Shown here: positions 1-64,000 of the stretch, piece after piece | Position numbering within the stretch: position 1 is the first letter of the stretch | Layout of the letters: every line of letters starts with the position of its first letter | DNA from: an uncultured Chloroflexia bacterium | GTDB lineage: Bacteria > Chloroflexota > Anaerolineae > B4-G1 > SLSP01 | Length of the DNA stretch: 64,000 nt | Direction of reading: 5' to 3' | Assembly (NCBI GenBank): GCA_963751345.1 | Contig: CAVVUS010000013.1 | Coordinates: 32,001 to 96,000 of the forward strand | Notes under the pieces: generated by a model | The model's input: the letters and a program-made list of their open reading frames with translations, nothing else | Told to the model about the DNA's origin: nothing | Database searches by the model: none | Program-made: the position numbers and the translations under genes

Positions 1-139
1 CGGCCATCCTTGGTCTCAGCGGCCGTGCAGGTTCCACGGCCACGCCCTGTCAAGGGTCCTTCACCTTTCGGCCCTGATCCATCGAATGCTGGCATCTGCT
101 CACCTCCTTGGTGCATCATCTGATCCGCAAGACTACGAC

Positions 140-532
140 CTAGCCCTTGCGCCGTTCGTACGCCTCCAGCAGCCGGTCGATGGCGGCCTTGCTCTCGTGC
201 AACTGAGTCATCCAGTCCGCCAAGACCTGCTCACCATCCGGTGCGATAGCGTAGACTCTGCGGGGCGGGCCCTGCGTCTCGCCCGACTCCCAGTCGGACG
301 TCACCCACCCCATCTCCTCCATCCGCTGCAGCATCCTGTAGACCCGGCGCAGCGAGACCGTCTCCAGGCCGAAATCGTCCAACTGCTCCACCAGGGCGTA
401 GCCGTGCGTGGGGCCTGCCAGCAGTACACAGAGCAGCGCCGGCTCCAGCATATGGCCCGCACGCCCATATCCGGGCCGCGGCCCGGGGCCCCTTCCGTGT
501 CCATGCCCATGTCGTCCGTGACCCATCATCAT
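140..532 (-). CDS. PadR-family transcriptional regulator with His/Gly-rich N-terminus
   Basis: Contains LEPALLCVLLAGPTHGYAL...VYRMLQRMEEMGWVTSDW...GPPRRVYAI, a PadR winged-helix pattern. AGGAGG precedes the ATG at 532 (the ORF track starts at 556). Confidence 0.9.
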   Translation of the reverse strand: MMMGHGRHGHGHGRGPGPRPGYGRAGHMLEPALLCVLLAGPTHGYALVEQLDDFGLETVSLRRVYRMLQRMEEMGWVTSDWESGETQGPPRRVYAIAPDGEQVLADWMTQLHESKAAIDRLLEAYERRKG

Positions 533-563
533 TCTCCGCCTCCTGTATCTCCTCATTGACTAC

Positions 564-592
564 AGTATACAAGACTATAGTCGCTATGTCAA
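564..592 (-). promoter_or_regulatory. sigma70-type promoter of padR with a palindrome in the spacer
   Basis: Minus strand reads TTGACA (592-587), 17 nt, TATACT (569-564). Perfect palindrome GACTATAGTC at 573-582. Confidence 0.75.
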
Positions 593-628
593 TAGTGAGT
601 TGCCGCCGATTTCCTGCATGGATTGCCC

Positions 629-656
629 TTGACATTCGACGTGGAAGCAGTACAAT
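629..656 (+). promoter_or_regulatory. sigma70-type promoter for the ferredoxin unit
   Basis: TTGACA (629-634), 16 nt, TACAAT (651-656) in an AT-rich intergenic region. Confidence 0.65.
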
Positions 657-742
657 CATATTCATAAAACTGAATCTTATTGAGAGCCCGAGTCACAAGC
701 TGGAACGGTGAGGGCTCAGCCAATTCGGAGGTCGTCTTTGCG

Positions 743-952
743 ATGGCAAGCAACTGGTATCCTATCATCGACAGTGAGCACTGCGCAAGCTGCGGCACGT
801 GCGTGGAGTTCTGTTCTCACGGTGTCTTTGCGATGGACGACGGCGGCCGGCCGCAGGTCGTCAATCCGGATCACTGTGTCGAGTTCTGCCTGGGTTGCTC
901 GAAGATCTGCCCCTCTGAGGCAATCAGCTACTTCGGCGATACGAACGCATAA
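743..952 (+). CDS. 2x[4Fe-4S] ferredoxin
   Basis: CASCGTCVEFC and CVEFCLGCSKICP cysteine motifs. GGAGG upstream of ATG 743. Confidence 0.9.
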   Translation: MASNWYPIIDSEHCASCGTCVEFCSHGVFAMDDGGRPQVVNPDHCVEFCLGCSKICPSEAISYFGDTNA

Positions 953-980
953 AGGGCGGTACACCGCCAGGAGGTCTATC

Positions 981-1355
981 ATGGGTAAGAAGGGTCTGTT
1001 GTTGTGTGTTTGTCAGGGCACCTGTCCCTCGTTCCACGACATGAACATTTTCGAGGTGGGCAACGCGATTCGCCGCGAGAAGCTGGTGGATTACGCCGCC
1101 GTACATCCGCAACTCTGCGCCAGAGACGGTGACCAATTCCTCAAGTCGCTGCTGAGCAGTGCCGACGACGAGGAGGAGACGGACACGCTCTACGTGGCGG
1201 CGTATGACCCCGACATGCAGGTCAAGATGTATCGGGATGCTTTCGAAGCCGTCGGATTCGAATCGAGCCGGCTGCACGGCGTGGATATTCGCAACAAAAA
1301 CACCGAAGAGGCCGTCCAGGCAATCGAGCGACTGATCGCCCAGGACTCCGCCTAA
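981..1355 (+). CDS. stand-alone heterodisulfide reductase A (HdrA) N-terminal-like domain protein
   Basis: GLLLCVCQGTC...HPQLC...LYVAAYDP...HGVDIRN resembles the HdrA N-terminal Cys module. AGGAGG before ATG 981. Confidence 0.6.
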   Translation: MGKKGLLLCVCQGTCPSFHDMNIFEVGNAIRREKLVDYAAVHPQLCARDGDQFLKSLLSSADDEEETDTLYVAAYDPDMQVKMYRDAFEAVGFESSRLHGVDIRNKNTEEAVQAIERLIAQDSA

Positions 1356-1371
1356 GTTAAGGCCGGTGACG

Positions 1372-1410
1372 TGCCACGAGGGCGGCGAGTGCCGCCCTCG
1401 TGGCATTCTG
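1372..1410 (+). terminator. intrinsic terminator-like hairpin
   Basis: Perfect 15-bp stem TGCCACGAGGGCGGC-gagt-GCCGCCCTCGTGGCA just after the stop at 1355; short T tail. Confidence 0.7.
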
Positions 1411-1541
1411 GGACCCCACAGCCCGCAAGTGCGACCCCTCTGATCTTGGCGCTTACCTCATTGGGGGTGCCATAACTCCTGAGACGGTGCCGTGTGCATT
1501 GTCGTGGCAGGCATCCTCAACCGTACGTCGACCCAGGAGCT

Positions 1542-2043
1542 ATGGTAACCCACTTGGCCTTCGCAGTCTAGGCATTTGGTACTCTTTTTTTTGCTGCTGT
1601 TCGCGCTATTCATTGTTCGCCAGAGCCGGGAGGCCTCCCGGACAGCAGGGGGAGCCAGGCCCGCCGGTCGAGGTGGTCCTGTTCTACGGCGACTGGGGCT
1701 GCTCCGAGTGCACCGGCACGAAGGAGAACCACGTTGCTTCGACCGGCTTCGTCCAGATCGGCGTCGATTCGGGCGCCGAGGCCCTCAGCTTCCTGAGATC
1801 GCTGGCAACCAAGTACCCGAACTCGAGGTGCACGCCTACGAGGTATGGATGAACACGACCAGCGCGGCGCCCTTCAGACGTATTGCCGCGGCATACGGCG
1901 TCGAACCTTCCGGCGTCCCCATGATCTTCATCGGCGAGCGCACATGGCAGGGCTTTGACAAAAACACGGCGGATGAGGTGACAGCCTACATAGAGCTATG
2001 CCTGGACCGCGGCTGCCCGGATCTCGCCGATATTGGTCCTTGA
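1542..2043 (+). CDS. membrane-anchored thioredoxin/glutaredoxin-fold protein (frameshifted)
   Basis: AGGAG+ATG at 1542 and an N-terminal hydrophobic helix. VVLFYGDWGCSEC (CxxC) lies in one frame and YEVW...GVPMIFIGERTWQGF (cis-Pro motif) in another; 2-3 frameshifts are needed to join them. Confidence 0.6.
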
Positions 2044-2167
2044 CCGCGAAGGCTTCCGCCCTAGAATGACTGGGCCTATTGTTCTGGGTATCGCGTGAGA
2101 TAGCCGGGCGTCTGCGCAGCCGGATACGATGCAGCAGCTCGCAGACAACCGAAAGGGAGGCCATTCT

Positions 2168-3382
2168 ATGAGCATTGTGTCAATCGTGAAGGTGCACAAC
2201 AGCCGTGTGGATGATGCCGTACGACAGGCCGTGGACTTGATTGACGGTATGTCGATCCTCACACCAGGATGCAAGGTCCTCATCAAACCTAACCTCGTGA
2301 AACCCTCCCCCTCTGGTTCGGGCATCATCACAGATGCGCGGGTGACAGAAGCCGTTGTCCGGTTCGTGCTGGAGCACAAGCCCGGACGCGTGATCATCGG
2401 CGAGGGCTCGTCGATCGGCTACGATATGCCGGGACGGGTAGACTCGCTGACTGCAATGGAGGTCAGCGGCACTGCAGATGTCGCGCGCAAGTATGGCTTG
2501 GACATGGTGGACCTCAACCGTGACGAGGTTGTAGAGGTGCACGCGCAGGATGCCTACGTGATGGAGACGTTCGGCGTGGCAAAGACAGCCTGGGAGGCCG
2601 ACGTCATCATCGATCTGCCCGTGCTCAAGACGCACTCGCGGACAGGCATCACCTGCGGGCTCAAGAATATGAAAGGCGTCCTTCCCGGCAACGAAAAGAA
2701 GCGGACGCATCGGCTGGGTCTGGATCGCGGCATTGTAGACCTCAACCGCGTGATGAAGCCACACCTGACGGTCGTCGATGGATTGGTCGGACGCGGGGGC
2801 ACACACACTCGCGATGAAGACCGGATGACGCTAGACTGTATCGTCGCCGGGGCTGACGTGGTGGCCGTCGACGCCGTCTGTGCGACGATTATGGGCTTCG
2901 ACGTTGACGAGATCCTCCACATTCGGCTCGCCGATGAGGCCGGGATCGGCGAGGCGGACCTCGACCGCATCCATGTCTACGGCGAACGGATTGCCAGCGT
3001 CGCCCGTCCCTTCCAGCCCTACGTCGAGGCGGCCAAAGAGCGCTTTGGCGACGCGACGATCATCGAGAAGAACTCATGCACAGGCTGCTGGGGGGAGATG
3101 GAGAGCGCCTTCCTCTACCTCAACCAGGCCGGGTTCAGCGACCGGCTCAAGGAGATCATCCTGGTGATGGGCACGCCCGACGAGATTCCCGACCTCGATG
3201 GCACACCCGTCATTGTGGGCAAATGCCCCAGCGACTTCAAGAGTCTGGGGGTCTGGGTGGGCGGCTGTCCGCCCCACGGCATCAAGATTACCGACGCTGT
3301 CTGCGATGCCCTCGGCCTCGATAAGGAGGCAGTCCACGCGGTGATTGAGCGCCTCCACCAGGCGGAGGCGCAGGCGAGCTAG
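2168..3382 (+). CDS. DUF362 domain Fe-S protein with Cys-rich C-terminal extension
   Basis: KVLIKPNLV, IGEGS, LPVLKTH, GLKNMKG and DVVAVD motifs. C-terminal CTGC, GKC and GCPP. GGAGG before ATG 2168. Confidence 0.85.
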   Translation: MSIVSIVKVHNSRVDDAVRQAVDLIDGMSILTPGCKVLIKPNLVKPSPSGSGIITDARVTEAVVRFVLEHKPGRVIIGEGSSIGYDMPGRVDSLTAMEVSGTADVARKYGLDMVDLNRDEVVEVHAQDAYVMETFGVAKTAWEADVIIDLPVLKTHSRTGITCGLKNMKGVLPGNEKKRTHRLGLDRGIVDLNRVMKPHLTVVDGLVGRGGTHTRDEDRMTLDCIVAGADVVAVDAVCATIMGFDVDEILHIRLADEAGIGEADLDRIHVYGERIASVARPFQPYVEAAKERFGDATIIEKNSCTGCWGEMESAFLYLNQAGFSDRLKEIILVMGTPDEIPDLDGTPVIVGKCPSDFKSLGVWVGGCPPHGIKITDAVCDALGLDKEAVHAVIERLHQAEAQAS

Positions 3383-3405
3383 GGCGCACAGAGAACATAA
3401 GAGCC

Positions 3406-3438
3406 ACAGAGCCCGGTCCTGATCGGACCGGGCTCTGT
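3406..3438. terminator. hairpin between convergent genes (probable bidirectional terminator)
   Basis: Perfect 14-bp stem ACAGAGCCCGGTCC-tgatc-GGACCGGGCTCTGT. Confidence 0.75.
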
Positions 3439-3466
3439 TGTCGTCTGACAGTTCGAGTCATACAGC

Positions 3467-3712
3467 CTACTCGGTATAGAAGTGAGACCTAAGTTGTTCC
3501 TCCGGCACATACTGGCTTGCCTGCCGCAATATGGCCCGCACCGTCCCTGCATCCAACTCTGTATGGAGTGGGACCGTCAGCGTCTGCCTCTGTCCGTCGA
3601 ATCCAATGCGCCTGAGCTTTACGTGGCTTCCTCTTTGGGATAGCACGACAAAGCCAAGTGTCTCGAAGATTCGGAGCACCTGTGAGCCGGACAGGCGGCG
3701 AAGCCTAGGCAT
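3467..3712 (-). CDS. hicA: type II TA HicA-family toxin (mRNA interferase)
   Basis: LGFVVLSQRGSHVKL...LTVPLHTELDAGTVRAILRQA; GSH motif; 81 aa. Confidence 0.9.
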   Translation of the reverse strand: MPRLRRLSGSQVLRIFETLGFVVLSQRGSHVKLRRIGFDGQRQTLTVPLHTELDAGTVRAILRQASQYVPEEQLRSHFYTE

Positions 3713-3938
3713 AGATCGGTTCCAGCTCCATTGTTACTAGAACGGGAGGATGAGGTGCCAGGCCCATGTCCGCCAGGTCTTCGCCCTCCAGATGGAGCTC
3801 AATCGCTTCCCGAAGGTTCTGGATTGTCTCATCCAGAGTTGCGCCCTGAGTCACAATGGCCAGGTTCAGACACTCTGCCACGTATCCTGACTCATCACCA
3901 GGGTAGACTACAGCCTGAATGGTGTATCGCTGCGCCAA
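3705..3938 (-). CDS. hicB: short HicB-family antitoxin
   Basis: GYVAECLNLAIVTQGATLDETIQNLREAIELHLE. TTG start after GAGGAGG; overlaps the hicA start. Confidence 0.88.
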   Translation of the reverse strand: MAQRYTIQAVVYPGDESGYVAECLNLAIVTQGATLDETIQNLREAIELHLEGEDLADMGLAPHPPVLVTMELEPIYA

Positions 3939-3970
3939 GTTTCCTCCTCTGCTTCCCGAGCTGCTACAGC

Positions 3971-3999
3971 ATTGTACCGCATGCGGGGCGCGATGTCGA
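3971..3999 (-). promoter_or_regulatory. putative hicBA promoter
   Basis: Minus strand TCGACA, 17 nt, TACAAT upstream of the hicB RBS. Confidence 0.5.
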
Positions 4000-4040
4000 C
4001 AAACAACAGCCTACCGTGAGCGCGTGCTGCATCCCTCCCC

Positions 4041-7000
4041 CTAGCGCGGTCCCACAGGCCGTTTCGCCCGCGCCGGGAGTCCCTCGCGCAGATCCGGCGC
4101 CTGGCTGGAGGCGACAACCCCGTGTGCGACGTTAAGCTGCCCTACCGTGGCCACGTCGATGTTGTTGTAGAAGCCTCCCTGGATCTCGTGACTCTCCAGC
4201 ACGCCGCCATAGGTCGTGTCGGCGTCGGTTGAGTCGACCTGGGCATAGAGAACCGTGCCCTGGGCCAGTGGCCAGCGGACACGGCTGTAGCTCTCCCAGA
4301 AGTAGGCATCCCCCACGTGCAGCGTCAGGCTGTCGCCCGGCATCAACGGCAGCGCGCCTTCCTCGACACCCCAGACGAGCCCCTGACTCGCCAGATCCTC
4401 CCAAACCTGGTTGACGCCGGTCGGTGCGGGGTCCGGGTTCACGTAGAGATCGACCCAAAAAGCATCGACCACCGGCGCATTGCCGCGGTTGCGGATGACG
4501 ACCTCGACGGTGTCGGCGTCGGCGCGGATCTCGTCCACGATGAGATCAGGCGCCCGCAGGTAGTCCTGCATCACCACCGGGAGGTACACGGTCGCAGGCG
4601 TTCTGCTCGTCACTATTTCCACCTCCAGCGGCCCAAGGGTGGACACATTGCCGGCGGCATCCTGCGCCTCGATGAAGAACGTGTAGGTGCCATCGCGCGT
4701 GAAAAGCACCGTGTCGGTGTAGGCCCACGCCCCACCCACACGCGGGATGCGCGCACCGACCTTCGACCCGTCCGGCGCGACACCCATCAGGCGCACGGCG
4801 CTGACGCCGCCCGCGTCGGCCACCTCACCCGCCATCCGCAGCGGCCCCGCAGGCGACACCGGAACGTCAGGCCACTCGGTCACAGTGATGTCGGGTCCGG
4901 TCGTGTCGATGATGAGCGTCAGGTCGAGCGCCGTTGAGCGGTTGCCGACCGCGTCGACGCCGTAGACCTGGAACGACCGCTCGACGTAGCCGCCCTCGCC
5001 GATTCCGATCGGCGCAGCGTCATCGAAGACAGGATAGTACCAGCGCCCGGTACGGGAGCCGGTGTCCTGCGGCACGAGAATCAGGCGACCCTGGAGGTAT
5101 TGGCCTTCGGCTGCTCCGATGTCGGCACCGCACAGCGATAGCGTCCAGGTGCCCGCCGCCTCTTCGCCCAGGAAGGCCTGGAGGGGCGCGGACGGACGGG
5201 CGAGCCGCGCGTAGGCAGGCGCCGCCGGGATCGTCACCCCGCCCCGAGTGCAGCGCCGATGATGCTGCATCGCTCAGGAGTACGTCGTAATTCGCAGCCG
5301 CGTCTCGCCCGTCAGGGCTTATGATCTCCACCTGGGTGTTGGCGGGCGAGGTCAGCACGCCGACCAGATCGTCGCGATGTGTGTGGCTGATCGTCAGCCC
5401 CACCCGCACCTCGCCGATAGCGAGGGCATCGGTGACGACGAAGGTCCGCTCGATGCACGCCGTCCCACCTCCGGTGACGGCAGGGGCGACCGGCACGTCA
5501 TCCACCACCACGTCCGCCGGCCCGGGATCGAGCTGCACGTCGGCCGGCGCGCAGACCCCGGACTCGCAGACGACCACCTCCCCCAGCCCGCGGTTGTCCT
5601 CTACCGTGCCGCGCAGCGCGAAGGGCGTCTCCCGTACGAGAAGTGCACCTGTTCCTTGAGCAACCTGCTGCTCAGGCGCCACGTTGAGCGCAACCACCGG
5701 CGGCACGCTATCCACGACGAAGGGATAGGCGCTCGACCACGCACCGACCTGTCCGAAGATATCGGTCGCCCGGATCTGGACGCCGAAGGCATCACCGTCC
5801 TTGGGGACAGTGCCACCGTTGAGTGCCGTGAGATCCCAGGGGCACGACCAGCCGCCACTCTGAGCTGCCCATCCCGTGCAAGTCCGCGTCTGCACGCCGT
5901 TAGCGGGCGTCTGAACGCGCAGGGCCACCGCGGAGACGCCCGAGGCGTCGTACGCGTAGCCGCTGAGCGTGGTCGTGCTTGTCGGCACCAGGTAGTCAGG
6001 CGCTTGAATGCCGTAGAAGGTCGGCGCGGCGGTGTCCAGCGGATGGTCGATCCAGACCCACTCCACGGGCGGCCCGCCCTCAGGATGGGCCTGATCGTAG
6101 ACCAGCAGGTCGAGCGCGGCCCACGGTGCGGACCCGGCCCCGGTCACACCGTGCAGGGTCACGTTCGCCTCTCCACCGGCGGCAACGTCCCCCAGCGTGA
6201 TCACCTGCCGGTCGGCCGCACCGCCCAACAACTGCAGGCCGTAGTGCGCCTGGGCCACGAGCTTCACATCCTCGGCGGTGACACTGCCGCGGTTGTGATA
6301 CGTCAGGGCATAGGTCACAACCTGGCCCGCCCCAGTTGCGGGACGTGGGTATTGACGAAACTGAAGCCCGTACTGACGTCTGCAGGCGGCGTGCCGAACA
6401 TCGGGTCCCAGAGCCCGGCCAGGCCGTCGCCCAGGTAGCGGGCAACGACGCCCTCCGGCGCCATGGTCACGTCGAGATAACCGTCCGTGTCGGGGCTCTG
6501 CGCAGCGGGACAGACGCCCGCCCCGAGCGCAGGCCAGAGATAGCCGCGGGCCAGCGCGAAGTCGGCCTGCCCGGCAAGCGCGGGCCCGGCAAGCGTGCTG
6601 TTGGCCGGATTCTGGGGCGGCATCGCCGCCCACAGCCGGAGCCCCGCCGTCCGAGGCGCTTCGTCCTCACTGGCGAAGGCGACCAACCCCAGGCTCCCGC
6701 TTCCATCGGAAGGGAGCCCAAGGAGGTCGATATGGCAGCGCAAGATGGGTAAGCCCGTCCCGCAGGGCGGGGTCATAGGCGAACTGCGCCGCCGTCAGCT
6801 GGGTCTGTGTCACCCAGGTCGACCCGTCCCAACGCCAGAGCCACGCGGTCTCGTCGTCGCTCACCCGGACCATCAGGTCGGCAAGCATCGCGGGCGCGGG
6901 ATCCCCGGCCCGGCTGACGCCGCCCGGCAGCGTCGTGGGGGTACCCCCGGCAGATAGACGTGTGTCTCGGCATCGTCGACGTAGGGATTAAGCGTCTCGC

Positions 7001-10000
7001 TCGTCCCGCCCGCCGCCGTGTCAAGGTAGACAAAGAGGTCGCCGTCGACATCCCAGTCGGCCCCCGCCCAGGCCAGACGCAGCGTGTCCGTCGTCCAGGT
7101 CGCGTAGAATCGCTGCTCGGGCGTGGACGAGGTCTCCGCTGCGCCGCTGCGCGCCGCGCGCCGGTCCACACCGACGAGGTTGCACGGCTCACCCAGCCAG
7201 CCCTCATCGGACGAAGGCGCATAGGCGGGCGTCTGCTCGTAGTCGACCGTCACCGGCCCCACCGTCTGCACCGTCCGGTTGCCGGAGGCGTCCACGACGA
7301 CGACGTGGGCGAAGAGGTGCTGCGCCTCCCCCACCCCCTGCTGGTGTCACGCGGCCGCCGGGCCGTACGTGGTCAGCGAACCGTCGGGATCGGCGGACGT
7401 CGTCCAGCCGGCAAGGTAGCCCATGACATCCGGACTCGTACTTCCCGTCCAGGCGATGTCCAGCGTCGGCGCCAGGACGTCGCGGATCGTCGCGCCCGGC
7501 GTGATCACGGTCTGAACGCTCGACGCGTTGAGGTATGACAGCGTGACCGTCACGGGCTCCGGCGGCTGGGCATCCACCCAGACCGTCGGCTCGTCTCGGT
7601 CGTGTTTCCGGCAAGATCCGTAGCCCGTGCGTACAGCGTTGCCAGGTCGCCGTCCGGCGGAACGTTGCTCCCGGTCCAGGCCGCCCCGGCGAAGGCATGG
7701 GAGGCGTCGGCACCTCGGCGTCGGTCCAGGGGCCATCGTCGTAGCGCACCTGAAGCGCGGCGACTCCGAAGGTATCGGTCACCAAGCCGCGCACCGTAAC
7801 GTACCCCGCGCCGGTGAAGTCGGCGCTGGAGATGACGTCCGTCGTCAGCAGCACGGCCGGAGGCACAGTGTCCACGGTGATGGCAGGCGCGGGAACGGTC
7901 TCCGTGGTCGTGCCGCCTGCCCAGTCGGCGATCTGCGCGGTGATGGTGTAGACGCCATCACCGGGCGGCGTCCAGCTCGTGGTCCAGAGCGTCTCAGTAA
8001 CATCAGCCGTCGCCCAAGTCGTCGTCGAGATCGGCACGCTGTTGACCGTCACCGTGAGGGCCCTCAATGCCTCGGGAGCGTAGGCGTGACCCGTGATTTC
8101 GATCGGGTCAAGCGTAGCGTAGGCCATCCCGTCAGGCGGCGAGAGAACGGCGCTCTGTGCAGCGCTTTGGCAAGGCACGGGCGTGCCAAGGGCGCGAGCG
8201 CCGCCCCAGCCGCGGGCATACCTTCCTCGAGACAGCCAGGAGCTCGCCGTCTGAGGCGCTACCGCCGTCTGAGGCGCTATCACCCCGCCCGGCCCGGCGC
8301 TCACCGACGCGCACTGGCCGAAGATGTCGCATGCCGTCAACGTGTAGGGCGCGCTAGAAGCCTCCAGGCCGCGCCCAATGGGGCTCAACGCCACCAGCCG
8401 CGTCTGGCTGTAGATCGCCGTGTACCACGGCTCGTCGATGTAAGCCTCGGTGTCGGTATAGGTGCGGTCCGTGCCCTTGACGTCGGTGAGCGTGTGCCCG
8501 AGCAGGTTGTAGTCAGATACTGAGAGCCAGTAGATCAAGCGGCTCGACGTCCAGGAATACCCCTGCACCGAGATGCACACCTGTGGCGGCGCGGTATCGA
8601 TTTCGCCGGACCACACATTGGGGATCAGCCGCGTGCGCCCGAAGCCGTCAGTCACCTTGAGGTCCACCTGGTAGGGCCCCTCGAGGCCCGCCATATCGAA
8701 GGTCCAGCCGCTGGCGGGTGCCCCGGGTTCCGCAAGATCTGCGTCCCGCCAACGCTGGGTATCGGCCAGCGCCTCGATCTCGTACGACGTGAGCGCGCGG
8801 TCGTAGACGACCACCTCGTCGAGCGCACCCTGGAAGAAGTTGGTGGGAACTGCGCCCTCCGCCCCCATCGTAAGCGGCACCTTCCGCGAGTCCGTGCTCT
8901 GGCGGCAGGCGTACCCGATGCCCACCAGTTCACCATTGCGGTAGAGATACCAGCAACCGTCGTCGGTCCAAACACCTGCCAGGTGCACCCACGACCCGAC
9001 GTCGCCCACAGGGACATCGTAGGTCGCGAGGTCGTTACCGTAGATCAGATCGACCATGCCGGCCTGGTACTGCCCATCCTTGATGCGCAAGGTGAGGCTG
9101 GCCGGCTCGTTCTCTGCGCCGGTACCGCCGACGCCGTGGAAGAAGATCGTGCGCGTACCGTCAATCGCGTCAGGGCGGACCCAGGCCGCGAAGGTCACCG
9201 GCCTGCCGAGCGCTACCGACCCCAGCGTCACGCTGTCGTCGGTGCCGTCAAAGGTGACGGCGCCGTCGACCATGCCGGCTTCCCCGGTGGCGGGACAGCC
9301 TGTGCCTTGACAATATCCGGGTTGCGACAGCGACCCGAGGTTGTCGAAGACATTCGTGCTCCCTGCGGCCTCATCAAAAGGCAGATAGGCCGGCAGATCC
9401 TCATAGAGCGCCGCGCCCTTGGCGTGGCGGAGGCCGATCGAGAGCTGCGACACTCCGGCAGCCACCGATTGCGCCAGCCCCAGGATCGCATCGTCGGCCA
9501 GCGCCCGTTGGTAGATGCCAGTTCATCCAGTGCTCCGGTGAAGTACGCCGAAGCCCCCGTCTGCGACTGTCTGCCGATAGCGACATCTAAGCGAACCGGA
9601 GAAGGCATCGGTAACGGTCGTGCTGTCGACGCGGACGCCATCCAGCAGCAAGGCGATCTCGTCGCCCTGTTTGACGGCAGCAGCGTGGTGCCACGCCCCA
9701 TCGTTGACCGTCGACGGCGAGTTGACGATGGTCCGCGTTCCGGCGGGCCGGTAGGTGAAAGCCAGATGTCCGTCCGCGTCCAGGCCGACCCAAAGGCCGC
9801 GCGACACGTCACCGGGCGCCGTCGCCGCAAAGATCGTCTGCGGCCCCGGTGAGGACGTGTTGAACCAGAAGGCGATCGTCGCGTCGTCCGGCTCGAAGGC
9901 GTGAATGGTCTCCGTCGTCGTCGCCGTGGTCGTGACCACGCGATCCTCGACCATCAGATAGTCGCTGCCGCCGAAGTAGGCGGCCTCTCCAACGCGACCG

Positions 10001-13000
10001 ACCTCGCCGGCCCTCGGACAGGCCCCCTCGGCACAGGTCGCCGTCATCTGGCGGCCGGACCCATCGTCGAACGACGCGCTGCCCGTGGGTTCCTCGAAGC
10101 CATAGGCCAGCACGCGCCCGCTGGGATACGGCACGTCGGCTACTGTGCCCGCCAGGATGGGCGTCTCGTCACCAATGCCGATCATCAGCCCCGAATCGTC
10201 GTCCGAGCGGGTGACGGCCACATCGGGCGCCATCCCGTCGAGGGAGACGACCTCCTGCTGCCGCGCTACGGTATTCGCGACCGCGTCCTTTGCCTCCAAC
10301 TTGAGCGTGTACCTTCCGTCCACATCCTCGGGCACGGCGTAGGCGACCTGCCAACGCTCACCATCCACCGCCGCCATCTGCCGCCCCCCAAGCGACACGC
10401 CGTTCTGGTCGAGGAGATCGATCCACACGCCGGCGACGCCGGCATCGCCCCGATCGCGTACCCCGCCCGAGAGCCGGACGACCTGATGCGTCCGGGTCTG
10501 TGGCGTGAAGAAAGTCACGGTCGATGCGCCCAGAGGGAGCTTCAGGTTGTGCCCCGAATCCATCCAGAGCTGTACCGCGTAGTGGCTGCCGACGATCTTC
10601 GACGTCGGAGCGAAGGAGAAGCTCACGTCCTTCTCGGTCTCCCCCGGCTGCACGTCGAAGGTGCCGATCTCCTCGTAGTTGATGCTGACGATGAATGACG
10701 CGACGTCCCCCGCGTACATCTCATTCTCGAACGCGAAATGCATGTCGACGCGATCGACCACGTCGGCGTCGATGTATCGATAGCCGGTGGCACTCGCACT
10801 GCTGTGCCACCACCCACCGGAACCCGTGTACAGGGCGTCGCCACTCGCGGGGAACGCCGCCGTCGCTACAGGCACGTCGACCTCGTCCACGGCCGTCTCC
10901 ACCGGCAGCGTGCGCTGAGTGGAGGCGGAGTCGACAGTGACTGCAGGCGGGCTTCCATCGACCTTGAAGGTCACGCTCGCGATACTCGATCGATGGCCGA
11001 CAGTATCCCACGCCCGCGCCTCGATCGTGGTCTGTCCCTCGTGCGAGGGGGTGAAGTAGAAGAGCCACGCGGCGCCATCGCGTGTCGCATTGTGCCACAC
11101 GCCGCCATCGACCCGGTACCAGACGCGTTCGACGGCCGACGTGGCATCCTGAGCCTCGATGGCGATCACACGTTGGGGCGACATGTCGACGACGGGGGCC
11201 GTGAAGTCGATGGCAACCGTCGGCGCCTCGGCATCGACCGTGATGCGATGATCGGCGCTGACGTCGACCCACGAGACCTGGTAGTTGTAGAGCGCCTCTA
11301 CCTCACGCTGCGAAAGGACGCGCCCGTAGACGGCCACTTCGTCAATCTGCCCCGCGAAGGGCAGCGCAGGGCCCGTGCCCCACCCCGCTGAGCTCGTGGC
11401 GCCGATATAGAGCGGCAGCCCCGACTGGCAAGCCCAGAGCGGCGGATCGAGCGACGCGTCCCGCGAGCCGTTGACATAGAGCATCAGGCCATCGTCGCCA
11501 TAGGTGAGCACGACGTGGTTCCACTGATCCTGCAGGAGCGCGTCCGGCGTGCTCGTGAGTGCCTGGTGGCAGTCGTCATACTGCAGCGTCGTGGCGTCGG
11601 GGGCGATGAAGAGCCCAAGGCTTCGCACCGAAGCCCCAAAATCCTCGCGGGTCAGCAGCGTCTGGGAGATCTCACGCCGTTGGGTGGGTTTCACCCACAT
11701 CGCGACGCTGTATCCGGTCGACGGAATGCTCGACCCGGCGTAACTCAGCTTATCATTCATCCCGTCGAATTGGAGCGCCCCACGGATCCAGCCGTCGGTG
11801 CCGCTCTTGGGACAGGTGTCGGTGCCGTTGATGTCCAGGTCGCAGGTCGCATTCTGTGCCGCGCCGGCCTCATTCAGGAAGGAGGTCGCGCCCAGGGACT
11901 CGTCCAGGTGCAGGTTGAGCACCGGGATCTCCTTGGTCAGCGCCGCGGCCTCACCGGCTGACAGGGCGCTGCGGGTGACGACCACGTGGTCGAGGTACCC
12001 CTCGAAATAGTCATTCCCGGCCGCATTTGCCTGCCCAATCGTGAGATCGGTGGCGCCGGCAAAGCCAAAGGTCGTTCGAGAGCCCGACGCCACCAGCGTA
12101 CCATCGACGTAGAGCTTCTGCCCACCGACCGAGCTGCCGATCGTGTGCACGACATTGTGCCACGTCCCGGCCGAGAGTGCGTCGGTGCCGCAGATCGTCT
12201 GGGAGGCCACCTTGGCGCAGAGCGTACCCCCATTGAGGTAGATCTGCGCCTGCTGGCTGTCGTCGTCCACCACGGAGAAGAGCCCGCAGTTGGCGCACTG
12301 GTCGCCGTAGGTCTTGGTCTTGTACCAGAAGGAGACGGCCGCCTCGGTGTCAGGGACGTCGACGTCGACCTGGATCCGATCGTCAACGCCGTCGAGGTGG
12401 ACGGCTTGGTTGGCGCGTCCGGCGACGCCCGGTCACAGGGCAACGACTCCCGTCGCAGATCCCGGCGTCGCCGTTGCCCGAATCGTCGGCAAAGACACTG
12501 GCGCCGGGTGGCTCGTCCAGCCGCAGCTCCAGCACGCGGATGGCGCTCTGGTACAGCTCCTGGACCTCGTAGGGATCCAGGGCCTGCCTGTAGACGCGGA
12601 GGTCATCAAGGCTGCCGTCGTAAAACTCGTTCCGGACTGACCAATAGAGCGTGCCCTCACCGTCGTTGGTGTAATCCTGGGAGTAGGTACCGACCTGGTA
12701 AGGCCAGAAGGACCGGTTCACCTCCAGATCGTCGTCCCCCCGGGCGAGCTCGTTGATGCTCTTGTCGAGCTCGGTCATCGTCACAAAGTGCAGCCAGTCG
12801 CCGTAGACGGTATAGGCGTAAGGGAGCGAGTAGGTTCCCGGGTTCACGTCGAGTTGCGCCCAGATGCGGTGGCCGTCCACGAAAGCCGTTGTACTCCGCC
12901 GAGCCGGAGCCATCGCCTTCGTCGTCGACCACGACCTCGTCGAAGATGACAGTGCTGGCGCTTGAGGCACGGCCCACGTCCAGTCCGCTGGACGCGATGT

Positions 13001-16000
13001 CCAGCGAGCTCGACGCGTAGGGCTTCGTCCCCGCGCACGTCGCGCTGGATCCAATCGCCTTGCCGTTCCGGTAGAGCGTGAGGTTCGTGCCATCAAAGAC
13101 CGCAGCGACCTGCTGCCAGGTGTTGAGCTTGAGCACATTACTGCTGCTGGTCACGTCGCAGACCTGGCTGCCGTTGCCGAACGACGCCTTGATCTCTTTG
13201 AGCGAGGTGTCTACGTAGAGACCGGGATAGCTGCGCTCCGGGGTATCGTGGTCGTCCTGGCCAAAGACCCCGACCCAGCCATTGGAGGCGGGCCGCGGGT
13301 TGATCCACGCAGCGATCGTAAACGTGCCCTCGTCACGGTGCAGGTTGAGGCTGTCGTCTGCCGCAGAGATGGTCAGATAGGACGTCTGGTCGAAGTCCGC
13401 GGCCTTTCCGACGACGCCCGCGATTCCCGCGTCGGGACATTGCGTACAGGTGACGGCGTGGTGGTGCGAGGAGCTGTCCCCATAGTTCGAGGCCGACGAA
13501 GCGTCGAACCTCAGCTGGAGCACCGGTTCCTTGAACCGGGACCGGATGTCGTCGGCGCCTAATACCCGCGGGTAGAGCTCCACCTCGTCGATGAAGCCTG
13601 TGAGATAGTCGGTATCCGCCGCCACGGCATAGCCAAAAAGCATAGCATTCTGCCCGCCGAAATCCGACGACGTCAAGGCGCCGTTCGCCCGGCGCTCACC
13701 GTCGACGAAGATCGCCTGTCCTCCCTGCGCGCCGCCGAAGGTGTAGGCGACGTAGTGCCAGGCGCCGGTGGCGTAGTCGATGCCGTTCGTGCAGATCGTC
13801 TCGGTCGTGCTGCGCCCCAGCCGGGCGCAGAGGTTGCCGCCGTCGAGATAGAGGTCGCGGTCGTGCTGCGCCGTCCCGGCCTTGATCGCGGAGGCGATGC
13901 CGCAGTTCTTGCACGAGGTCTTGAACCACAGCGAGAGCGTGTAGTCCTCCTCCGAGGCGTCGACGCCGCTGGTGACCCGGTCGTTGCCGCCGAAGTTGAG
14001 CGCCCGCAGATATGCGCCATCGGCGCCGGCTGTCGGGCACGCAGCGCCGCTGCACGTGCCGTCGTGGCCCGCGAGCGAGGCATCCGCGAAGGTCGTGGCG
14101 CCCGAGGCCTCGTCGAAGTGTAGCCACAAATCGCGCCCGTCGACCACGGCCTCGCGGATGTTAGCGATGATCGCGCCCGCGCGGTTGGTCAGGCTGATCT
14201 GCTGTGAGATCGCCAGCGGATCGACGGTCACGTTGCCGGTCAGCATCGTCTGCGCCAACGGCCCCAACTCATAGGGCTGTGGGACCAGAGTAGCGTCCTG
14301 CACGGCGGGTGGGAAGTCCACCTCCAGCAGGCCAAGCGCGTAGCGGTCGCGCAGCTCGTTGGCGACGGTCGCAGTATAGGCGACGGTGTCACCGGGCATC
14401 ACCAGCCCGTCCTCGTCGCTGACCTGGGACTCGATCGTAAGCACGGTCGCAGGGCCCGGCACGCGGGGGTTCATCCCGTAGACGCTCTCCAACTTGTCGA
14501 TCAGGCCGTCACCGTCGGTGTCGGGCGAGAGCGGATCGGAGGTCACGCGCGTGATGAGCGGCGCCACCCGATGGCGCGAAACCGTAGACGAACTCCCATC
14601 CTCTTCACCTCGTCGCCATCTTTCAGCCCATCGTGATCGGTGTCGGCGTGCCTGCGGATCAGCCCCGTATCGCACCTCGTCGTAGTCGGAGAGGCCGTCG
14701 CCATCGCTGTCCGCCAGCGTCGGATCGCTGCCCCACCGTACCTCGTAGAGATCCGAGAGCCCATCGCGGTCGGTGTCGGCCGTGCGGTCGCTGGGATCGT
14801 TGCCACCGAAGGCCTGACTGATCAGATCATCGCCGTCAGCATCCATCAGTGCGGGGAAGCGCGTCGAACCCGACTGGCCCCACGCCAGCGCATAGCCGCC
14901 GTCCTTGGGCGTGAGCGCGAAGAAGCCGGAGACCGTCGTGGGCAGGACGTCGAAGACTAGGCCCAGGTCCAGGTGGAGCGAATCGCTCTTGTCGCGCAGG
15001 TAGCAGACGGGGATCGCGGGCGGGGTCAGAAGCGGGTTAGGCACTATGAAGCACTCCTGCGCGTTGATCGCGTGCCCCTCGTTGAGATAGGCGGGCACAT
15101 CAACGTTGATCCCAGCGGGCGTCAGTAGGAAATCGTAGCCGCTGGCCAGCGTCGTCTCGTGCTCGAAGGGATAGTCGCCGGACCACGTCAACGGATTGGA
15201 CGTGGTCAGTCCCTGGAGCAGATCGAGATCTTCCTCCGCCGCTGCGAAGCTGTAGGCGAAACTTGACTCCTTCAGGTACTTGTTCGCGTACTGCCAGCCA
15301 TAGGTGTAGGCTAGCGGCGAGATCGGCCAGTGACGGTAGAGTTTCGTCGTCACGTCAGCACTCAGTTTGACCTCGTTGCCCTCGACGAAGCCGACGGTCG
15401 GATAGGTGTCGCGCAAGTCCAGCGTGAAGCCCTGGACCTGCAGCCGATCGTCCTTCTCAAGATCGACGATCGGGTTTTGGCTGTAGATCAGGAACTGGAC
15501 CAGCTTCGACAGCGCGCCGGAGATCCCCGCGCAGATGTAGTCGCGGATGATGGTGCCGCCGATTTTGTCGGGGTCGTCGGCCTGGAACTCGTCGAGACCC
15601 GTGACCGTGCAGATGATGCCGATCACGGCATCGATCAGGCCGATGATGGCGACGATGATCTGGCCGACGACCGGGATCAGGCCGATGGCAAACATGATCA
15701 CGGCGACGATGATCCCCGCGACGACCGACGCCAGCGCCTGGTCGAACCCAAGCGAGGCAAAGCGCACGCCGCCCATGATCATCTGGGCGACGAAGAAGCC
15801 TATCGAGATCGCGGCTGAGATGACCAGCCCGATGATCGCGGCGACGTTGGCCGCCGACCGCAGATCCACAGTGGCCGTCTCGATCGCGTTGCGCACGCCA
15901 TACTGAAACTGACCGGTGAGGTTCGCCTTGTAGAGCTCCAGCGCCGCATCGAGCACGTCCTTGACGGCCATCGTGAAGTCGATGGCCTGGAGCGCCGCGA

Positions 16001-19000
16001 AAACGATCTCCTCGCCCGAGGCACCGGAGAGCACCGCGTAGGTGATGATGACCACGGCACCCGCAACGGCTGCGCCGGCGGCAAAAGCAACCCCTGCAGG
16101 CACCTTGTTGCCGTAGAACTCGAGGTCGAAGATGTTGTCAATCCACGAGTCCTGCAGGTTCTTCTTCGCGCCGCCGATGGCCGCGAGCAGCTTCTCGCTC
16201 GTGGTACCCATGTACGTCAAGCTTCTTGGCAGCTTGCGCAGCGCGTCGATCGCCCCGCTGATGATCTGCTTGACGAGCCTCAGGGGGACGTTGGTCACCC
16301 CTTGCCAGCTCGACGACAGCCCCGAGTCGATGACACCATCGTCGCTGCGGTCGAGAACCACGTTTCCGGCCTCTACCACACCTGTCACGCCGCGATAGAG
16401 TGCCAGGTAATAGCTCTGGCTGAGGATGATCCGGCCCTTATTCTCGTAGCCCTCGGCGTCACCCTCAACGCTCGCGAAGAGGTCGCCGAGGTAACTCGCC
16501 ATGACGTCCCAATACTCGTCGATCGGGTACGCCTCCCACCCACCGGTCGCGTCGTAGCGGTAGGGCGCCCAGTTGAGCCCGGCGATCACCTCGTCGTAGA
16601 CCTCCGAGGGCGAGAGCGAGAGGCCGAGCGCGTTGTCGACGACCAGGCCGTTGAGCTCCTTCCCCATACCGGTGCTGCGGAAGTGCTCCTCGCGCGCGTA
16701 GAGAATCGTCGGCGCGCTCACCTTGGGCACACCGTTGGCGTCGAGGAAGTAACTGTCAAGGATCTGCGCCGTGTGCGTCATCGGCAGTTCGGCCAGCATG
16801 GACTGGTCGGGGAACGAGAAGGTCTCGACGTTGAGGACCTTGAGCGTCGGCGTGATCCCCCACCGCTCGTCAATCGTCGCCGTCGACGTGAGGTCGAAGC
16901 GGCGGGAGATCTCGGGCACGGTGATGTCCCGGTGGACGACCGGCGCCCTCACCGCTGGCGCGCCCGGTCACAAAGGTGTCGCTGAGGTTCGTCGCAACCT
17001 GCCACAGCCACCGCTCGTAGGTGGGATCGCGGTCGGGCGAGTTGGCGTTCTCGAAGACGGCGGCGACGTCGACGCCGTGGTCCTCGCGCACCGTCAGCCC
17101 CGTCAGGTACCAGTCATCGTAATAGGAGTGGAGAATGCGCGGTGGATTCGACTTCCAGTTGGCATCGTCCGCGCACCAGGTCTCGGCGAACGCATCGCCC
17201 AGAGTCTCGAAGTCTGTCCCGTCGGGTGGAGCGCAATAGTCCGTGATCGCCTCGACGAGCCAGACCAGGCGCACTGTCTGCGCTCTACCGAAATCCACCC
17301 CGTCGGGCCGGTAGAGGATGCGCGATGAGAAAGCCACGGGACTGTCGCCGTTGGTGTCGCGAACCAAGGTGACCGGCGCGTAAACCAACAGTGAGGGTTG
17401 GTCATCACTATTCTTGTACCGGACCGACATCTGGAGGGCGTCGGTCGCTGCCGTGTCGAGCCACGTCGTCACCGGCGTGGTAGCCGAGAGCGACGGCGCG
17501 TTGGGTACGACCGGCAGGTTGCCGTGGTGATCTGCGTCAGTGTAGGGGATCTCAATCTCCAGCATGGGAATCAGGCGCATGTCGCCCTGATCGTCCTTCT
17601 CGCCCACCGGCTCGCCCAATTGCGCATTGACGTCGGCGAAAGTCGAGTCGTTGACCCGCTTGATCTGCCCACCTCTGTCGCCCGACGGCCAATCGAGCAC
17701 GCTCAGACTGTACCAGAGGTGATCGGGGTTGGTCGGGCGGAGCTGGAAATCCACAAAGACAGGCGTGTCGACCGATTGGCTCGACCAGGTAAGATCCAGG
17801 TCAAGGCCGCCATCCTCCAACCCCTGGACGCCACCCTCGGCATTGCGCCCGCCCCCCATCACGGTCGTGCGCGCAGGATCGAGCATGTCGGGCACGCCGT
17901 CGCCGTCGTCGTCGACGTCAAAAGCGTCCGGATCACCATCCCCGTCGGTATCGGCGCAAGCGCTCCCGACACCGCCGGGGTTGAGATTGCTCAATTCGTA
18001 ACACTCATCCAGGTCCGAGATGCCATCGTGGTTCGTGTCGGGATCGTTCGGGTTCAGATACCAGCGCACCCCGTAGAGCTCGAATCCTGCCACCTCGACG
18101 CCATCATCAATCTGGTCGCCGTCCGTGTCGGCCCGGCAGGGATGCGTGCCCAGGTCGATCACCTCCACGCCATCGGAGAGACCGTCACCATCGGTGTCGG
18201 CCGCGGCCGACAGGCAGGCCACGTCGCCCACGGCGCAGGCCACGCCGGAGTCCGTGCAGGCGTCCGCCTCCTCGGCATCGGTCAGGCCGTCGCCATCTGT
18301 GTCAGCCGCCATCCCAGGCGCATCATCTCCGCTCCCCGGCGCATTGTCGGCCAGCAGTGTCTGCAGGGATGCCACGCTGGGAAGGCCGTTCTGCACGGGC
18401 GCCCCTGTGGTGGATGTATCGGCAGAGGGTCCCGCGGCTAGCGGGTCTTGGTGAGGATCAAAGTCAGTCGTCGTAGCCGCCGCTTGTGCTTCATCTGCGG
18501 CCTGCGACCGCGCCATCTCGTCGTCATACGCGGCAGCCTGAGCGTGTTGGTCGGCCTGGAATGCGTATGCCTTCTGCGCCTGAATCTGTGGTACCACGAT
18601 CATCGACAGGATCAGCAGCCCGACCAGCCCGGCGTAGACCGTGCGCGAACGCCGCCACACGAGCACGGCCACGAGGAACGCCACCACCCCGCCGAAGAGC
18701 CCGGCATTGGTGCCTACCCGCGCCAACTGGTGGGCGGTCGCTGAGGGCAGCCCTAACGGTCCCGTCGCGATCTGCTCTGCCCAGCCACTGAAATCGGTGG
18801 TGATCGTCGCGTCGACCTGGTCGCGGCCGGTGGGTGGGAAGTGCGCCTTCACGATCTGGCGCAGCGGAAGCCCCGAGGTGTCGAGCCAGATCTCGCCCTC
18901 GCCGGTCATGTCAGCGTAGAAGCTGGGGGTGTCCAGGTCGACGCCCGCCGGGAGCTCTCCCTTCCGGCGGAGCTCATCCTCGAGCTGGCCGCGCATGTGC

Positions 19001-19542
19001 GTCGCGAAGGCGGTCCCGTCGACCGTGAATGCGTAGCGCGTGAAGGTCACGCCGCCGCGAGACTCGGTGCCCAGCAGTCGCACGTCCGAGGCCCCGGCGA
19101 GATAGCCGAGGAGATCGTTGCCCGGCGCAAAGAGTGACGTACCGTTCTCGATCTCGCGCCACGCCTCCTGACCGACACGGCCGTAGGTCGTGCCTTGCTC
19201 AACCTTGAGCTCGACGCTGCCGTCCTGGTTGGCGACACTCCCGTCGCCGGACCAGAGCCGCATTCGCATCGTCTCGGCCGCGAGGTCCGTCTCACCCTCA
19301 ACGTAGATACGATCCTCGGTCGCCGCCTGCCCGGCGTTCTCCACCCGTAGCGTCGGCCACGTGCTCTGGACGATGTCGGTCGTGTAGCTGTAGGCACCGA
19401 TACGCTGTGCCTCGCGCCACGCACGTTGAACCACCGCCCCAGCATCGTCGACGGAGGCGCCAAAGGTGGGTTGGGCGATGGCAAGCCCGCACAGGGCAAG
19501 CATCAGGAGAACGAGGATAAGGTAGATGGATCGTTTTGTCAT
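4041..19542 (-). CDS. giant (~5100 aa) exported multidomain protein, reconstructed across ~10 frameshifts: LppX/LolA-like N-domain, TM hairpin, DxDxDG Ca-binding repeats, hydrophobic helical region, six LamG domains, Ig-like/DUF11/P-domain/CARDB
   Basis: Consecutive overlapping minus-strand ORFs (16870-19542, 12657-16952, 12383-13138, 9523-12273, 7204-9465, 7347-7736, 6873-7334, 6315-6776, 5020-6633, 4041-5270) continue domains across their junctions. Single GGAGG+ATG at 19542 followed by a signal peptide. LamG starts LHFDE/LRFD/LRLDE/LHLDE/YGFEE/LPFDE with WHHV and G.IDEV motifs. Confidence 0.8.
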
Positions 19543-19590
19543 CGGATGCCTCCGTCTTTAGCTTCCGGGTTGCTTCGGTACGGCCATATC

Positions 19591-19630
19591 GTCTGAATCA
19601 CGGATTTCGCGGATTGCACAGATTTCACGG
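19591..19630. repeat. 40-bp dispersed repeat with 9-nt periodicity (copy 1)
   Basis: GTCTGAATCACGGATTTCGCGGATTGCACAGATTTCACGG; its reverse complement matches 54976-55015 at 36/40 positions. Confidence 0.85.
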
Positions 19631-19694
19631 ATCGGATGCTCGCTCCCAGCTCGCTGACGGACATGCGCATCGATGGCGTTCGCGCCGCGCACAG

Positions 19695-19864
19695 CGTTCG
19701 CGCCGGATCTGTGATCCGGCGCTCTGCGACGGGCAGTGCCGGCGAATGCCGAACGTATCTCTCGTGATCGAGAGCTCTGCGGCGACCCCTCTCTCGGATC
19801 CCGCCCCGCCAGCCACGCCGCTCCCCCTGACGTTCGCGCCGGATCTGTGATCCGGCGCTCTGCG
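19695..19864. repeat. REP-like hairpin doublet
   Basis: Identical 34-mers CGTTCGCGCCGGATCTGTGATCCGGCGCTCTGCG at 19695-19728 and 19831-19864, each with a 10-bp stem. Confidence 0.85.
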
Positions 19865-19908
19865 GCGAGCACGGCGCCGGCAAATCACGTCCGGCCCCGA
19901 CATCCGGA

Positions 19909-22900
19909 TCACTCGCCACGCCTCAGCAGTGGCAGGAAGACCTCCCACGGGCCGTGACCCGTGCCGTGGAAGAGCGCATACTCGCCGGTCTGCGAGACCT
20001 GCACGACCAATCGTCCCATCACGGGATCGGCGCTGACCCCATCGATCCCATCGGACGTCCACGCGGTGCCGCTCCATCGCCTGAGCTCGACCTCGGCCCC
20101 GTCCTGATCAGCGAACTCGTCGGTACCGTAGGCGATCGTCACGGTCAACGGACGCCTGAAGGCGATAGGCGACAGCGGGGCCTCGTCTCGACCTGCGGTC
20201 AGTGCAAAGGCATGCCCCGCGAATCCGCCCGGTGGAGTGGATGCCGCCGTCATCGGAATCGGCACGCAGCCGATCGTCGTGGAGACGGCGACCGCGCCTG
20301 CAGGAACTTCCACGACGGTGGGATGCCCTTGAGCACTAGCGTGGATCAACACGCCCCCAACCATCGGGCCGACCTCGATCTGGAAGATCTCCGCAAGGAC
20401 ATCGACGGTCACCACCGCAGCGTCGTCGAGGCCATCCTCATCGCGCGCCGTATACGTGAAGACGTCTCGCCCCGTGAAGCCGGGCGCGGGGTCGTAGGTG
20501 ACCACCCAACCGTCGGTCGTAGCCGTGCCGTGGCCGGGCGCACCGATGGCGCTCACCTGGAGCGCCGTTCCCTCCGGATCGACGTCACCACGCAGCACGT
20601 CCAGGGACGCCGTCGTGCCCGCCAGCACCGTGAACGCGTCGTTCAGGGCAAACGGCGGCGTCGGGCGGTTGCGCCAGACCGCATTCGGCGCCAGCAGGCC
20701 GTTGTTCGTCCCGGTAAGGGCGTCGAGGTCGCCATCACCATCCAGGTCGCCCAGCGCGACCGACAAGGTATCCCAGTCGCCCAGCGCTTGCCCGGTGTTG
20801 GCGAAGACGCCGGAGCCGTTGTTCTTCCATATCTGGTCGGCCGACTGCGTCACCAGTGGCGCACGGGCATTCCCGACAAAGGCATCGAGGTCGCCGTCGG
20901 CATCGACGTCGCCCAGCGCCACAGCCCACGTCGCGCGCGCACCCAGTCGCCGCCCGCTGTCCACAAAGGCACCCGCTTCGTTCAGCCAGACCTCGTTGGG
21001 CTGCCCGTCCATGTTGCCGACGAACGCATCCGCATCACCATCTCCGTCCAGGTCGCCCGTGGCTACCGCGAAAGTGTCAGCCGCGCCAAGCCGCTGCCCG
21101 CTGTCGACAAAGACGCCGGCTTCGTTGAGCCAGACCTGGTTCGGACGGTTGTTCGCGATGCCGAGGAAAAGGTCGAGGTCACCGTCGCGGTCGAAGTCGC
21201 CTGTTGCCAAGCGCCCGCACCGGCTCGTAGCCGAGGCGCGTGACCGGCGATGAAGGTCCCCGGTGTGCCGCCCTGCAGGCCGCCGTCGTTCAACCAGAGC
21301 ACGTTCGGCTGGCCGACGTCGCTCCCCGTCACAGCGTCGAGATCGCCATCCGTGTCGACGTCCAGCAACACGACGGCATAGGTGTCCGTGTTGCCCAGCT
21401 CCTGGCCGCTGTCGGCAAACCGGCCCGCCTGACCCTGCGCCGTCTGGTTCATCCAGACCGTGTCGGCGCCACCGTAGGTGCCTACGAAGGCATCCAGGTC
21501 GCCGTCGCCGTCGAGGTCACCCAGCGCCACAGCCCAACTGTTCGCGAGGCCGAGTGCCTGCCCACCATCAGAGAGCGTGCCCGTGCCATCGTTGAGCCAG
21601 ACGGCATCCGGCGCCCCGTTGCGCACCACGTAGCCGTCGAGGTCGCCGTCGCCGTCGAGGTCGCCCAATGCCACGGCTTGCGTGTCAAGCACGCTCTGCG
21701 GCCGATCATCAGGTAGTTGTAGAGACGCCCCGGTGGGGCGTCTTCCGGTAGGGCCTCTTCGGGGCCTTGCAGGGCTGCAGCCGTCTCCACCGGGTAGAGA
21801 TCCACCCGGTCGAAGACTCCCGTGCCGCCCGCTACCGGCGCGCGGAACTGCCACGAGAAGGGCGGCAGGGCCCGGCCGTCGGTGGACTGCACGTCGCCGG
21901 TCAGCGTGGCCTCCACGACCTCACCCGGCCGGAAGCCGGTCGAGGGTGTGAACGCCGTCTGAGGCGCGAAGTCAACGACGCCAAACGAGAAGACGTCGTA
22001 GGGCGTGACCCGTACCCCACGTGCCCCGGCGTAGCTCCCGGTCTGTTGGCCGCGAACCAGGAAGCTGGCCGAGGTCAAGGTGTTGCCCGCGATCGGGCGC
22101 GTGCACGTGGCCGATGCCATCGTGCCGATCTCAAAGACCCGGAACGCCGGGTGCACCGTCGCGTCAAAGGAACGCGTGGTCACAGAGAGTCCGTCGGTCA
22201 CGCTGATGGCGACCGATGTCACCCCGAACGTGGCGCCCGTGGGCGTCAGCGTGATCGTGCCGGTGGCGGCCGGGCTCGCATATCCGACCACGGCAGGCTG
22301 CACCAGCGTCGTATCCGCCACGGCCGCCGTGACCGCGAGCGGCTGGCTCTCGTAGGGCCCCGGCCCGATCCCGGCCAAAGCAACCGCAATCGCGGGGCCG
22401 TCCTCGTCGAGCGTCTGGCCGCCGATCGCGCTCACCGTGGGCGGGTCGTTGACCGGGGCAACGTAGACATCGAACGTGCGCACGGTCGACAGCAGCCCAT
22501 CGGTCACCGTCACGTCGATGGTCGCCCAGCCGTTCCGGTCAGGGGCGGGCGCGAGGATCAGCCGGCCCGTCGTATCGGGATTGGTGTAGACCACCGTTGG
22601 CTGGGGCACGACTGGCGGGCGAGCGCGAGCGCCGCGGTCACCGTGACCACCTCGCTCTCATAGGGGCCGGGGCCGATACCCGACAGATCGATCGTCTGGG
22701 CCGGGGCGTCCTCCTTGATGAGGAGCTTGGCCAGCGCGTCCAGCGTCGGCGGATCGTTCACCGGCACCACGGTCACCGGGAAGCTCTTGACCGTGGTCGA
22801 TAGCCCATCGGTGAGCGTCACGACGATCGTCGCCGTCCCTTGCAGATACGGAACGGGCGTGATCGAGACCGAGCCGCCCGTGTAGGTGCCCGGGCCGTTG

Positions 22901-25900
22901 TCATAATAGATGACCGGCTGCGGGATCAGCGCCGTGTTGGTCGAGCTTGCGGTGAAGGCGAGCGCGGGCCGCTGCTCACTCTCGTTGGTCGGGCCGTAGC
23001 TGATCGCGCTGAGCGGGACGTTGTAGGTGCCGACGTTCTCGGCGACCGTGACGCTAACCGGGACCGTGAACTGCGGAGGATCGTTGACCGCCGTGATGTC
23101 CACCTGGAACATCGACGAGGTCGTGGCCACCCCGTCGCTCACGGCGACGGTGAGGAAGGCGACGCCGAACTCGTCGGGCGTCGGCTTGAAGACCAGATCC
23201 GCCGTTGTCTCGGGGCTCGTGTAGACCACCGTCGGCACCGGCACGGCGTAGGGCGCCACCTCCGTCCGCTGGACAGTCACGGTGAGCGCCTGGATCTCAT
23301 TGAAGGCGCCGCTGGAGATCCCGGTGATGTGCACGGTCTGCGTCGGGGCATCCTCCGGAATCGCAATCGCAGGATGCGCGTCGACGGTCGGCGGATCCTC
23401 GACGGAGGTCACCGTGACCGTGATGCGACCCGTCACGGTGAGCCACCCATCGCTGACGGCATAGTCGAAGTGGTCGAGGCCGTAGAGATCGGTGGCGGGC
23501 GCGTAGTGCACGACGTTGCCGGCAATGCTCGCCGACCCGCTGATGGGTGTCCCGACCGAAACGATCGACAGCGTCTGCAGATCGGGGTCGTGGTCGTTCG
23601 CCAACACCGGGATGTCGACCGCCACATCCTCCAGGGTCGATGCCGTGTCGTCAACGACCACGGGCGCAGAATTGGCGCCGCCGACGTCGACGGTGACGGT
23701 CGCCGAAGCGGTCAGGCCGCCACTATCGGCGACGGTGTAGGTGAAGACCTCCGACCCGTAGTACCCCGTGGCAGGCGTGTATAGGATGTGTGTGGTGCCG
23801 CTAAGGATGGCGGTTCCACCGTAGTTGGGGGTCCCCACGGCGACCAACGACAGCAAGGTCGCCATCGGCGTCACTGTCGTTGGCGAGCACGCCCAGCACG
23901 TTGCCCACCGAGTCCGGAACCACGATGAAGTGGTCGTCCACGGCCGAGGGGGCGTTCTTGTTGTTGAACCAAACCGTGTCCGGCTCGCCATAGTTGCCGC
24001 TGTTGCCAACGAAAGCATCCACGTCGCCATCGCCGTCGAGGTCACCAAGGGCGACCGATGTCGTCCCTTCCTTGCCCAGGGTCTGCCCGCTGTCCACAAA
24101 CACGCCCGTGCCATTATTGAGCCAGACGCTGTTGGCCACGTCTGACTCGCCACCGCGACCCAAGAACGCGTCCAGATCCCCGTCCCCATCGACGTCGCCC
24201 AGGGCGAGGTCGACAATCCAGCTGGGCAGCGATGCCCCGCCCTGGGTGGTGAAGATGCCGTCGGTATTGAGGCGCACCGGGCTCGACCCGTTGGCGAGGA
24301 AGAGATCGAGGTCGCCATCCCCGTCCAGGTCGCCAAGGGCCTCGGCCCACACGCTGGACGCGCTTACCTGCTGGCCACTGTCGGTGAAGTTTCCCGCACT
24401 GTCGTTGAGCATCAGCACAGAACCATCGGCGTACCGCCCAAGGACCATATCCAGGTCGCCGTCGCCATCTACGTCACCCAGCGCCACGTCGTTAGTCGAT
24501 TCAGTCCCGAAGCGCTGGCCGCTGTCAATGAACTGACCGGGCGTCCCACCCTGAAGGCCGCCCGCATTCAGCCACACCTCGTCCGCCGCACCTCGGTTGG
24601 TGACGGCGATGTCTTCGTCGCCGTCACCGTCCACGTCTCCAAGGGCGATCGCGGTCACATCATCGGTGCCCAGCGTCTGTCCGGTCGTCGTGAAAGCACC
24701 GTTCGCGTATACCCATACCTCCGCACCTGCGGTGGTTCCCAGCACGAGATCGAGGTCGGCGTCACCGTTGAGCTCCCCGAGTGCCACGGCGGTCGCGGCA
24801 GGCAGGGGTGCGAGACTCGGGGTGAAGACGCCGCCGGTGTTGAGGTAGAGCGTGGTCGTGGGGTAGTGCGCGGCGACAGCATCGAGGTCCCCGTCGCCAT
24901 CCACGTCGCCCAGCGCCACACCCATCGTGGCCTCGCTCCCCAATCGCTGGAAGGTATCGCTGAAGACGCCCGTTCCCTCGGTCACTTCGCCGCGGAACTG
25001 CCAGACGTACGGACGCAGCCCGCTGCCATCATCTGCCTGGATATCGCGGCTGAGCACCGCGACCAGCTCCTCACCCGGTTTGTAGGAATCAGCTGCCTGG
25101 AAGCTGCACATCTCAGGCCCTGCACCGAGGGCATACGTTCCTGCATAGACACCTGTCTGGCGTCCGCGCAACGTGAAGGTCCGTGTCGAGACGGTGGACA
25201 TGTCCAATGCCTTGTCGAAGGTCACAGACACGACGCCGTCTGCGGCAATCTCCCGCCCGTTCCCCGCAGGCGAGGTCGTCACCACCTGGAGGGGGGCGAC
25301 CCAAACGATGGCAGGGCCCACTTGGTTGTTCTCGGACACCTGGTCCGTGATGCAGCCCACGTCGGTCTGAGCGTAGATGACGTGCATGCCCGACGTGGCG
25401 AAGCCCGGATGCGTGAAGGTGAGGGTCACCACCCCGCCCGCAGCCAGCACCGGCGTCGCCTGCTGTGCCTCACTGCCGCTCCCGGCGTCACACGCCGTGG
25501 GGGCCAGGTCACTGTAGATGGCCGTGGAGAACGGCGTATCGACGTCCCCCGTGCCCCGGTTCGCGACAACCACCGTGACCGCAAGCGACGAGCCCAGGCC
25601 TACGGTGTCGCTGCCGACGGCGAAGTCCTCGATGGCCAGATCGCGGAGCCCATTGCTCCACACGGAGACGGGATTGGCCGCCAGAACCATGTCCAGGTCG
25701 AGATCGCCGTCGACATCTCCCAATGCGATGTCCCGTGCCTCGGCTGCGAAAGCTTGCCCGCTGTCGGCGAATTGCCCGAGCGTCCCGCCCTGTGCTCCGC
25801 CCTGGTTTAGCCACAGGCGGCTCGGCTCGTATGGATCGCCGACGGCAACTGCCATATCGAGGTCGCCATCGCCGTCGACGTCCCCCAGAGCGACGGCAAG

Positions 25901-27121
25901 ACTGGCCCAGGCGCCGGGGCTCTGCCCACTATCGGTGAAAACACCGGTGCCATCATTGAGCCAGACCATGTCGGTCTGTTGATCGTTGGCAAGCACGACA
26001 TCGGCATCACCATCGCCGTCAACGTCGCCAACCGCGAGATCGCGCGTGTACCGCACCGCGAGCTGCGAATGATAGACGAAGTTACCCGATCCATCGTTCT
26101 TCCACACCTCAGTGTAGCAGGACAGATAGCCTGCGAAGACCGCATCCAGGTCACCATCGGCGTCGAGATCGGCCAGGGCAACGGCGACATTGGCCTCATT
26201 GCCCAGGTTACCGAGCGCCTGCCCACTGTTGGTGAAATGCCCGGACCCATCGTTGAGCCACACGGTGTTGGCGCTACCGTTCATAGCGACGATCAGGTCC
26301 GGATCGCCGTCGCCGTCCACGTCGCCGAGGGCGAGCCCGCCGGTGCTGCCCGATCCGAGGCTTTGGCCGCTATCGATGAAAGTCGCGCTGCCATCGTTGA
26401 ACCACACCTTGTCCGCCCCCGGACCGTAGCCCAAGACCAGGTCGAGGTCGCCGTCGGCATCGAGATCGCCCAGGGCGGCTGAACGCACGAGTCCCGTGCC
26501 AAACACCTGGGCCGTGACGACGTAGCGCCCCCCACCACCGTTCAGCCAGACCCGCGTGCCGTCGGCCATGAAGTCGCACACCACTGCGTCGAGGTCGCCG
26601 TCCGCGTCGAGGTCTCCCAGAGCGATCACCTGACGCGCCCCGTCACTCAGGACCTGCCCGTTCGTCGCAAAGAGGCCGTTCCCGAGTCCGGCCTCTGCCG
26701 TGAACTGCCAGACCGTGGGCAACACAGGGCCCTCGCCGCTGAGGTTGAGAGTACCCGTCGTCGCGCTGGCCATCACCAGCTCGCCCGGTCTGAAGGGTTC
26801 GGTCGGGGTGAAGCGCGCGGTGGCACCGCTGATGTCGTAAGCGCCCTCCCGAAGGCCGGTCTGCTGGCCATAGACCGCGAAGGTCCGGGTCGAGACCGTA
26901 GCAGGATCGAGCACCTCGTCGTAGGTGATAGCGACCGTGGTCGTGCTGGGTACCGCAACGGACTCACCCAATGGCAACACCGCCGGGTTGCCGGGGGCAG
27001 CGAGGATACGCGGCGCAGGCGCCGCACGTGTATCGTGGACAACCGCGCTTACGACGAAGATCAACCCCAACGCCAACAAGAAGGGCACAGCAAGGCTGCC
27101 CAGAGATCGCGAGGTTCGCAT
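19909..27121 (-). CDS. large (~2400 aa) exported FG-GAP/VCBS-repeat protein with Big_5, CARDB and Big_9/cadherin-like domains (frameshifted)
   Basis: AGGAGG+ATG at 27121 and a signal peptide. Three blocks of ALGDxDGDGDLD repeats, each after an Ig module ending in WQF. DVLAND.DPD repeats; C-terminus VFLPLLRRGE. Breaks near 23850, 22610, 21740 and 21230. Confidence 0.85.
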
Positions 27122-27296
27122 CCTTCGCCTCCTGCCTTTGAGATCCAACGTAGAACAGTAGAATTGATGAAGGGCTAAGTAAAACCAGCAACGCGCCGAG
27201 TCTCGAACGGCCCGGCCCGCACCGGATCTAAGATCTGCCTGCAGGACGATAGGAAGCCGACCCTTCCCGCCACCTCCTGGATCAGCCGCCAATCTA

Positions 27297-27325
27297 ACTA
27301 TAACACTACCATCGAATCGTCGCAA
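27297..27325 (-). promoter_or_regulatory. putative promoter of the giant-protein operon
   Basis: Minus strand TTGCGA, 17 nt, extended TGtTATAGT; implies a ~170-nt leader. Confidence 0.55.
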
Positions 27326-27420
27326 TTCGTCCCGACCTGAAATGCATTCCATCTGATTGCCGGGGCGCATACCGCGTGTATCATGAGGTCAGAGTCAATG
27401 CGTGATGCAAGGAGGGATCG

Positions 27421-27636
27421 ATGGACATAGAACCTGAAGCGGAGAAGATGGCCGACCAAAGATCAAACTTCAACAACCCCGATACGTTCTCGCCCGTGAC
27501 CGTGTCCGAGATGGTCGGCACGATCGCGCTGGGTCTTCTCTCACTCATCCTGATCTTCGCCCTGCTGCGCTCCCAAGCGCGCAACCGGAAACTGCTGGAA
27601 AAGCTCGCAGCGCGGGCAGCCGTCGCCGAAGCCTAA
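27421..27636 (+). CDS. small single-pass membrane protein
   Basis: GGAGG before the ATG; one hydrophobic helix MVGTIALGLLSLILIFALL followed by basic residues; hairpin GAATAGCC...GGCTATTC at 27647-27672 downstream. Confidence 0.65.
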   Translation: MDIEPEAEKMADQRSNFNNPDTFSPVTVSEMVGTIALGLLSLILIFALLRSQARNRKLLEKLAARAAVAEA

Positions 27637-27687
27637 CGCAGGATCAGAATAGCCCTCCGCGAAAGGCTATTCGCCGTTCGGGGAAGA

Positions 27688-27786
27688 CAGCGCGCGTCGG
27701 AACGCGACAGCGCGTCAGAACCGATGGCAGCGCGTCAGAACGTGACAGCGAATCGATCAGAATGCTGCAGCGTGTCAGAACGCTGC
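27688..27786. repeat. five degenerate direct repeats (CAGCGCGTCAGAA core, 18-22 bp spacing)
   Basis: Cores start at 27688, 27708, 27728, 27746 and 27768. Confidence 0.75.
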
Positions 27787-27960
27787 GGTCACCGGCTGCA
27801 GCACCACCGACCTCGCTTCCACCCGGCAGAAGACGGGGCGCCGCCCCATCCCTAAGGAGATCCCTCACAGAGCACGGAGACCCACACCCCGATAGTTGCT
27901 TCATGTTGTGTGCGCGTCACAACTATTTGAGTAATCACCAAAATATTAGATCATTTACGC

Positions 27961-27989
27961 TTGACACACCTCATTTCTTATGCTATCAT
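27961..27989 (+). promoter_or_regulatory. near-consensus sigma70 promoter of the DUF2089 operon
   Basis: TTGACA (27961-66), 17 nt, TGcTATCAT (27984-89); GGAGG RBS follows. Confidence 0.85.
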
Positions 27990-28015
27990 TCAAATGAATC
28001 TTAGGGAGGAAGATC

Positions 28016-28399
28016 ATGCGCAAGATCCTGGAACATTGTCCTTCGTGTGGTAGTGACCTGGCGGTCACCCGGATGAGCTGCCCGACCTGTGGCACGGTCA
28101 TCACCGGGGCGTGGGCGCCCTGCCACTTCTGCCAGCTCTCGCCGGAGCACACCCGGCTGCTGGAATCCTTCGTCCGCTCCCGCGGCAACGTCAAGGAGAT
28201 GGCTCGCGAGCTCGACATCTCCTACTGGACGGTCCGCAAGCAGGTGGACGAACTCATCGAGGCGTTGGGCTACGAGCCCGCGCCTCCGACGCCCGAGGAC
28301 ACCTCGGAGCGCCAGATGGAGATCCTCGATCTGTTGGAGCGAGGCGAGATCAGCCCGGATGAGGCAGCGACCCAACTGGCCGAGCTGAGGGCCAACTAG
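28016..28399 (+). CDS. DUF2089-family zinc-ribbon/HTH protein with C-terminal SHOCT-like domain
   Basis: CPSCG...CPTCGT, FVRSRGNVKEMARELDISYWTVR, EILDLLERGEISPDEAA. Confidence 0.9.
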   Translation: MRKILEHCPSCGSDLAVTRMSCPTCGTVITGAWAPCHFCQLSPEHTRLLESFVRSRGNVKEMARELDISYWTVRKQVDELIEALGYEPAPPTPEDTSERQMEILDLLERGEISPDEAATQLAELRAN

Positions 28400-28473
28400 G
28401 TGTAGGGGAAGACGCGCACGCCGGAGCCGAGTGACGCACACGCGCCGTATAGTGACGAACAAAGGAGCATGAG

Positions 28474-29370
28474 ATGAGCGACCAAACGATGAAGATCCTC
28501 AAGATGCTTGAGGATGGCAAGTTGACGGTGGAGGAGGCGGATCGCCTGCTCGCCAAGATCCAGGAGATCGAGGCCAAGGAGGCCGCGGCCGAGAAGGGGC
28601 CACGGCACCAGGCACATACGGGCTTCCAGATGCCTAACTTCGACGATCCCGCCGATCCCGCCAGATTCCCGACGTCGGTCGGATCGTGGGCGACGCGATG
28701 CGCGACGCCTTTGGGAAGGGGTTCTCCTTCAACCAGGGTCCGGGCACGCCGCCCGGCCAGATGGGGTTCAAAGGCGCCCGGTTTCACGGTGCACGGCTGG
28801 AGCACACGGACTTCAGCGACGCCAAGCTGGACAAGAGCACGCGGTTTGAGGGCGCCAACCTCGCCTACGCCGATTTCAGCGACGCCGATCTCCGCGGGGC
28901 GGATCTGAGGGGCGCCGACTTCAGCTACAGCGACTTCTGCGACGCCAAGCTGCAAAATGCGGACTTGCGCGGCGCGAGGTTGAGCAAAGGCACGTACGTG
29001 GACGCCGACTTCCGCGATGCGGATCTGAAGGGCGCCGACCTGAGCATGAGCGACCTGACCGACGCCGACTTCAAAGGCGTCAAAGAGCCGGGGCTCATGC
29101 CTGCGAGGCGTGAGCATGGTCGGGCTGAAGTACTACGGCAGCCCCGATGAGGGAGCCCCCGAGCACGAAGAGGCCCCTATGCACGAGGAGGGAGAAGCCG
29201 AGGCCTGGGAAGCCCAGGTCGAGGCCGCAGGGGCTGCCGCGGAGGCCGCTGGAGCCATGGCGGAGGAGGCCGCACGCCGGGCAGAAGTGGCGGCTGAGGA
29301 AGCCAAGGATGATGACGAAGAGTGGGGCGCCGAGGGAGACGACCCCGATGGCGAGACTTCCGCGACCTAG
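28474..29370 (+). CDS. SHOCT-like + pentapeptide-repeat protein with acidic tail (frameshifted)
   Basis: N-terminal KILKMLEDGKLTVEEADRLL; A(D/N)(L/F)xx repeats at about 28770-29080; Glu/Ala-rich tail. Breaks near 28680 and 29100. Confidence 0.75.
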
Positions 29371-29440
29371 CGCGGCGTGGCGAGGAGACGGTCAGCCTTC
29401 AGGCCGTCTCCCCGTTCGATCTCGGAATGTGAGGCGGGCG

Positions 29441-29645
29441 ATGGATGAGTTACCGAGGTATCGGACCGAAACGCTGCTCGCGACCGATGCCTGCGCCCGG
29501 GCGCGGCTCCACGCCGCCGCAGACCGGGCACATTGTTCGGACGGGCCGCGAGCCGACCGACCTCGCCGTTGGGTCTCTGCTGGTGAAGGTTGGCAGGGCC
29601 ATGGTCCGGGCCGGCGTGAGGCTGCAAGCACAGCAGGGAGGCTGA
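29441..29645 (+). CDS. possible small hypothetical protein (frameshifted)
   Basis: GAGG before ATG 29441; amphipathic C-terminus LAVGSLLVKVGRAMVRAGVRLQ; fills an otherwise empty gap. Confidence 0.3.
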
Positions 29646-29683
29646 CTTGCCGGCGGGCGCAGGCTGACAACGGCAGGCTGGCG

Positions 29684-30235
29684 TCAGTAGATCCGGGGGA
29701 TCAGCTTCCACGTCTTCTCCGCATAAGCGGCGTAGCCGTCGAAATTCTGCTGCAGATAGCGCTCCTCGGTCTCGATACGGGTGATCACGCCCACGAGCCC
29801 CAGCAAGACCGAGAACCACACCAGCCGCACTGCAAGGAAGGTCGGACAGGCCAGGAAGAGCAGCAAGTTGGCCAGATAGAGAGGGTGCCGGAGGGTGGCA
29901 TAGAGCCCCGTCGTGACAAGCCCGCCCGCCTTGCCCTCTTCGAGAAACATCGACAACTGGACGCCAAGGTCAAGGTGCGCCCGCACTCGCACGACAGTCG
30001 CCGCGGCAAAAAGCGCCACACCCGCGGCGAGGGAGATGGCCCCGGGGCGCGGCTCGTCGAGAAAGACGTACTCGGCGGCCGACCCGATGATCACGAGCCA
30101 GTATGGCGCGACGATCAGCCACGCCGAATCTTGCGCCGGCCTCCGTGTCACCGTGCCGGTCTTGGTCATCGCCCAGGTCTCGGAGAACCGGTAGACCAGG
30201 ACCAGGACGATGTAGGCGATGAGGGCGAAATCCAT
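29684..30235 (-). CDS. isoprenylcysteine carboxylmethyltransferase/PEMT-family membrane methyltransferase
   Basis: [15 protein letters not shown] and RIETEERYL...[16 protein letters not shown] motifs; GGAGG RBS. Confidence 0.9.
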
Positions 30236-30328
30236 GCGGACCTCCGGGTGAACTGTCGGTTGGACGGTTGGCCGGCAGATTCACACGATGCCACGTCACC
30301 ACGTGGGATAACATCCGGTAATCGACAG

Positions 30329-30720
30329 CTATACGAGCTTGAGGACGATGGCGATGGATACGCCAAGAAGCAGCAGCCAAATCGCCAGGATGACCGCGCG
30401 CCGCCACCCAGTTGCGCGGCTTGCCGTTCTGCAGCGTCTCTGCCGCCCTCTCGCGGCACTCCGCCATCACCTCAGCCGGGATCATCTTCAGTGCGAGGGC
30501 AATGCCCAGGGGTACCAGGATCAGGTCATCCAGGTAGCCCAGCACAGGGATGAAGTCCGGGATGAGGTCGAGCGGGCTGAACGCATAGGCGACCACAACC
30601 GCGCCAAAGGCCTTGGCGTACCACGGCACGCGCGGATCCCGATAGGCGAGATAGAGCGCGTAGGTCTCGGCCTTGAGCGCCCGCGCCCGCTCGCGCAGCC
30701 GGGAAATGAGCAGCGTTCAC
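30329..30720 (-). CDS. YkvA/DUF1232 family membrane protein (frameshifted)
   Basis: [12 protein letters not shown]...[22 protein letters not shown] signature. Confidence 0.85.
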
Positions 30721-30725
30721 GAAAA

Positions 30726-31445
30726 CTACTTCTCCCCACGATCACGTAGTTGCGCGAGACGGTCGCGAGCGGCAACACCTTCTCCAGGCGGGCGACACCT
30801 GCCGCCAGCGCCTCGTCGGAGATGAGGTGCAGACAGGAGTACGCCCGCTCGCGGAAGGCCCGTGTGTCGGTCAGCACGTAAGGATGCTCGGCTACAAAGG
30901 CATCCAGGATCTCAAATCCGGACCGCCGGTGCAGGTCCAGCAGCCGGTCCACCGAGGGGTACCGCGCCAACTCGTGCGGGACCGTCTCCGGGAAATAGCC
31001 GGAAAGGATCGCCCGCGTGCGAATGGTCTCTGCGGAGTCGGTAGCCGTCAGCAACATTCCCCCCGGGCGCAGCACACGGGACGCCTCGGCGAAGGCCGCG
31101 TCGAGATCGCCGAGATGGTGCACCACGTCGACGGAGAAGGCGAGGTCAAAGCTCCGGTCGGCGAAGGGCAGCGCTTCCGCGCACGCCAGACCCAGGCAAA
31201 GCGCGCCGCCGAGTGCACGCCCTTGTGATAGCATGCCCTCGGAGGGATCGACGCCCCACCCCATGCAGCCCGTCTCGCCCGTAAGCGCTCGCAAGTGGTT
31301 TGCCGTGCCACATCCAATCTCCAGCGCCCGGCTCCCGGCCTCCTCGAACGCCAACAGCGCCACCAGCGCGCGAAGCACCCCGCTCTGGACGCCGCGGTGG
31401 CGGCTGTAGGCGGCGGCAATGGAGGCCGAGTAATGCACTCGACAT
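30726..31445 (-). CDS. class I SAM-dependent methyltransferase
   Basis: ALEIGCGTA, GVDPSEGML, AEALPFADRSFD, RVLRPGG. Both ends are approximate because of indels. Confidence 0.85.
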
Positions 31446-31514
31446 CGGTTACCTCATGGTCGGCTAGTCGGTATAACGTGCGAATGTGCCGACGCAGGCC
31501 TGCGAGCGGGTCCC

Positions 31515-33389
31515 TCATACCCGCGGCCTGAACGTGTCGGTCCGGAATATCACCTCACACGCGACCCCACCTTCGGTCTCAAAGTGGATCTCGCCGCTGA
31601 GCTGGCGCTCAGCCAGGGCAAAGATGGTCTGCAGCCCAAGAGAGGGGACGCTGCGAAAGTCAAAGTCCGAGGGGACGCCCTGCCCGTTGTCGGCCACGCG
31701 CAGCGAGACCAGGCCGTTGCCGTTCACCCGCCGCAGGCTGATGTCGACTCGGTGCTCCTCCCTCCGACTTGAACGCGTGCTTGTAGGCGTTCGAGAGCAA
31801 CTCGGTCAGGATCAGGCCGCAGGGGACGGCGGCATCGAAGAGCACCTCGATGCTCTCCGCCTCGACGTTGACGTTGACGTCGCCGGCGAACGCATGGTGG
31901 CTTGCCTCGACCAAGGGCACGAGGTCCTCGATGTAGGCCCGGAGATCGATGCTGGACAGGTTCTGCGTGCGATAGAGCTTCTCGTGCACCAGGGCCATCG
32001 CCTGGATACGGCCCTGCATCTCCTGGAAGACGCGGATGATGGCCTCGTCCTCGGCTCTCCATCGCCTTGAGCTCCAGCATCGCGCTGATGACGCTCATGT
32101 TATTCTTTGTGCGATGGTAGAGTTCGCGCAGCAGCACCTCGCGCTCGGCCAGCGCCTCACGCAGTTGGGTATCCATCTCGTGGTGCTCGGTCACGTCATG
32201 GAATTGAGCAGCAAACTGCTCAGGCCGCGTGCGATAGGCCACGACCTGGAAGTACCGGCCGAGTTCGCTCGAGTAGTCCTCGAAGGACTGCGGCTCGCCG
32301 CTATCGACGACCTTGCCGTAACGATCGATCCAATACGCCTCTATGTCGGGCATGACCTGCCGGACCGACCGGCCGATGATGTCGTCGGCGCGGAGACCCG
32401 TGAGGCGCTCGAATGCAGGATTGACCTCCAGGAAACGATAGTCCACGGGAGCGCCCTGGGCATCGCGGATGATCTCGTGGACCGCAAAGCCGTTGATCAT
32501 CTCACGAAAGAGCATCCGATAGTGGGTCTCACTCTCCCGAAGCTGCGCGTTGGCGTCGGCAAGCTCCCGCGTGCGCTCGGCAACCCGCTGCGCCAGGTCG
32601 GTCCGTGACTCCAAAAGCATGTGATAGGGCTGGCGAAGATAGGCCTCAATCAGGGCGCTGTAGATCGCCACAAAGGCCACGATCTTGAGAATGTGCCCCA
32701 CAAAGTTCGAGAATCCATAGACGTCGACGTAGAAGATGAACGCCAGCTCGGATAGGATGGTGCGAAATGAACGAGACCATCAGCCAACGGTACACAGTGC
32801 GCGGGAAGTCAGCCCGGTGCCACCACAACGTCGCTGCAGCGACCAGCAACAACAACGCAATCACCACTTCGGCGATCTTCTTAAAGGGCGTGAGACCGAC
32901 GCCCTCGACGTAACAAACCGGGAAAATCTGCCACCAGACGATGGAGGCGACGAGCAGCACGGTGATCGAGGAGATAGACCGACATAGTCAGGGCGATGTT
33001 AAGGCGTCGTTTCAGAAAGATGGAGGCAACGACCAACATGATCGCCTCAAGTCCGCGGGCCGCGATCCAGAGCTGCGTCGCGACGTTCGACCCGGTGAAC
33101 GGCATTATGCCCATGCCCCGATAGGCCAGCGTATGGATCAGATCGATCACCGCGATGAAAGGGAAGCCGATACCGATCAGGAGCAGGTAATCGTGGGCCA
33201 TCAGCCGGCGGGCATTCCAGAAGACTGTGAAAGCCGCAAACGCGACGGCGATGCTGAAGATCTCGGCGACACTGTGGAAGAGCAGGTAGTCAAGGGTACT
33301 TACCACATAGAGCGCGGCGGCAAGAAGCAGCCCGCCGCGAGCGAGATGTAGGCTACGTTCTTCCTGGTGACAAGCCCCTGCAGACTCAT
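31515..33389 (-). CDS. MASE3-PAS sensor histidine kinase, HisKA_2/HWE type (frameshifted)
   Basis: YLLFHSVAEIFSI and IHTLAYRGMG (MASE3), DYRFLEVNPAFERLTG (PAS), LLRELYHRTKNN, ELLSNAYKHAF, VADNGQG. AGGAGG+ATG at 33389. Confidence 0.85.
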
Positions 33390-33639
33390 CCAACCTCCTG
33401 GCACAGAGTGATTCAGACGAGCCGACAAGCCTGTCACGTCCCATTCGGGCATCCCTCCGGTCAGCGCTCCACAGGCCCCATCTCCGACCGCTGATTGACA
33501 CTCCCATCGCCCATCTTGACGTCGATGGCTCACGTGTCATCAGCCCATTCTATGGTAGAATACTATATCATGATTCTTGGAAAGCCACACACTTGCGTAA
33601 GCGTAGGGAATGCATATCCTTCCGAGGAGTCACTGTGAA

Positions 33640-33996
33640 ATGACCAAGATACTTGTCGCCGACGACGACACAGTGATGCTCGGGCTGTTGACCACACTGA
33701 TGGAGTTGGAGGGCAACAAGATCGCCACGGTCACGCGGCCGGGAGAGATCATTCCCGCGGTGGAACGGGAGCAGCCGGATCTGATCCTGATGGATTACCA
33801 TCTGGCCGGCGGAGACGTGCTGGAGACCTTGATCGATCTCAAGTCGCGCGAGGACTTGGGGAAGATCCCGGTGCTCGTCGCGTCGGGGATGGATCGCGAA
33901 ACGGCGTGTCTCCGTGCTGGGGCCAACGGTTTCATATTGAAGCCCTTCCGCCCGGCACAGCTCCTTGAGCGCATGCGGGAGATGCTCGCGACGTAG
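33640..33996 (+). CDS. single-domain response regulator
   Basis: ILVADDD, PDLILMD, ILKPF receiver motifs. Confidence 0.92.
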   Translation: MTKILVADDDTVMLGLLTTLMELEGNKIATVTRPGEIIPAVEREQPDLILMDYHLAGGDVLETLIDLKSREDLGKIPVLVASGMDRETACLRAGANGFILKPFRPAQLLERMREMLAT

Positions 33997-34046
33997 CAAC
34001 TATTGGAACCCATTGTGCTGTTTGTATTGGAGGATTGTAGAGTGTA

Positions 34047-35790
34047 ATGGCAAGACGACGAAGGAAAAAGCCGCAGACGAAAGAAGAATGGTACACGATG
34101 GACCTGCACGTGCATACCCCGGCATCTGCAGACTATCAACAGGAAGGCACCACGTTCCTTGAGGTGCTGCGCGAGGCCGAGCGCAAGGGGGTCGATATCC
34201 TGGCCTTCACCGACCACAACACGGTAGCGGGATATCGGACAATGAACGATGAGATCGAGAATCTCGAGTTGCTTGAGCGGCTGGGGAGGCTCACGAACGT
34301 CGAGAAGCAAACCCTACAGGAGTATCGGCGTCTGCTGGAGCGGGTGCTCCTTCTGCGGGGCTTCGAGTTCACCGCCACGTTCGGGTTCCACATCATCGGG
34401 ATCTTCGATTCCGAGATACCTCTGCGAGATCTGGAGTTTCTACTGCTGAAGCTGCACATCCCCGCGGATCGTCTGGACGAAGGCGCCACGGATGTGGGCG
34501 CGACCGCCGACGTATTGACCGCCTACCAGCTTATTGCGCAGGCCGGCGGCATTGTCATCGCAGCACATGCCAACTCCTCGAACGGTGTGGCCCTGCACGG
34601 GATGCAGTTTGGGGGGCAGACGCGCATCGCCTTCACCCAGGACGAGAATCTGCACGCCCTGGAGGTGACCGACCTCGAGAAGACAGGGCGGAAGACGACC
34701 GCGCGCTTTTTCGATGGGTCCAAGCCCGAGTATCCCCGCAGGATGCGCTGTATTCAGGCCTCCGACGCACATCGCCTCACCCGCCAGTCGGATCGTACGC
34801 GCAACCCCGGCATTGGTGATCGAATGACGGAGGTGCTGCTCAGCGACCGCAGCTTCGAGGCGCTGCAGGAGGTCCTCCTCGGAGAGGATTTCGCCCGCAC
34901 GCGGCCCTACCGTCGGCAGGCGACGCCCGTGGATTACGTCCAGGCAGCTCGGGAGGAAGGGCCAAACATCGTGCAGGAGTTCCACGAGCGCTACAGCAGC
35001 CGTGGTGGCTACCGGGACGCGATCATCGCCGATATCTGCGCTTTCGCGAACACCAACGGGGGCACCCTTTACATCGGCGTTCCCCAGGATGCCAAGAAGC
35101 CGCCCACAGGCGTGGGCGCCTCCCCCACCCGCGTCGTCAACCTCTTCCAGCAGGAGGTCCAGGAGCGGGTTACCCCGGAGCTTCAGATCACGGCGGACAT
35201 CCAGGAAACACAGGGCATCAAGGTGGTGCGGATCGTCGTGCCCAGGGGGCAGAAGCCCCCCTACGCGATGGATGAGAGCGATATCTTTATCCGGAGCGAG
35301 GCCGAGACCACCGTGGCGGTTCGGGATGAGATCGTCGAGCTGACACGGCGGGGCCTTGGCAAGGGGTCTCCCACGATGCAGATGGAGCCGAGATCCCACT
35401 GTGGAAACGAAGCAGGATGATCAAGAGACCGTCAGCAACCCCTCGCTGGACCCGCCGCGCACCGGCGTTGAGATCGCCGAGACCGTCGATAGGAATAACA
35501 CGTGCTACTACACGATGCGCGATCTGCGCAACGGCAGTCTTGTGAACAATGTGACCAAGCGGTCGGCGCGTCACCTGTGGCGCTACGCCATTGAGGAGGC
35601 CGAGGACAACCCGGTCGATCCGGCCCAGGTTCGGTGGTTGGACGATATCGGGGTCTGGAAACAGCGCGAGTACCGTGGCCGGGTGCGGTGGGACCTTGTG
35701 CAGCGGGATGGCGACGACCTCCGGGTCTTCTACGGGGTCACCGAAGAGGGTATCCACGACAAGTGGACCGCGCTCGTGGGAGAGGAGTAG
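34047..35790 (+). CDS. PHP phosphoesterase + AlbA_2 (Schlafen-like) domain + unknown C-terminal domain (one frameshift near 35390)
   Basis: DLHVHTPAS, FTDHN, GFEF, AAH and SDAH (PHP); QEFHE...ICAFANTNGGTLYIGV...IFIRSEAET (AlbA_2); continues in ORF 35356-35790. Confidence 0.85.
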
Positions 35791-35795
35791 CGACG

Positions 35796-36329
35796 ATGTC
35801 GGAAGACAAAATGAGGGTCGCCATCCTGACGGTGAGCGACCGGGCGGCAGCAGGCACCTACGAGGACCGCAGCGGGCCGGCCCTGGCCAACCTGATGAAG
35901 GAGGCGCTTCGAGCCGAGATCGTGGAGACGGCGATCGTGCCGGACGAACGCAGCGAGATCGCGGAGCGGCTAAGGCAGTGGGTCGATACGGACGATGTGG
36001 ACCTCATCCTGACGACGGGTGGCACGGGCTTTGCCCCGCGTGACGTGACGCCGGAGGCCACGGCGGACGTGGTCGAGCGCCTCGCGCCGGGCCTCGCCGA
36101 GGTGATGCGAGCGGCCTCGCTCCAGGTCACACCCTATGCCATGCTCTCGCGCGCGATAGCGGGCATCCGTGGGCGGACCCTGATCATCAACCTGCCTGGA
36201 AGCCCCAAGGGCGCGGTGGAAAACCTGCGCGCCGTGCTCTCGGTGCTGCATCATGCAATTGCCTTGCTGCGCGAGGAGCCATCGGATCGGGCACTCCACA
36301 GCTTTCGCTTCGTTCAACGCGAAGCCTGA
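35796..36329 (+). CDS. mog: molybdopterin adenylyltransferase (MogA/MoaB family)
   Basis: ILTVSDR, LILTTGGTGFAPRDVTPEAT, LSRAIAG, INLPGSPKG. Confidence 0.9.
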   Translation: MSEDKMRVAILTVSDRAAAGTYEDRSGPALANLMKEALRAEIVETAIVPDERSEIAERLRQWVDTDDVDLILTTGGTGFAPRDVTPEATADVVERLAPGLAEVMRAASLQVTPYAMLSRAIAGIRGRTLIINLPGSPKGAVENLRAVLSVLHHAIALLREEPSDRALHSFRFVQREA

Positions 36330-36340
36330 TAGGAGTGACC

Positions 36341-37994
36341 ATGCGACTGCTTACCGTATCCGAGATGCGGGAGGTGGAGACCGCGGCTGACGCGGCGGGG
36401 CAGAGCTACGCCGAGATGATGGCCCTTGCCGGGGCCGGCGTGGCGCGGGCGATTGTCGCACACGAGCCCATCGCCGGTCGGCACGCGCTCGTGTTGGTGG
36501 GCCCGGGCAACAACGGAGGCGATGGCCTGGTAGCTGCGGGACACCTGCAGGAAAGCGGGGCCGACGTCACGGCGTATCTGGCCAAGACGCGCGACCCCGG
36601 AGGAAGATGAGGTCTTCAGGGCTGCCCAGGATGCCGGCGTGGTCGTCGTGGATGCCGTGGACGATAGCGACGGCGCGCGCCTGCGTGACCTCGTCGCCGG
36701 AGCCGACGTGATCGTCGACGCGCTGCTCGGCACAGGGGCAACGCCCCCGCTCCGGGGCACCATCGCCACGATCCTAGAGACGGTCAACGAGGTCCTCTCG
36801 CTGCCCGAGCCTCACCCCCTGGCGCCCGTCCGCCGTGCGCCCGAGCCCCAAGCCCATCACCCGCTCGTGGTCGCCGTCGACGGCCCCTCCGGCCTCGACT
36901 TCGACACCGGTGAGGTGGATTCGATGACGTTGAGCGCCGATCTCACCGTGACTTTCGCAGCGCCCAAGTGGGGCCACGTGCGCCTGCCCGGTGCTGCCCG
37001 AATCGGTGAGCTGGTAGTAGCGGATATCGGCATTCCCAACCAGGTTGAGATCCCCGCGGGGCCCGAGCTCGCGACCCCGGACCTGATCCGGTCGTGGCTC
37101 CCCAAGCGCCCGATGGGATCCCACAAAGGGACCTTCGGCAAGGCGATGATTATCGCGGGCTCAGCAAACTACACGGGTGCCGCGATCCTCTCGTCGACGG
37201 CTGCCGTCCGCGCCGGCACGGGCCTCGTGACGCTCGCCCTGCCCAACCCGCTCCACGCAGCCGTCGTCTCGGCTATTCCTGAGGTGACCTACGTGTTGCT
37301 GCCCCACGCGATGGGCGTGGTCGACGAGTACGCGGTGCCCGTGGTATTGGAGAACGTCGAGGGGTATGACGCGCTCCTGGTGGGGCCCGGTATGGGCAAC
37401 ACGGACGAGTCGCGCGACTTCCTCAGGTCGCTGCTGCGGCCCCGAAGTGGCAAGCGGTCGACGGGATTTCTCCACCCCGAGTCCGATGCCGAGCCCGAGG
37501 CGCTGCGATCACTGCCGCCGTTGGTCGTCGATGCGGACGGACTCAATATCCTCAGCGAGACGGATAGCTGGCCCAAGCTGCTTCCCGAGGGCACCGTGCT
37601 CACGCCCCATCCGGGCGAGATGTCGCGGCTGACGGGGCTGAGCATTGGCGAGATCCAGGCCAATCGCCTGGAGATCGCGCAGACGTGGGCTAACACGTGG
37701 CAGCAGGTGGTGGTCCTGAAAGGGGCCTTCACCATCGTCGCGGGACCCGGCAGGCAGCCGGTGGTGCTGCCCTTTGCCAACCCGGGGCTCAGCTCAGCGG
37801 GAACCGGCGACGTCCTGGCGGGCACGATTGTCGGGCTGCGCGCACAGGGCGTGGCCCCCTTCGAGGCCGCCGTGGCGGGCGCCTTCCTGCATGGGCTTGC
37901 CGGCGAGATCGCGACCGAGCGGCTGGGAGCCGCGGGCACCGCTGCGGGCGACGTCGCCCAGGCACTGGCCGAAGCCGGGCGGCGCCTGGCATAA
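36341..37994 (+). CDS. nnr: bifunctional NAD(P)H-hydrate epimerase/dehydratase (frameshift near 36605)
   Basis: GPGNNGGDG, VDALLGTG, SHKGTFG, VVDADG, TPHPGEM and AGTGDVLAG motifs. Confidence 0.92.
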
Positions 37995-38003
37995 CGAGGA
38001 AAA

Positions 38004-38038
38004 AACCTTGCGAAGGTTTCGGGAACCTTCGCAAGGTT
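38004..38038. repeat. REP-like perfect hairpin between convergent genes (may also act as terminator)
   Basis: AACCTTGCGAAGGTT-tcggg-AACCTTCGCAAGGTT; near-identical element at 55016-55049. Confidence 0.85.
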
Positions 38039-38047
38039 GGCCGGCGA

Positions 38048-39244
38048 CTACTCCTTCAGGCTCATCGCGAAGCGGTAGCCCAGATCCTCGCCGCGTTCGA
38101 GCTTCTCGTGGGTAGCACCACCCGGGAACTCCCACTGCTCGAAGAGGTCCCACTTCAGCCCCTCGGCGAGCTTGGCAATCTCCTTGGCGGCCCCCCCACT
38201 CCATCCGAAGCTGCCGAAATAGGCCAGCTTGCGGTTCTGGATGCGTTTGCGGGCGGCGATATCCAAGACGTGCGCCATCGGCGGGAAGAGCTCGGCCTCG
38301 TACGTCGGCGCCCCGACCAGCACCCCGCTGCGCACGTAGAGTGACGAGAGGATGTAGCTGGCGTGGATGTGGCGTACGTCGAAGATCTCCAGGGGCACGC
38401 CCGCCCGCGTCACACCGGCTGCCACCGAATCGACCATCTGCTCGGTGTTCCCGTACATCGTCCCGTAGAGCAGGGTCACACCGACCTCGGGACCTTCAAG
38501 CGCGTAGTTCGCCCACTTCCGGTAGAGCTCCACGATGCGTCCGGGGTCGCTGCGCCAGATCAGCCCGTGGGAGGGGGCGATCACGTCGATGGGCACGTCC
38601 TTGAACTTGTCGATGGCACGGACCACCGGGCGGGCGTAGATGGCGATGATGTTGGCGTAGTAGCGCAGCGCCTGTTCCTCATAGTACGCTTTGTCCTTGC
38701 ACTCGTCGTCGAAGACGACGCCCTGGAGCGCGCCATACCCGCCAAAGGCATCGCACGAGAAAAGCACCTTCTGCGTCATCTCGTACGTCATCATCGTCTC
38801 GGGCCAGTGGACCATCGGGGTGATGTGGAACTGGAGTTTGTGCGTCCCCAGGTCGATGGTATCGCCCTCATCGACGATCTGCACGCCCTCGTCGATCTGG
38901 AAGAAGTTGGAGAGCAGCGGTGCCGCCCGCTTGGTGCACACGATCGTCGCCTTCGGCGCGATCCGGCGCAGCGAGCGTATCACCCCCGTGTGGTCGGGCT
39001 CCATGTGGTTGATAACAATGTAATCGATAGCGGCAGGATCCACGACCTCCGCGATCTGGTCGATCAGCGCGCTGCTCTTGAAATCCTTGGCCAGGTCGAT
39101 CAGCGCGTTCTTCTCGCCCTTCACCACGTAGGAGTTGTACGAAATCCCCTCGCTGGTGATGGGCCAGAGTCCCTCGAAGAGATCGGTGGTGCGATCGTTC
39201 ACGCCGATCCAATGGATGCCGGGCTTGACCTCAATTGCTGTCAT
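38048..39244 (-). CDS. fprA: FprA-family A-type flavodiiron protein
   Basis: NHMEPDH, HWPE, FSCDAFG, APSHG; flavodoxin domain with TMYGNTE and FGSFGWSGG. Confidence 0.93.
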   Translation of the reverse strand: MTAIEVKPGIHWIGVNDRTTDLFEGLWPITSEGISYNSYVVKGEKNALIDLAKDFKSSALIDQIAEVVDPAAIDYIVINHMEPDHTGVIRSLRRIAPKATIVCTKRAAPLLSNFFQIDEGVQIVDEGDTIDLGTHKLQFHITPMVHWPETMMTYEMTQKVLFSCDAFGGYGALQGVVFDDECKDKAYYEEQALRYYANIIAIYARPVVRAIDKFKDVPIDVIAPSHGLIWRSDPGRIVELYRKWANYALEGPEVGVTLLYGTMYGNTEQMVDSVAAGVTRAGVPLEIFDVRHIHASYILSSLYVRSGVLVGAPTYEAELFPPMAHVLDIAARKRIQNRKLAYFGSFGWSGGAAKEIAKLAEGLKWDLFEQWEFPGGATHEKLERGEDLGYRFAMSLKE

Positions 39245-39262
39245 GCATACCCTCCTGTGAAG

Positions 39263-39326
39263 AACGTTAGCGCGTTGACGCGTCTGAACGTATCAACGTG
39301 CTAACGTTCCAACGTGTCAACGTGCC
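39263..39326. repeat. eight tandem octamers (AACGTnnn)
   Basis: aacgttag cgcgttga cgcgtctg aacgtatc aacgtgct aacgttcc aacgtgtc aacgtgcc. Confidence 0.8.
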
Positions 39327-39329
39327 CTC

Positions 39330-39767
39330 TCAATGATTTGGCGATATCGTGAGGACGACGATCCCCGCGACCGTAAGCGCCATCCCCAACGCCAACTGCC
39401 ACGTCAGCCGCTCGGTCCGAAAGATGACCCCCGTGAGCGCGCTGAAGAGCGGCGAGGTGAATGCGATGGGCATCACCTGCGTCAGCGAACTCGCGCCGCG
39501 AAGCGCGGCATAGAACGAAAGCATGCCGACGGACCCGGCCACGATGCCGCCCCCGATGACCATCATCAGCAGGGCACTGGGGCCGGCCTCGGGGATCGAC
39601 TTCCACTGTGGAAAACTGACCGCGCCGAGGATGAGAAAGGCGACAGCGGTACGGATCGTGATGCCGACCTGTGGCGAGAGGTTCCCGAGGGTCAGGCCAC
39701 GCTTCTCGAAGTATCCTCCTACGCCCCACGCAATTGCCGTGATCAGTGCGAATACTTGAGGTTTCAT
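39330..39767 (-). CDS. single-domain EamA/DMT-family transporter
   Basis: Five hydrophobic helices; AWGVGGYFEKRG, PIAFTSPLF, TERLT; GGAGG RBS. Confidence 0.85.
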   Translation of the reverse strand: MKPQVFALITAIAWGVGGYFEKRGLTLGNLSPQVGITIRTAVAFLILGAVSFPQWKSIPEAGPSALLMMVIGGGIVAGSVGMLSFYAALRGASSLTQVMPIAFTSPLFSALTGVIFRTERLTWQLALGMALTVAGIVVLTISPNH

Positions 39768-39872
39768 TCCAGGCCTCCATAGATCCGGTGCCGGACGCCC
39801 TCACCGACAGGATCCGCGTTAGGCGAGCCTGTACGCGACGCCCGGCACCCGTTGAAGTCGTTGAATCGCCGT

Positions 39873-40475
39873 CTAGTTGGTCAGCGTCCAGGTCAGGTCC
39901 GACGTAAGGTCGGCGCCCTGCTCCTCGCTCAGCGAATTGCCGTCGCAGTCTGCCACCTGCAGGTCGTAGGTGCCGCTCGTCACATAGAAGATCCGCGTCG
40001 AACCTGGCTGCAGGCTCTCCTTCGAGCCCATCCAGTCATCTCCCCATTGGTCGCTGGTGGACGGGGAAATATAGACGTAGCAGACCTCCGTGCTCGATCC
40101 GTTGTCGATCAGCAGTCGGATATCGGCGCCGGTGGTGCCGACATCGACCGTCGTGTCGTTGGACACATCCCACGCCGTCGCCATCGTAGCCTCATCGCAT
40201 TTCTCGACGAGCACGTCGTAGGTGTCTTGACCCATATTGAAGGTCTTGCTGGCCCCGGCTGCGATCGTGTCCTGCCCACCGAGCTGGTCGTCGCCCCAGG
40301 TATCCTGTGAAGTGGGCGAGATGAAAACGTAGCATATCTCGTCAGGCGTGTGGTTGGCGACCTTGACGTCAACCCCGCTCGTCGAGGATCCCCCACCACC
40401 GAGAGAAATGCTGCCACAGCCAAGCGCCGTCACCAACAGCGCAACCGCCAACCAGGTCAGTACAGAGCGTTTCAT
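39873..40475 (-). CDS. lipoprotein with two repeated beta-rich domains
   Basis: Lipobox LLVTALG-C; duplicated motif N....(I/V)CYV(F/Y)ISP..SDxWGDD...YD....CD; AGGAGG+ATG at 40475. Confidence 0.8.
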   Translation of the reverse strand: MKRSVLTWLAVALLVTALGCGSISLGGGGSSTSGVDVKVANHTPDEICYVFISPTSQDTWGDDQLGGQDTIAAGASKTFNMGQDTYDVLVEKCDEATMATAWDVSNDTTVDVGTTGADIRLLIDNGSSTEVCYVYISPSTSDQWGDDWMGSKESLQPGSTRIFYVTSGTYDLQVADCDGNSLSEEQGADLTSDLTWTLTN

Positions 40476-40606
40476 CCCCATCCTCCTATTCATCGATCCG
40501 GCCTACTGTGGAAGCGCCGGCAATATCACAGAACGCCCGGCGTGGCGACCATTATACTGGATGCCCGCAGGGCACACAAGACCACGGAGACCCGCGCAAT
40601 GATCTC

Positions 40607-40682
40607 AGTGCCGGGGACTTTCCGCAGTCCCCGGCACTTTCTCCAGTCCCTGGCACTTTCCGCAGTGCCTGGGACTTTCTGC
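40607..40682. repeat. four tandem 19-bp palindromic units forming two hairpins
   Basis: AGTGCCGGGGACT-ttccgc-AGTCCCCGGCACT (perfect), then AGTCCCTGGCACT-ttccgc-AGTGCCTGGGACT (1 mismatch). Confidence 0.85.
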
Positions 40683-40788
40683 AGAGTCCCCCTCGTATCG
40701 GAGCGCCAATCTCGCGCCGGATGCCCCGGGCGCACCTCGCACGACGCCCAAGATAGCGTATCGGGCGGGGCCGGGTAGAATGGCCGGT

Positions 40789-41969
40789 ATGCGAATCGCG
40801 ATGATCACCGGGGAATACCCGCCGATGGAAGGCGGCGTGGGCGCCTACACCCATCAACTGGCGACGGCGCTCGCCACCGCAGGCCACACCATCGACGTGT
40901 TGACGTCGCCCGCCAAAGGTGGCCGCACGGACGTTGTCCGGGAGGGCGCCGTCACGGTCCACCGGTGCATCACGAGGTGGGGTCTCCAGGGGATCCTCCG
41001 GACCCGGCGCTGGATCAGGCGTCTGTCACCTGACGTCGTGAACGTGCAATACGAGCCTGCCGCCTACGAGATGCGCGCGGGCATCACCTTCGCCCGCGCG
41101 CTCGCGAGCACTCAGGGCGGCGCCCCCCTTGTCGTCACCTTCCACGACCTGCTGCCGCCCTACCTCTTCCCCAAGGCCGGGCCCTTGCGGCAGTGGCGCG
41201 TCTGGCAGTTAGCGCACGGCGCAGACGGCATCGTCGTGACAAACCGTGAGGATCTGGCGCGGCTGGGCCGGGCGCTACACGATACCCCGCCCCCCACCCG
41301 CCTCATCCCTATCGGGAGCAACATCTCCGCCTCGCCCCCGTCCGGGTACGACCGGGCGGCATGGCGTGCGCGATACGGCTATGGGCCCGATGATCTCATC
41401 GTCGGCTTCTTCGGATTTCTGAACCGCACCAAGGGCATCGAGACGCTGCTGGAGGCGCTGGCCATCCTGAACGCAGGAACCCGTCCGGCCCATCTGCTGC
41501 TGATCGGTGGGCGCACCGGCACGAGCGACGTGACGAATGCCGCCTACGCGGATGAGGTCGACGCGTTGATCGAGGCGCTTGGACTGAGCTCACGCGTGCA
41601 CCGCACGGGCTTCGCTGAGGCGACCGACGTCTCCGCCGCCCTGCTCGGCGTCGACATCTGCGCGCTGCCCTATCGCGAGGGTGCCAACCTGCGCCACGGC
41701 ACCCTGCACGCCGCGCTGGCCCACGGATGTGCCACCGTGACCACGGCTGCCGCCGACCCGGCGCCCGAGCTGCGCGATGGGGAGAACGTCGTCGTCGTCC
41801 CGCCCGGCAATGCCGTGGCGCTGGCGGACGCTATCCTGAGGGTAGCGAAGACCCGGTGCTGCGGCAGCGAATCGGCGACGGGGCCTCTGCGCTCGCGGCC
41901 AGGTACACGTGGCCGCGGATCGCCTCGGACACCGCGGCGTTCTTCGAGGAGCTGCGCCCCGCGGGGTGA
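40789..41969 (+). CDS. glycosyltransferase family 4 (GT-B), frameshift near 41850
   Basis: MRIAMITGEYPP..GGV, FFGFLNRTKGIETLL, VPPGNAVALADAI, YTWPRIA. Confidence 0.9.
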
Positions 41970-42062
41970 GTTCCCCACGGGCGTCCTCCCCCCTGTCACT
42001 CGCGGGCTCGGGAAACTGGCAAGAGCAGAGAGAATCTGCACGCGCCGTGGTAGAATAGGCCT

Positions 42063-44391
42063 ATGAGCCAACAGCCACCCCGAGCCCTGGCCATCGTCCT
42101 GATTCTTTTCGCGATCCTGGGCACGCTCTACAGTGTGGTCACCCCGATCTTCGAGGCGTCCGACGAGCTCTGGCATTACCCGATGGTCGAGGTCATCGCG
42201 AGGACGGGCCAATTGCCCGTCCAGCCGACCGAGCCGGGCACCAGCAGCGGTCCGTGGCGTCAGGAGGGCAGCCAACCCCCGCTCTACTACGCACTCGGCG
42301 CCGCGCTGACGTTCTGGATCGACACGAGCGACCTGGACGTGGTGCGACAGCCGAACCCGCACGCCCGCGCGGGCGAGATCACACCGGAGCGCGACAACGT
42401 CAACCTCGTGATCCACAATCCTGCTGCCGAGCGGTTCCCGTGGTCGGGGACGGTGCTGGCGGTGCACATCGTGCGGCTGCTCTCGGTGGCGCTGGGCGCA
42501 TGGGCCGTCTATCTCACGTGGGCGCTGGTACGCGAGCTCTTCCCGGCGCAGCCCTGGCTCGCGCTGACGGCAGCCGCCGTCCACGGGTTTACGCCTATGT
42601 ATCTCTTCATCAGCAGCTCGGTCAACAACGACAACCTTATCGTGCCCCTGAGCACGCTGGCGCTGCTCCTGATGGTGCGCCGTGTGAAGCAGGCGGGGCA
42701 GATGCCCCGAGCGTCTGCCTCCGCGTATGCCTACACCGGGCTGGGGATCGTGATCGGGCTCGGTCTGCTGACCAAGGCCAGCGGGATCGCGCTGGTCGCC
42801 ATGGCACTGGCGGCGCTGGCCTGGGAAACGTGGCGGCTGCCCGATAGATGTCGGCTGGGGGAGACGGGCCGCTTTTCTGGGCAGCCGGGCGATGGTGATG
42901 TTGGTGCCCGCGACGGTGATTGCGGGCTGGTGGTTCGTCCGCAACGTCCGGCTCTACGGTGACTTCCTCGGCTTCAACGCCTTCTACGCCGTCCTGGGAA
43001 CGCGTGACGTCCCGGCGGACCTGGGCCAGCTCTGGGCGGAGCGAATGGCCTTCGCCTCCGGCTATTGGGGGAGTTTCGGCGGGCTCAACGTGCCGATGCC
43101 CGGCTGGATCACGACGGTACTCAATTGGGCCGCCATCGTCGCCGCCGCCGGGTTGGTATTGCGCTTGGGCACCTGGCTGCTTGACACGTCGGAGGGCACG
43201 TGGGTCGAGAAGGTATGGCCCTTTGCCTGGTCGAACGCCACCGCCGCCCGCGCGCTCGCGTGGGCTTTCCCCGTGGGTGTCTTCCTCTCATGGAGCCGGT
43301 GGGCAACCGTCACCTGGTCGTCGCAGGGTCGCCTGATCTTCACCGCCATCTCGATGTGGTCGCTGGCGTTGGTCCTGGGGCTGACCGCATGGCTGCCCAA
43401 GCGCACCGGGAGAATCCGGCGCCTGCCCGGCATCGCCCTGGCGGTCGCGCTCCTGGGGCTGTGCGTCGTGGCGCTGCCCGCGTGGATCGCCCCGGCCTAC
43501 CGCCCGCCACAGACCACGGCCATCGCACCCGCCGACCTCGGGCTGACGCCGCTGGACGTACGGTTTGGCGATGACCTGGAATTGCTGGGCTACGCCGTCG
43601 AGACAAGCGCCGTGGCGCCGGGGCAGCCTGTCGAGGTCCGCCTGATGTGGCGGGCACTGGGACCGACGCCGACGTACCGCTCGATCTTCCTTCACGTGCT
43701 GGGCCAGGGCGATCGCATCGTCGCCCAGCGGGACACCTTCCCCGGACACGGCTTGCTGCCCACGACCCAGCTTGCCGCGGGACGCACGTGGGTCGAGCGC
43801 CACGTCCTCGCGATCCCGCGCACGGCCTACACGCCCGATGTGCTGACGCTCGCCGTGGGCGTCTATGAGACCGCCACCGGAATACGCACGCCGCCCTCAG
43901 GCCCATCCATCGCGGAGGGGGCCGACAGTGCGCGGTTCGGTGACGTCGCGCTGAATGCCACGACAGGCGAGGCCGCACTCGGCGTGCGCTTCGGCGACGG
44001 AATCGTGCTGGAGGGCTACACGCTAAGCGACGTCGTGGTCGCGCCGGGCGCGGACCTGACCGTGACGCTGAACTGGCTGTGCACCGCCCCGGTTCCCGAC
44101 GACTACACCGTCTCGGTGCAGGTCATCGACACCCAATGGCACAAGGCTGCGCAGTTGGACAGTTGGCCGCTGGACGGGCAGGCGCCGACCTCGTCGTGGC
44201 AAGTGGGCCGGCGGATCTCCGAAACCCGCGTGCTGACCCTCTCGCCGGACGCCGTGCCGGGCGCCTACGACCTGCGCATCTCGCTCTACCGCCCCGACGG
44301 GAACGGTGATCTGATCCACCTACCCGTCTCGCTTGGCAATGCCGAGATGCCGTCCAGGGACATCGTGCTGACGACCGTGCGGGTGCGCTGA
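42063..44391 (+). CDS. GT-C membrane glycosyltransferase (ArnT/DUF2142-like) with two C-terminal Ig-like domains (frameshift near 42880)
   Basis: PIFEASDELWH, QPPLYY, VNNDNL, LTK, WFVRN, QGR; two FGD..L.GY...W beta domains. Confidence 0.85.
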
Positions 44392-44446
44392 TGCGGCGCC
44401 GGCAGACGTGGCGGCGCCGGCGGACGGGGCGTCGGGGGGCCGCAGG

Positions 44447-47106
44447 ATGAGGGCAGCCGCACGCCGGATCGCGCCCTATCTACTCCTCGCCGGCATTCTC
44501 GGCCTCTTCTTCTGGCCGGTCTGGCTGCTGGGCGCCTCCTTCCCCGTCGGCGGCGGCGATCTCTGGGGACAACTGCTGCCCGTCTGGACCTACGTCGGGC
44601 ACTTCCTGCGCCACGGCACGCTCGCGCTCTGGTCGACCCAGATCATGGCGGGCGACCCCATCATCGCCGAGCCGCAGTATGGCCTGCTCAACCCGCTGAA
44701 CTGGTGGCTCTTTGTCGCCGGTGCCTTCACGTCCGGGGCGCTGCCCAGGGGGCTGGTGCTGGCGCGAGGCCTGCTCCCGCTCTACATCGCCGGCGCGGGG
44801 CTCTACACCTATCTGCGACGCTCGCCCATCTGGCGGCTCGGGCACGGGGCCGCACTGCTCGGCGGCGTCGCTTACATGCTCTCCGACCCCTTCATCACGC
44901 ACCTGGGCCACCCGCAGATGAACGACGGGATGGCGTGGCTGCCGTGGGCGCTGCTCTCGGTCGATCTGACGATCCGGCAGCGACGATTCCGCCCGCAGAC
45001 GGCGGCGGTGCTGGGGCTCGTCGCGCTGTCGGGCCACTACCAGACAATCCTCTTCACCGCAGGCGCAGCGGCGCTCTACGCGCTCTGGCGGCTTCTCGGC
45101 CAACCGCGGCGGACGTGGACGAGCCACGCGGGGCGGCTTGGGCTCGCCGCCGTGTGCGCCGCCGCACTCGCCGCGCCCCCGTTGCTGGCCAGCCTGGAGC
45201 GCTACCCCTTCACGGAGCGGTCGATCCTGCAGATCGAGCCGTGGACCGGGTACAACTGGCCTCCGGCGATGGCCATCGACCTGCTCGCCCCGGGGTTCCA
45301 CGGGCGGGGCACGGTCGGCTTCTGGGCATCGTGGGCCAGGGTCGAGGGCGGCTACGCCGGGGCCGTCGCGCTCTTCCTCGCAGGGCTCGGCCTGCTCTAT
45401 GGGCTGCGTCGCGGGCGTACGTGGATCTTCGCGGCCATCGGTGCCCTGGGCACGCTCTTTGCCCTGGGATTCAGCGGCCCGCTCTACCCCATCCTCACGC
45501 ACATCGACCTCATCGCACGGATGAACAAGCCCGCGCGGGCCATCTTCCTGTTGTCCTTCGCCATCGCCGTCCTCGCTGCCGCCGGTGCGGACGCGCTGCG
45601 CCGTTGGTTCGTCGTACCCGATTCATCGGTCTCTGCCGCGGAGCGCCCGGCGATAAAGTCGCCGGGCTACAATGCTGCGCCCGATGAATCGGGCTTCCGG
45701 ATCGCGAGCGCCGAGTCAAGCCCCGTTCACGGGGCGCCACCCCATAGCCCGGCGACTTCATCGCCGGGCGGCTTCGATTGCCAACGGCCCGGTCACCGCG
45801 CACAGCGGAACGACTGAAGTCGTTACTACGAACCTGGGCTGCCGGCCTGCGCCGTTGGTTCGTAGTAACCGATTCATCGGTCTCTGCCGCGGAACGCCCG
45901 GCGATAAAGTCGCCGGGCTACAATGCCGCGCCCGATCAATCGGGCTTCCGGACCGCGAGTGCCGAGTCAAGCCCCGTTCACGGGGCGCCACCCACTAGCC
46001 CGGCGACTTCATCGCCGGGCGGCTCACCGCCGGGCGGGCTCCGATCGCGCGCGCTCCCACTCGCCCTATGGTCCGCACTCCTTCTCGGCGGCGCCATTCT
46101 GCTCTCGACCAAGCTACCCCAATGGCTGTCCCAGGTTCCCGGCGGCCGGCGAGCCGATGCCGTCGAGGCCCTCGTCATCGCAGGCATCGCGGCGGTCGCC
46201 GTCGTGGCCCTGGCGTGGGCCGTCGCCGGGCGACGCCGGTGGGCGGCGACGGCCCTGCTCCTGCTGCTCGTGGGCGAGATGATCCTCACCGGCTCCGGGG
46301 TCGAGCTCGAAGCCGACCGGCGACAGCCCGCCCGACCCTGTGATCACCTATCTCCGCACCGATCCCAACTGGTATCGTGTCGACGTCGACGCCTCCGCGC
46401 GCGGGCTGCTGTCGCCATCGGTCCTCGTCAACGAGGGCTTCGACGTGCCGCAGGGGTCGGGCAATCCGATGGAGCTCTTCTCGTACACCCAGTTCTATTG
46501 GGCGATTCCCACGAAGGGATCGCCGGCCTACCAACTCCTCGGCGCCAAGTACATCGTTGTGCCCAAAGACGCCTTGCCGGGCGGCGAGGGGATCTGGCCC
46601 GTCTTCACCGATGCCCCGCTGGTGGACGTGCACCTCAACACCAACGCCCTGCCCAGGGTCTGGCTCGTCTACGATACGCTGCCCGTCGACACGATCGAGG
46701 CCGCCAACGCCGTCGTCTTCGACCCGACCTTCGAGCCTGCCCGCGTCGCCACCGTCAAAGGTGGCCCCGATCTGAACGGCGAGGGCACGGGATCGCTGGA
46801 GGTCGCGGCCTACGGGGCTAACCGCGTCGACGTGATCGTGCGCACGTCGGAGGACGGCGCTGTTGGTGCTTATCGGACATCGACTATCCAGGTTGGATCG
46901 CCGGAATCGACGGTAACCCGGCCCCGCTCTACAGAACCGACGGCATCTTCCGCGGCGTCGTCGTGCCTGCGGGCGAGCACCGCGTGACGATGCGCTACCG
47001 GCCCGTGCCGTTCCGCATGGGCCTCGGCCTCGCGGCGATGGCACTGCTGGTGATGGCGGTCGTTCGTGGCCGTTCTGGCGGGCGGACTTCTAGCCTTGTC
47101 CCCTGA
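44447..47106 (+). CDS. YfhO-family GT-C membrane protein carrying a ~430-bp palindromic insert (frameshifted)
   Basis: LW....AGDP...PQYG..NPLNW, WLPW, N.NALPRVW, YPGWIA.IDG...GIFRGVVVPAGEHRVTMRYRP. Breaks near 45790, 46330 and 46870. Confidence 0.85.
45596..46024. repeat. tandemly duplicated nested REP/REPIN-like cassette inside the YfhO gene
   Basis: ~178-bp direct repeats at 45596-45773 and 45847-46024, each with GTAG-headed hairpins in inverted pairs. Confidence 0.9.
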
Positions 47107-47126
47107 CACGTGGTACAATGCACCCC

Positions 47127-47894
47127 ATGGATCACAACCCCACCATCATCAAACTCGGCAGCACGATGCCGTCACTGGCGACCCGGCACGGAGACTTCGA
47201 GGACTGGGTCATCAGCGGGATGGGGCTGACACGGGATGATGTCCGGGTCATCGACCCTACCCAGGGAGAAGCACTTCCACCACCCGACGCCCTGCCGGGC
47301 ATTGTGCTCACCGGCTCGCACGCGATGGTCACCGACCGCGAGCCCTGGAGCGAGGCAGACGGCGGGGTGGCTGCGGGAGGCCGTGCGTGTCCGGCGTGCC
47401 GGTCCTGGGCATCTGCTACGGTCACCAACTGCTGGCCCACGCGCTCGGCGGCGAGGTCGGTGACAACCCGCAGGGCCGTGAGTTTGGCACCGTCGACGCA
47501 TATCTGACGCCGCAGGCCGCGGACGACCCGCTCCTCGGCGGGCTCGGCAAGCCCGATCCGGGTGCACACCAGCCACACGCAGACGGTCCTTCGCCTCCCG
47601 CCCGGCGCCCGCCTCCTGGCGACCAGCACGCTGGACCACCACTTTGCTTTCGCCATCGGGGACGTCGTCTGGGGCGTGCAGTTCCACCCTGAGTTCGACG
47701 CCGAGGTGGTGCGGACCTACATCCGCGCGTTCGGATCCATCCTGACCGCGGAGGGACAGGACCCCGACAGGCTAGCCGCCACGTGCAGCGACACACCGTA
47801 TGGGAGCATCATCCTGCGGCGGTTCGCCGAGATCGTGCGCACGCCGGTCACGCGCCGGTTGGGGGCCACCGCCGGGGAGGCGCGGTGGGCATAA
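47127..47894 (+). CDS. class I glutamine amidotransferase-like protein (frameshifted)
   Basis: [29 protein letters not shown] (catalytic Cys), WGVQFHPE. Confidence 0.88.
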
Positions 47895-47932
47895 CACGCT
47901 CGCCAACTTCGGGGCGTCACGAGGCCTCTGAG

Positions 47933-49843
47933 GTGAACGCTGAACGCTCGAAGCTGCTCTGGATCCCCGCCGCAGCAGTGCTGCTCGCCTACCTGCTCCG
48001 CACGTTCTCGCTCGACCTCCAGTCGTTCTGGATCGACGAGGTGCAGGCCTTCTACTTCGTGGATCACTCCTTCAAGGAGACCGTCAAGCTCCTCATCTCG
48101 CCTGAGAACAATGGCCCGCTCTACTTCCTCCTGCTCTGGGGATGGCGGCAGATCGGTGGCGCCTCCGACTTCGCGATTCGCTATCTCTCCGATCTGCTCT
48201 CGGTCCTGACGGTTGCGGTCCTCTGGCAGTTGGCACGGACCTGGTTTGGGCGGCGCGTAGCCGGGCTCACCGCCCTGCTGCTCGCGATCTCGCCCTTTGC
48301 CGTCTGGTTTGGGCAGGAAGCCAAGATGTACGCGCTGCATATGCTGCTCGCGGCGCTGAGTACGCTGCTCCTGATCCGCGCGGCGAACCGCAACCGTTGG
48401 ACGCTGTGGCTTGCGTACGGAATCACGCTCAACCTGCTGGGGTACAGCCACTTCTTCGGCGCCTTCACGATCCTGGCCCAGGGAATCCTGCTCGTGGTGA
48501 CGCACCTGCGCAAGCCGGAGATCAGAGTCACTCGCAGCTATCTCGTGACGATGGCCATCGTCGCCCTGCCCTACATCCCTGTGGTGCGCTTCGCCTGGCG
48601 CCTCATACCGAACTTCAACATGCAGGACATCAGCAAGGGCTTCGTCGAACTCAAGTATATGCTCCAGGAGCTGGCCTCGGAGTACATCTTGCGGGTATCC
48701 CGGATCTACGTGCCGCATCTCTGGCCGTTGATGGCCTTTGCCGGCGTGGCGCTCGCCCTGGGACTCGTGCGGGCCTGGCGCACTGGCTGGCGCCGCGCGC
48801 TCTGGGTCGCCGGTCTGATGGTCCTGCCGGTGGCCATCTTCTATCCGATCTCATACTTTGTGCCGGTCTTTTCGCCGAAGTACCTGAGCGCCACGTTCCT
48901 GATGGTGACGCTGGCGTTCGGGTTGGCGGTCGATCAACTGGGAACGTGGTGGCGCCCGCTTGGCTGGCTCGGGCTGGCCGGACTGGTCGTCCTCAACGGC
49001 TGGGTGAACGTCCGCATCCTCACAGATCCCTACTACCAGCGCACGGACTTCCGGGCAGCCGTGGCCTATATTGAGGGCCACGCGGCGCCCGATGATATGG
49101 TCATCGCCTACGCGCACTACGTCGACCGGGCGATCAAGCGCTATGAAGTCGGCTCGCTGCCCGTCGTCCGGTTCCAGGGCGACGCGTATCAGCCCGAGCC
49201 CTTCTATCAGGACGTGCTGGAGAACCAGAATCAGGTGCACACGCTGTGGCTGGTGCTGCACCAGGATCAGGCGATGGCGCCCCAGAACCGCCTCCGCGAT
49301 GCCGCCGGGCTGCTCTACCCCCAGATCACGGGCGTCTACCCCAACGACGGGCAGATCGCGGTCCTCGGCTTCAGCGTGCAGTGGCGCCACGACCGGTTGC
49401 CCGAGAGCGCAACGCCGGTCGAGGCCGGCTTCGCGAACGGCCTCGCACTCGTCGGCTACGCGGTCGACACGCAGGCGCTGCAGCCCACCGACGACCTGCT
49501 CCATCCGCCGAGCAACTGGATCCACGTCACGACCTATTGGCAGCGCTGGGGCGATGCGCCCGCGCCCGGCGACTTCACACCCTTCGTCCGCCTGGTGGAC
49601 GACCAGGGCGGGGTCTGGGGCGGCGAGCTCCAGCGACCGCCGACCGTCTTCCATCGCGATCCGCCCGAGGACTGGGATGCGACGACGATCGTGGAGGCGC
49701 ACTACGACGTGAACCTCAACCCGGTCACGCCGCCCGGCACCTACCACCTGATCGTGGGCATCGAGGACGGGTCGGGGGCGCAGGTGCCGGTCCGGAACGG
49801 GGACGCGGCAGCCGGGCTGACCGCGATCCAGATCCTGCCATGA
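47933..49843 (+). CDS. GT-C glycosyltransferase (GT39/PMT_2-like) with C-terminal Ig-like domain
   Basis: QSFWIDE, NGPLYFLLL, WFGQEAKMYAL, YSHF; FANGLALVGY...YW domain. Confidence 0.88.
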   Translation: MNAERSKLLWIPAAAVLLAYLLRTFSLDLQSFWIDEVQAFYFVDHSFKETVKLLISPENNGPLYFLLLWGWRQIGGASDFAIRYLSDLLSVLTVAVLWQLARTWFGRRVAGLTALLLAISPFAVWFGQEAKMYALHMLLAALSTLLLIRAANRNRWTLWLAYGITLNLLGYSHFFGAFTILAQGILLVVTHLRKPEIRVTRSYLVTMAIVALPYIPVVRFAWRLIPNFNMQDISKGFVELKYMLQELASEYILRVSRIYVPHLWPLMAFAGVALALGLVRAWRTGWRRALWVAGLMVLPVAIFYPISYFVPVFSPKYLSATFLMVTLAFGLAVDQLGTWWRPLGWLGLAGLVVLNGWVNVRILTDPYYQRTDFRAAVAYIEGHAAPDDMVIAYAHYVDRAIKRYEVGSLPVVRFQGDAYQPEPFYQDVLENQNQVHTLWLVLHQDQAMAPQNRLRDAAGLLYPQITGVYPNDGQIAVLGFSVQWRHDRLPESATPVEAGFANGLALVGYAVDTQALQPTDDLLHPPSNWIHVTTYWQRWGDAPAPGDFTPFVRLVDDQGGVWGGELQRPPTVFHRDPPEDWDATTIVEAHYDVNLNPVTPPGTYHLIVGIEDGSGAQVPVRNGDAAAGLTAIQILP

Positions 49844-52341
49844 CCGGCGCTCGGGGTCGCCGGCTCGCCGGGGAGCTCACTGTCTTGCTCCTCCTCGTGG
49901 CCTTCGCGCTGGGCATGGCCCAGGTCGTGCGGGCGTCGATCACGTTCGACGAAGGGCCCCACCTCGCCATCGGCTACGCCACACTGCGGACCGGCGACTT
50001 CCGGCTTCAGCCGGTGCACATCCATCCACCGCTGGCCAACGTGCTCGCGGCGGCGCCGCTGCTCCTCCAGCACGATCTGCCCGACCCCAGGGCGGTGGAC
50101 GGCTGGGAGGTGAGCAGCCTGTCCGCGATCACCGACGCCGTCGTCTGGGCCTACCCCAGCCCACGGCGTATCGCGACCGCGGGCCGCGTGCCCATCCTGC
50201 TGCTCGGCACGCTCACTGCCGCCCTCGTCTTCCGTTGGGCGCGCGACCTTGGCGGGCGACGCGCCGCGCTGCTGGCGCTCGGGCTCTTTGCGCTCGACCC
50301 CAACGTGATCGCCCACAACGCGCTGATCACGACCGACGCCGCAGCGGTGCTGTTCATCGTGGCCACGCTCTATGCGCTCTACCGGTACGTCACCGAGCCG
50401 CTCAGGCCCGCCCGGCGTCGCGCCCTTCTGGGCACCGGGGTTCTGCTGGGCCTCGCACAGATCACCAAGGTCTCGGCGTTGATGCTGGTCCCGGTCGTCG
50501 TCCTGATCCTCGTTCTGCACGCGTGGGAGGCACACCGGCGCGCTGGTTCGACCCTTCGCGCCGCGACACGGCACGTGGGGGCGGTATTGGGGATCGCGGC
50601 GCTGGTGATCTGGGCCGGGTACGGCTTCCAGGTCGGAAGGATTGAGGGGTTTCCCCTGCCGGTACCCGCTCCCACGCACATCGAGATCTTCCGCTCGCTC
50701 GACACCCACTACGAGCTGGGCCATCCGGCCTTCGCCCTGGGTCGGGTAAGCACGCAGGGGTGGTGGTGGTACTTCCCGCTGGCCTTCGTCCTGAAGACGC
50801 CCCTGCCGGTGCTGTTGCTGGCGATTGGTGGCCGCCATCGTCGGAACCGCTAAAGCGGTGACTACGAACGGCGCTTGGACAATGTACGTCCGGCACATCG
50901 CTTAACCGGACCGCGGGCGTCTCGCCCGCATGTGCACGCGGCCATCGGCGCAGTGCCGGGCGAGACGCCCGCGGTCCGACAAGCTACAGGCACAAGCACT
51001 GACATGTCCTCCTGGTTAGCCGCGACCACGATCGGGATCTTTCCCGTGCTCTACGCCGGCGCGAGCCTCTTCAGCACCGTGGACATCGGCTATCGCCACC
51101 TGCTGCCTGTTCTCCCGTTCCTCTACATCGCGATCGGCAGTATAACGGAGAAGACCTTTGAGGTTTACGTCTCTAGCAGGCGTCTGCTAGAGCAGGAAAC
51201 CTCAAAGGTCTCAGCGTGGACGCTTCCTTCAGTGGCACCGAGGGTCGTCCTTGCAGGGCTGCTCCTCTGGCTCGCGGTCGGAACGCTGGCCACGCTCCCC
51301 TACCCCCTCACCTTCTTCAACGAGATCGCGGGCGGGCCCGCCAACGGCTACCGCGCCCTGGTCGACTCGAACCTCGACTGGGGCCAGAATCTGTGGGATC
51401 TGAAGGCGTGGATGGCGGCGCACGGCATCTCGCACGTCGCCTACGCGCACTACAGCCCGGCGCGGCCCGACACCTACGGCATTGAGGCCGACTGGCTCCC
51501 ACCGGATCCGCGCGCGGTGTCGTTCGACCCGTGGCATCCTGCGCCGGGACTCTACGCCATCGGTGCGACGGTGCTGCAGGGCCCCTACGCCCCCGATCTG
51601 AACACGTTCGCGTGGTTCCGCGATCGGACGCCGGTCGCGAAGCTGGGCAACGCGCTCTTCCTCTATCAGGTGGAGGACGACCGGCGCCCGCCTGGGCGGA
51701 GCTTTGCACGCAGGCTATCAGCGCCGATGACAATCCGCCGCCGCGTGGGCGTGCCCGAACTGCGCGTGGTGCAGCCGGCCTGCGACCAGGCGTTCGTCAT
51801 CCCCGCATCGGAGACGCCGGGCCTGATCGTGCTGCCGCCCGACCTGCCGACGCCGGACGTGGGCGACCCGTTGCTGACCCTGCGCAACGCCGATGGAGAC
51901 ACTCAGGCGATCGTGCGAAGCGTCTCCGCGGATGACGTGCGCCCTGAGGCGCCGGCACCCGTCGGGGACACCCTGATCGGCCCGCTGACCTTCCTGGGCA
52001 CGACGAGTCGGAGCCTCCGCAGCAGGGACGCCCGACGTGCTGCAGATCCAAACCTACTGGCGGGTGGTCGACCTCCCCGCGCGCCCGCTCTCGCTGATGG
52101 CGCACCTCGTCGGCCCGGATGGGCGACGCTGGCCGTTGGCGACGGGATGGGCTTCCCGATCGACCAATGGCAGGTCGGCGACGTCATCGTGCAGACGCAC
52201 CGGTTCGAGCCGGCCGGCGGGCCGCCGCAGGGCGAGGCGATCTCGCTCCAGATCGGCGGCTACTGGTTGGACACGCTCGAGCGCTGGCCCACGACCGGCG
52301 GCGGCGACAGCATCACGGTCGCCCTGAAATCCGAGCCGTAG
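49840..52341 (+). CDS. GT-C glycosyltransferase (ArnT/PMT_2-like), paralog A, with three palindromic inserts
   Basis: TFDEGPH, HPPL, LITTD, WWWYFP...LKTP, GYRHLLP, LVDSNLDWGQ. In-frame TAA at 50851 lies inside a palindrome; further indels near the C-terminus. Confidence 0.8.
50845..50978. repeat. two REP-like elements inside GT-C paralog A
   Basis: 50845-50869 reads GTTCGTAGTCACCGCTTTAGCGGTT on the minus strand; 22-bp perfect inverted repeat at 50907-50928/50957-50978. Confidence 0.85.
51152..51211. repeat. 60-bp nested palindrome inside GT-C paralog A
   Basis: AGACCTTTGAGGTTT...AAACCTCAAAGGTCT (15 bp perfect) enclosing CTCTAGCAG-gcgt-CTGCTAGAG. Confidence 0.9.
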
Positions 52342-52348
52342 GCGATCG

Positions 52349-54847
52349 ATGGACGACTCACAGCCACGCAGGCGCGGCAGCGCCCAGAGCCATCGGAAGG
52401 GGCCCGGACGTTCTCCTGCGTTGGGCGCTCAGGCCGCGATCCTTGTGCTGATGCTCGGCTTCTTCGCCCAATTGACCTTCGGGTCGCTGGCCCTATCGCT
52501 GACCTCGGACGAACCCCCGCACGTGGCGCATGGCTACATCATGCTCACCACGGGCGACACCTGGGCGCTGAGCGAACACCGGCACCCGCCGCTGCTGAAC
52601 ATGCTGGCAGCCCTGCCGCTGCTGCTCCAGCCCGAGCACCCCGACCCGGCGACGGTGCCGGGGTGGCACCAGGATTTCGTGGTCTTCGTGCGCAACCTGT
52701 GGCCGCTGCTGGGACCCGTCGACCGCCAGGCCTTCGTGACCCGCGTCCCCACGATGCTGCTGAGCGTTGCGCTGATGGCGCTGGTGGCCCGGTGGGCGCG
52801 GGAGGCGTTTGGCCGGACCGGCGCGCTCGCTGCCGTCGCGGTGATGGTCTTCGACCCGGCGATAGTGGCCCACGGCCAACTCGCCACGACGGACCTCGGC
52901 GTGGCACTCTTCACCTTTGCTGCGGTCTACCTGGTGACGCAGGGAAGGCGGTCCACGGCCCGGATCCTCGGCGCGGGTGCAGCGCTGGGCGCCGCGCTGG
53001 CATCCAAGGGCTCGGGCGTGTTGCTGGTGCCGGTGATCTTCGCGCTGTTGGCGTGGCGCTGGGCTACCCAAGACGGCGAACCGCTTGAGCGCCGTGAAGG
53101 CATTGCAGGGTTGGGCACGCGACTGCGGTCTGGTCCTGCTCGTGAGCTTCGCCGTGCTCTGGGCGACGTACGGCTTCCGGCTGGAGCCCTCACCGTGGGG
53201 AAACCTGCGACTGCCGCTGGTGGCACACGCGAAAATGGTGGGCCTCATCCTCAGCGAGAAACAGCGGACGGCCTTCCTCCTGGGTGAGGTGCGCCAGGGC
53301 GGGTGGTGGTGGTATTTCCCCTTCGCCCTCGCCGTCAAGACGCCGCTGCCGCTGCTGGCACTCTTTGTCGGCGCCGGGGTCGCGTGGCTGGCGCGCCCAC
53401 GCCGCCTGCTGGCGATGCCGGGCCTGTGGCTCTACCCGCTCGTCCACTTTGGCACCTCGGCGCTCAGCGGGATGAACATCGGCTACCGCCACCTGCTGCC
53501 CATCTTCCCCTTCGGTTACGTCGCCATCGCCGCCTTGGTGGGGCAAGTGATGGACGGAATCCGCTGGACCGCGGGCGTCTCGCCCGCATCCGCGCCGCGC
53601 AGGCGAGCGCCGCACGGCGGCGGCATGCGGCGCCTCGTTGCGCGGCGCGGAGCGGGCGAGACGCCCGCGGTCCGAGCCGCGGCTTGCGGTCCTCGCGGTC
53701 ATCGCCCTGATCTCGTGGCAGGCCGTCGAGACGGCGACGGTCTTTCCGTTCGGCCTCGCCTACTTCAACGAACTCGTGGGCGGCCCGCGCGAGGGCTATC
53801 GCTCCCTGGTCGACTCCAACGTGGATTGGGGGCAATCATTCAAGGCGCTGGCAACGTGGATGCGCGGGGAGGGCATCGACCATGTGAGCTTGAGCTACTA
53901 CACGTGGATCGATCCGGCGGCCTACGGCATCGACTACACCCCGCTGCCGCCGGCGGGCGGTGGATCCGCCACCTTCCCCCGGCGATTCGACCCGGCACCC
54001 GGCGTCTACGCGATCAGTGCCACGCCGCTGGAGGGCGTTATGGTCGCCAACCCGGACCTCTACGCGTGGTTTCGGCAGCGGGAGCCCATCGCGCAGCCCG
54101 GGTATGGGCTGCTGGTCTATGACGTGGCACCGAGCGCGACCGAGCCCACGTGGGTGGCGCAGTGTACACAGCCGGTCGCGCCGCTGACGCAGCAGGTGCT
54201 CGCGGAGGGCTTCGGGCGGACCGGCCTGCGCGAGATCGGCTTTGACTGCACCGGCGGTTGGATCCAGCCCACCGGCGGGAGCGAGGCAGGGTGGTACGTG
54301 GTTCACGGTGCCGTCACAGGGGATAGCTTTGTGTCACAGCACCTCGCCGGTAGCGGCGCGACCCTCAGCTACCGGCAGCGGGAGCCGGGGCTGCTGCCGC
54401 CGTTTGACATCTACGCGCAGCCTGCGACGATGGGGCAGCCCGAGGTCGTGCTGCCGGCCCCGATCCCGTTCGGGCCGGTGACCCTCCTGGGGTACACGTT
54501 GGCGTCGCCGGCCGTGGCGCCCGGTGAGACGCTCGACGTCGAGACGTGGTGGCAGGTGAACGAGGTGCCCGATCGACCGCTCTCCCTGATGCTTCACCTT
54601 GGCGCCCCCGGGGATGGCGCCGATCGCCGTCGGCGACGGCCTTGCAGTGCCTGCCGAGATGTGGCGCGCGGGCGACGTCATCATCCAACGCCACGTGCTG
54701 CAGATCCCACCGGGCGTCGCGCCCGGCGACGCCACGATGACGGCAGGCGTCTATTGGCTCGACTCCCTGGAGCGATGGCCGGTCACCGGCGGGCCGCAGC
54801 TCGGTGCGACGGAGGTCGGGCTGGCAAATGTCACGATAGGGCGGTGA
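52349..54847 (+). CDS. GT-C glycosyltransferase, paralog B (frameshifts near 53100, 53680, 54600)
   Basis: TSDEPPH, HPPL, LATTD, WWWYFP...KTP, GYRHLLP, LVDSNVDWGQ, GVYWLDSLERW. Confidence 0.85.
53566..53673. repeat. 108-bp hairpin element inside GT-C paralog B
   Basis: GGACCGCGGGCGTCTCGCCCGC...GCGGGCGAGACGCCCGCGGTCC plus an inner 13-bp stem; same outer arms as 50908-50977. Confidence 0.9.
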
Positions 54848-54929
54848 GGGCTGGCTGAACCGGCGCGCATACCCGGACACCAAAGATGGCGTCCCGTCGA
54901 GGGTCTACGGCGACAGGAGGCCCGTGTGA

Positions 54930-56601
54930 TTGTATGGCACGTCGATTGCCGGCCTCGTCCTATGCCAAACACAAGCCGTGAAATCCGTGCAATCGGCTGA
55001 ATCCGTGATTCAGACACCCTTGCGAAGGTTTCCGCACCTTCGCAAGGGTCACTTGCACCGCCTGGCCATCGTCGCCATCCTGCTGCTGGCAGCGGCGCTG
55101 CGCTTCATCGGTCTGGAGCGCACGCCGCCTCCCTTCAACGTCGACGAGGCACTCCACGCCTACGAGGCCTACGCCATCCTGCGCACGGGGCACGACGAGT
55201 GGGGCCAGCCCTGGCCGATCACCTTCCGCGCCTTCAACGACTACCGGCGCCCCGCCACCATCTACAGCGCCGTGCCTTTCGTTGCCATCTACGGCCTGAC
55301 GATCACGGCCATCCGTTCGATGGCGGCATTCTGGGGATGGCTCTCGATCGTGCTGGTATATCGCCTGGCAAGCGATCTCTTCGACCGCCGCGTTGGGGTA
55401 GCGGCGGCGCTGATGCTCACGCTCTCCTCGTGGCACGTCGGCTTCTCGAGGCTTGGCGTCGAGGCCTCCGGGCCGCTGCTGCCTACCATCATCGGCGGCC
55501 TGGTCCTGGCGTGGCGGTGGTATAGAACACGCCGTCCCGTGCTCTTGCTGGGCGCCGGACTGGTCTTCGGTCTATCGCTCTACACCTATACGGTCGCGCA
55601 GGCCCTCACCCCGCTGCTGGTGGTAGCGATTGGCTTGATCTTCTTCAGCGCCCTCCGGAAGAGCCCACAATGGGGCGCAGCCGCCATCGCGGTCGTCGTC
55701 GTGGTCGCCGTCCCGCTGGCGGTCGCCATCGTCACCAACCCCGTGACCTGGAACCGGCTCAACGCCATTTCCGTTATGGCCGACCCCCAGGCGAACGGCG
55801 GCTGGTTGGCGGTGCGGCAGTGGCTGGGCCACTTCTCGCCGCAGTACCTCTTCCTGACCGGGGATGCCTCGCCGATCCACCATATTCAGGGTTACGGTCA
55901 GCTCTATTGGATCGAGGCGCTGCTGGTGCCGCTGGGGCTGGTGAACGCTTTCCGCGCGCGGCGCGATCGTCGGGCCGGATTGCTGCTGTTGGCGTGGCTC
56001 GCCGTGAGCGCGGTGCCGCCCGCCCTGACGCGCCAGGATATGGGGTCGCCGAACTCGATGCGGGGCATCGCCGGCGTGGGCGCGTGGGCCGTGCTGTCGG
56101 GCTTGGGGCTGGCCCTGGTGGTGCAGCGGCCTTGGCGACACGTGCGGCTTCGCGCCGTCCTGTCGGGACTCGTTGTGGGAACGCTGTTGTGGAACGCGGG
56201 GATGGTGCTGCACGCCTATTTCACGGTCTACCCGATCCAGTCCGCACGCGCCTATGAATACGGCATCCGCGAGGCGATGGACTACGTGATGGCGCACGAG
56301 GACGAAGTCGACACGATCGTCCTCACCGACTGGATCAGCCAGCCGCACATCTTCGCCGTCTTCTTCGAACGCTACGATCCGGCTGCCTTCCAGGCAACTC
56401 ACGCGCCCTACGGTGACAGGCTCTCGGAGAAACTCACGGCGTGGGGCGACAAGTACAGGACGGGCAACGCCGAGGAGCTCTACGAGGAGCTCGACCACGG
56501 TCTCTTCGTCGTGCGGCCTCACATGCTCACGGACGTCATACCCGAACGTGGTCATCCTCCATCCGGACGGCACGCCGGCGTTCAAGGTGATTCGCAAGTA
56601 G
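54930..56601 (+). CDS. GT-C glycosyltransferase (ArnT-like); start uncertain, frameshift near 56545
   Basis: FNVDEALHAYEAYAILRTGHDEWG..WP, WHVGFSR, SLYTY, HFSPQYLFLTGD. Confidence 0.85.
54976..55049. repeat. 9-mer-periodic 40-bp repeat (copy 2) abutting a REP hairpin
   Basis: 54976-55015 matches 19591-19630 (reverse complement); 55016-55049 ACCCTTGCGAAGGT-ttccgc-ACCTTCGCAAGGGT matches 38004-38038. Confidence 0.85.
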
Positions 56602-56792
56602 ACGACGGCCGTTACCTTCTGGGCTGCTATGCGGTGATGCCCACGCCCTAAGGTCACACCTGGGCAACCCGGAAGGTCCCGCGCCGGGTAGGCAGTCGCG
56701 ATCGAGGCCCTTCGCTAGTATGCCCATGGCCTTCAGGTATAATGTCGCCAAGGGGGCACGCCCCCAAACACCTTGACGGAGGATCACCACCC

Positions 56793-58058
56793 ATGCACAG
56801 GAGCGTAGTCTCAGCTATCCTCATAGCTCTGCTCACGATCATCGCCCTTTCGGCCGGCGGCACGACACTGGCCCAGCCGGTCGACGGCCCAGCCACCATG
56901 ATCGACCCGGATCCCGGTACCAACGGCGGCGTCGCCATCCACTCGACCGGCGCCACGAATCTGCTCACCAACGGCGATATGGACCAGCTCGGCTTCTACT
57001 TCAGGCCAAAGAACCACTACGTCGCCGGGATGTGGTTCGAGTGGTGGGCGGATTACACCGCCATCCCCGAGTACATCGACGGCGGCATCTCGTACCACAA
57101 CCAGTGCTATCCGGTGCCGGTGGATGGCCACTGTCACAACAGCACCGTGGGCGCGCCCAACAATAGCTCGCAGGGCTACATCCGCTGGGGAGGCCTGTTC
57201 GCCGCGGGTATCTACCAGCCGGTGCACAACGTGATACCGTGCACGCTCTACACTTTCGAGATCTACAACCGCAACGACACGGCAAACTACCACGCCAAGG
57301 TCGCCATCGACCGGGCCGGTTGGATCATCACCCAGCCCAGCGGCAATCCTCTGGAGAACTGCCCTCCCGATGGCGCCTCTCCCTGTCCCGATCCCTACGT
57401 GGCAAGCTTCCCGAGTACCACGGTATGGTCTGCCGAGTCCCACCAGCCCGCGCTGACCTGGGCGCCCATCAGCGTGACGGCGGAGGCTGCCGCCACGACC
57501 ATTTCGGTTTGGACCTACGCCCGTCCCGACTCCGGCCCCTCGCAGTCGGCCTACTGGGACTACGGGTCGCTCGTCCAGACGCCATTCCCTGATGCCACGC
57601 TCCCTGCGCCGGCCTCGTGGTATCCGTCGGACTTCATCTCCAACGTCACGACCCAGGTGAACGGCAACAGTGTCACCATCAACTGGGAGACGGGTGCCGC
57701 CGCCCCTACCCAGGTCTGGTACGCCATCTACGAGCCGGCGGCTGTGGTAACGCCCACCGAGTCGATGACCTACACGACTTACCTCCCGATAGTGGCCGCC
57801 TTCCGTCCCCCTACCCCGACCTACATGACACCGATCGACATCACGTCGACGTCGACGCAGCACCAGGTGGTCATCTCCGGACTGCCCACCGACAAAGCGA
57901 TCGTCTTTGCCATCCTCTCACGGCGGCCGGACGGCACGACGTGCGACACGGTGGCCGGTGATCTGATCCAACTGACGCTCTCCACAAACGAGATGATGAC
58001 CCTCCAGTCCTCCAAGGCCGCGACACTGCTCCCGGGTCCTGTCGTGCCGGAGCCCTAG
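56793..58058 (+). CDS. secreted protein with CBM-like jelly-roll and FN3-like domain, internal YLPIV motif
   Basis: TATAAT at 56738, GGAGG, signal peptide; NLLTNGD, AGIYQPV and VTINWET motifs. Confidence 0.75.
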   Translation: MHRSVVSAILIALLTIIALSAGGTTLAQPVDGPATMIDPDPGTNGGVAIHSTGATNLLTNGDMDQLGFYFRPKNHYVAGMWFEWWADYTAIPEYIDGGISYHNQCYPVPVDGHCHNSTVGAPNNSSQGYIRWGGLFAAGIYQPVHNVIPCTLYTFEIYNRNDTANYHAKVAIDRAGWIITQPSGNPLENCPPDGASPCPDPYVASFPSTTVWSAESHQPALTWAPISVTAEAAATTISVWTYARPDSGPSQSAYWDYGSLVQTPFPDATLPAPASWYPSDFISNVTTQVNGNSVTINWETGAAAPTQVWYAIYEPAAVVTPTESMTYTTYLPIVAAFRPPTPTYMTPIDITSTSTQHQVVISGLPTDKAIVFAILSRRPDGTTCDTVAGDLIQLTLSTNEMMTLQSSKAATLLPGPVVPEP

Positions 58059-58062
58059 CCGT

Positions 58063-60538
58063 GTGATGGGGGGTCGTATCGCCACAGGACGCCTTGCCGG
58101 GGCCGGCCGGTGGCTGGCCCTGGTCGCTCTGTGGTGTTTCCTCGGCCAGGCCCTGGCGGTCGCCGGTGCGACGTCGATGACGGTCGACGAGGGGCTGCAC
58201 GTGGCCAGCGGCTACACGATCTGGCGGACCGGCGACTATCGCCTGATCGAGGAGCATCCGCCGCTGGTGAAACTGTGGCTGGCGATCCCGCTGCTACCGC
58301 TGAAGGACCTGGCTGACCCGACGACGCTCCCCGCCTGGCAGGAGGCAGCTAAACCGACGACGGAAAGCCTGCCGCTGCTTCAGATGGCGCAGCAATTGCT
58401 CTACCCCCACACGCCGGTCGACGGGTGGCTCTTCCCGGCACGGGCGATGGCCTCACTTCTCGGCGTGCTGCTGCTGGCGGCGCTCTACCGGTGGGCACGC
58501 GAGATCGCGGGCACGTCGGGTGCGCTCTTTGCCGTGGCCCTGGCCGCGTTCGATCCCAACTTGCTGGCCCACAGCGCCGTCGCGACCACGGACATGGGTG
58601 CCACAGCACTGATCCTGCTCTCACTGTGGCAGGGCACGCACTTCCTGAAGCGACCCACGTGGCGGTCCGCCCTGGTCACGGGAGCCCTTCTGGGCTTCGC
58701 GCTCGCCACCAAACTGACCGCACTGCTGCTCGGCCCGGCGCTCGGGCTGGCGGGGCTGATCGCACTGGCGGTCTCCCCGCCCAGGCGCCGCAGGCGGCTC
58801 TTCCGCGGCGGCCTCGCCGTGCTGGCGGCGTGCGCCATCGTCTTCTGGGCCATCTACGGCTTCCAAGTGGGCTTTGTGCCGGGGCTCCCCTTCCCGGTCC
58901 CCGCCGCCGCTCACGCCATCCCGATTCTGCGGCTTCTTGCCCACAGCGAGGGAGGACACCAGGCCTTCCTGCTCGGGGAGAACAGCACCTACGGCTGGCC
59001 TGCGTATTTTCCGGTCGCATTCCTGCTCAAGACACCCTATAGCCGGCCTGATCGCGATGGCCGTGGGTGTGGGCGGGCTGCTGGCCGGTGCCGTGCGACG
59101 GAGACAGCTCAGCCTCAATGGGCTTCCGGCGGTGTTGTTTGCCGCGGTCTACGTCGTCGCGTCCATCGCAAGTCCCCTCAACATCGGTTACCGCCACCTC
59201 CTGCCGCTGCTGCCGCTGGGCTACCTGGCGGCGGGCGCTGCCCTGGGCCGCCGAAGCCGGTTCCTCCGCCCGGGCTCCCGGTCGCAGGCCTTCGGCCTGC
59301 TGCCCATCCTGGCGATCGTCTGCGTCCTTGGCCAGGGGAGTGCGACGCTCAGCCGGACGCCGGACCTCATCGCCTTCTTCAATGTCGCCGGCGGCGGCGC
59401 CGATCAGGGGTGGCGCTACTTAGCGGACTCCAACACCGACTGGGGCCAGGGCTACAAGGCACTGGCGCGCTTCCAGAAAGCACAGGGGACCGGCCCGGTG
59501 AAGCTCGCTGCCTTCATCTTCTACGATCCTGCCCTCTACGGCGTCCGCTACACACCACTCCCGCCGCTCGGTGGCGACACGCCCGCACTCTTTCCGTCGC
59601 GCTTCGCGCCACAGCCCGGCGCCTACGTCATCAGCGCCACGCCGCTGGACGGGATCCCCACGGCCGACCCGGAGATGTACGACTGGTTCAGATGGCGCGA
59701 GCCCGACGCGCGTGTAGCCGGTGCGCTCTTCTATTACGACGTTACGCCGCAGGAAGTCGAGACGGCCTGGGTAGCGGAGTGTACACAGCCCATCGCACCC
59801 CTTGACAAGGAGGCCATCGAGGCGGGATTCGGCGCGCCTCCGGACCGCGTGCTGGCGTTCGACTGCACCCGCACTTGGGTCCTCCCCGGCAGTGGGCGCG
59901 ATCCTGGGGCCACCGTGGTTCACGGAGCGTTGCTGGACGACACGTTGCGAGCCCGGCTGCATCTGACCGCTCCCCAGGCGACCGAGCCCTTCCTGGCGCG
60001 GCGGCTCGGCGAGACACAGATCACCTATCGCCAGCGGGCCTATCGCTTCGACCCGGCGTTCGCCATCTTTCGATCCGACAGGGGTGCCCCTGCCCCACCG
60101 CAGGTCACGGCCCGAACGGGTCGGGCCGATGCTTCCCTGGCCGAGGTCAGCCGGTCGCGGGCCGCGTCGCTGCCGGTCGCGCTGGACGGGCCGCTGGCCT
60201 TCCTCGGCGCCAGAGCCTATCCGGAGGGCGAGACGCTGGAGGTGGAGACGTGGTGGCGCGTGACCTCCGCTCCCACGGACCGCCCCTTCTCAGTCATGGG
60301 CCACCTCCTCGCGTCAGACGGCACCTCGCTCGGCGTGGACGACGGGTTGGGCGTGGCGCCCAACGCTTTGCGGGAGGGGGACTTGCTGATCGAGGTGCAC
60401 CGGTTTGCCACACCCCAGGCAGGCTCGACCGTCTGGCTCCGCACCGGAGCCTATTGGCTGGACACGATGGCGCGCTGGCGGGTCAGCGCTCCGGATGGTG
60501 CGGACGCGATCTTCGTGGCGCTAGAGCCGGGCCGGTAG
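58063..60538 (+). CDS. GT-C glycosyltransferase, paralog C (frameshift near 59040)
   Basis: TVDEGLH, EHPPL, VATTD, YFP...LKTP, GYRHLLP, LADSNTDWGQ, GAYWLDTMARW. Confidence 0.87.
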
Positions 60539-60552
60539 CCCATGCCCGGAGC

Positions 60553-60587
60553 CAACTGACAACCGGTAACTGACAACACCCAACTGT
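60553..60587. repeat. five tandem heptamers (YAACnnn) between convergent stops
   Basis: caactga caaccgg taactga caacacc caactgt. Confidence 0.75.
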
Positions 60588-60590
60588 CTT

Positions 60591-61133
60591 TCACCACAGC
60601 CGCAACTGCATCCGCATCTGCAGCCCTGCCTGCTCCAGCTCCAGCAGCACGGCCTTGCGCTCGACCCCGCCGGCGTAGCCGAGAAGCGCCCCGTCCGCGC
60701 CGATGACACGGTGGCACGGCACGAAGATGGCAACGGGGTTCGCGCCGACAGCCTGCCCGACAGCCTGTGAGGCGTGGGGCGTGTTCAGGAGCGTAGCGAT
60801 GGTGCCGTAGGTGGAGGTCTCGGCGTAGCCGATCCCGCGCAGTTGCTCCCATACCCTCTGCTGAAACGGCGTGCCGCGCAGGTCCAGCGGGAGGTCGAAA
60901 GTCTCCCGGCGCCAGTTGAAGTAGGCGAAGAGTTGGGACCTGGCTTCCACGAGCAGGTCGGTGCGCGCGGGGTCGGGGGACGCGACGCCAAAGCGCGCCA
61001 TCCGGCGCAGGATCGGGTGCCCCACGCTGTCCCCAAAGCCGGCGCCGCAGAGACCCTGGTCGGTCGCCCACAGCCATACCAATCCAAGGGGCGTTTCGGT
61101 GAAGATGATGCTGGACGTTGTCAAATCGGCCAT
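60591..61133 (-). CDS. ogt: methylated-DNA--protein-cysteine methyltransferase
   Basis: GTPFQQRVW, AVGQAVGANP, PCHRV active site. Confidence 0.93.
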   Translation of the reverse strand: MADLTTSSIIFTETPLGLVWLWATDQGLCGAGFGDSVGHPILRRMARFGVASPDPARTDLLVEARSQLFAYFNWRRETFDLPLDLRGTPFQQRVWEQLRGIGYAETSTYGTIATLLNTPHASQAVGQAVGANPVAIFVPCHRVIGADGALLGYAGGVERKAVLLELEQAGLQMRMQLRLW

Positions 61134-61149
61134 GGGTCGTCTCTCCTCG

Positions 61150-62937
61150 TCAATCGCCGAACCGCGGGCTGGTGAGCCGCCAGATGTCCGCGAGGTGCTG
61201 CGCCTCGAACGCCGCCCGCTGGGGCCACGCGTCGCGGTTCAGGACCAGCAGACCATAGCGTCCGGGGGCCTCGGGGATCAGCCCATAGGGCTCCCACCCG
61301 CGGGCCAGCGACAGCGACGTGATTCGGACGGCGTCCCCGACGATCGGCGCACCATCCGGGTTGCCGGCCAGCGCAATGTCCACGTCATCCAACAACATCC
61401 CCAGCAGTACGCTGTCCCGCTGTGCCAGGGTATCCTGCCCCAGTGCCAACACGAGCTCGATGGCGACCGGCTCAGGCTCACGCGGCCTCCGAACAAAGTC
61501 GGCCACGATCCCCAGACGCTCCCCCTCGGCGGGGCTGAAGAGGATGCCCTCCAGGAAGTGCGCCGATGGATCATAGGCCAACTGGTACGCGCGCATGTCA
61601 TCCATCAGGCGAAACTCGAGGTTGAGCAGCGTCTCGCTCTCCGGTGTCACCGACGCCTCCCCAAGCCACGCCTGCCAATTGGCCTCCAACGCTGCCGTGT
61701 CGGGCAGGCCCAGCGCAGTCACCATCGCCTGCCATCGCGCCACGTCGTCCCCATCCTTCACGTCCGCAGAAGCAGCGCAGATACGCGGCAGCTCGTCCCA
61801 CCCGTACTGCGACACGATATACTGCACGACCGCGCCGGCCTCCAGATAGCCGACCTCGTGCTGATGGGTGTAGAAATCGTCGACCAGGGCGGACAGGGAC
61901 ACATAGCGCGGCGACGAGAGCAGCGCGGCTGCCTTCTCTCGCAGCGGTTCGGGCCGGTAATGCCCGCCCGCGACATAGACCGCCAGTCCCTCGCGAAACA
62001 TCGAGGGAGCCCCTTCACAGCCGATGCCCTTATCGAGCCGGTGCGTCAACTCGTGTCGCAGCACCGTGCCCAGGGACGTCGGCGAGTACTGTCGATCCAC
62101 GTAAGAGATCGCCACCCAGTCCGACGAAGCATATCCCCCCTGACCCAACACGCGGTCCAGAAGGTAGATCTCCACTGCCTCGTCTGCCGGGCCCAGGCGC
62201 GCCGAGACATCTGCGTAGGCCTGTTGTGCCTGAAGCACAATCTGGTCAAGGTCGCGCGCCGCTGCCGAGTCGGTCAGGTAATGCAGCCGGAACCCCTGCG
62301 TCTCGGTGATCGCCCATGTGGTGTCCGGCTCGGGAGGAGGAAGCGCTGCGCGCGCCAGGAGTGGGACCGTCAGCGCCAGGCGGTTGTTCTCGAGATTGTC
62401 ATCGATGACGTTCTTCGGGAGCTGGAGCGTCAACGTCAGCGCCTCAGTCGTCGCCGTCTCGGGCATCTGCGCAATCCAATAGAAGCGGGCGCGCTCCACG
62501 TTATCCAGTCCGGAAAGCTCGACGTTGGCCGTGAAATCCGTGCCATCACCCAACATCAGCGCCACGGTTGTGTCACCATCGGCACCGGCGAGCACCGGAT
62601 CCACGTCCACCGAGAGGAGGTCGCCGGCATAGAGCGGCCAGGGGAAGAGATGGAAACCGGTGGCGGTCAACTGGGGATCGGCCTCAGGTGTCGGCGTAGG
62701 CGAGGGCGACGTCGTGGGCGTGAAGGTGGCTGCGGGCCGGGGGGTAGCGGTTGCTGCAGGTACGGCCGTGGCCGGAGGCACAGTGGCGGAGGCTCTCGGC
62801 GTCGAGGTGCGCGGTGGCGCAGTCGCCGTCCGGAGCGACTCAGGCAGCGAGGGAACTCCGCAGGCGAGGCTCGACGCGAGCAACGCGCAGAGCACCAGAC
62901 TGAGAACGAGCACAGGCCGCCTGGCGAACGGTTTCAC
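61150..62937 (-). CDS. lipoprotein with Thr/Pro linker and gluzincin (peptidase MA-like) domain
   Basis: Lipobox SSLA-C, TP-rich linker, HELTH followed by FREGLA. Confidence 0.8.
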   Translation of the reverse strand: MKPFARRPVLVLSLVLCALLASSLACGVPSLPESLRTATAPPRTSTPRASATVPPATAVPAATATPRPAATFTPTTSPSPTPTPEADPQLTATGFHLFPWPLYAGDLLSVDVDPVLAGADGDTTVALMLGDGTDFTANVELSGLDNVERARFYWIAQMPETATTEALTLTLQLPKNVIDDNLENNRLALTVPLLARAALPPPEPDTTWAITETQGFRLHYLTDSAAARDLDQIVLQAQQAYADVSARLGPADEAVEIYLLDRVLGQGGYASSDWVAISYVDRQYSPTSLGTVLRHELTHRLDKGIGCEGAPSMFREGLAVYVAGGHYRPEPLREKAAALLSSPRYVSLSALVDDFYTHQHEVGYLEAGAVVQYIVSQYGWDELPRICAASADVKDGDDVARWQAMVTALGLPDTAALEANWQAWLGEASVTPESETLLNLEFRLMDDMRAYQLAYDPSAHFLEGILFSPAEGERLGIVADFVRRPREPEPVAIELVLALGQDTLAQRDSVLLGMLLDDVDIALAGNPDGAPIVGDAVRITSLSLARGWEPYGLIPEAPGRYGLLVLNRDAWPQRAAFEAQHLADIWRLTSPRFGD

Positions 62938-62951
62938 CTGATGTCAGCCCC

Positions 62952-64000
62952 TCATCGCGACAGAAGGGCGAGAAAGCGGATCATCGTATCGATGCCCCGC
63001 GTGAAATTCGGCAGGTGCAGCTTCTCGTTGGGGGAATGGAGGCGGTCGTCGGGAAGCCCGAAGCCCATCAGGATGGTCTCAATGCCCAACTCGGCCCGGA
63101 ACGTGGCCACGACCGGGATCGAGCCCCCCTCGCGCACGAAGATAGGCTCGACACCGAAGGTCTCGGCATAGGCGTCGAACGCCACCCGCATCGCCGGGCT
63201 GTCGCGGTCCACAATCGCGCCGGCACCGCCATGCAGATTACGGACCTCGATCGAGACCGAGGGCGGGGCGATCTCGTGCAGGTAGGCCGTTGCCAGCCGG
63301 GCAATCTCCTCGGGGTCCTGGTCGGGCACAAGCCGCATCGACAACTTGGCGTGCGCCTTGCCGGGCAGCACGGTCTTGGCTCCCGGCTCCATATATCCCC
63401 CCCAGATGCCGTTGACGTCCAGCGTCGGCCGCGCCGTGGTCCGCTCGACGATCGTGTACTCCGCCTCGCCCCAGTCGGTCGGGACGCCCGCCTCCGCCAA
63501 CCACGTCTCGCGATCGAACGGGATCTTGGCCAACTCGCGCCGCTCGTCGGGCGCCAGATCCCTGACGCTGTCGTAGAAACCGGGGATCGTGATGCGCCCG
63601 CCGGCGTCCTGCAACTGCGCGATCATCCGGCAGAGCGCGTTCAGCGGGTTGTTGACCGCACCACCGTAGATGCCCGAGTGGAGATCGAAGGCCGGCCCGG
63701 TCACCTCGACCTCGAGGTAGGCCAGCCCCCGCAGGGCATAGACGATGCTGGGCATATCCGGTCCCAGGATGTGGGAATCCGAGATGACGGCGACGTCCGC
63801 TGCGAGCAGATCGCGATGGCTCTCCACGAAGGGCGCAAGGCTCGGGCTCCCGATCTCCTCCTCACCCTCGAAGATGCATTTCACATTGACGGGCGGGGTC
63901 CCGGTGGTCGCGTGATAGGCCTCGACCGCCTTCACGTGAATAAACGCCTGGCCTTTGTCGTCCGCTGCACCGCGGGCAAAGAGGCTGTCACCCCGCACCG
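62952..64000 (-). CDS. M20-family dipeptidase (5' end outside window)
   Basis: ARGAADDKGQ, EGEEEIGS, DLHSG, GGSIP, HSPNE. Confidence 0.92.
   Translation of the reverse strand, partial: VRGDSLFARGAADDKGQAFIHVKAVEAYHATTGTPPVNVKCIFEGEEEIGSPSLAPFVESHRDLLAADVAVISDSHILGPDMPSIVYALRGLAYLEVEVTGPAFDLHSGIYGGAVNNPLNALCRMIAQLQDAGGRITIPGFYDSVRDLAPDERRELAKIPFDRETWLAEAGVPTDWGEAEYTIVERTTARPTLDVNGIWGGYMEPGAKTVLPGKAHAKLSMRLVPDQDPEEIARLATAYLHEIAPPSVSIEVRNLHGGAGAIVDRDSPAMRVAFDAYAETFGVEPIFVREGGSIPVVATFRAELGIETILMGFGLPDDRLHSPNEKLHLPNFTRGIDTMIRFLALLSR

Follow-up and report, generated by a model that had tools for sequence, protein, structure and literature searches.

We propose that four hydrophobic helices in the window (the whole 64,000-nucleotide stretch of DNA analysed) probably form a self-membrane anchor for a giant surface protein of Chloroflexota. 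Members of this phylum of the Anaerolineae type are abundant in soils, sediments and sludge, are mostly uncultured, and have a cell envelope and surface biology that remain poorly known. The arrangement described here, a cluster of two helices followed by a cluster of four, offers a model, open to testing, of how proteins this large are attached to the cell, and its conserved hairpin with the Asp gives mutagenesis a defined target. In addition, the analysis removes a toxin call that had been suggested by sequence alone.

The first-pass annotation had placed four to five hydrophobic helices at 15500-16150, between two blocks of DxDxDG repeats. All three peptides that it quoted were found in the minus-strand translation of 12657-16952 (P0001), where they span residues 284 to 448, or window positions 16103 to 15609, which confirms the placement; TSP3_bac repeats above the Pfam cut-off flank them on either side, with the best stretches at P0002 residues 449-466 and P0001 residues 748-766. 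A 19-residue Kyte-Doolittle (KD) scan bears out the hydrophobic helices and sets their number at four rather than five, in segments 283-313 (peak 2.22), 366-396 (2.59) and 398-454 (2.89, two helices). Among 123 homologous modules, a KD value of at least 1.6 over the best 19 residues is attained by helix B in 118, by helix C in 120, by helix D in 122 and by a helix-A-like segment in 102; the helix pattern is therefore not due to chance. Helix A is weakly hydrophobic (KD 0.77-1.60) in 20 of the 123, a further row being too short for scoring. With their bilayer-spanning length and family-wide hydrophobicity, the helices have the properties of a polytopic integral membrane protein. As a correction to the earlier annotation, we also note that the feature lies on the minus strand and that the chain is spread over several frames in the assembly.

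Table 1. Features of the giant gene in the window; names that imply a side of the membrane follow the proposed topology.
Feature	Position	Strand	Remarks
Giant surface-protein gene	4041..19542	-	~5100 codons; breaks near 16900, 14566-14651, 12885, 12429, ~9523, 7705, 7586, ~6600, ~5200
N-terminal signal-like hydrophobic segment	19471..19542	-	P0002 residues 1-24 of segment 1-31; KD peak 2.72
N-terminal ectodomain	18772..19443	-	P0002 residues 34-257; weak lipoprotein-like resemblance
First membrane hairpin	18574..18717	-	P0002 residues 276-323; two helices and basic loop RRSR; KD scan
First TSP3 block	17863..18345	-	DxDxDG calcium-type repeats; Pfam TSP3_bac, 31.6 bits (cut-off 25)
Conserved ectodomain ahead of helix bundle	16203..17775	-	homologues align through; includes frame break near 16900
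Helix A	16029..16097	-	P0001 residues 286-308; sequence poorly conserved
A-B loop	15858..16028	-	~57 residues; AF2: helical hairpin, helices 313-345 and 349 onward, low pLDDT
Helix B	15771..15857	-	residues 366-394; KD peak 2.59
Helix C	15681..15746	-	residues 403-424; small-residue stripe A408, A412
Helix D	15600..15665	-	residues 430-451; Gly430, buried Asp441, Cys448
Two short helices and beta-sandwich, predicted just outside the membrane	14802..15575	-	residues 460-717; Cys474, Cys634, Cys650
Second TSP3 block	14448..14846	-	TSP3_bac, 48.8 bits; frame locally garbled at 14566-14651 (compared with P0005)
Distal ectodomain	4041..14000	-	repeated LamG (Laminin_G_3), Ig-like, P_proprotein-like stretch, C-terminal region; Pfam

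The gene can be followed through its frame breaks by comparison with relatives. A tblastn search with the intact L001 ORF (4913 aa, open at its 3' end) matched the window collinearly from 19587 to 4836 in frames -1, -2 and -3, and the last ORF of the gene lies at 4041-5270 on the minus strand. In the conserved region ahead of the bundle, homologue P0005 reads straight over the break near 16900, and AF2 models an alpha/beta domain with pLDDT 78-90 at residues 41-90 and 121-160. Apart from the TSP3 repeats, the N-terminal ~1700 residues are covered by neither Pfam nor NCBIfam models and have no relative of solved structure. Downstream, three consecutive ORF pieces match Laminin_G_3, with scores of 116, 171 and 84 bits against a cut-off of 27.6 and the same domains in homologues, and the only Pfam families in the last two ORF pieces are P_proprotein, Big_7 and Big_13, none of them a toxin family. 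Both TSP3_bac and Laminin_G_3 exceed the Pfam gathering scores, as expected of a giant, adhesin-like TSP3/LamG surface protein. These Pfam domains support the earlier suggestion of a cell-tethered, giant and largely extracellular protein with LamG domains as binding modules; the Ig-like modules could bind ligands as well.

In the topology that we infer, a signal-like N-terminus would carry the chain outside the cell, and the first hairpin would then pass in and out of the membrane, leaving its basic loop on the cytoplasmic side. Between this hairpin and helix A, about 850 residues, comprising TSP3 repeats and a conserved domain, would lie outside. Helix A would enter the membrane and leave its ~57-residue helical loop in the cytoplasm, helix B would exit, and the tight C/D hairpin would go in and out once more, after which the Cys-bearing beta-sandwich, further TSP3 repeats and some 3500 residues of LamG and Ig-like domains would project from the cell. 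The helix count is even in each cluster (two and four), and therefore all large domains would stay outside; the hairpin and the four-helix module would both span the membrane, and the protein would thus be stapled at two places. The four-helix module would fix the presumably Sec-exported giant of this Anaerolineae-type Chloroflexota bacterium in the producer's own cytoplasmic membrane, forming a membrane-proximal base from which a long adhesin-like stalk extends. When they follow a Sec signal, helices as hydrophobic as these serve to stop transfer or to re-insert the chain. Among the 99 homologues with at least 700 aa ahead of the module, 92 carry a signal-like N-terminal segment and 77 a hairpin made of a helix, a short basic loop of the RRSK type and a second helix. 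The family layout is fixed: signal-like segment, basic-loop hairpin, ectodomain of about 850 residues, four helices, beta-sandwich, TSP3, LamG and Ig-like domains. The flanking domains (TSP3, LamG and Ig-like) are of extracellular type, consistent with an anchor.

The charges that flank the helices fit this topology incompletely. The first-pass annotation saw no clear positive-inside flanks, which is only partly right: family-wide, the 15 residues ahead of helix B are basic (1.84 vs 0.68), and helix D leads into a 15-residue acidic flank (K+R 1.19, D+E 2.86) that precedes nearly invariant cysteines, yet the most basic flank of all, the 15 residues ahead of helix A (K+R 2.86, D+E 0.77), is modelled outside. 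Moreover, the weak helix A of 20 of the 123 homologues would leave an odd helix count unless it still inserts.

Within the module, conservation is concentrated in the C/D hairpin. Entropy is lowest in helices D (1.85 bits) and C (2.08 bits), compared with 2.24 in the beta-sandwich and 2.52 in the N-domain, while the least conserved parts are the A-B loop (3.04 bits; net charge +1.5) and helix A (2.71 bits). Gly430 is found in all 124 homologues, Asp441 in 118 (the remainder being three Glu and three Asn) and Cys448 in 121; the conserved residues of helix D (430, 433, 437, 440/441 and 448) share one helix face, and helix C carries an A408xxxA412 stripe (A408 in 108 of 124, A412 in 106). The turn is apolar (IPVVG) with the invariant Gly, and Cys448 would lie at the outer end of the hairpin in the proposed topology. 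Because no other part of the module is conserved as well as this hairpin, with its Gly turn, buried Asp, small-residue stripes and outer Cys, it is probably more than a passive tether and probably provides an interface for specific packing or for a partner. The AF2 model is poor over residues 265-365 (pLDDT below 50 across much of the segment); over the beta-sandwich region, where Cys474, Cys634 and Cys650 are nearly invariant across homologues, mean pLDDT is 89.5 and pTM 0.80. We note separately that the conservation of C/D is higher than an anchor needs, and we counted it against a simple anchor.

The helices had originally been read as a pore-forming or translocation domain of the alpha-pore-forming-toxin type, which would insert into the membrane of a target cell on contact, a reading that we now consider extremely improbable. 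The helices are indeed long and rich in small residues and adjoin a beta-rich scaffold, an arrangement that loosely resembles the hydrophobic region of the large clostridial toxins, and runs of long helices in which Ala, Ile, Val and Gly abound are likewise a feature of the colicin pore domain, RTX toxins and the TcdA/TcdB delivery domain. Helix A is also marginal in the 20 homologues mentioned above and has a basic outer flank, and therefore the topology is not a textbook one. The searches yielded no sequence or fold match to those toxins, and the Chloroflexota family differs from them in its signal-like N-terminus, its hairpin with a basic loop and its even numbers of helices. Over residues 251-520, every Pfam row listed at E<=10 stayed under its threshold (holin, E 0.0044; Tweety; MASE1; MotA_ExbB, E 0.5; HlyE, E 0.7, with 9.6 bits where the cut-off is 25; and EI24), NCBIfam contained no match to a toxin family, whether of the colicin, RTX, TcdB or another type, and a PDB sequence-profile search at E<=1 yielded LamG, pentraxin and TSP rows plus noise, with no toxin. 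Foldseek against the PDB found no match at E<=1e-3 for either model. The best hit of the helices in a VIA wide fold search was a generic two-helix hairpin (Z 7.2, rmsd 1.9 over 60 residues), obtained with a model of low confidence at 265-365 and with a Z in the range that helices commonly reach, and the beta-sandwich retrieved only generic beta-sandwiches (best Z 4.9). A check for polymorphic toxins recognised no C-terminal toxin domain in the last ORF pieces of this protein with Pfam, and no export, lysis or immunity-like gene is conserved upstream in the 79 loci. Colicins, RTX toxins and the large clostridial toxins do not use Sec to leave the cell; toxin-like release bypassing the producer membrane was considered here and rejected, given the signal-like N-terminus and basic-loop hairpin of 92 and 77 of the 99 homologues, which would put the chain in the producer's membrane by a presumed export route. 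The findings correspond to the case that the first-pass annotation had itself set against its toxin reading, namely helices that can be placed in the cell's own membrane in a workable topology and that gave no match to a toxin fold in the searches.

Two other readings accept the helices as part of the producer's membrane or question whether they function at all. According to one, the module would be an active membrane device. Its C/D hairpin with Asp441 would bind or conduct ions, or would connect the giant ectodomain with a partner in the membrane, perhaps to transmit force or a signal or to let filamentous cells move over surfaces. Asp441 may be compared, by analogy only, with the carboxylates that ion-coupled machines such as the ATP synthase c subunit and MotB/ExbD typically bury in a membrane hairpin. 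The low entropy of helices C and D, the near-invariant G430, D441 and C448, and the one-face pattern with its Ala stripe would suit such a device, and the ATP synthase c subunit and MotB/ExbD/TolR helices share the tight hairpin, the small-residue stripes and a near-invariant mid-membrane acidic residue. However, no homology to these ion-binding hairpins was detected, the turn here is apolar, and the hairpin sits inside a 5000-residue chain; the MotA_ExbB and holin rows fall far below cut-offs, and no conserved neighbouring gene was found, the best upstream clusters being shared by 12 and 9 of 79 loci. Conservation is lowest in the A-B loop, which is presumed to be cytoplasmic, and in helix A, and therefore a conserved surface for a cytoplasmic partner is not apparent. 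We consider an active device quite unlikely, and its more specific form, an ion-coupled or force-transducing unit linking the 5000-residue LamG/Ig stalk to membrane energy or to a sensor, a long shot. If this were true, a membrane module without described relatives would underlie the protein, which would be the bacterial equivalent of an adhesion receptor or else an adhesin that serves filamentous Chloroflexota in surface motility. The other reading starts from the assembly, in which the gene is broken into several frames and therefore may not be functional in the source organism; it would be a decaying pseudogene whose helices have no present function in this genome, irrespective of the role of the family in other genomes. 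Over ~15.5 kb, the giant gene has at least nine frame breaks, compared with one in rpoB and none in rpoC of the same assembly. Yet rpoB, which is essential, is likewise split over two frames (at C10:145966), and therefore the assembly carries indel errors; moreover, in short-read contigs of public runs with 90-99% likeness, single bases are missing at 12885, 14566, 14602 and 14651, exactly the sites at which the frame breaks in the window. Intact relatives also exist, including L001 (81% identical over the module), with an ORF of more than 4913 aa, and G338, a genome of the same genus (80%), with a 5140-aa open frame. Decay of the gene is, in our judgement, unlikely.

As a probable anchor of a giant stalk, the module can be set beside other bacterial surface proteins. 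Among bacterial surface proteins that bear TSP3 and LamG domains, the Myxococcus proteins CglD and MtsD (NCBIfam NF033765 and NF047639) also have calcium-type TSP3 repeats and a cell-surface role. Their NCBIfam matches to the window are weak and fall on the repeat blocks, at 21-45 bits against equivalog cut-offs of 400 and 800 bits. CglD and MtsD are lipoproteins or soluble surface proteins and, to our knowledge, neither possesses an internal four-helix membrane module. Giant multi-pass proteins of more than 30,000 aa, with SecA-like and enzyme domains, have been described in Omnitrophota (bioRxiv 10.1101/2023.11.21.568195). As far as that description goes, they are likewise very large and mostly extracellular, with internal transmembrane helices read as association with the cell's own membrane; compared by description, they differ in belonging to another phylum and in being much larger, whereas the Chloroflexota family has a fixed plan of two and four helices and a LamG/TSP3 stalk.

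The N-terminal ectodomain, conserved in 59 of 80 loci, weakly resembles lipoproteins (LppX_LprAFG in Pfam, E 0.0072; SCO4651 lipoprotein in NCBIfam, E 0.0023), a resemblance that we treat as a lead only because both scores fall below curated cut-offs. More broadly, the 717-residue module around the helices defines an uncharacterised family with 628 representative clusters at E<=1e-3, 275 of them at E<=1e-30. Its members are very large (3000-8000 residues, and mostly 3000-7000 aa among the representative clusters), and the module starts at a median residue of 875 in homologues longer than 3000 aa (n=85). Chloroflexota-type names were attached to 79 of the 80 homologous genome loci examined, and, of 121 genomes sampled from the order to which the window belongs, 42, or about a third, carry the module, with up to eight matches per genome.

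Our analysis indicates that the hydrophobic helices encoded by the giant minus-strand surface-protein gene (4041..19542) probably serve as a self-membrane anchor in the producing cell, which is the most economical reading of their arrangement. The three peptides quoted in the first-pass annotation are all present in P0001, the minus-strand translation of 12657-16952, at residues 284-448 (window positions 16103-15609). A 19-residue Kyte-Doolittle scan identified hydrophobic segments at residues 283-313, 366-396 and 398-454, the last containing two helices, with peaks of 2.2 to 2.9; the proposed hydrophobic bundle is thus real, with four helices (A-D, residues 286-308, 366-394, 403-424 and 430-451) and not five. 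The repeat blocks described around the helices were likewise recovered, as Pfam detects TSP3_bac over its cut-off to either side of them and Laminin_G_3 farther along. The stretch 15500-16150 is a single continuous frame, collinear with homologues. An assignment of the helices to a 1431-residue protein was rejected, as they are part of a single giant gene, read from several frames in the assembly.

Very hydrophobic helices placed behind a Sec signal generally integrate into the membrane of the producer. In the proposed arrangement, a Sec-type N-terminus would precede a first hairpin whose basic loop faces the cytoplasm, and the four very hydrophobic helices would supply the stop-transfer and re-insertion signals. 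Between these two anchor points, a membrane-proximal base of ~1150 residues would form a loop, with ~3500 residues extending as a stalk outside the cell. We compared this plan with 123 homologues spanning the whole module (P0001 residues 1-717), taken from 149 matches listed besides the window's own ORF, with partial matches excluded. A signal-like hydrophobic start is present in 92 of the 99 homologues that have at least 700 residues ahead of the module, and 77 of these 99 contain, under a strict pattern, a hairpin of two helices joined by a short basic loop near residue 300, the loop being of the RRSKK, HRRSKK or RRSR type. This N-terminal part is recognisable at 59 of 80 genome loci, the remainder being mostly truncated by contig ends. 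By simple Kyte-Doolittle cut-offs, values of at least 1.6 are reached by helix B in 118, helix C in 120 and helix D in 122 of the 123 homologues, and by an A-like helix in 102. A count of two plus four helices would place the TSP3, LamG and Ig-like domains all on one side of the membrane.

The distribution of charges agrees in part with an anchor topology. On family average, the 15 residues ahead of helix B are basic (K+R 1.84, D+E 0.68) and the 15 residues past helix D are acidic (K+R 1.19 versus D+E 2.86). This acidic flank, together with the near-invariant cysteines C448, C474, C634 and C650, fits an extracytoplasmic location. However, of all the flanks, the one ahead of helix A is the richest in basic residues (K+R 2.86 versus D+E 0.77), though it would be outside in the anchor model. 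Additionally, helix A is weakly hydrophobic (Kyte-Doolittle 0.77-1.60) and rich in Ala, Gly and Ser in 20 of 123 homologues, including P0018, P0022, P0045, P0057, P0061 and P0067, which would leave an odd number of helices unless helix A still inserts. Both features depart from a textbook anchor. Some homologues (P0046, P0050, P0061, P0068, P0069 and P0079) carry an extra hydrophobic segment in their last ~30 residues, absent from the window's protein, which may serve to anchor or sort the C-terminus.

The first-pass annotation had likened the helices to the membrane-inserting domains of pore-forming toxins. Hydrophobic helices are indeed present, but Foldseek against the PDB, a wide VIA search and a PDB sequence-profile search returned no toxin match that stood out, and we consider the toxin reading highly improbable. 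Export of colicins, RTX toxins and large clostridial toxins is not known to pass through Sec. We modelled residues 1-717 with AF2 on 30 sequences (mean pLDDT 71.8, with low confidence from 265 to 365), obtaining helices at 286-308, 313-345, 349-394, 401-424, 429-451 and 464-489, with a beta domain predicted confidently from 490 onward; residues 460-717, modelled separately, reached a mean pLDDT of 89.5 and a pTM of 0.80. Foldseek found no PDB match at E<=1e-3 for either model. The best match of the whole module in the wide VIA search was a two-helix transducer fragment (Z 7.2, rmsd 1.9, 60 residues), followed by generic hairpins, and the beta domain matched generic beta-sandwiches, the best being a glucan-binding module (Z 4.9); no family stood out in the fold searches of either. 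Matches to pore-form gasdermin, perforin and haemolysin had probabilities of at most 0.06 or Z of at most 4.2. Matches in the PDB sequence-profile search were confined to the LamG parts included in the alignment.

A further possibility is that the hairpin formed by helices C and D plays a more active part, for example by binding ions, contacting a partner or transducing force. This proposal overlaps with membrane anchoring, and its support comes from conservation. Within the module, conservation peaks in helices C and D, whose mean column entropies are 2.08 and 1.85 bits; the beta-sandwich averages 2.24, the N-domain 2.52, helix A 2.71 and the A-B loop 3.04. Among 124 sequences, G430 is retained in all 124, D441 in 118 (with 3 E and 3 N), C448 in 121, A408 in 108 and A412 in 106, and one face of helix D holds the conserved positions 430, 433, 437, 440/441 and 448. 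This degree of conservation exceeds the constraint expected of simple tethering. Even so, we regard an active role as unlikely, and anchoring in the producer's own membrane as the better account of the helices. A homodimer prediction for residues 280-495 (score 0.00, mark 0.42, no controls) counts neither for nor against self-association.

Several observations bear on the integrity of the giant gene, whose pieces are listed in the table. The homologue P0005 is uninterrupted both at the junction near 16900 and through a locally garbled stretch (P0001 residues ~775-810). L001, the nearest genome locus, shares 81% identity over the module and carries an intact ORF of >4913 aa; by tblastn, this ORF is collinear with the window from 19587 to 4836. 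Frame changes in the giant gene fall near 16900, at ~12883-12885, 12429, ~9523, 7705, 7586, ~6600 and ~5200, and also at 14566, 14602 and 14651. In the window's own genome, rpoB (contig C10, 143888-147659) is also split, into two open frames of 723 and 624 aa at ~C10:145966, and rpoC, on C11, is whole. In public runs, which covered at most 0.12 of the sampled words of the stretch, short-read contigs 90-99% alike lack one base at 12885, 14566, 14602 and 14651, the window's own frame-break sites. Because rpoB is split and single bases at break sites are absent from these contigs, our data suggest that at least some of these breaks stem from insertions in the assembly rather than from decay. None of the listed short-read contigs bridges the break near 16900, and a search for a homopolymer signature at five frame breaks found only one run of 4, which does not point to any particular type of sequencing error. 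The same genome holds a second, partial rpoB/rpoC pair at C14:93788-96104, consistent with its stated 5.6% contamination.

Coordinates of the giant-gene pieces and an adjacent gene in the window
Feature	Coordinates	Strand	Remarks
Consecutive ORFs of the giant gene	19542-16870, 16952-12657, 12432-9526, 9522-7207, others	minus	ORF listing
Last ORF piece of the giant gene	ends at 4041	minus	
DUF362 protein gene	2129-3382	+	Pfam E 2.9e-48; just past the 3' end of the giant gene, opposite strand

The module defines a sizeable family. Searched by HMMER with P0001 residues 1-717 as query, 1.84 billion representatives yielded 628 proteins at E<=1e-3, of which 275 reached <=1e-30, and most matches are 3000-7000 aa long. 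Among the matches listed, 85 of the whole-module homologues exceed 3000 aa, with residue 875 as the median start of their module. A scan of species-representative genomes gave 88 relatives among 310 pattern matches; 80 loci were kept, all from metagenome-assembled genomes. Record titles are of Chloroflexota type for 79 of the 80, the exception being a partial match labelled Gracilibacteria, and include Anaerolineae, Anaerolineales, Caldilineales, Thermoflexales, Ardenticatenaceae, Promineifilaceae and one Roseiflexaceae. Module matches (E<=1e-10) occur in 3 of 301 genomes sampled from the window's phylum; within its order they occur in 42 of 121 genomes and in 17 of 59 high-quality genomes, with module-bearing open frames of up to 8201 aa. 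One genome of the window's family (G329) has 8 module matches on different contigs, and the protein family can therefore expand to many paralogues; tblastn found no paralogue in the window's own genome, where the module is single-copy.

TSP3/LamG surface proteins are common; what is new here is a fixed two-plus-four arrangement of helices that includes an Asp-bearing hairpin of near-invariant sequence; the family has neither a Pfam or NCBIfam model nor a solved relative. Pfam and NCBIfam searches over the first ~1700 residues detected nothing but TSP3 repeats and two sub-threshold lipoprotein-like matches in the N-terminal domain. Residues 301-717 as query matched P0064 alone among the 8000 candidates sharing most words, and the sole name found for any member is 'Ig-like domain-containing protein'. 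The best Protein Atlas match, to clusters carrying PF26745 'SPM' (score 0.81), is a lead at most, and this accession was not found in the literature. Literature searches outside subscription journals and supplements, including one for Anaerolineae with LamG, found no description of the family among the papers listed, nor is it described in PMC3482391. An analogue is provided by Omnitrophota, for which a preprint (bioRxiv 10.1101/2023.11.21.568195) describes giant proteins interrupted by internal transmembrane helices, as proposed here.

Upstream of the giant gene, four overlapping minus-strand ORFs at 19909-27370 encode FG-GAP, Big_9, cadherin-like, Big_5 and CARDB domains and are probably pieces of one or two additional genes for large surface proteins, likewise read from several frames; similar ORFs are found upstream in L001. 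Our neighbourhood survey concerned the upstream side, as the 10-kb flanks end within the giant genes, and across 79 giant-ORF loci no conserved partner, export or immunity gene was evident there. The upstream clusters seen most often were a divergent BTAD-AAA-TPR (SARP-like) regulator, at 12 of these loci (L002, L003, L008, L026, L033, L041 and 6 others), and an ABC exporter gene pair, at 9 (L004, L007, L013, L023 and 5 others).

Follow-up and report, generated by a model that had tools for sequence, protein, structure and literature searches.

Palindromic REP repeats of several families in loops of GT-C glycosyltransferase genes from an Anaerolineae bacterium

Within the window, i.e. the whole stretch of 64,000 nucleotides from an uncultured Chloroflexia bacterium, paralogous GT-C glycosyltransferase genes carry palindromic inserts of different families in the same loop, and across the genome (G000, the assembly to which the window belongs) the copies of such repeats found inside genes are concentrated in GT-C genes. 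With a probability of roughly 0.78, they are ordinary REP doublets of several RAYT systems tolerated in GT-C loops, the loop being a refillable slot. The inserts would be REP doublets (REPINs) belonging to several RAYT systems (RAYTs being HUH/Y1 single-strand transposases) that coexist in the Anaerolineae lineage and spread chiefly between genes; a copy in coding DNA would survive only if it leaves the reading frame open and if 20-40 additional residues can be accommodated at its site. The cytoplasmic loops joining GT-C helices, which are short and positively charged, would allow this, because catalysis takes place, and the soluble domain lies, across the membrane from them, and because the genome has about 50 GT-C genes. 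A loop once expanded would serve as a slot, in which later families may insert beside, overwrite or delete the earlier ones, selection keeping the frame alone.

Host genes and their inserts

The three paralogs, all on the plus strand—A (49840-52341, PMT_2/ArnT-like), B (52349-54847) and C (58066-60538)—belong to PMT_2 (PF13231), scoring 53.5, 47.9 and 53.1 bits, respectively, all above the Pfam cut-off. The PMT_2 domain, the ArnT/Pmt fold of the structure model (pLDDT 91) and the acidic motif following helix 1, formed by the invariant D33 and E34, place the hosts among the GT-C enzymes. A and B are each a single gene, A being split in G000 by assembly indels at 50827, 50868, 51682/51729 and 52006/52122, and B by frameshifts at ~53078, ~53554 and ~54615; C has one assembly indel, at 59038. 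In the sister genome G002, used as the reference for frames, all three paralogs are intact with each insert in frame, in line with the in-frame tolerance proposed in an earlier note on this DNA; the orthologue of A forms a single open frame of 899 aa, that of B is open over 851 aa, and the inserts are probably translated. The in-frame stop at 50851 in A as assembled in G000 arises because, relative to G002, one base has been added at 50827 and one lost at 50868. Contigs of the run X1, which come from a related strain and cover a minor fraction of the region (0.13), with none spanning an F2 insert, differ from G000 by added or absent bases at 51729, 52005 and 52123. Judged from such comparisons, single-base indel errors are present in the G000 assembly. 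Its many frameshifts (0.27 per kb by the gene model of the analysis) and the stop at 50851 could be taken as signs of pseudogenes or of an assembly artefact behind the whole picture, but the intact G002 orthologues with the same inserts, the mostly synonymous changes in the cores of the genes and the correction of four indels by independent contigs make this highly improbable.

Concerning the inserts themselves, loop L1 of paralog A contains a single GTAG-tagged REP arm of family F3 (50845-50869, minus strand) and a REPIN-like doublet of family F2 with 22-nt arms (50908-50977), in frame in G002. Loop L2 of the same gene contains a 60-nt doublet of family F1 (51152-51211), with a nested inner stem and no GTAG tag, present at the same site in G002, and loop L2 of paralog B an F2 doublet of 108 nt (53566-53673; 105 nt in G002). 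L1 and L2 of paralog C are without a repeat and represent the empty control. The 60-bp and 108-bp palindromes reported in the earlier note are real and are found in one and the same loop, C-terminal to the conserved Y413-R414 motif; their RNA folds have z of -8.6 and -11.9, respectively, and, as for the hairpin of 72 bp (50907-50978; z -9.4), 0 of 200 shuffles were as stable. The equivalent loop of C, described there as plain, is indeed unstructured (z -0.26). From the two further elements placed at 50845-50978, the 72-bp one does share its 22-nt arms with the insert of B, whereas the first is a single weak REP arm, its hairpin alone reaching z -1.05. This F3 arm, decayed in G002, is probably the oldest insert of paralog A; a full F3 doublet is found in loop L1 of the orthologue from the sister branch (G015). 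The peptide originally given for the B insert was read in the wrong frame, due to an extra base near 53554; G002 uses the frame of the ORF 53638-54858. The neighbouring YfhO-like GT-C gene (44447-47106) contains an F3/F4 REP array (45582-46024), read through in frame in G002 (locus L146). There were 0 Rfam matches across 44000-64000.

The fact that 60 and 108 are multiples of 3 had been put forward as evidence, and as a proof of selection it was rejected: 60 nt is the usual F1 length, exactly that of 22 of 50 intergenic F1 doublets, and the number of residues gained by the protein does not follow from the arm-to-arm length.

Both L1 and L2 have a net positive charge, as the other inner loops do, which, together with the alternation of helices, suggests that they are cytoplasmic, as the note had supposed. 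In the structure model, the L1 insert is disordered between helices and the F1 peptide forms a confident helix extension (pLDDT 70-98); the latter, as well as the richness of the inserts in basic residues, would suit functional peptides acting as new cytoplasmic interaction or topology signals. The interiors of the inserts exhibit, however, 11 nonsynonymous and 2 synonymous changes, whereas the remainder of the genes, with cores dominated by synonymous changes, has 95 and 153 (p 0.002); moreover, the reading frame of one arm is not the same in G000 as in G002, and the loop is occupied by unrelated sequences in different members of the order. Insert interiors thus show no peptide constraint, and the idea of functional peptides, also contained in the earlier note, is hardly credible.

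Repeat families and their linkage to RAYTs

As had been assumed, the repeats are multi-family and multi-copy, F1, F2 and F3 being represented genome-wide in G000 by 61, 24 and 42 loci, of which 45, 23 and 31, respectively, are intergenic—one of the 23 F2 loci being in reality the mis-split copy of paralog A. For all 12 families, 285 of 368 loci are intergenic and 30 internal by the gene model of the analysis, so that the description of a coding-tolerated repeat system does not hold as such; a shuffled control of 0.95 Mb gave 0 family matches. Having inverted short palindromic arms that fold into hairpins, and many dispersed, chiefly extragenic copies, F1, F2 and F3 are REP/REPIN repeats, linked to RAYTs in G000 for F2 and, probably, in other Anaerolineae for F1.

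The search for RAYTs, suggested in the note, found a RAYT at contig C23 of G000 (L002; NF047646, 93.1 bits, cut-off 80) with F2 on either side, and F2 also beside RAYTs in G002 and G006 (L080 and L079). In L246, a Y1 gene scoring 54.3 bits with NF047646, below the cut-off of 80, is flanked by F1, one more F1 copy lying in frame inside this gene after the HUH motif; F1 also adjoins a RAYT in G016 (L293). None of the 5 Y1 genes detected in G000 is flanked by F1, and no small partner genes were found beside F1 in that genome among the matches listed. Concerning F3, a partner RAYT was found at 0 of 42 metagenome loci, while one loose arm lies near a Y1 gene in L063. The GTAG/GTGG tetranucleotide at the hairpin foot is characteristic of F3 alone; in F2 the foot is a variant one in G000 and of the GTAG form in relatives, and F1 is without any GTAG foot and in this respect not a canonical GTAG REP. 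The in-frame REP inside the F1-associated Y1 gene is reminiscent of the TnpAY1 subclass 2.4, and the atypical untagged F1 repeat of the subclass 2.6. RAYTs may have catalysed the insertions; cleavage of single-stranded repeat DNA has been shown for other RAYTs (PMC8266576).

Copies inside genes and their alleles

Twelve of the 22 internal copies of at least 22 nt—two of the GT-C labels having been assigned after the genes were known as hosts—are located in GT-C genes, which comprise 2.5% of coding residues (p 3e-14), i.e. a roughly 20-fold excess, still with p 2e-7 at an assumed coding share of 10%. The repeated colonisation of GT-C genes claimed in the note is stronger than could be known from the window. 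Three calls kept among the 22 (C14:18611, C29:16779 and C36:14970) resemble two genes joined by the gene model, and without them the count is 12 of 19. The repeats were filtered by mostly-intergenic 15-mers; a short 15/18-nt family, left out and counted apart, has 34 internal copies, none of them in a GT-C gene. One GT-C insert is situated in the outer soluble domain (C11:201051).

In G002, all five internal F1 copies (of 64 F1 called) are in genes that are GT-C-like by sequence. Small samples from other genomes gave 0 of 27 internal copies for F2 and 3 of 26 for F1, none of the three in GT-C, and these counts stand against the tolerance explanation, because the GT-C excess is not seen there. 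Nor does tolerance alone obviously account for the size of the excess when other membrane proteins or soluble linkers are taken for comparison. Insertion might instead be biased to GT-C loci, by hotspots near existing repeats or in surface-glycan clusters, without any filtering by tolerance, and repeats are in fact commoner in gaps adjoining GT-C genes (12/85 versus 318/4021 elsewhere; odds 1.9, p 0.04). This 1.9-fold local effect is, however, far below the approximately 20-fold coding excess, and the inserts are not spread along the gene but recur in a few particular loops, so that such a bias, compatible as it is with tolerated REP doublets, is very unlikely to be the explanation.

Empty and filled orthologous alleles, a comparison the note had called for, were indeed observed. 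An orthologous G000 site existed for 79 of the 113 F1/F2/F3 sites of G002, the two genomes not being independent: 54 have the same family, 12 are empty, 5 contain another named family, 5 another or decayed repeat and 3 are unclear, i.e. 12 empty and 5-10 filled differently between close relatives, bearing in mind that L124 is, on visual inspection, a disrupted F2 and that L114, labelled as empty, has another palindrome. A PMT_2 gene (G000 C10:138737) contains F10, while F11 takes this place in the G002 orthologue, and both alleles keep the frame; in another PMT_2 gene, carrying F1 in L340, the G000 allele is shorter by 54 nt, in frame, with only the feet of the element left.

The hairpins could also be kept for an RNA role in GT-C mRNAs—ribosome pausing for membrane insertion, stability, or processing in long operons—with any family serving and the slots being refilled. 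The high stability of the folds (-39 to -113 kcal/mol), the F10/F11 swap retaining a hairpin at the same coding site, the strong GT-C excess absent from the short 15/18-nt family, and the arms conserved above the interiors, third codon positions included, are in line with this. In the 37 codons of the F1/F2 arms of A and B, only 1 base distinguishes G000 from G002, 6.4 being expected (p 0.012; p 0.17 counting one branch only), which hints at selection on the hairpin, although the conservation is not significant once the choice of copies is allowed for. On the other side, a perfect 11-bp inverted repeat is present in L1/L2 of only 3 of 58 homologues, 21 of them having heptamer/octamer tandem tracts instead (60 of the 65 tracts in four inter-helix loops, L1 and L2 included), paralog C does without a hairpin, and the arms of several F1 copies within genes are decayed in G002, one such copy being deleted in G000. 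An RNA role is thus unlikely, and so is the mRNA pacing suggested in the earlier note, most homologues having no hairpin in these loops. The same doubt applies to the possibility that the GT-C loops of Anaerolineae are standing repeat slots, overwritten in frame by successive RAYT systems, in which a hairpin is favoured for mRNA pacing or stability, to the benefit of the host. Neutral tolerance, which would be the cause of the GT-C excess, beats pacing and new-peptide function, because the loops are variable, because relatives have heptamer tandem repeats or nothing there, and because the interiors show no peptide constraint.

Relation to known repeats and significance

Rickettsia palindromic elements (RPE) have a large share of their copies in coding regions and one preferred peptide. 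The present families, by contrast, are mostly intergenic, with 30 of 368 copies internal, their RAYTs are identifiable, several frames are read and one membrane-enzyme class is favoured; they do not belong to RPE. What they have in common with RPE (Ogata et al., as summarised in PMC3733652) are in-frame palindromes inside working genes.

Intragenic GTAG/CGTC REPs have been described by Di Nocera, De Gregorio and Rocco (2013; PMC3733652). Those REPs resemble the present ones in forming palindromic families, several per genome and mostly intergenic, in dimers within ORFs encoding 20-30 residues, in two inserts found in one ORF, in orthologues sharing the site, and in the proposal of loops and linkers as neutral sites. 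They differ in their hosts, leaning to DNA repair and RNA enzymes instead of GT-C, and in the GTAG tag, which F1 and F2 are without in G000; the words 'glycosyl' and 'mannosyl' have 0 occurrences in its four text supplements, which include no Anaerolineae. Set against the REPIN-RAYT systems and REPtrons of Bertels and Rainey 2011 (PMC3116915) and Quentin et al. 2018 (PMC6006769), the lineage contains at least six RAYT-linked families, the F1 transposase not having been found in G000. REPINs overwritten at conserved extragenic sites are presented in the REPORTH preprint (10.1101/2024.10.14.618302), which likewise describes orthologous slots with different repeat types in related genomes, whereas one swap here took place within a reading frame, which was kept.

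Intragenic REPs and REPIN overwriting are thus already published, and this kind of biology is already described: it is tolerated selfish DNA of a known type, here unusually concentrated in one enzyme class. No published report of a REP bias to GT-C genes was found (paywalled papers and bioRxiv supplements being outside the search), and, as far as searched, neither the concentration of internal copies in GT-C genes nor a GT-C loop with a different family in each sister genome has been reported in print.

The finding connects inserts of the RPE type in coding DNA with named transposases and makes gain, swap and in-frame loss inside genes visible between sister genomes; since the alleles of the sister genomes are defined, REPIN movement and host benefit become testable on them. 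If the loops were standing slots with a favoured hairpin, REPIN-RAYT systems would benefit their host inside coding sequence. The inner loops of GT-C enzymes would be natural permissive sites, and such peptides in Chloroflexota annotations should be regarded, as a warning, as repeat DNA and not as domains.

Probably intact paralogs and their inserts

GT-C genes (PMT_2, YfhO) are clustered at 42-60 kb of the window, and over this region the sister genome G002 is ~92% identical to the assembly studied here (G000; 5.4 Mb in 49 contigs), the latter exhibiting scattered single-base indels, ~0.27/kb by our own frameshift-aware gene model. The PMT_2/ArnT-like paralogs A (49840..52341), B (52349..54847) and C (58066..60538) are open frames of 899, 851 and 845 residues, respectively, in G002, with all the inserts present. 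The alignment places single-base differences between both genomes at 50827, 50868, 53554 and elsewhere, four of those in G000 being corrected by contigs of an independent run (X1) from a related strain. Based on these comparisons, the genes are most likely intact in reality, the stop at 50851 in A being most likely an assembly error. The frame assigned to the insert of B in the earlier note was wrong; comparison with G002, with the extra-base site at 53554, gives a different one. One X1 contig across the F1 insert of A (depth 4, weak) lacks 9 bases in total and has 7 substituted, the frame being kept.

The three hairpins proposed in A and B—family F1 at 51152-51211, F2 at 50908-50977 and 53566-53673—are real, folding far better than shuffled sequence, and the corresponding loop of C folds no better than shuffles, as expected of the plain loop described there. 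The element at 50845-50869 in A (F3) is indeed a repeat, yet a lone REP arm instead of a full hairpin. Elsewhere in the window, two 192-nt F3/F4 composite units (45582-46024) lie within a YfhO-like gene, a related array in G002 being read through in frame, and F7 and F8 repeats (54976-55049) reach into the start region of PMT_2 gene 55005-56651.

Repeat families and their transposases

A k-mer survey yielded ~20 repeat families in G000, 12 palindromic ones covering 368 loci (F1 61, F2 24 and F3 42 among them), while the same search on shuffled sequence gave 0 matches. Most loci are intergenic (285), 30 are internal to genes and the remainder lie at gene ends. F1 is patchy: within the class, the exact doublet occurs in 3 of 301 genomes, and within the taxonomic family its arm is found in 10 of 71 genomes and the F2 arms in 32, the other F1 carriers being titled Anaerolineae or Chloroflexota. 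The arm-to-arm lengths of F1, intergenic copies included, are often 33, 36, 51, 60, 63, 66 or 69 nt, with 34, 49, 61 and 62 also seen, and lean to one class modulo 3 across genomes. Six F1 doublets with flanks form a tandem array of ~105 nt/unit at G000:C19:101453-102032.

The proposed link to RAYT transposases holds for F2, copies of which bracket a RAYT gene in G000 (L002; NF047646 93.1 bits against a cut-off of 80) and adjoin RAYTs in G002 and G006. Further RAYT genes of G000 are flanked by F5, F14 and F10; the Pfam search missed two Y1/RAYT-like genes, one flanked by F10 (G000:C19:120530-121478) and one split into two frames (G000:C22:32315-32975). For F1 the link stands in part: the search of G000 turned up no gene with F1 on its flanks, but F1 flanks a RAYT-like Y1 gene (L246:586-1185, minus strand), which carries a 33-nt F1 doublet in frame directly after its HUH motif, and adjoins a close relative in G016; among related transposases, the F1 arm occurs in a variant form. 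In a number of close relatives (L284-L290), the position after the HUH motif likewise holds variable inserts derived from repeats. A search for an F3 partner found none. A short RAYT gene remnant lies beside F8 repeats in G002 (L334/L308, G002:C6:193412).

GT-C genes as hosts

The excess was assessed with mostly intergenic 15-mers, giving 51 internal matches, 22 of them spanning at least 22 nt. Ten of these 22 lie in genes labelled GT-C beforehand (PF13231, PF09586, PF10131 and some previously examined hosts), two further hosts being found GT-C-like afterwards. As GT-C genes in G000 number 51 and hold 2.5% of coding residues, 12 of 22 corresponds to p 3e-14 (p 2e-7 at an assumed 10% share), the copies in loop L1 of A and in the YfhO gene remaining uncounted because frameshifts split both genes. 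Of the 64 F1 loci of G002, 5 came out as internal, and the sequence of each host gene is GT-C-like; an earlier run had additionally placed one within a soluble protein (L109). Hosts other than GT-C exist, such as the gene with a 91-nt palindromic insert in frame at G000:C14:23370-23460, which we take to be that of argininosuccinate lyase, argH. Against generality count the other genomes, where internal copies (0/27 for F2, 3/26 for F1) include none in GT-C genes, as well as the sharing of most insertion events by G000 and G002. Gaps adjoining GT-C genes are occupied only 1.9-fold more often, and a short 15/18-nt repeat family has no GT-C bias (0/34).

The modelled G002 orthologue of A (pLDDT 91, pTM 0.89) matches ArnT and Pmt; L1 (~345-384) is disordered between two helices and, following Y413-R414, the F1 peptide prolongs the helix. 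Counted by alternating helices from the acidic motif D33-E34, both inter-helix loops, L1 and L2, would lie on the cytoplasmic side, as their net positive charge also suggests. Among 58 homologues, length variation is greatest in L1/L2; heptamer/octamer tandem tracts occur in 21 homologues, 60 of 65 tracts within four inter-helix loops, and perfect inverted repeats of 11 bp lie in L1/L2 of only three. These loops accept any repeat DNA, hairpin or not. Heptamer repeats occupy the same inner loops in many relatives from other genera of the order (L024-L051).

Turnover, selection and origin

Filled and empty alleles are found between relatives: an orthologous G000 site could be assigned to 79 of the 113 F1/F2/F3 sites examined in G002, and of these 79, 54 hold the same family, 12 are empty, 5 hold another named family, 5 another or decayed repeat, and 3 are unclear. 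True family swaps, judged by eye, number ~6. Two cases of turnover lie within GT-C genes. One is a PMT_2 gene (G000 C10:138737) with an F10 doublet in G000 and F11 in G002 (net difference 21 nt). Another PMT_2 gene (L340) carries F1, its G000 allele being 54 nt shorter with only the element's outer bases left, which looks like an in-frame hairpin deletion. Since the nearest other orthologue of A (G015, support 99) shares F3 in L1, with no F2 there and no F1 in L2, a single tree suggests F3 as the first insert in A.

The idea of new functional peptides is not supported: in the comparison of G000 with G002, nonsynonymous codon changes outnumber synonymous ones in the insert interiors (11 to 2), the cores of A and B showing 95 to 153 (p 0.002), so that the peptides are not constrained. 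The main rival explanation is an RNA-level benefit of the hairpins. The arms show one change in 37 codons, which may stem from selection on the hairpin or from upkeep linked to the transposase; with the unselected branch alone, this conservation is not significant (p 0.17), and decay is seen in other F1 copies within genes.

The repeat inserts in GT-C genes are real, and intragenic REPs as a kind have been described. Published work reports REP dimers within genes, double inserts and inserts at the same site (PMC3733652), REPs in frame within RAYT genes (PMC6006769), insertion next to existing REPINs (PMC3116915) and overwriting at conserved extragenic sites (REPORTH preprint, 10.1101/2024.10.14.618302). 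Neither a GT-C bias nor a family swap within a reading frame was found in the literature searched or in the PMC3733652 supplement. The inserts most likely arise through RAYTs that copy and replace single-stranded hairpins, by a cleavage chemistry established for other RAYTs (PMC8266576); selection would then filter them, sparing only those that leave the frame open at a site where they do no harm, and the GT-C inner loops would be the largest target of this sort.
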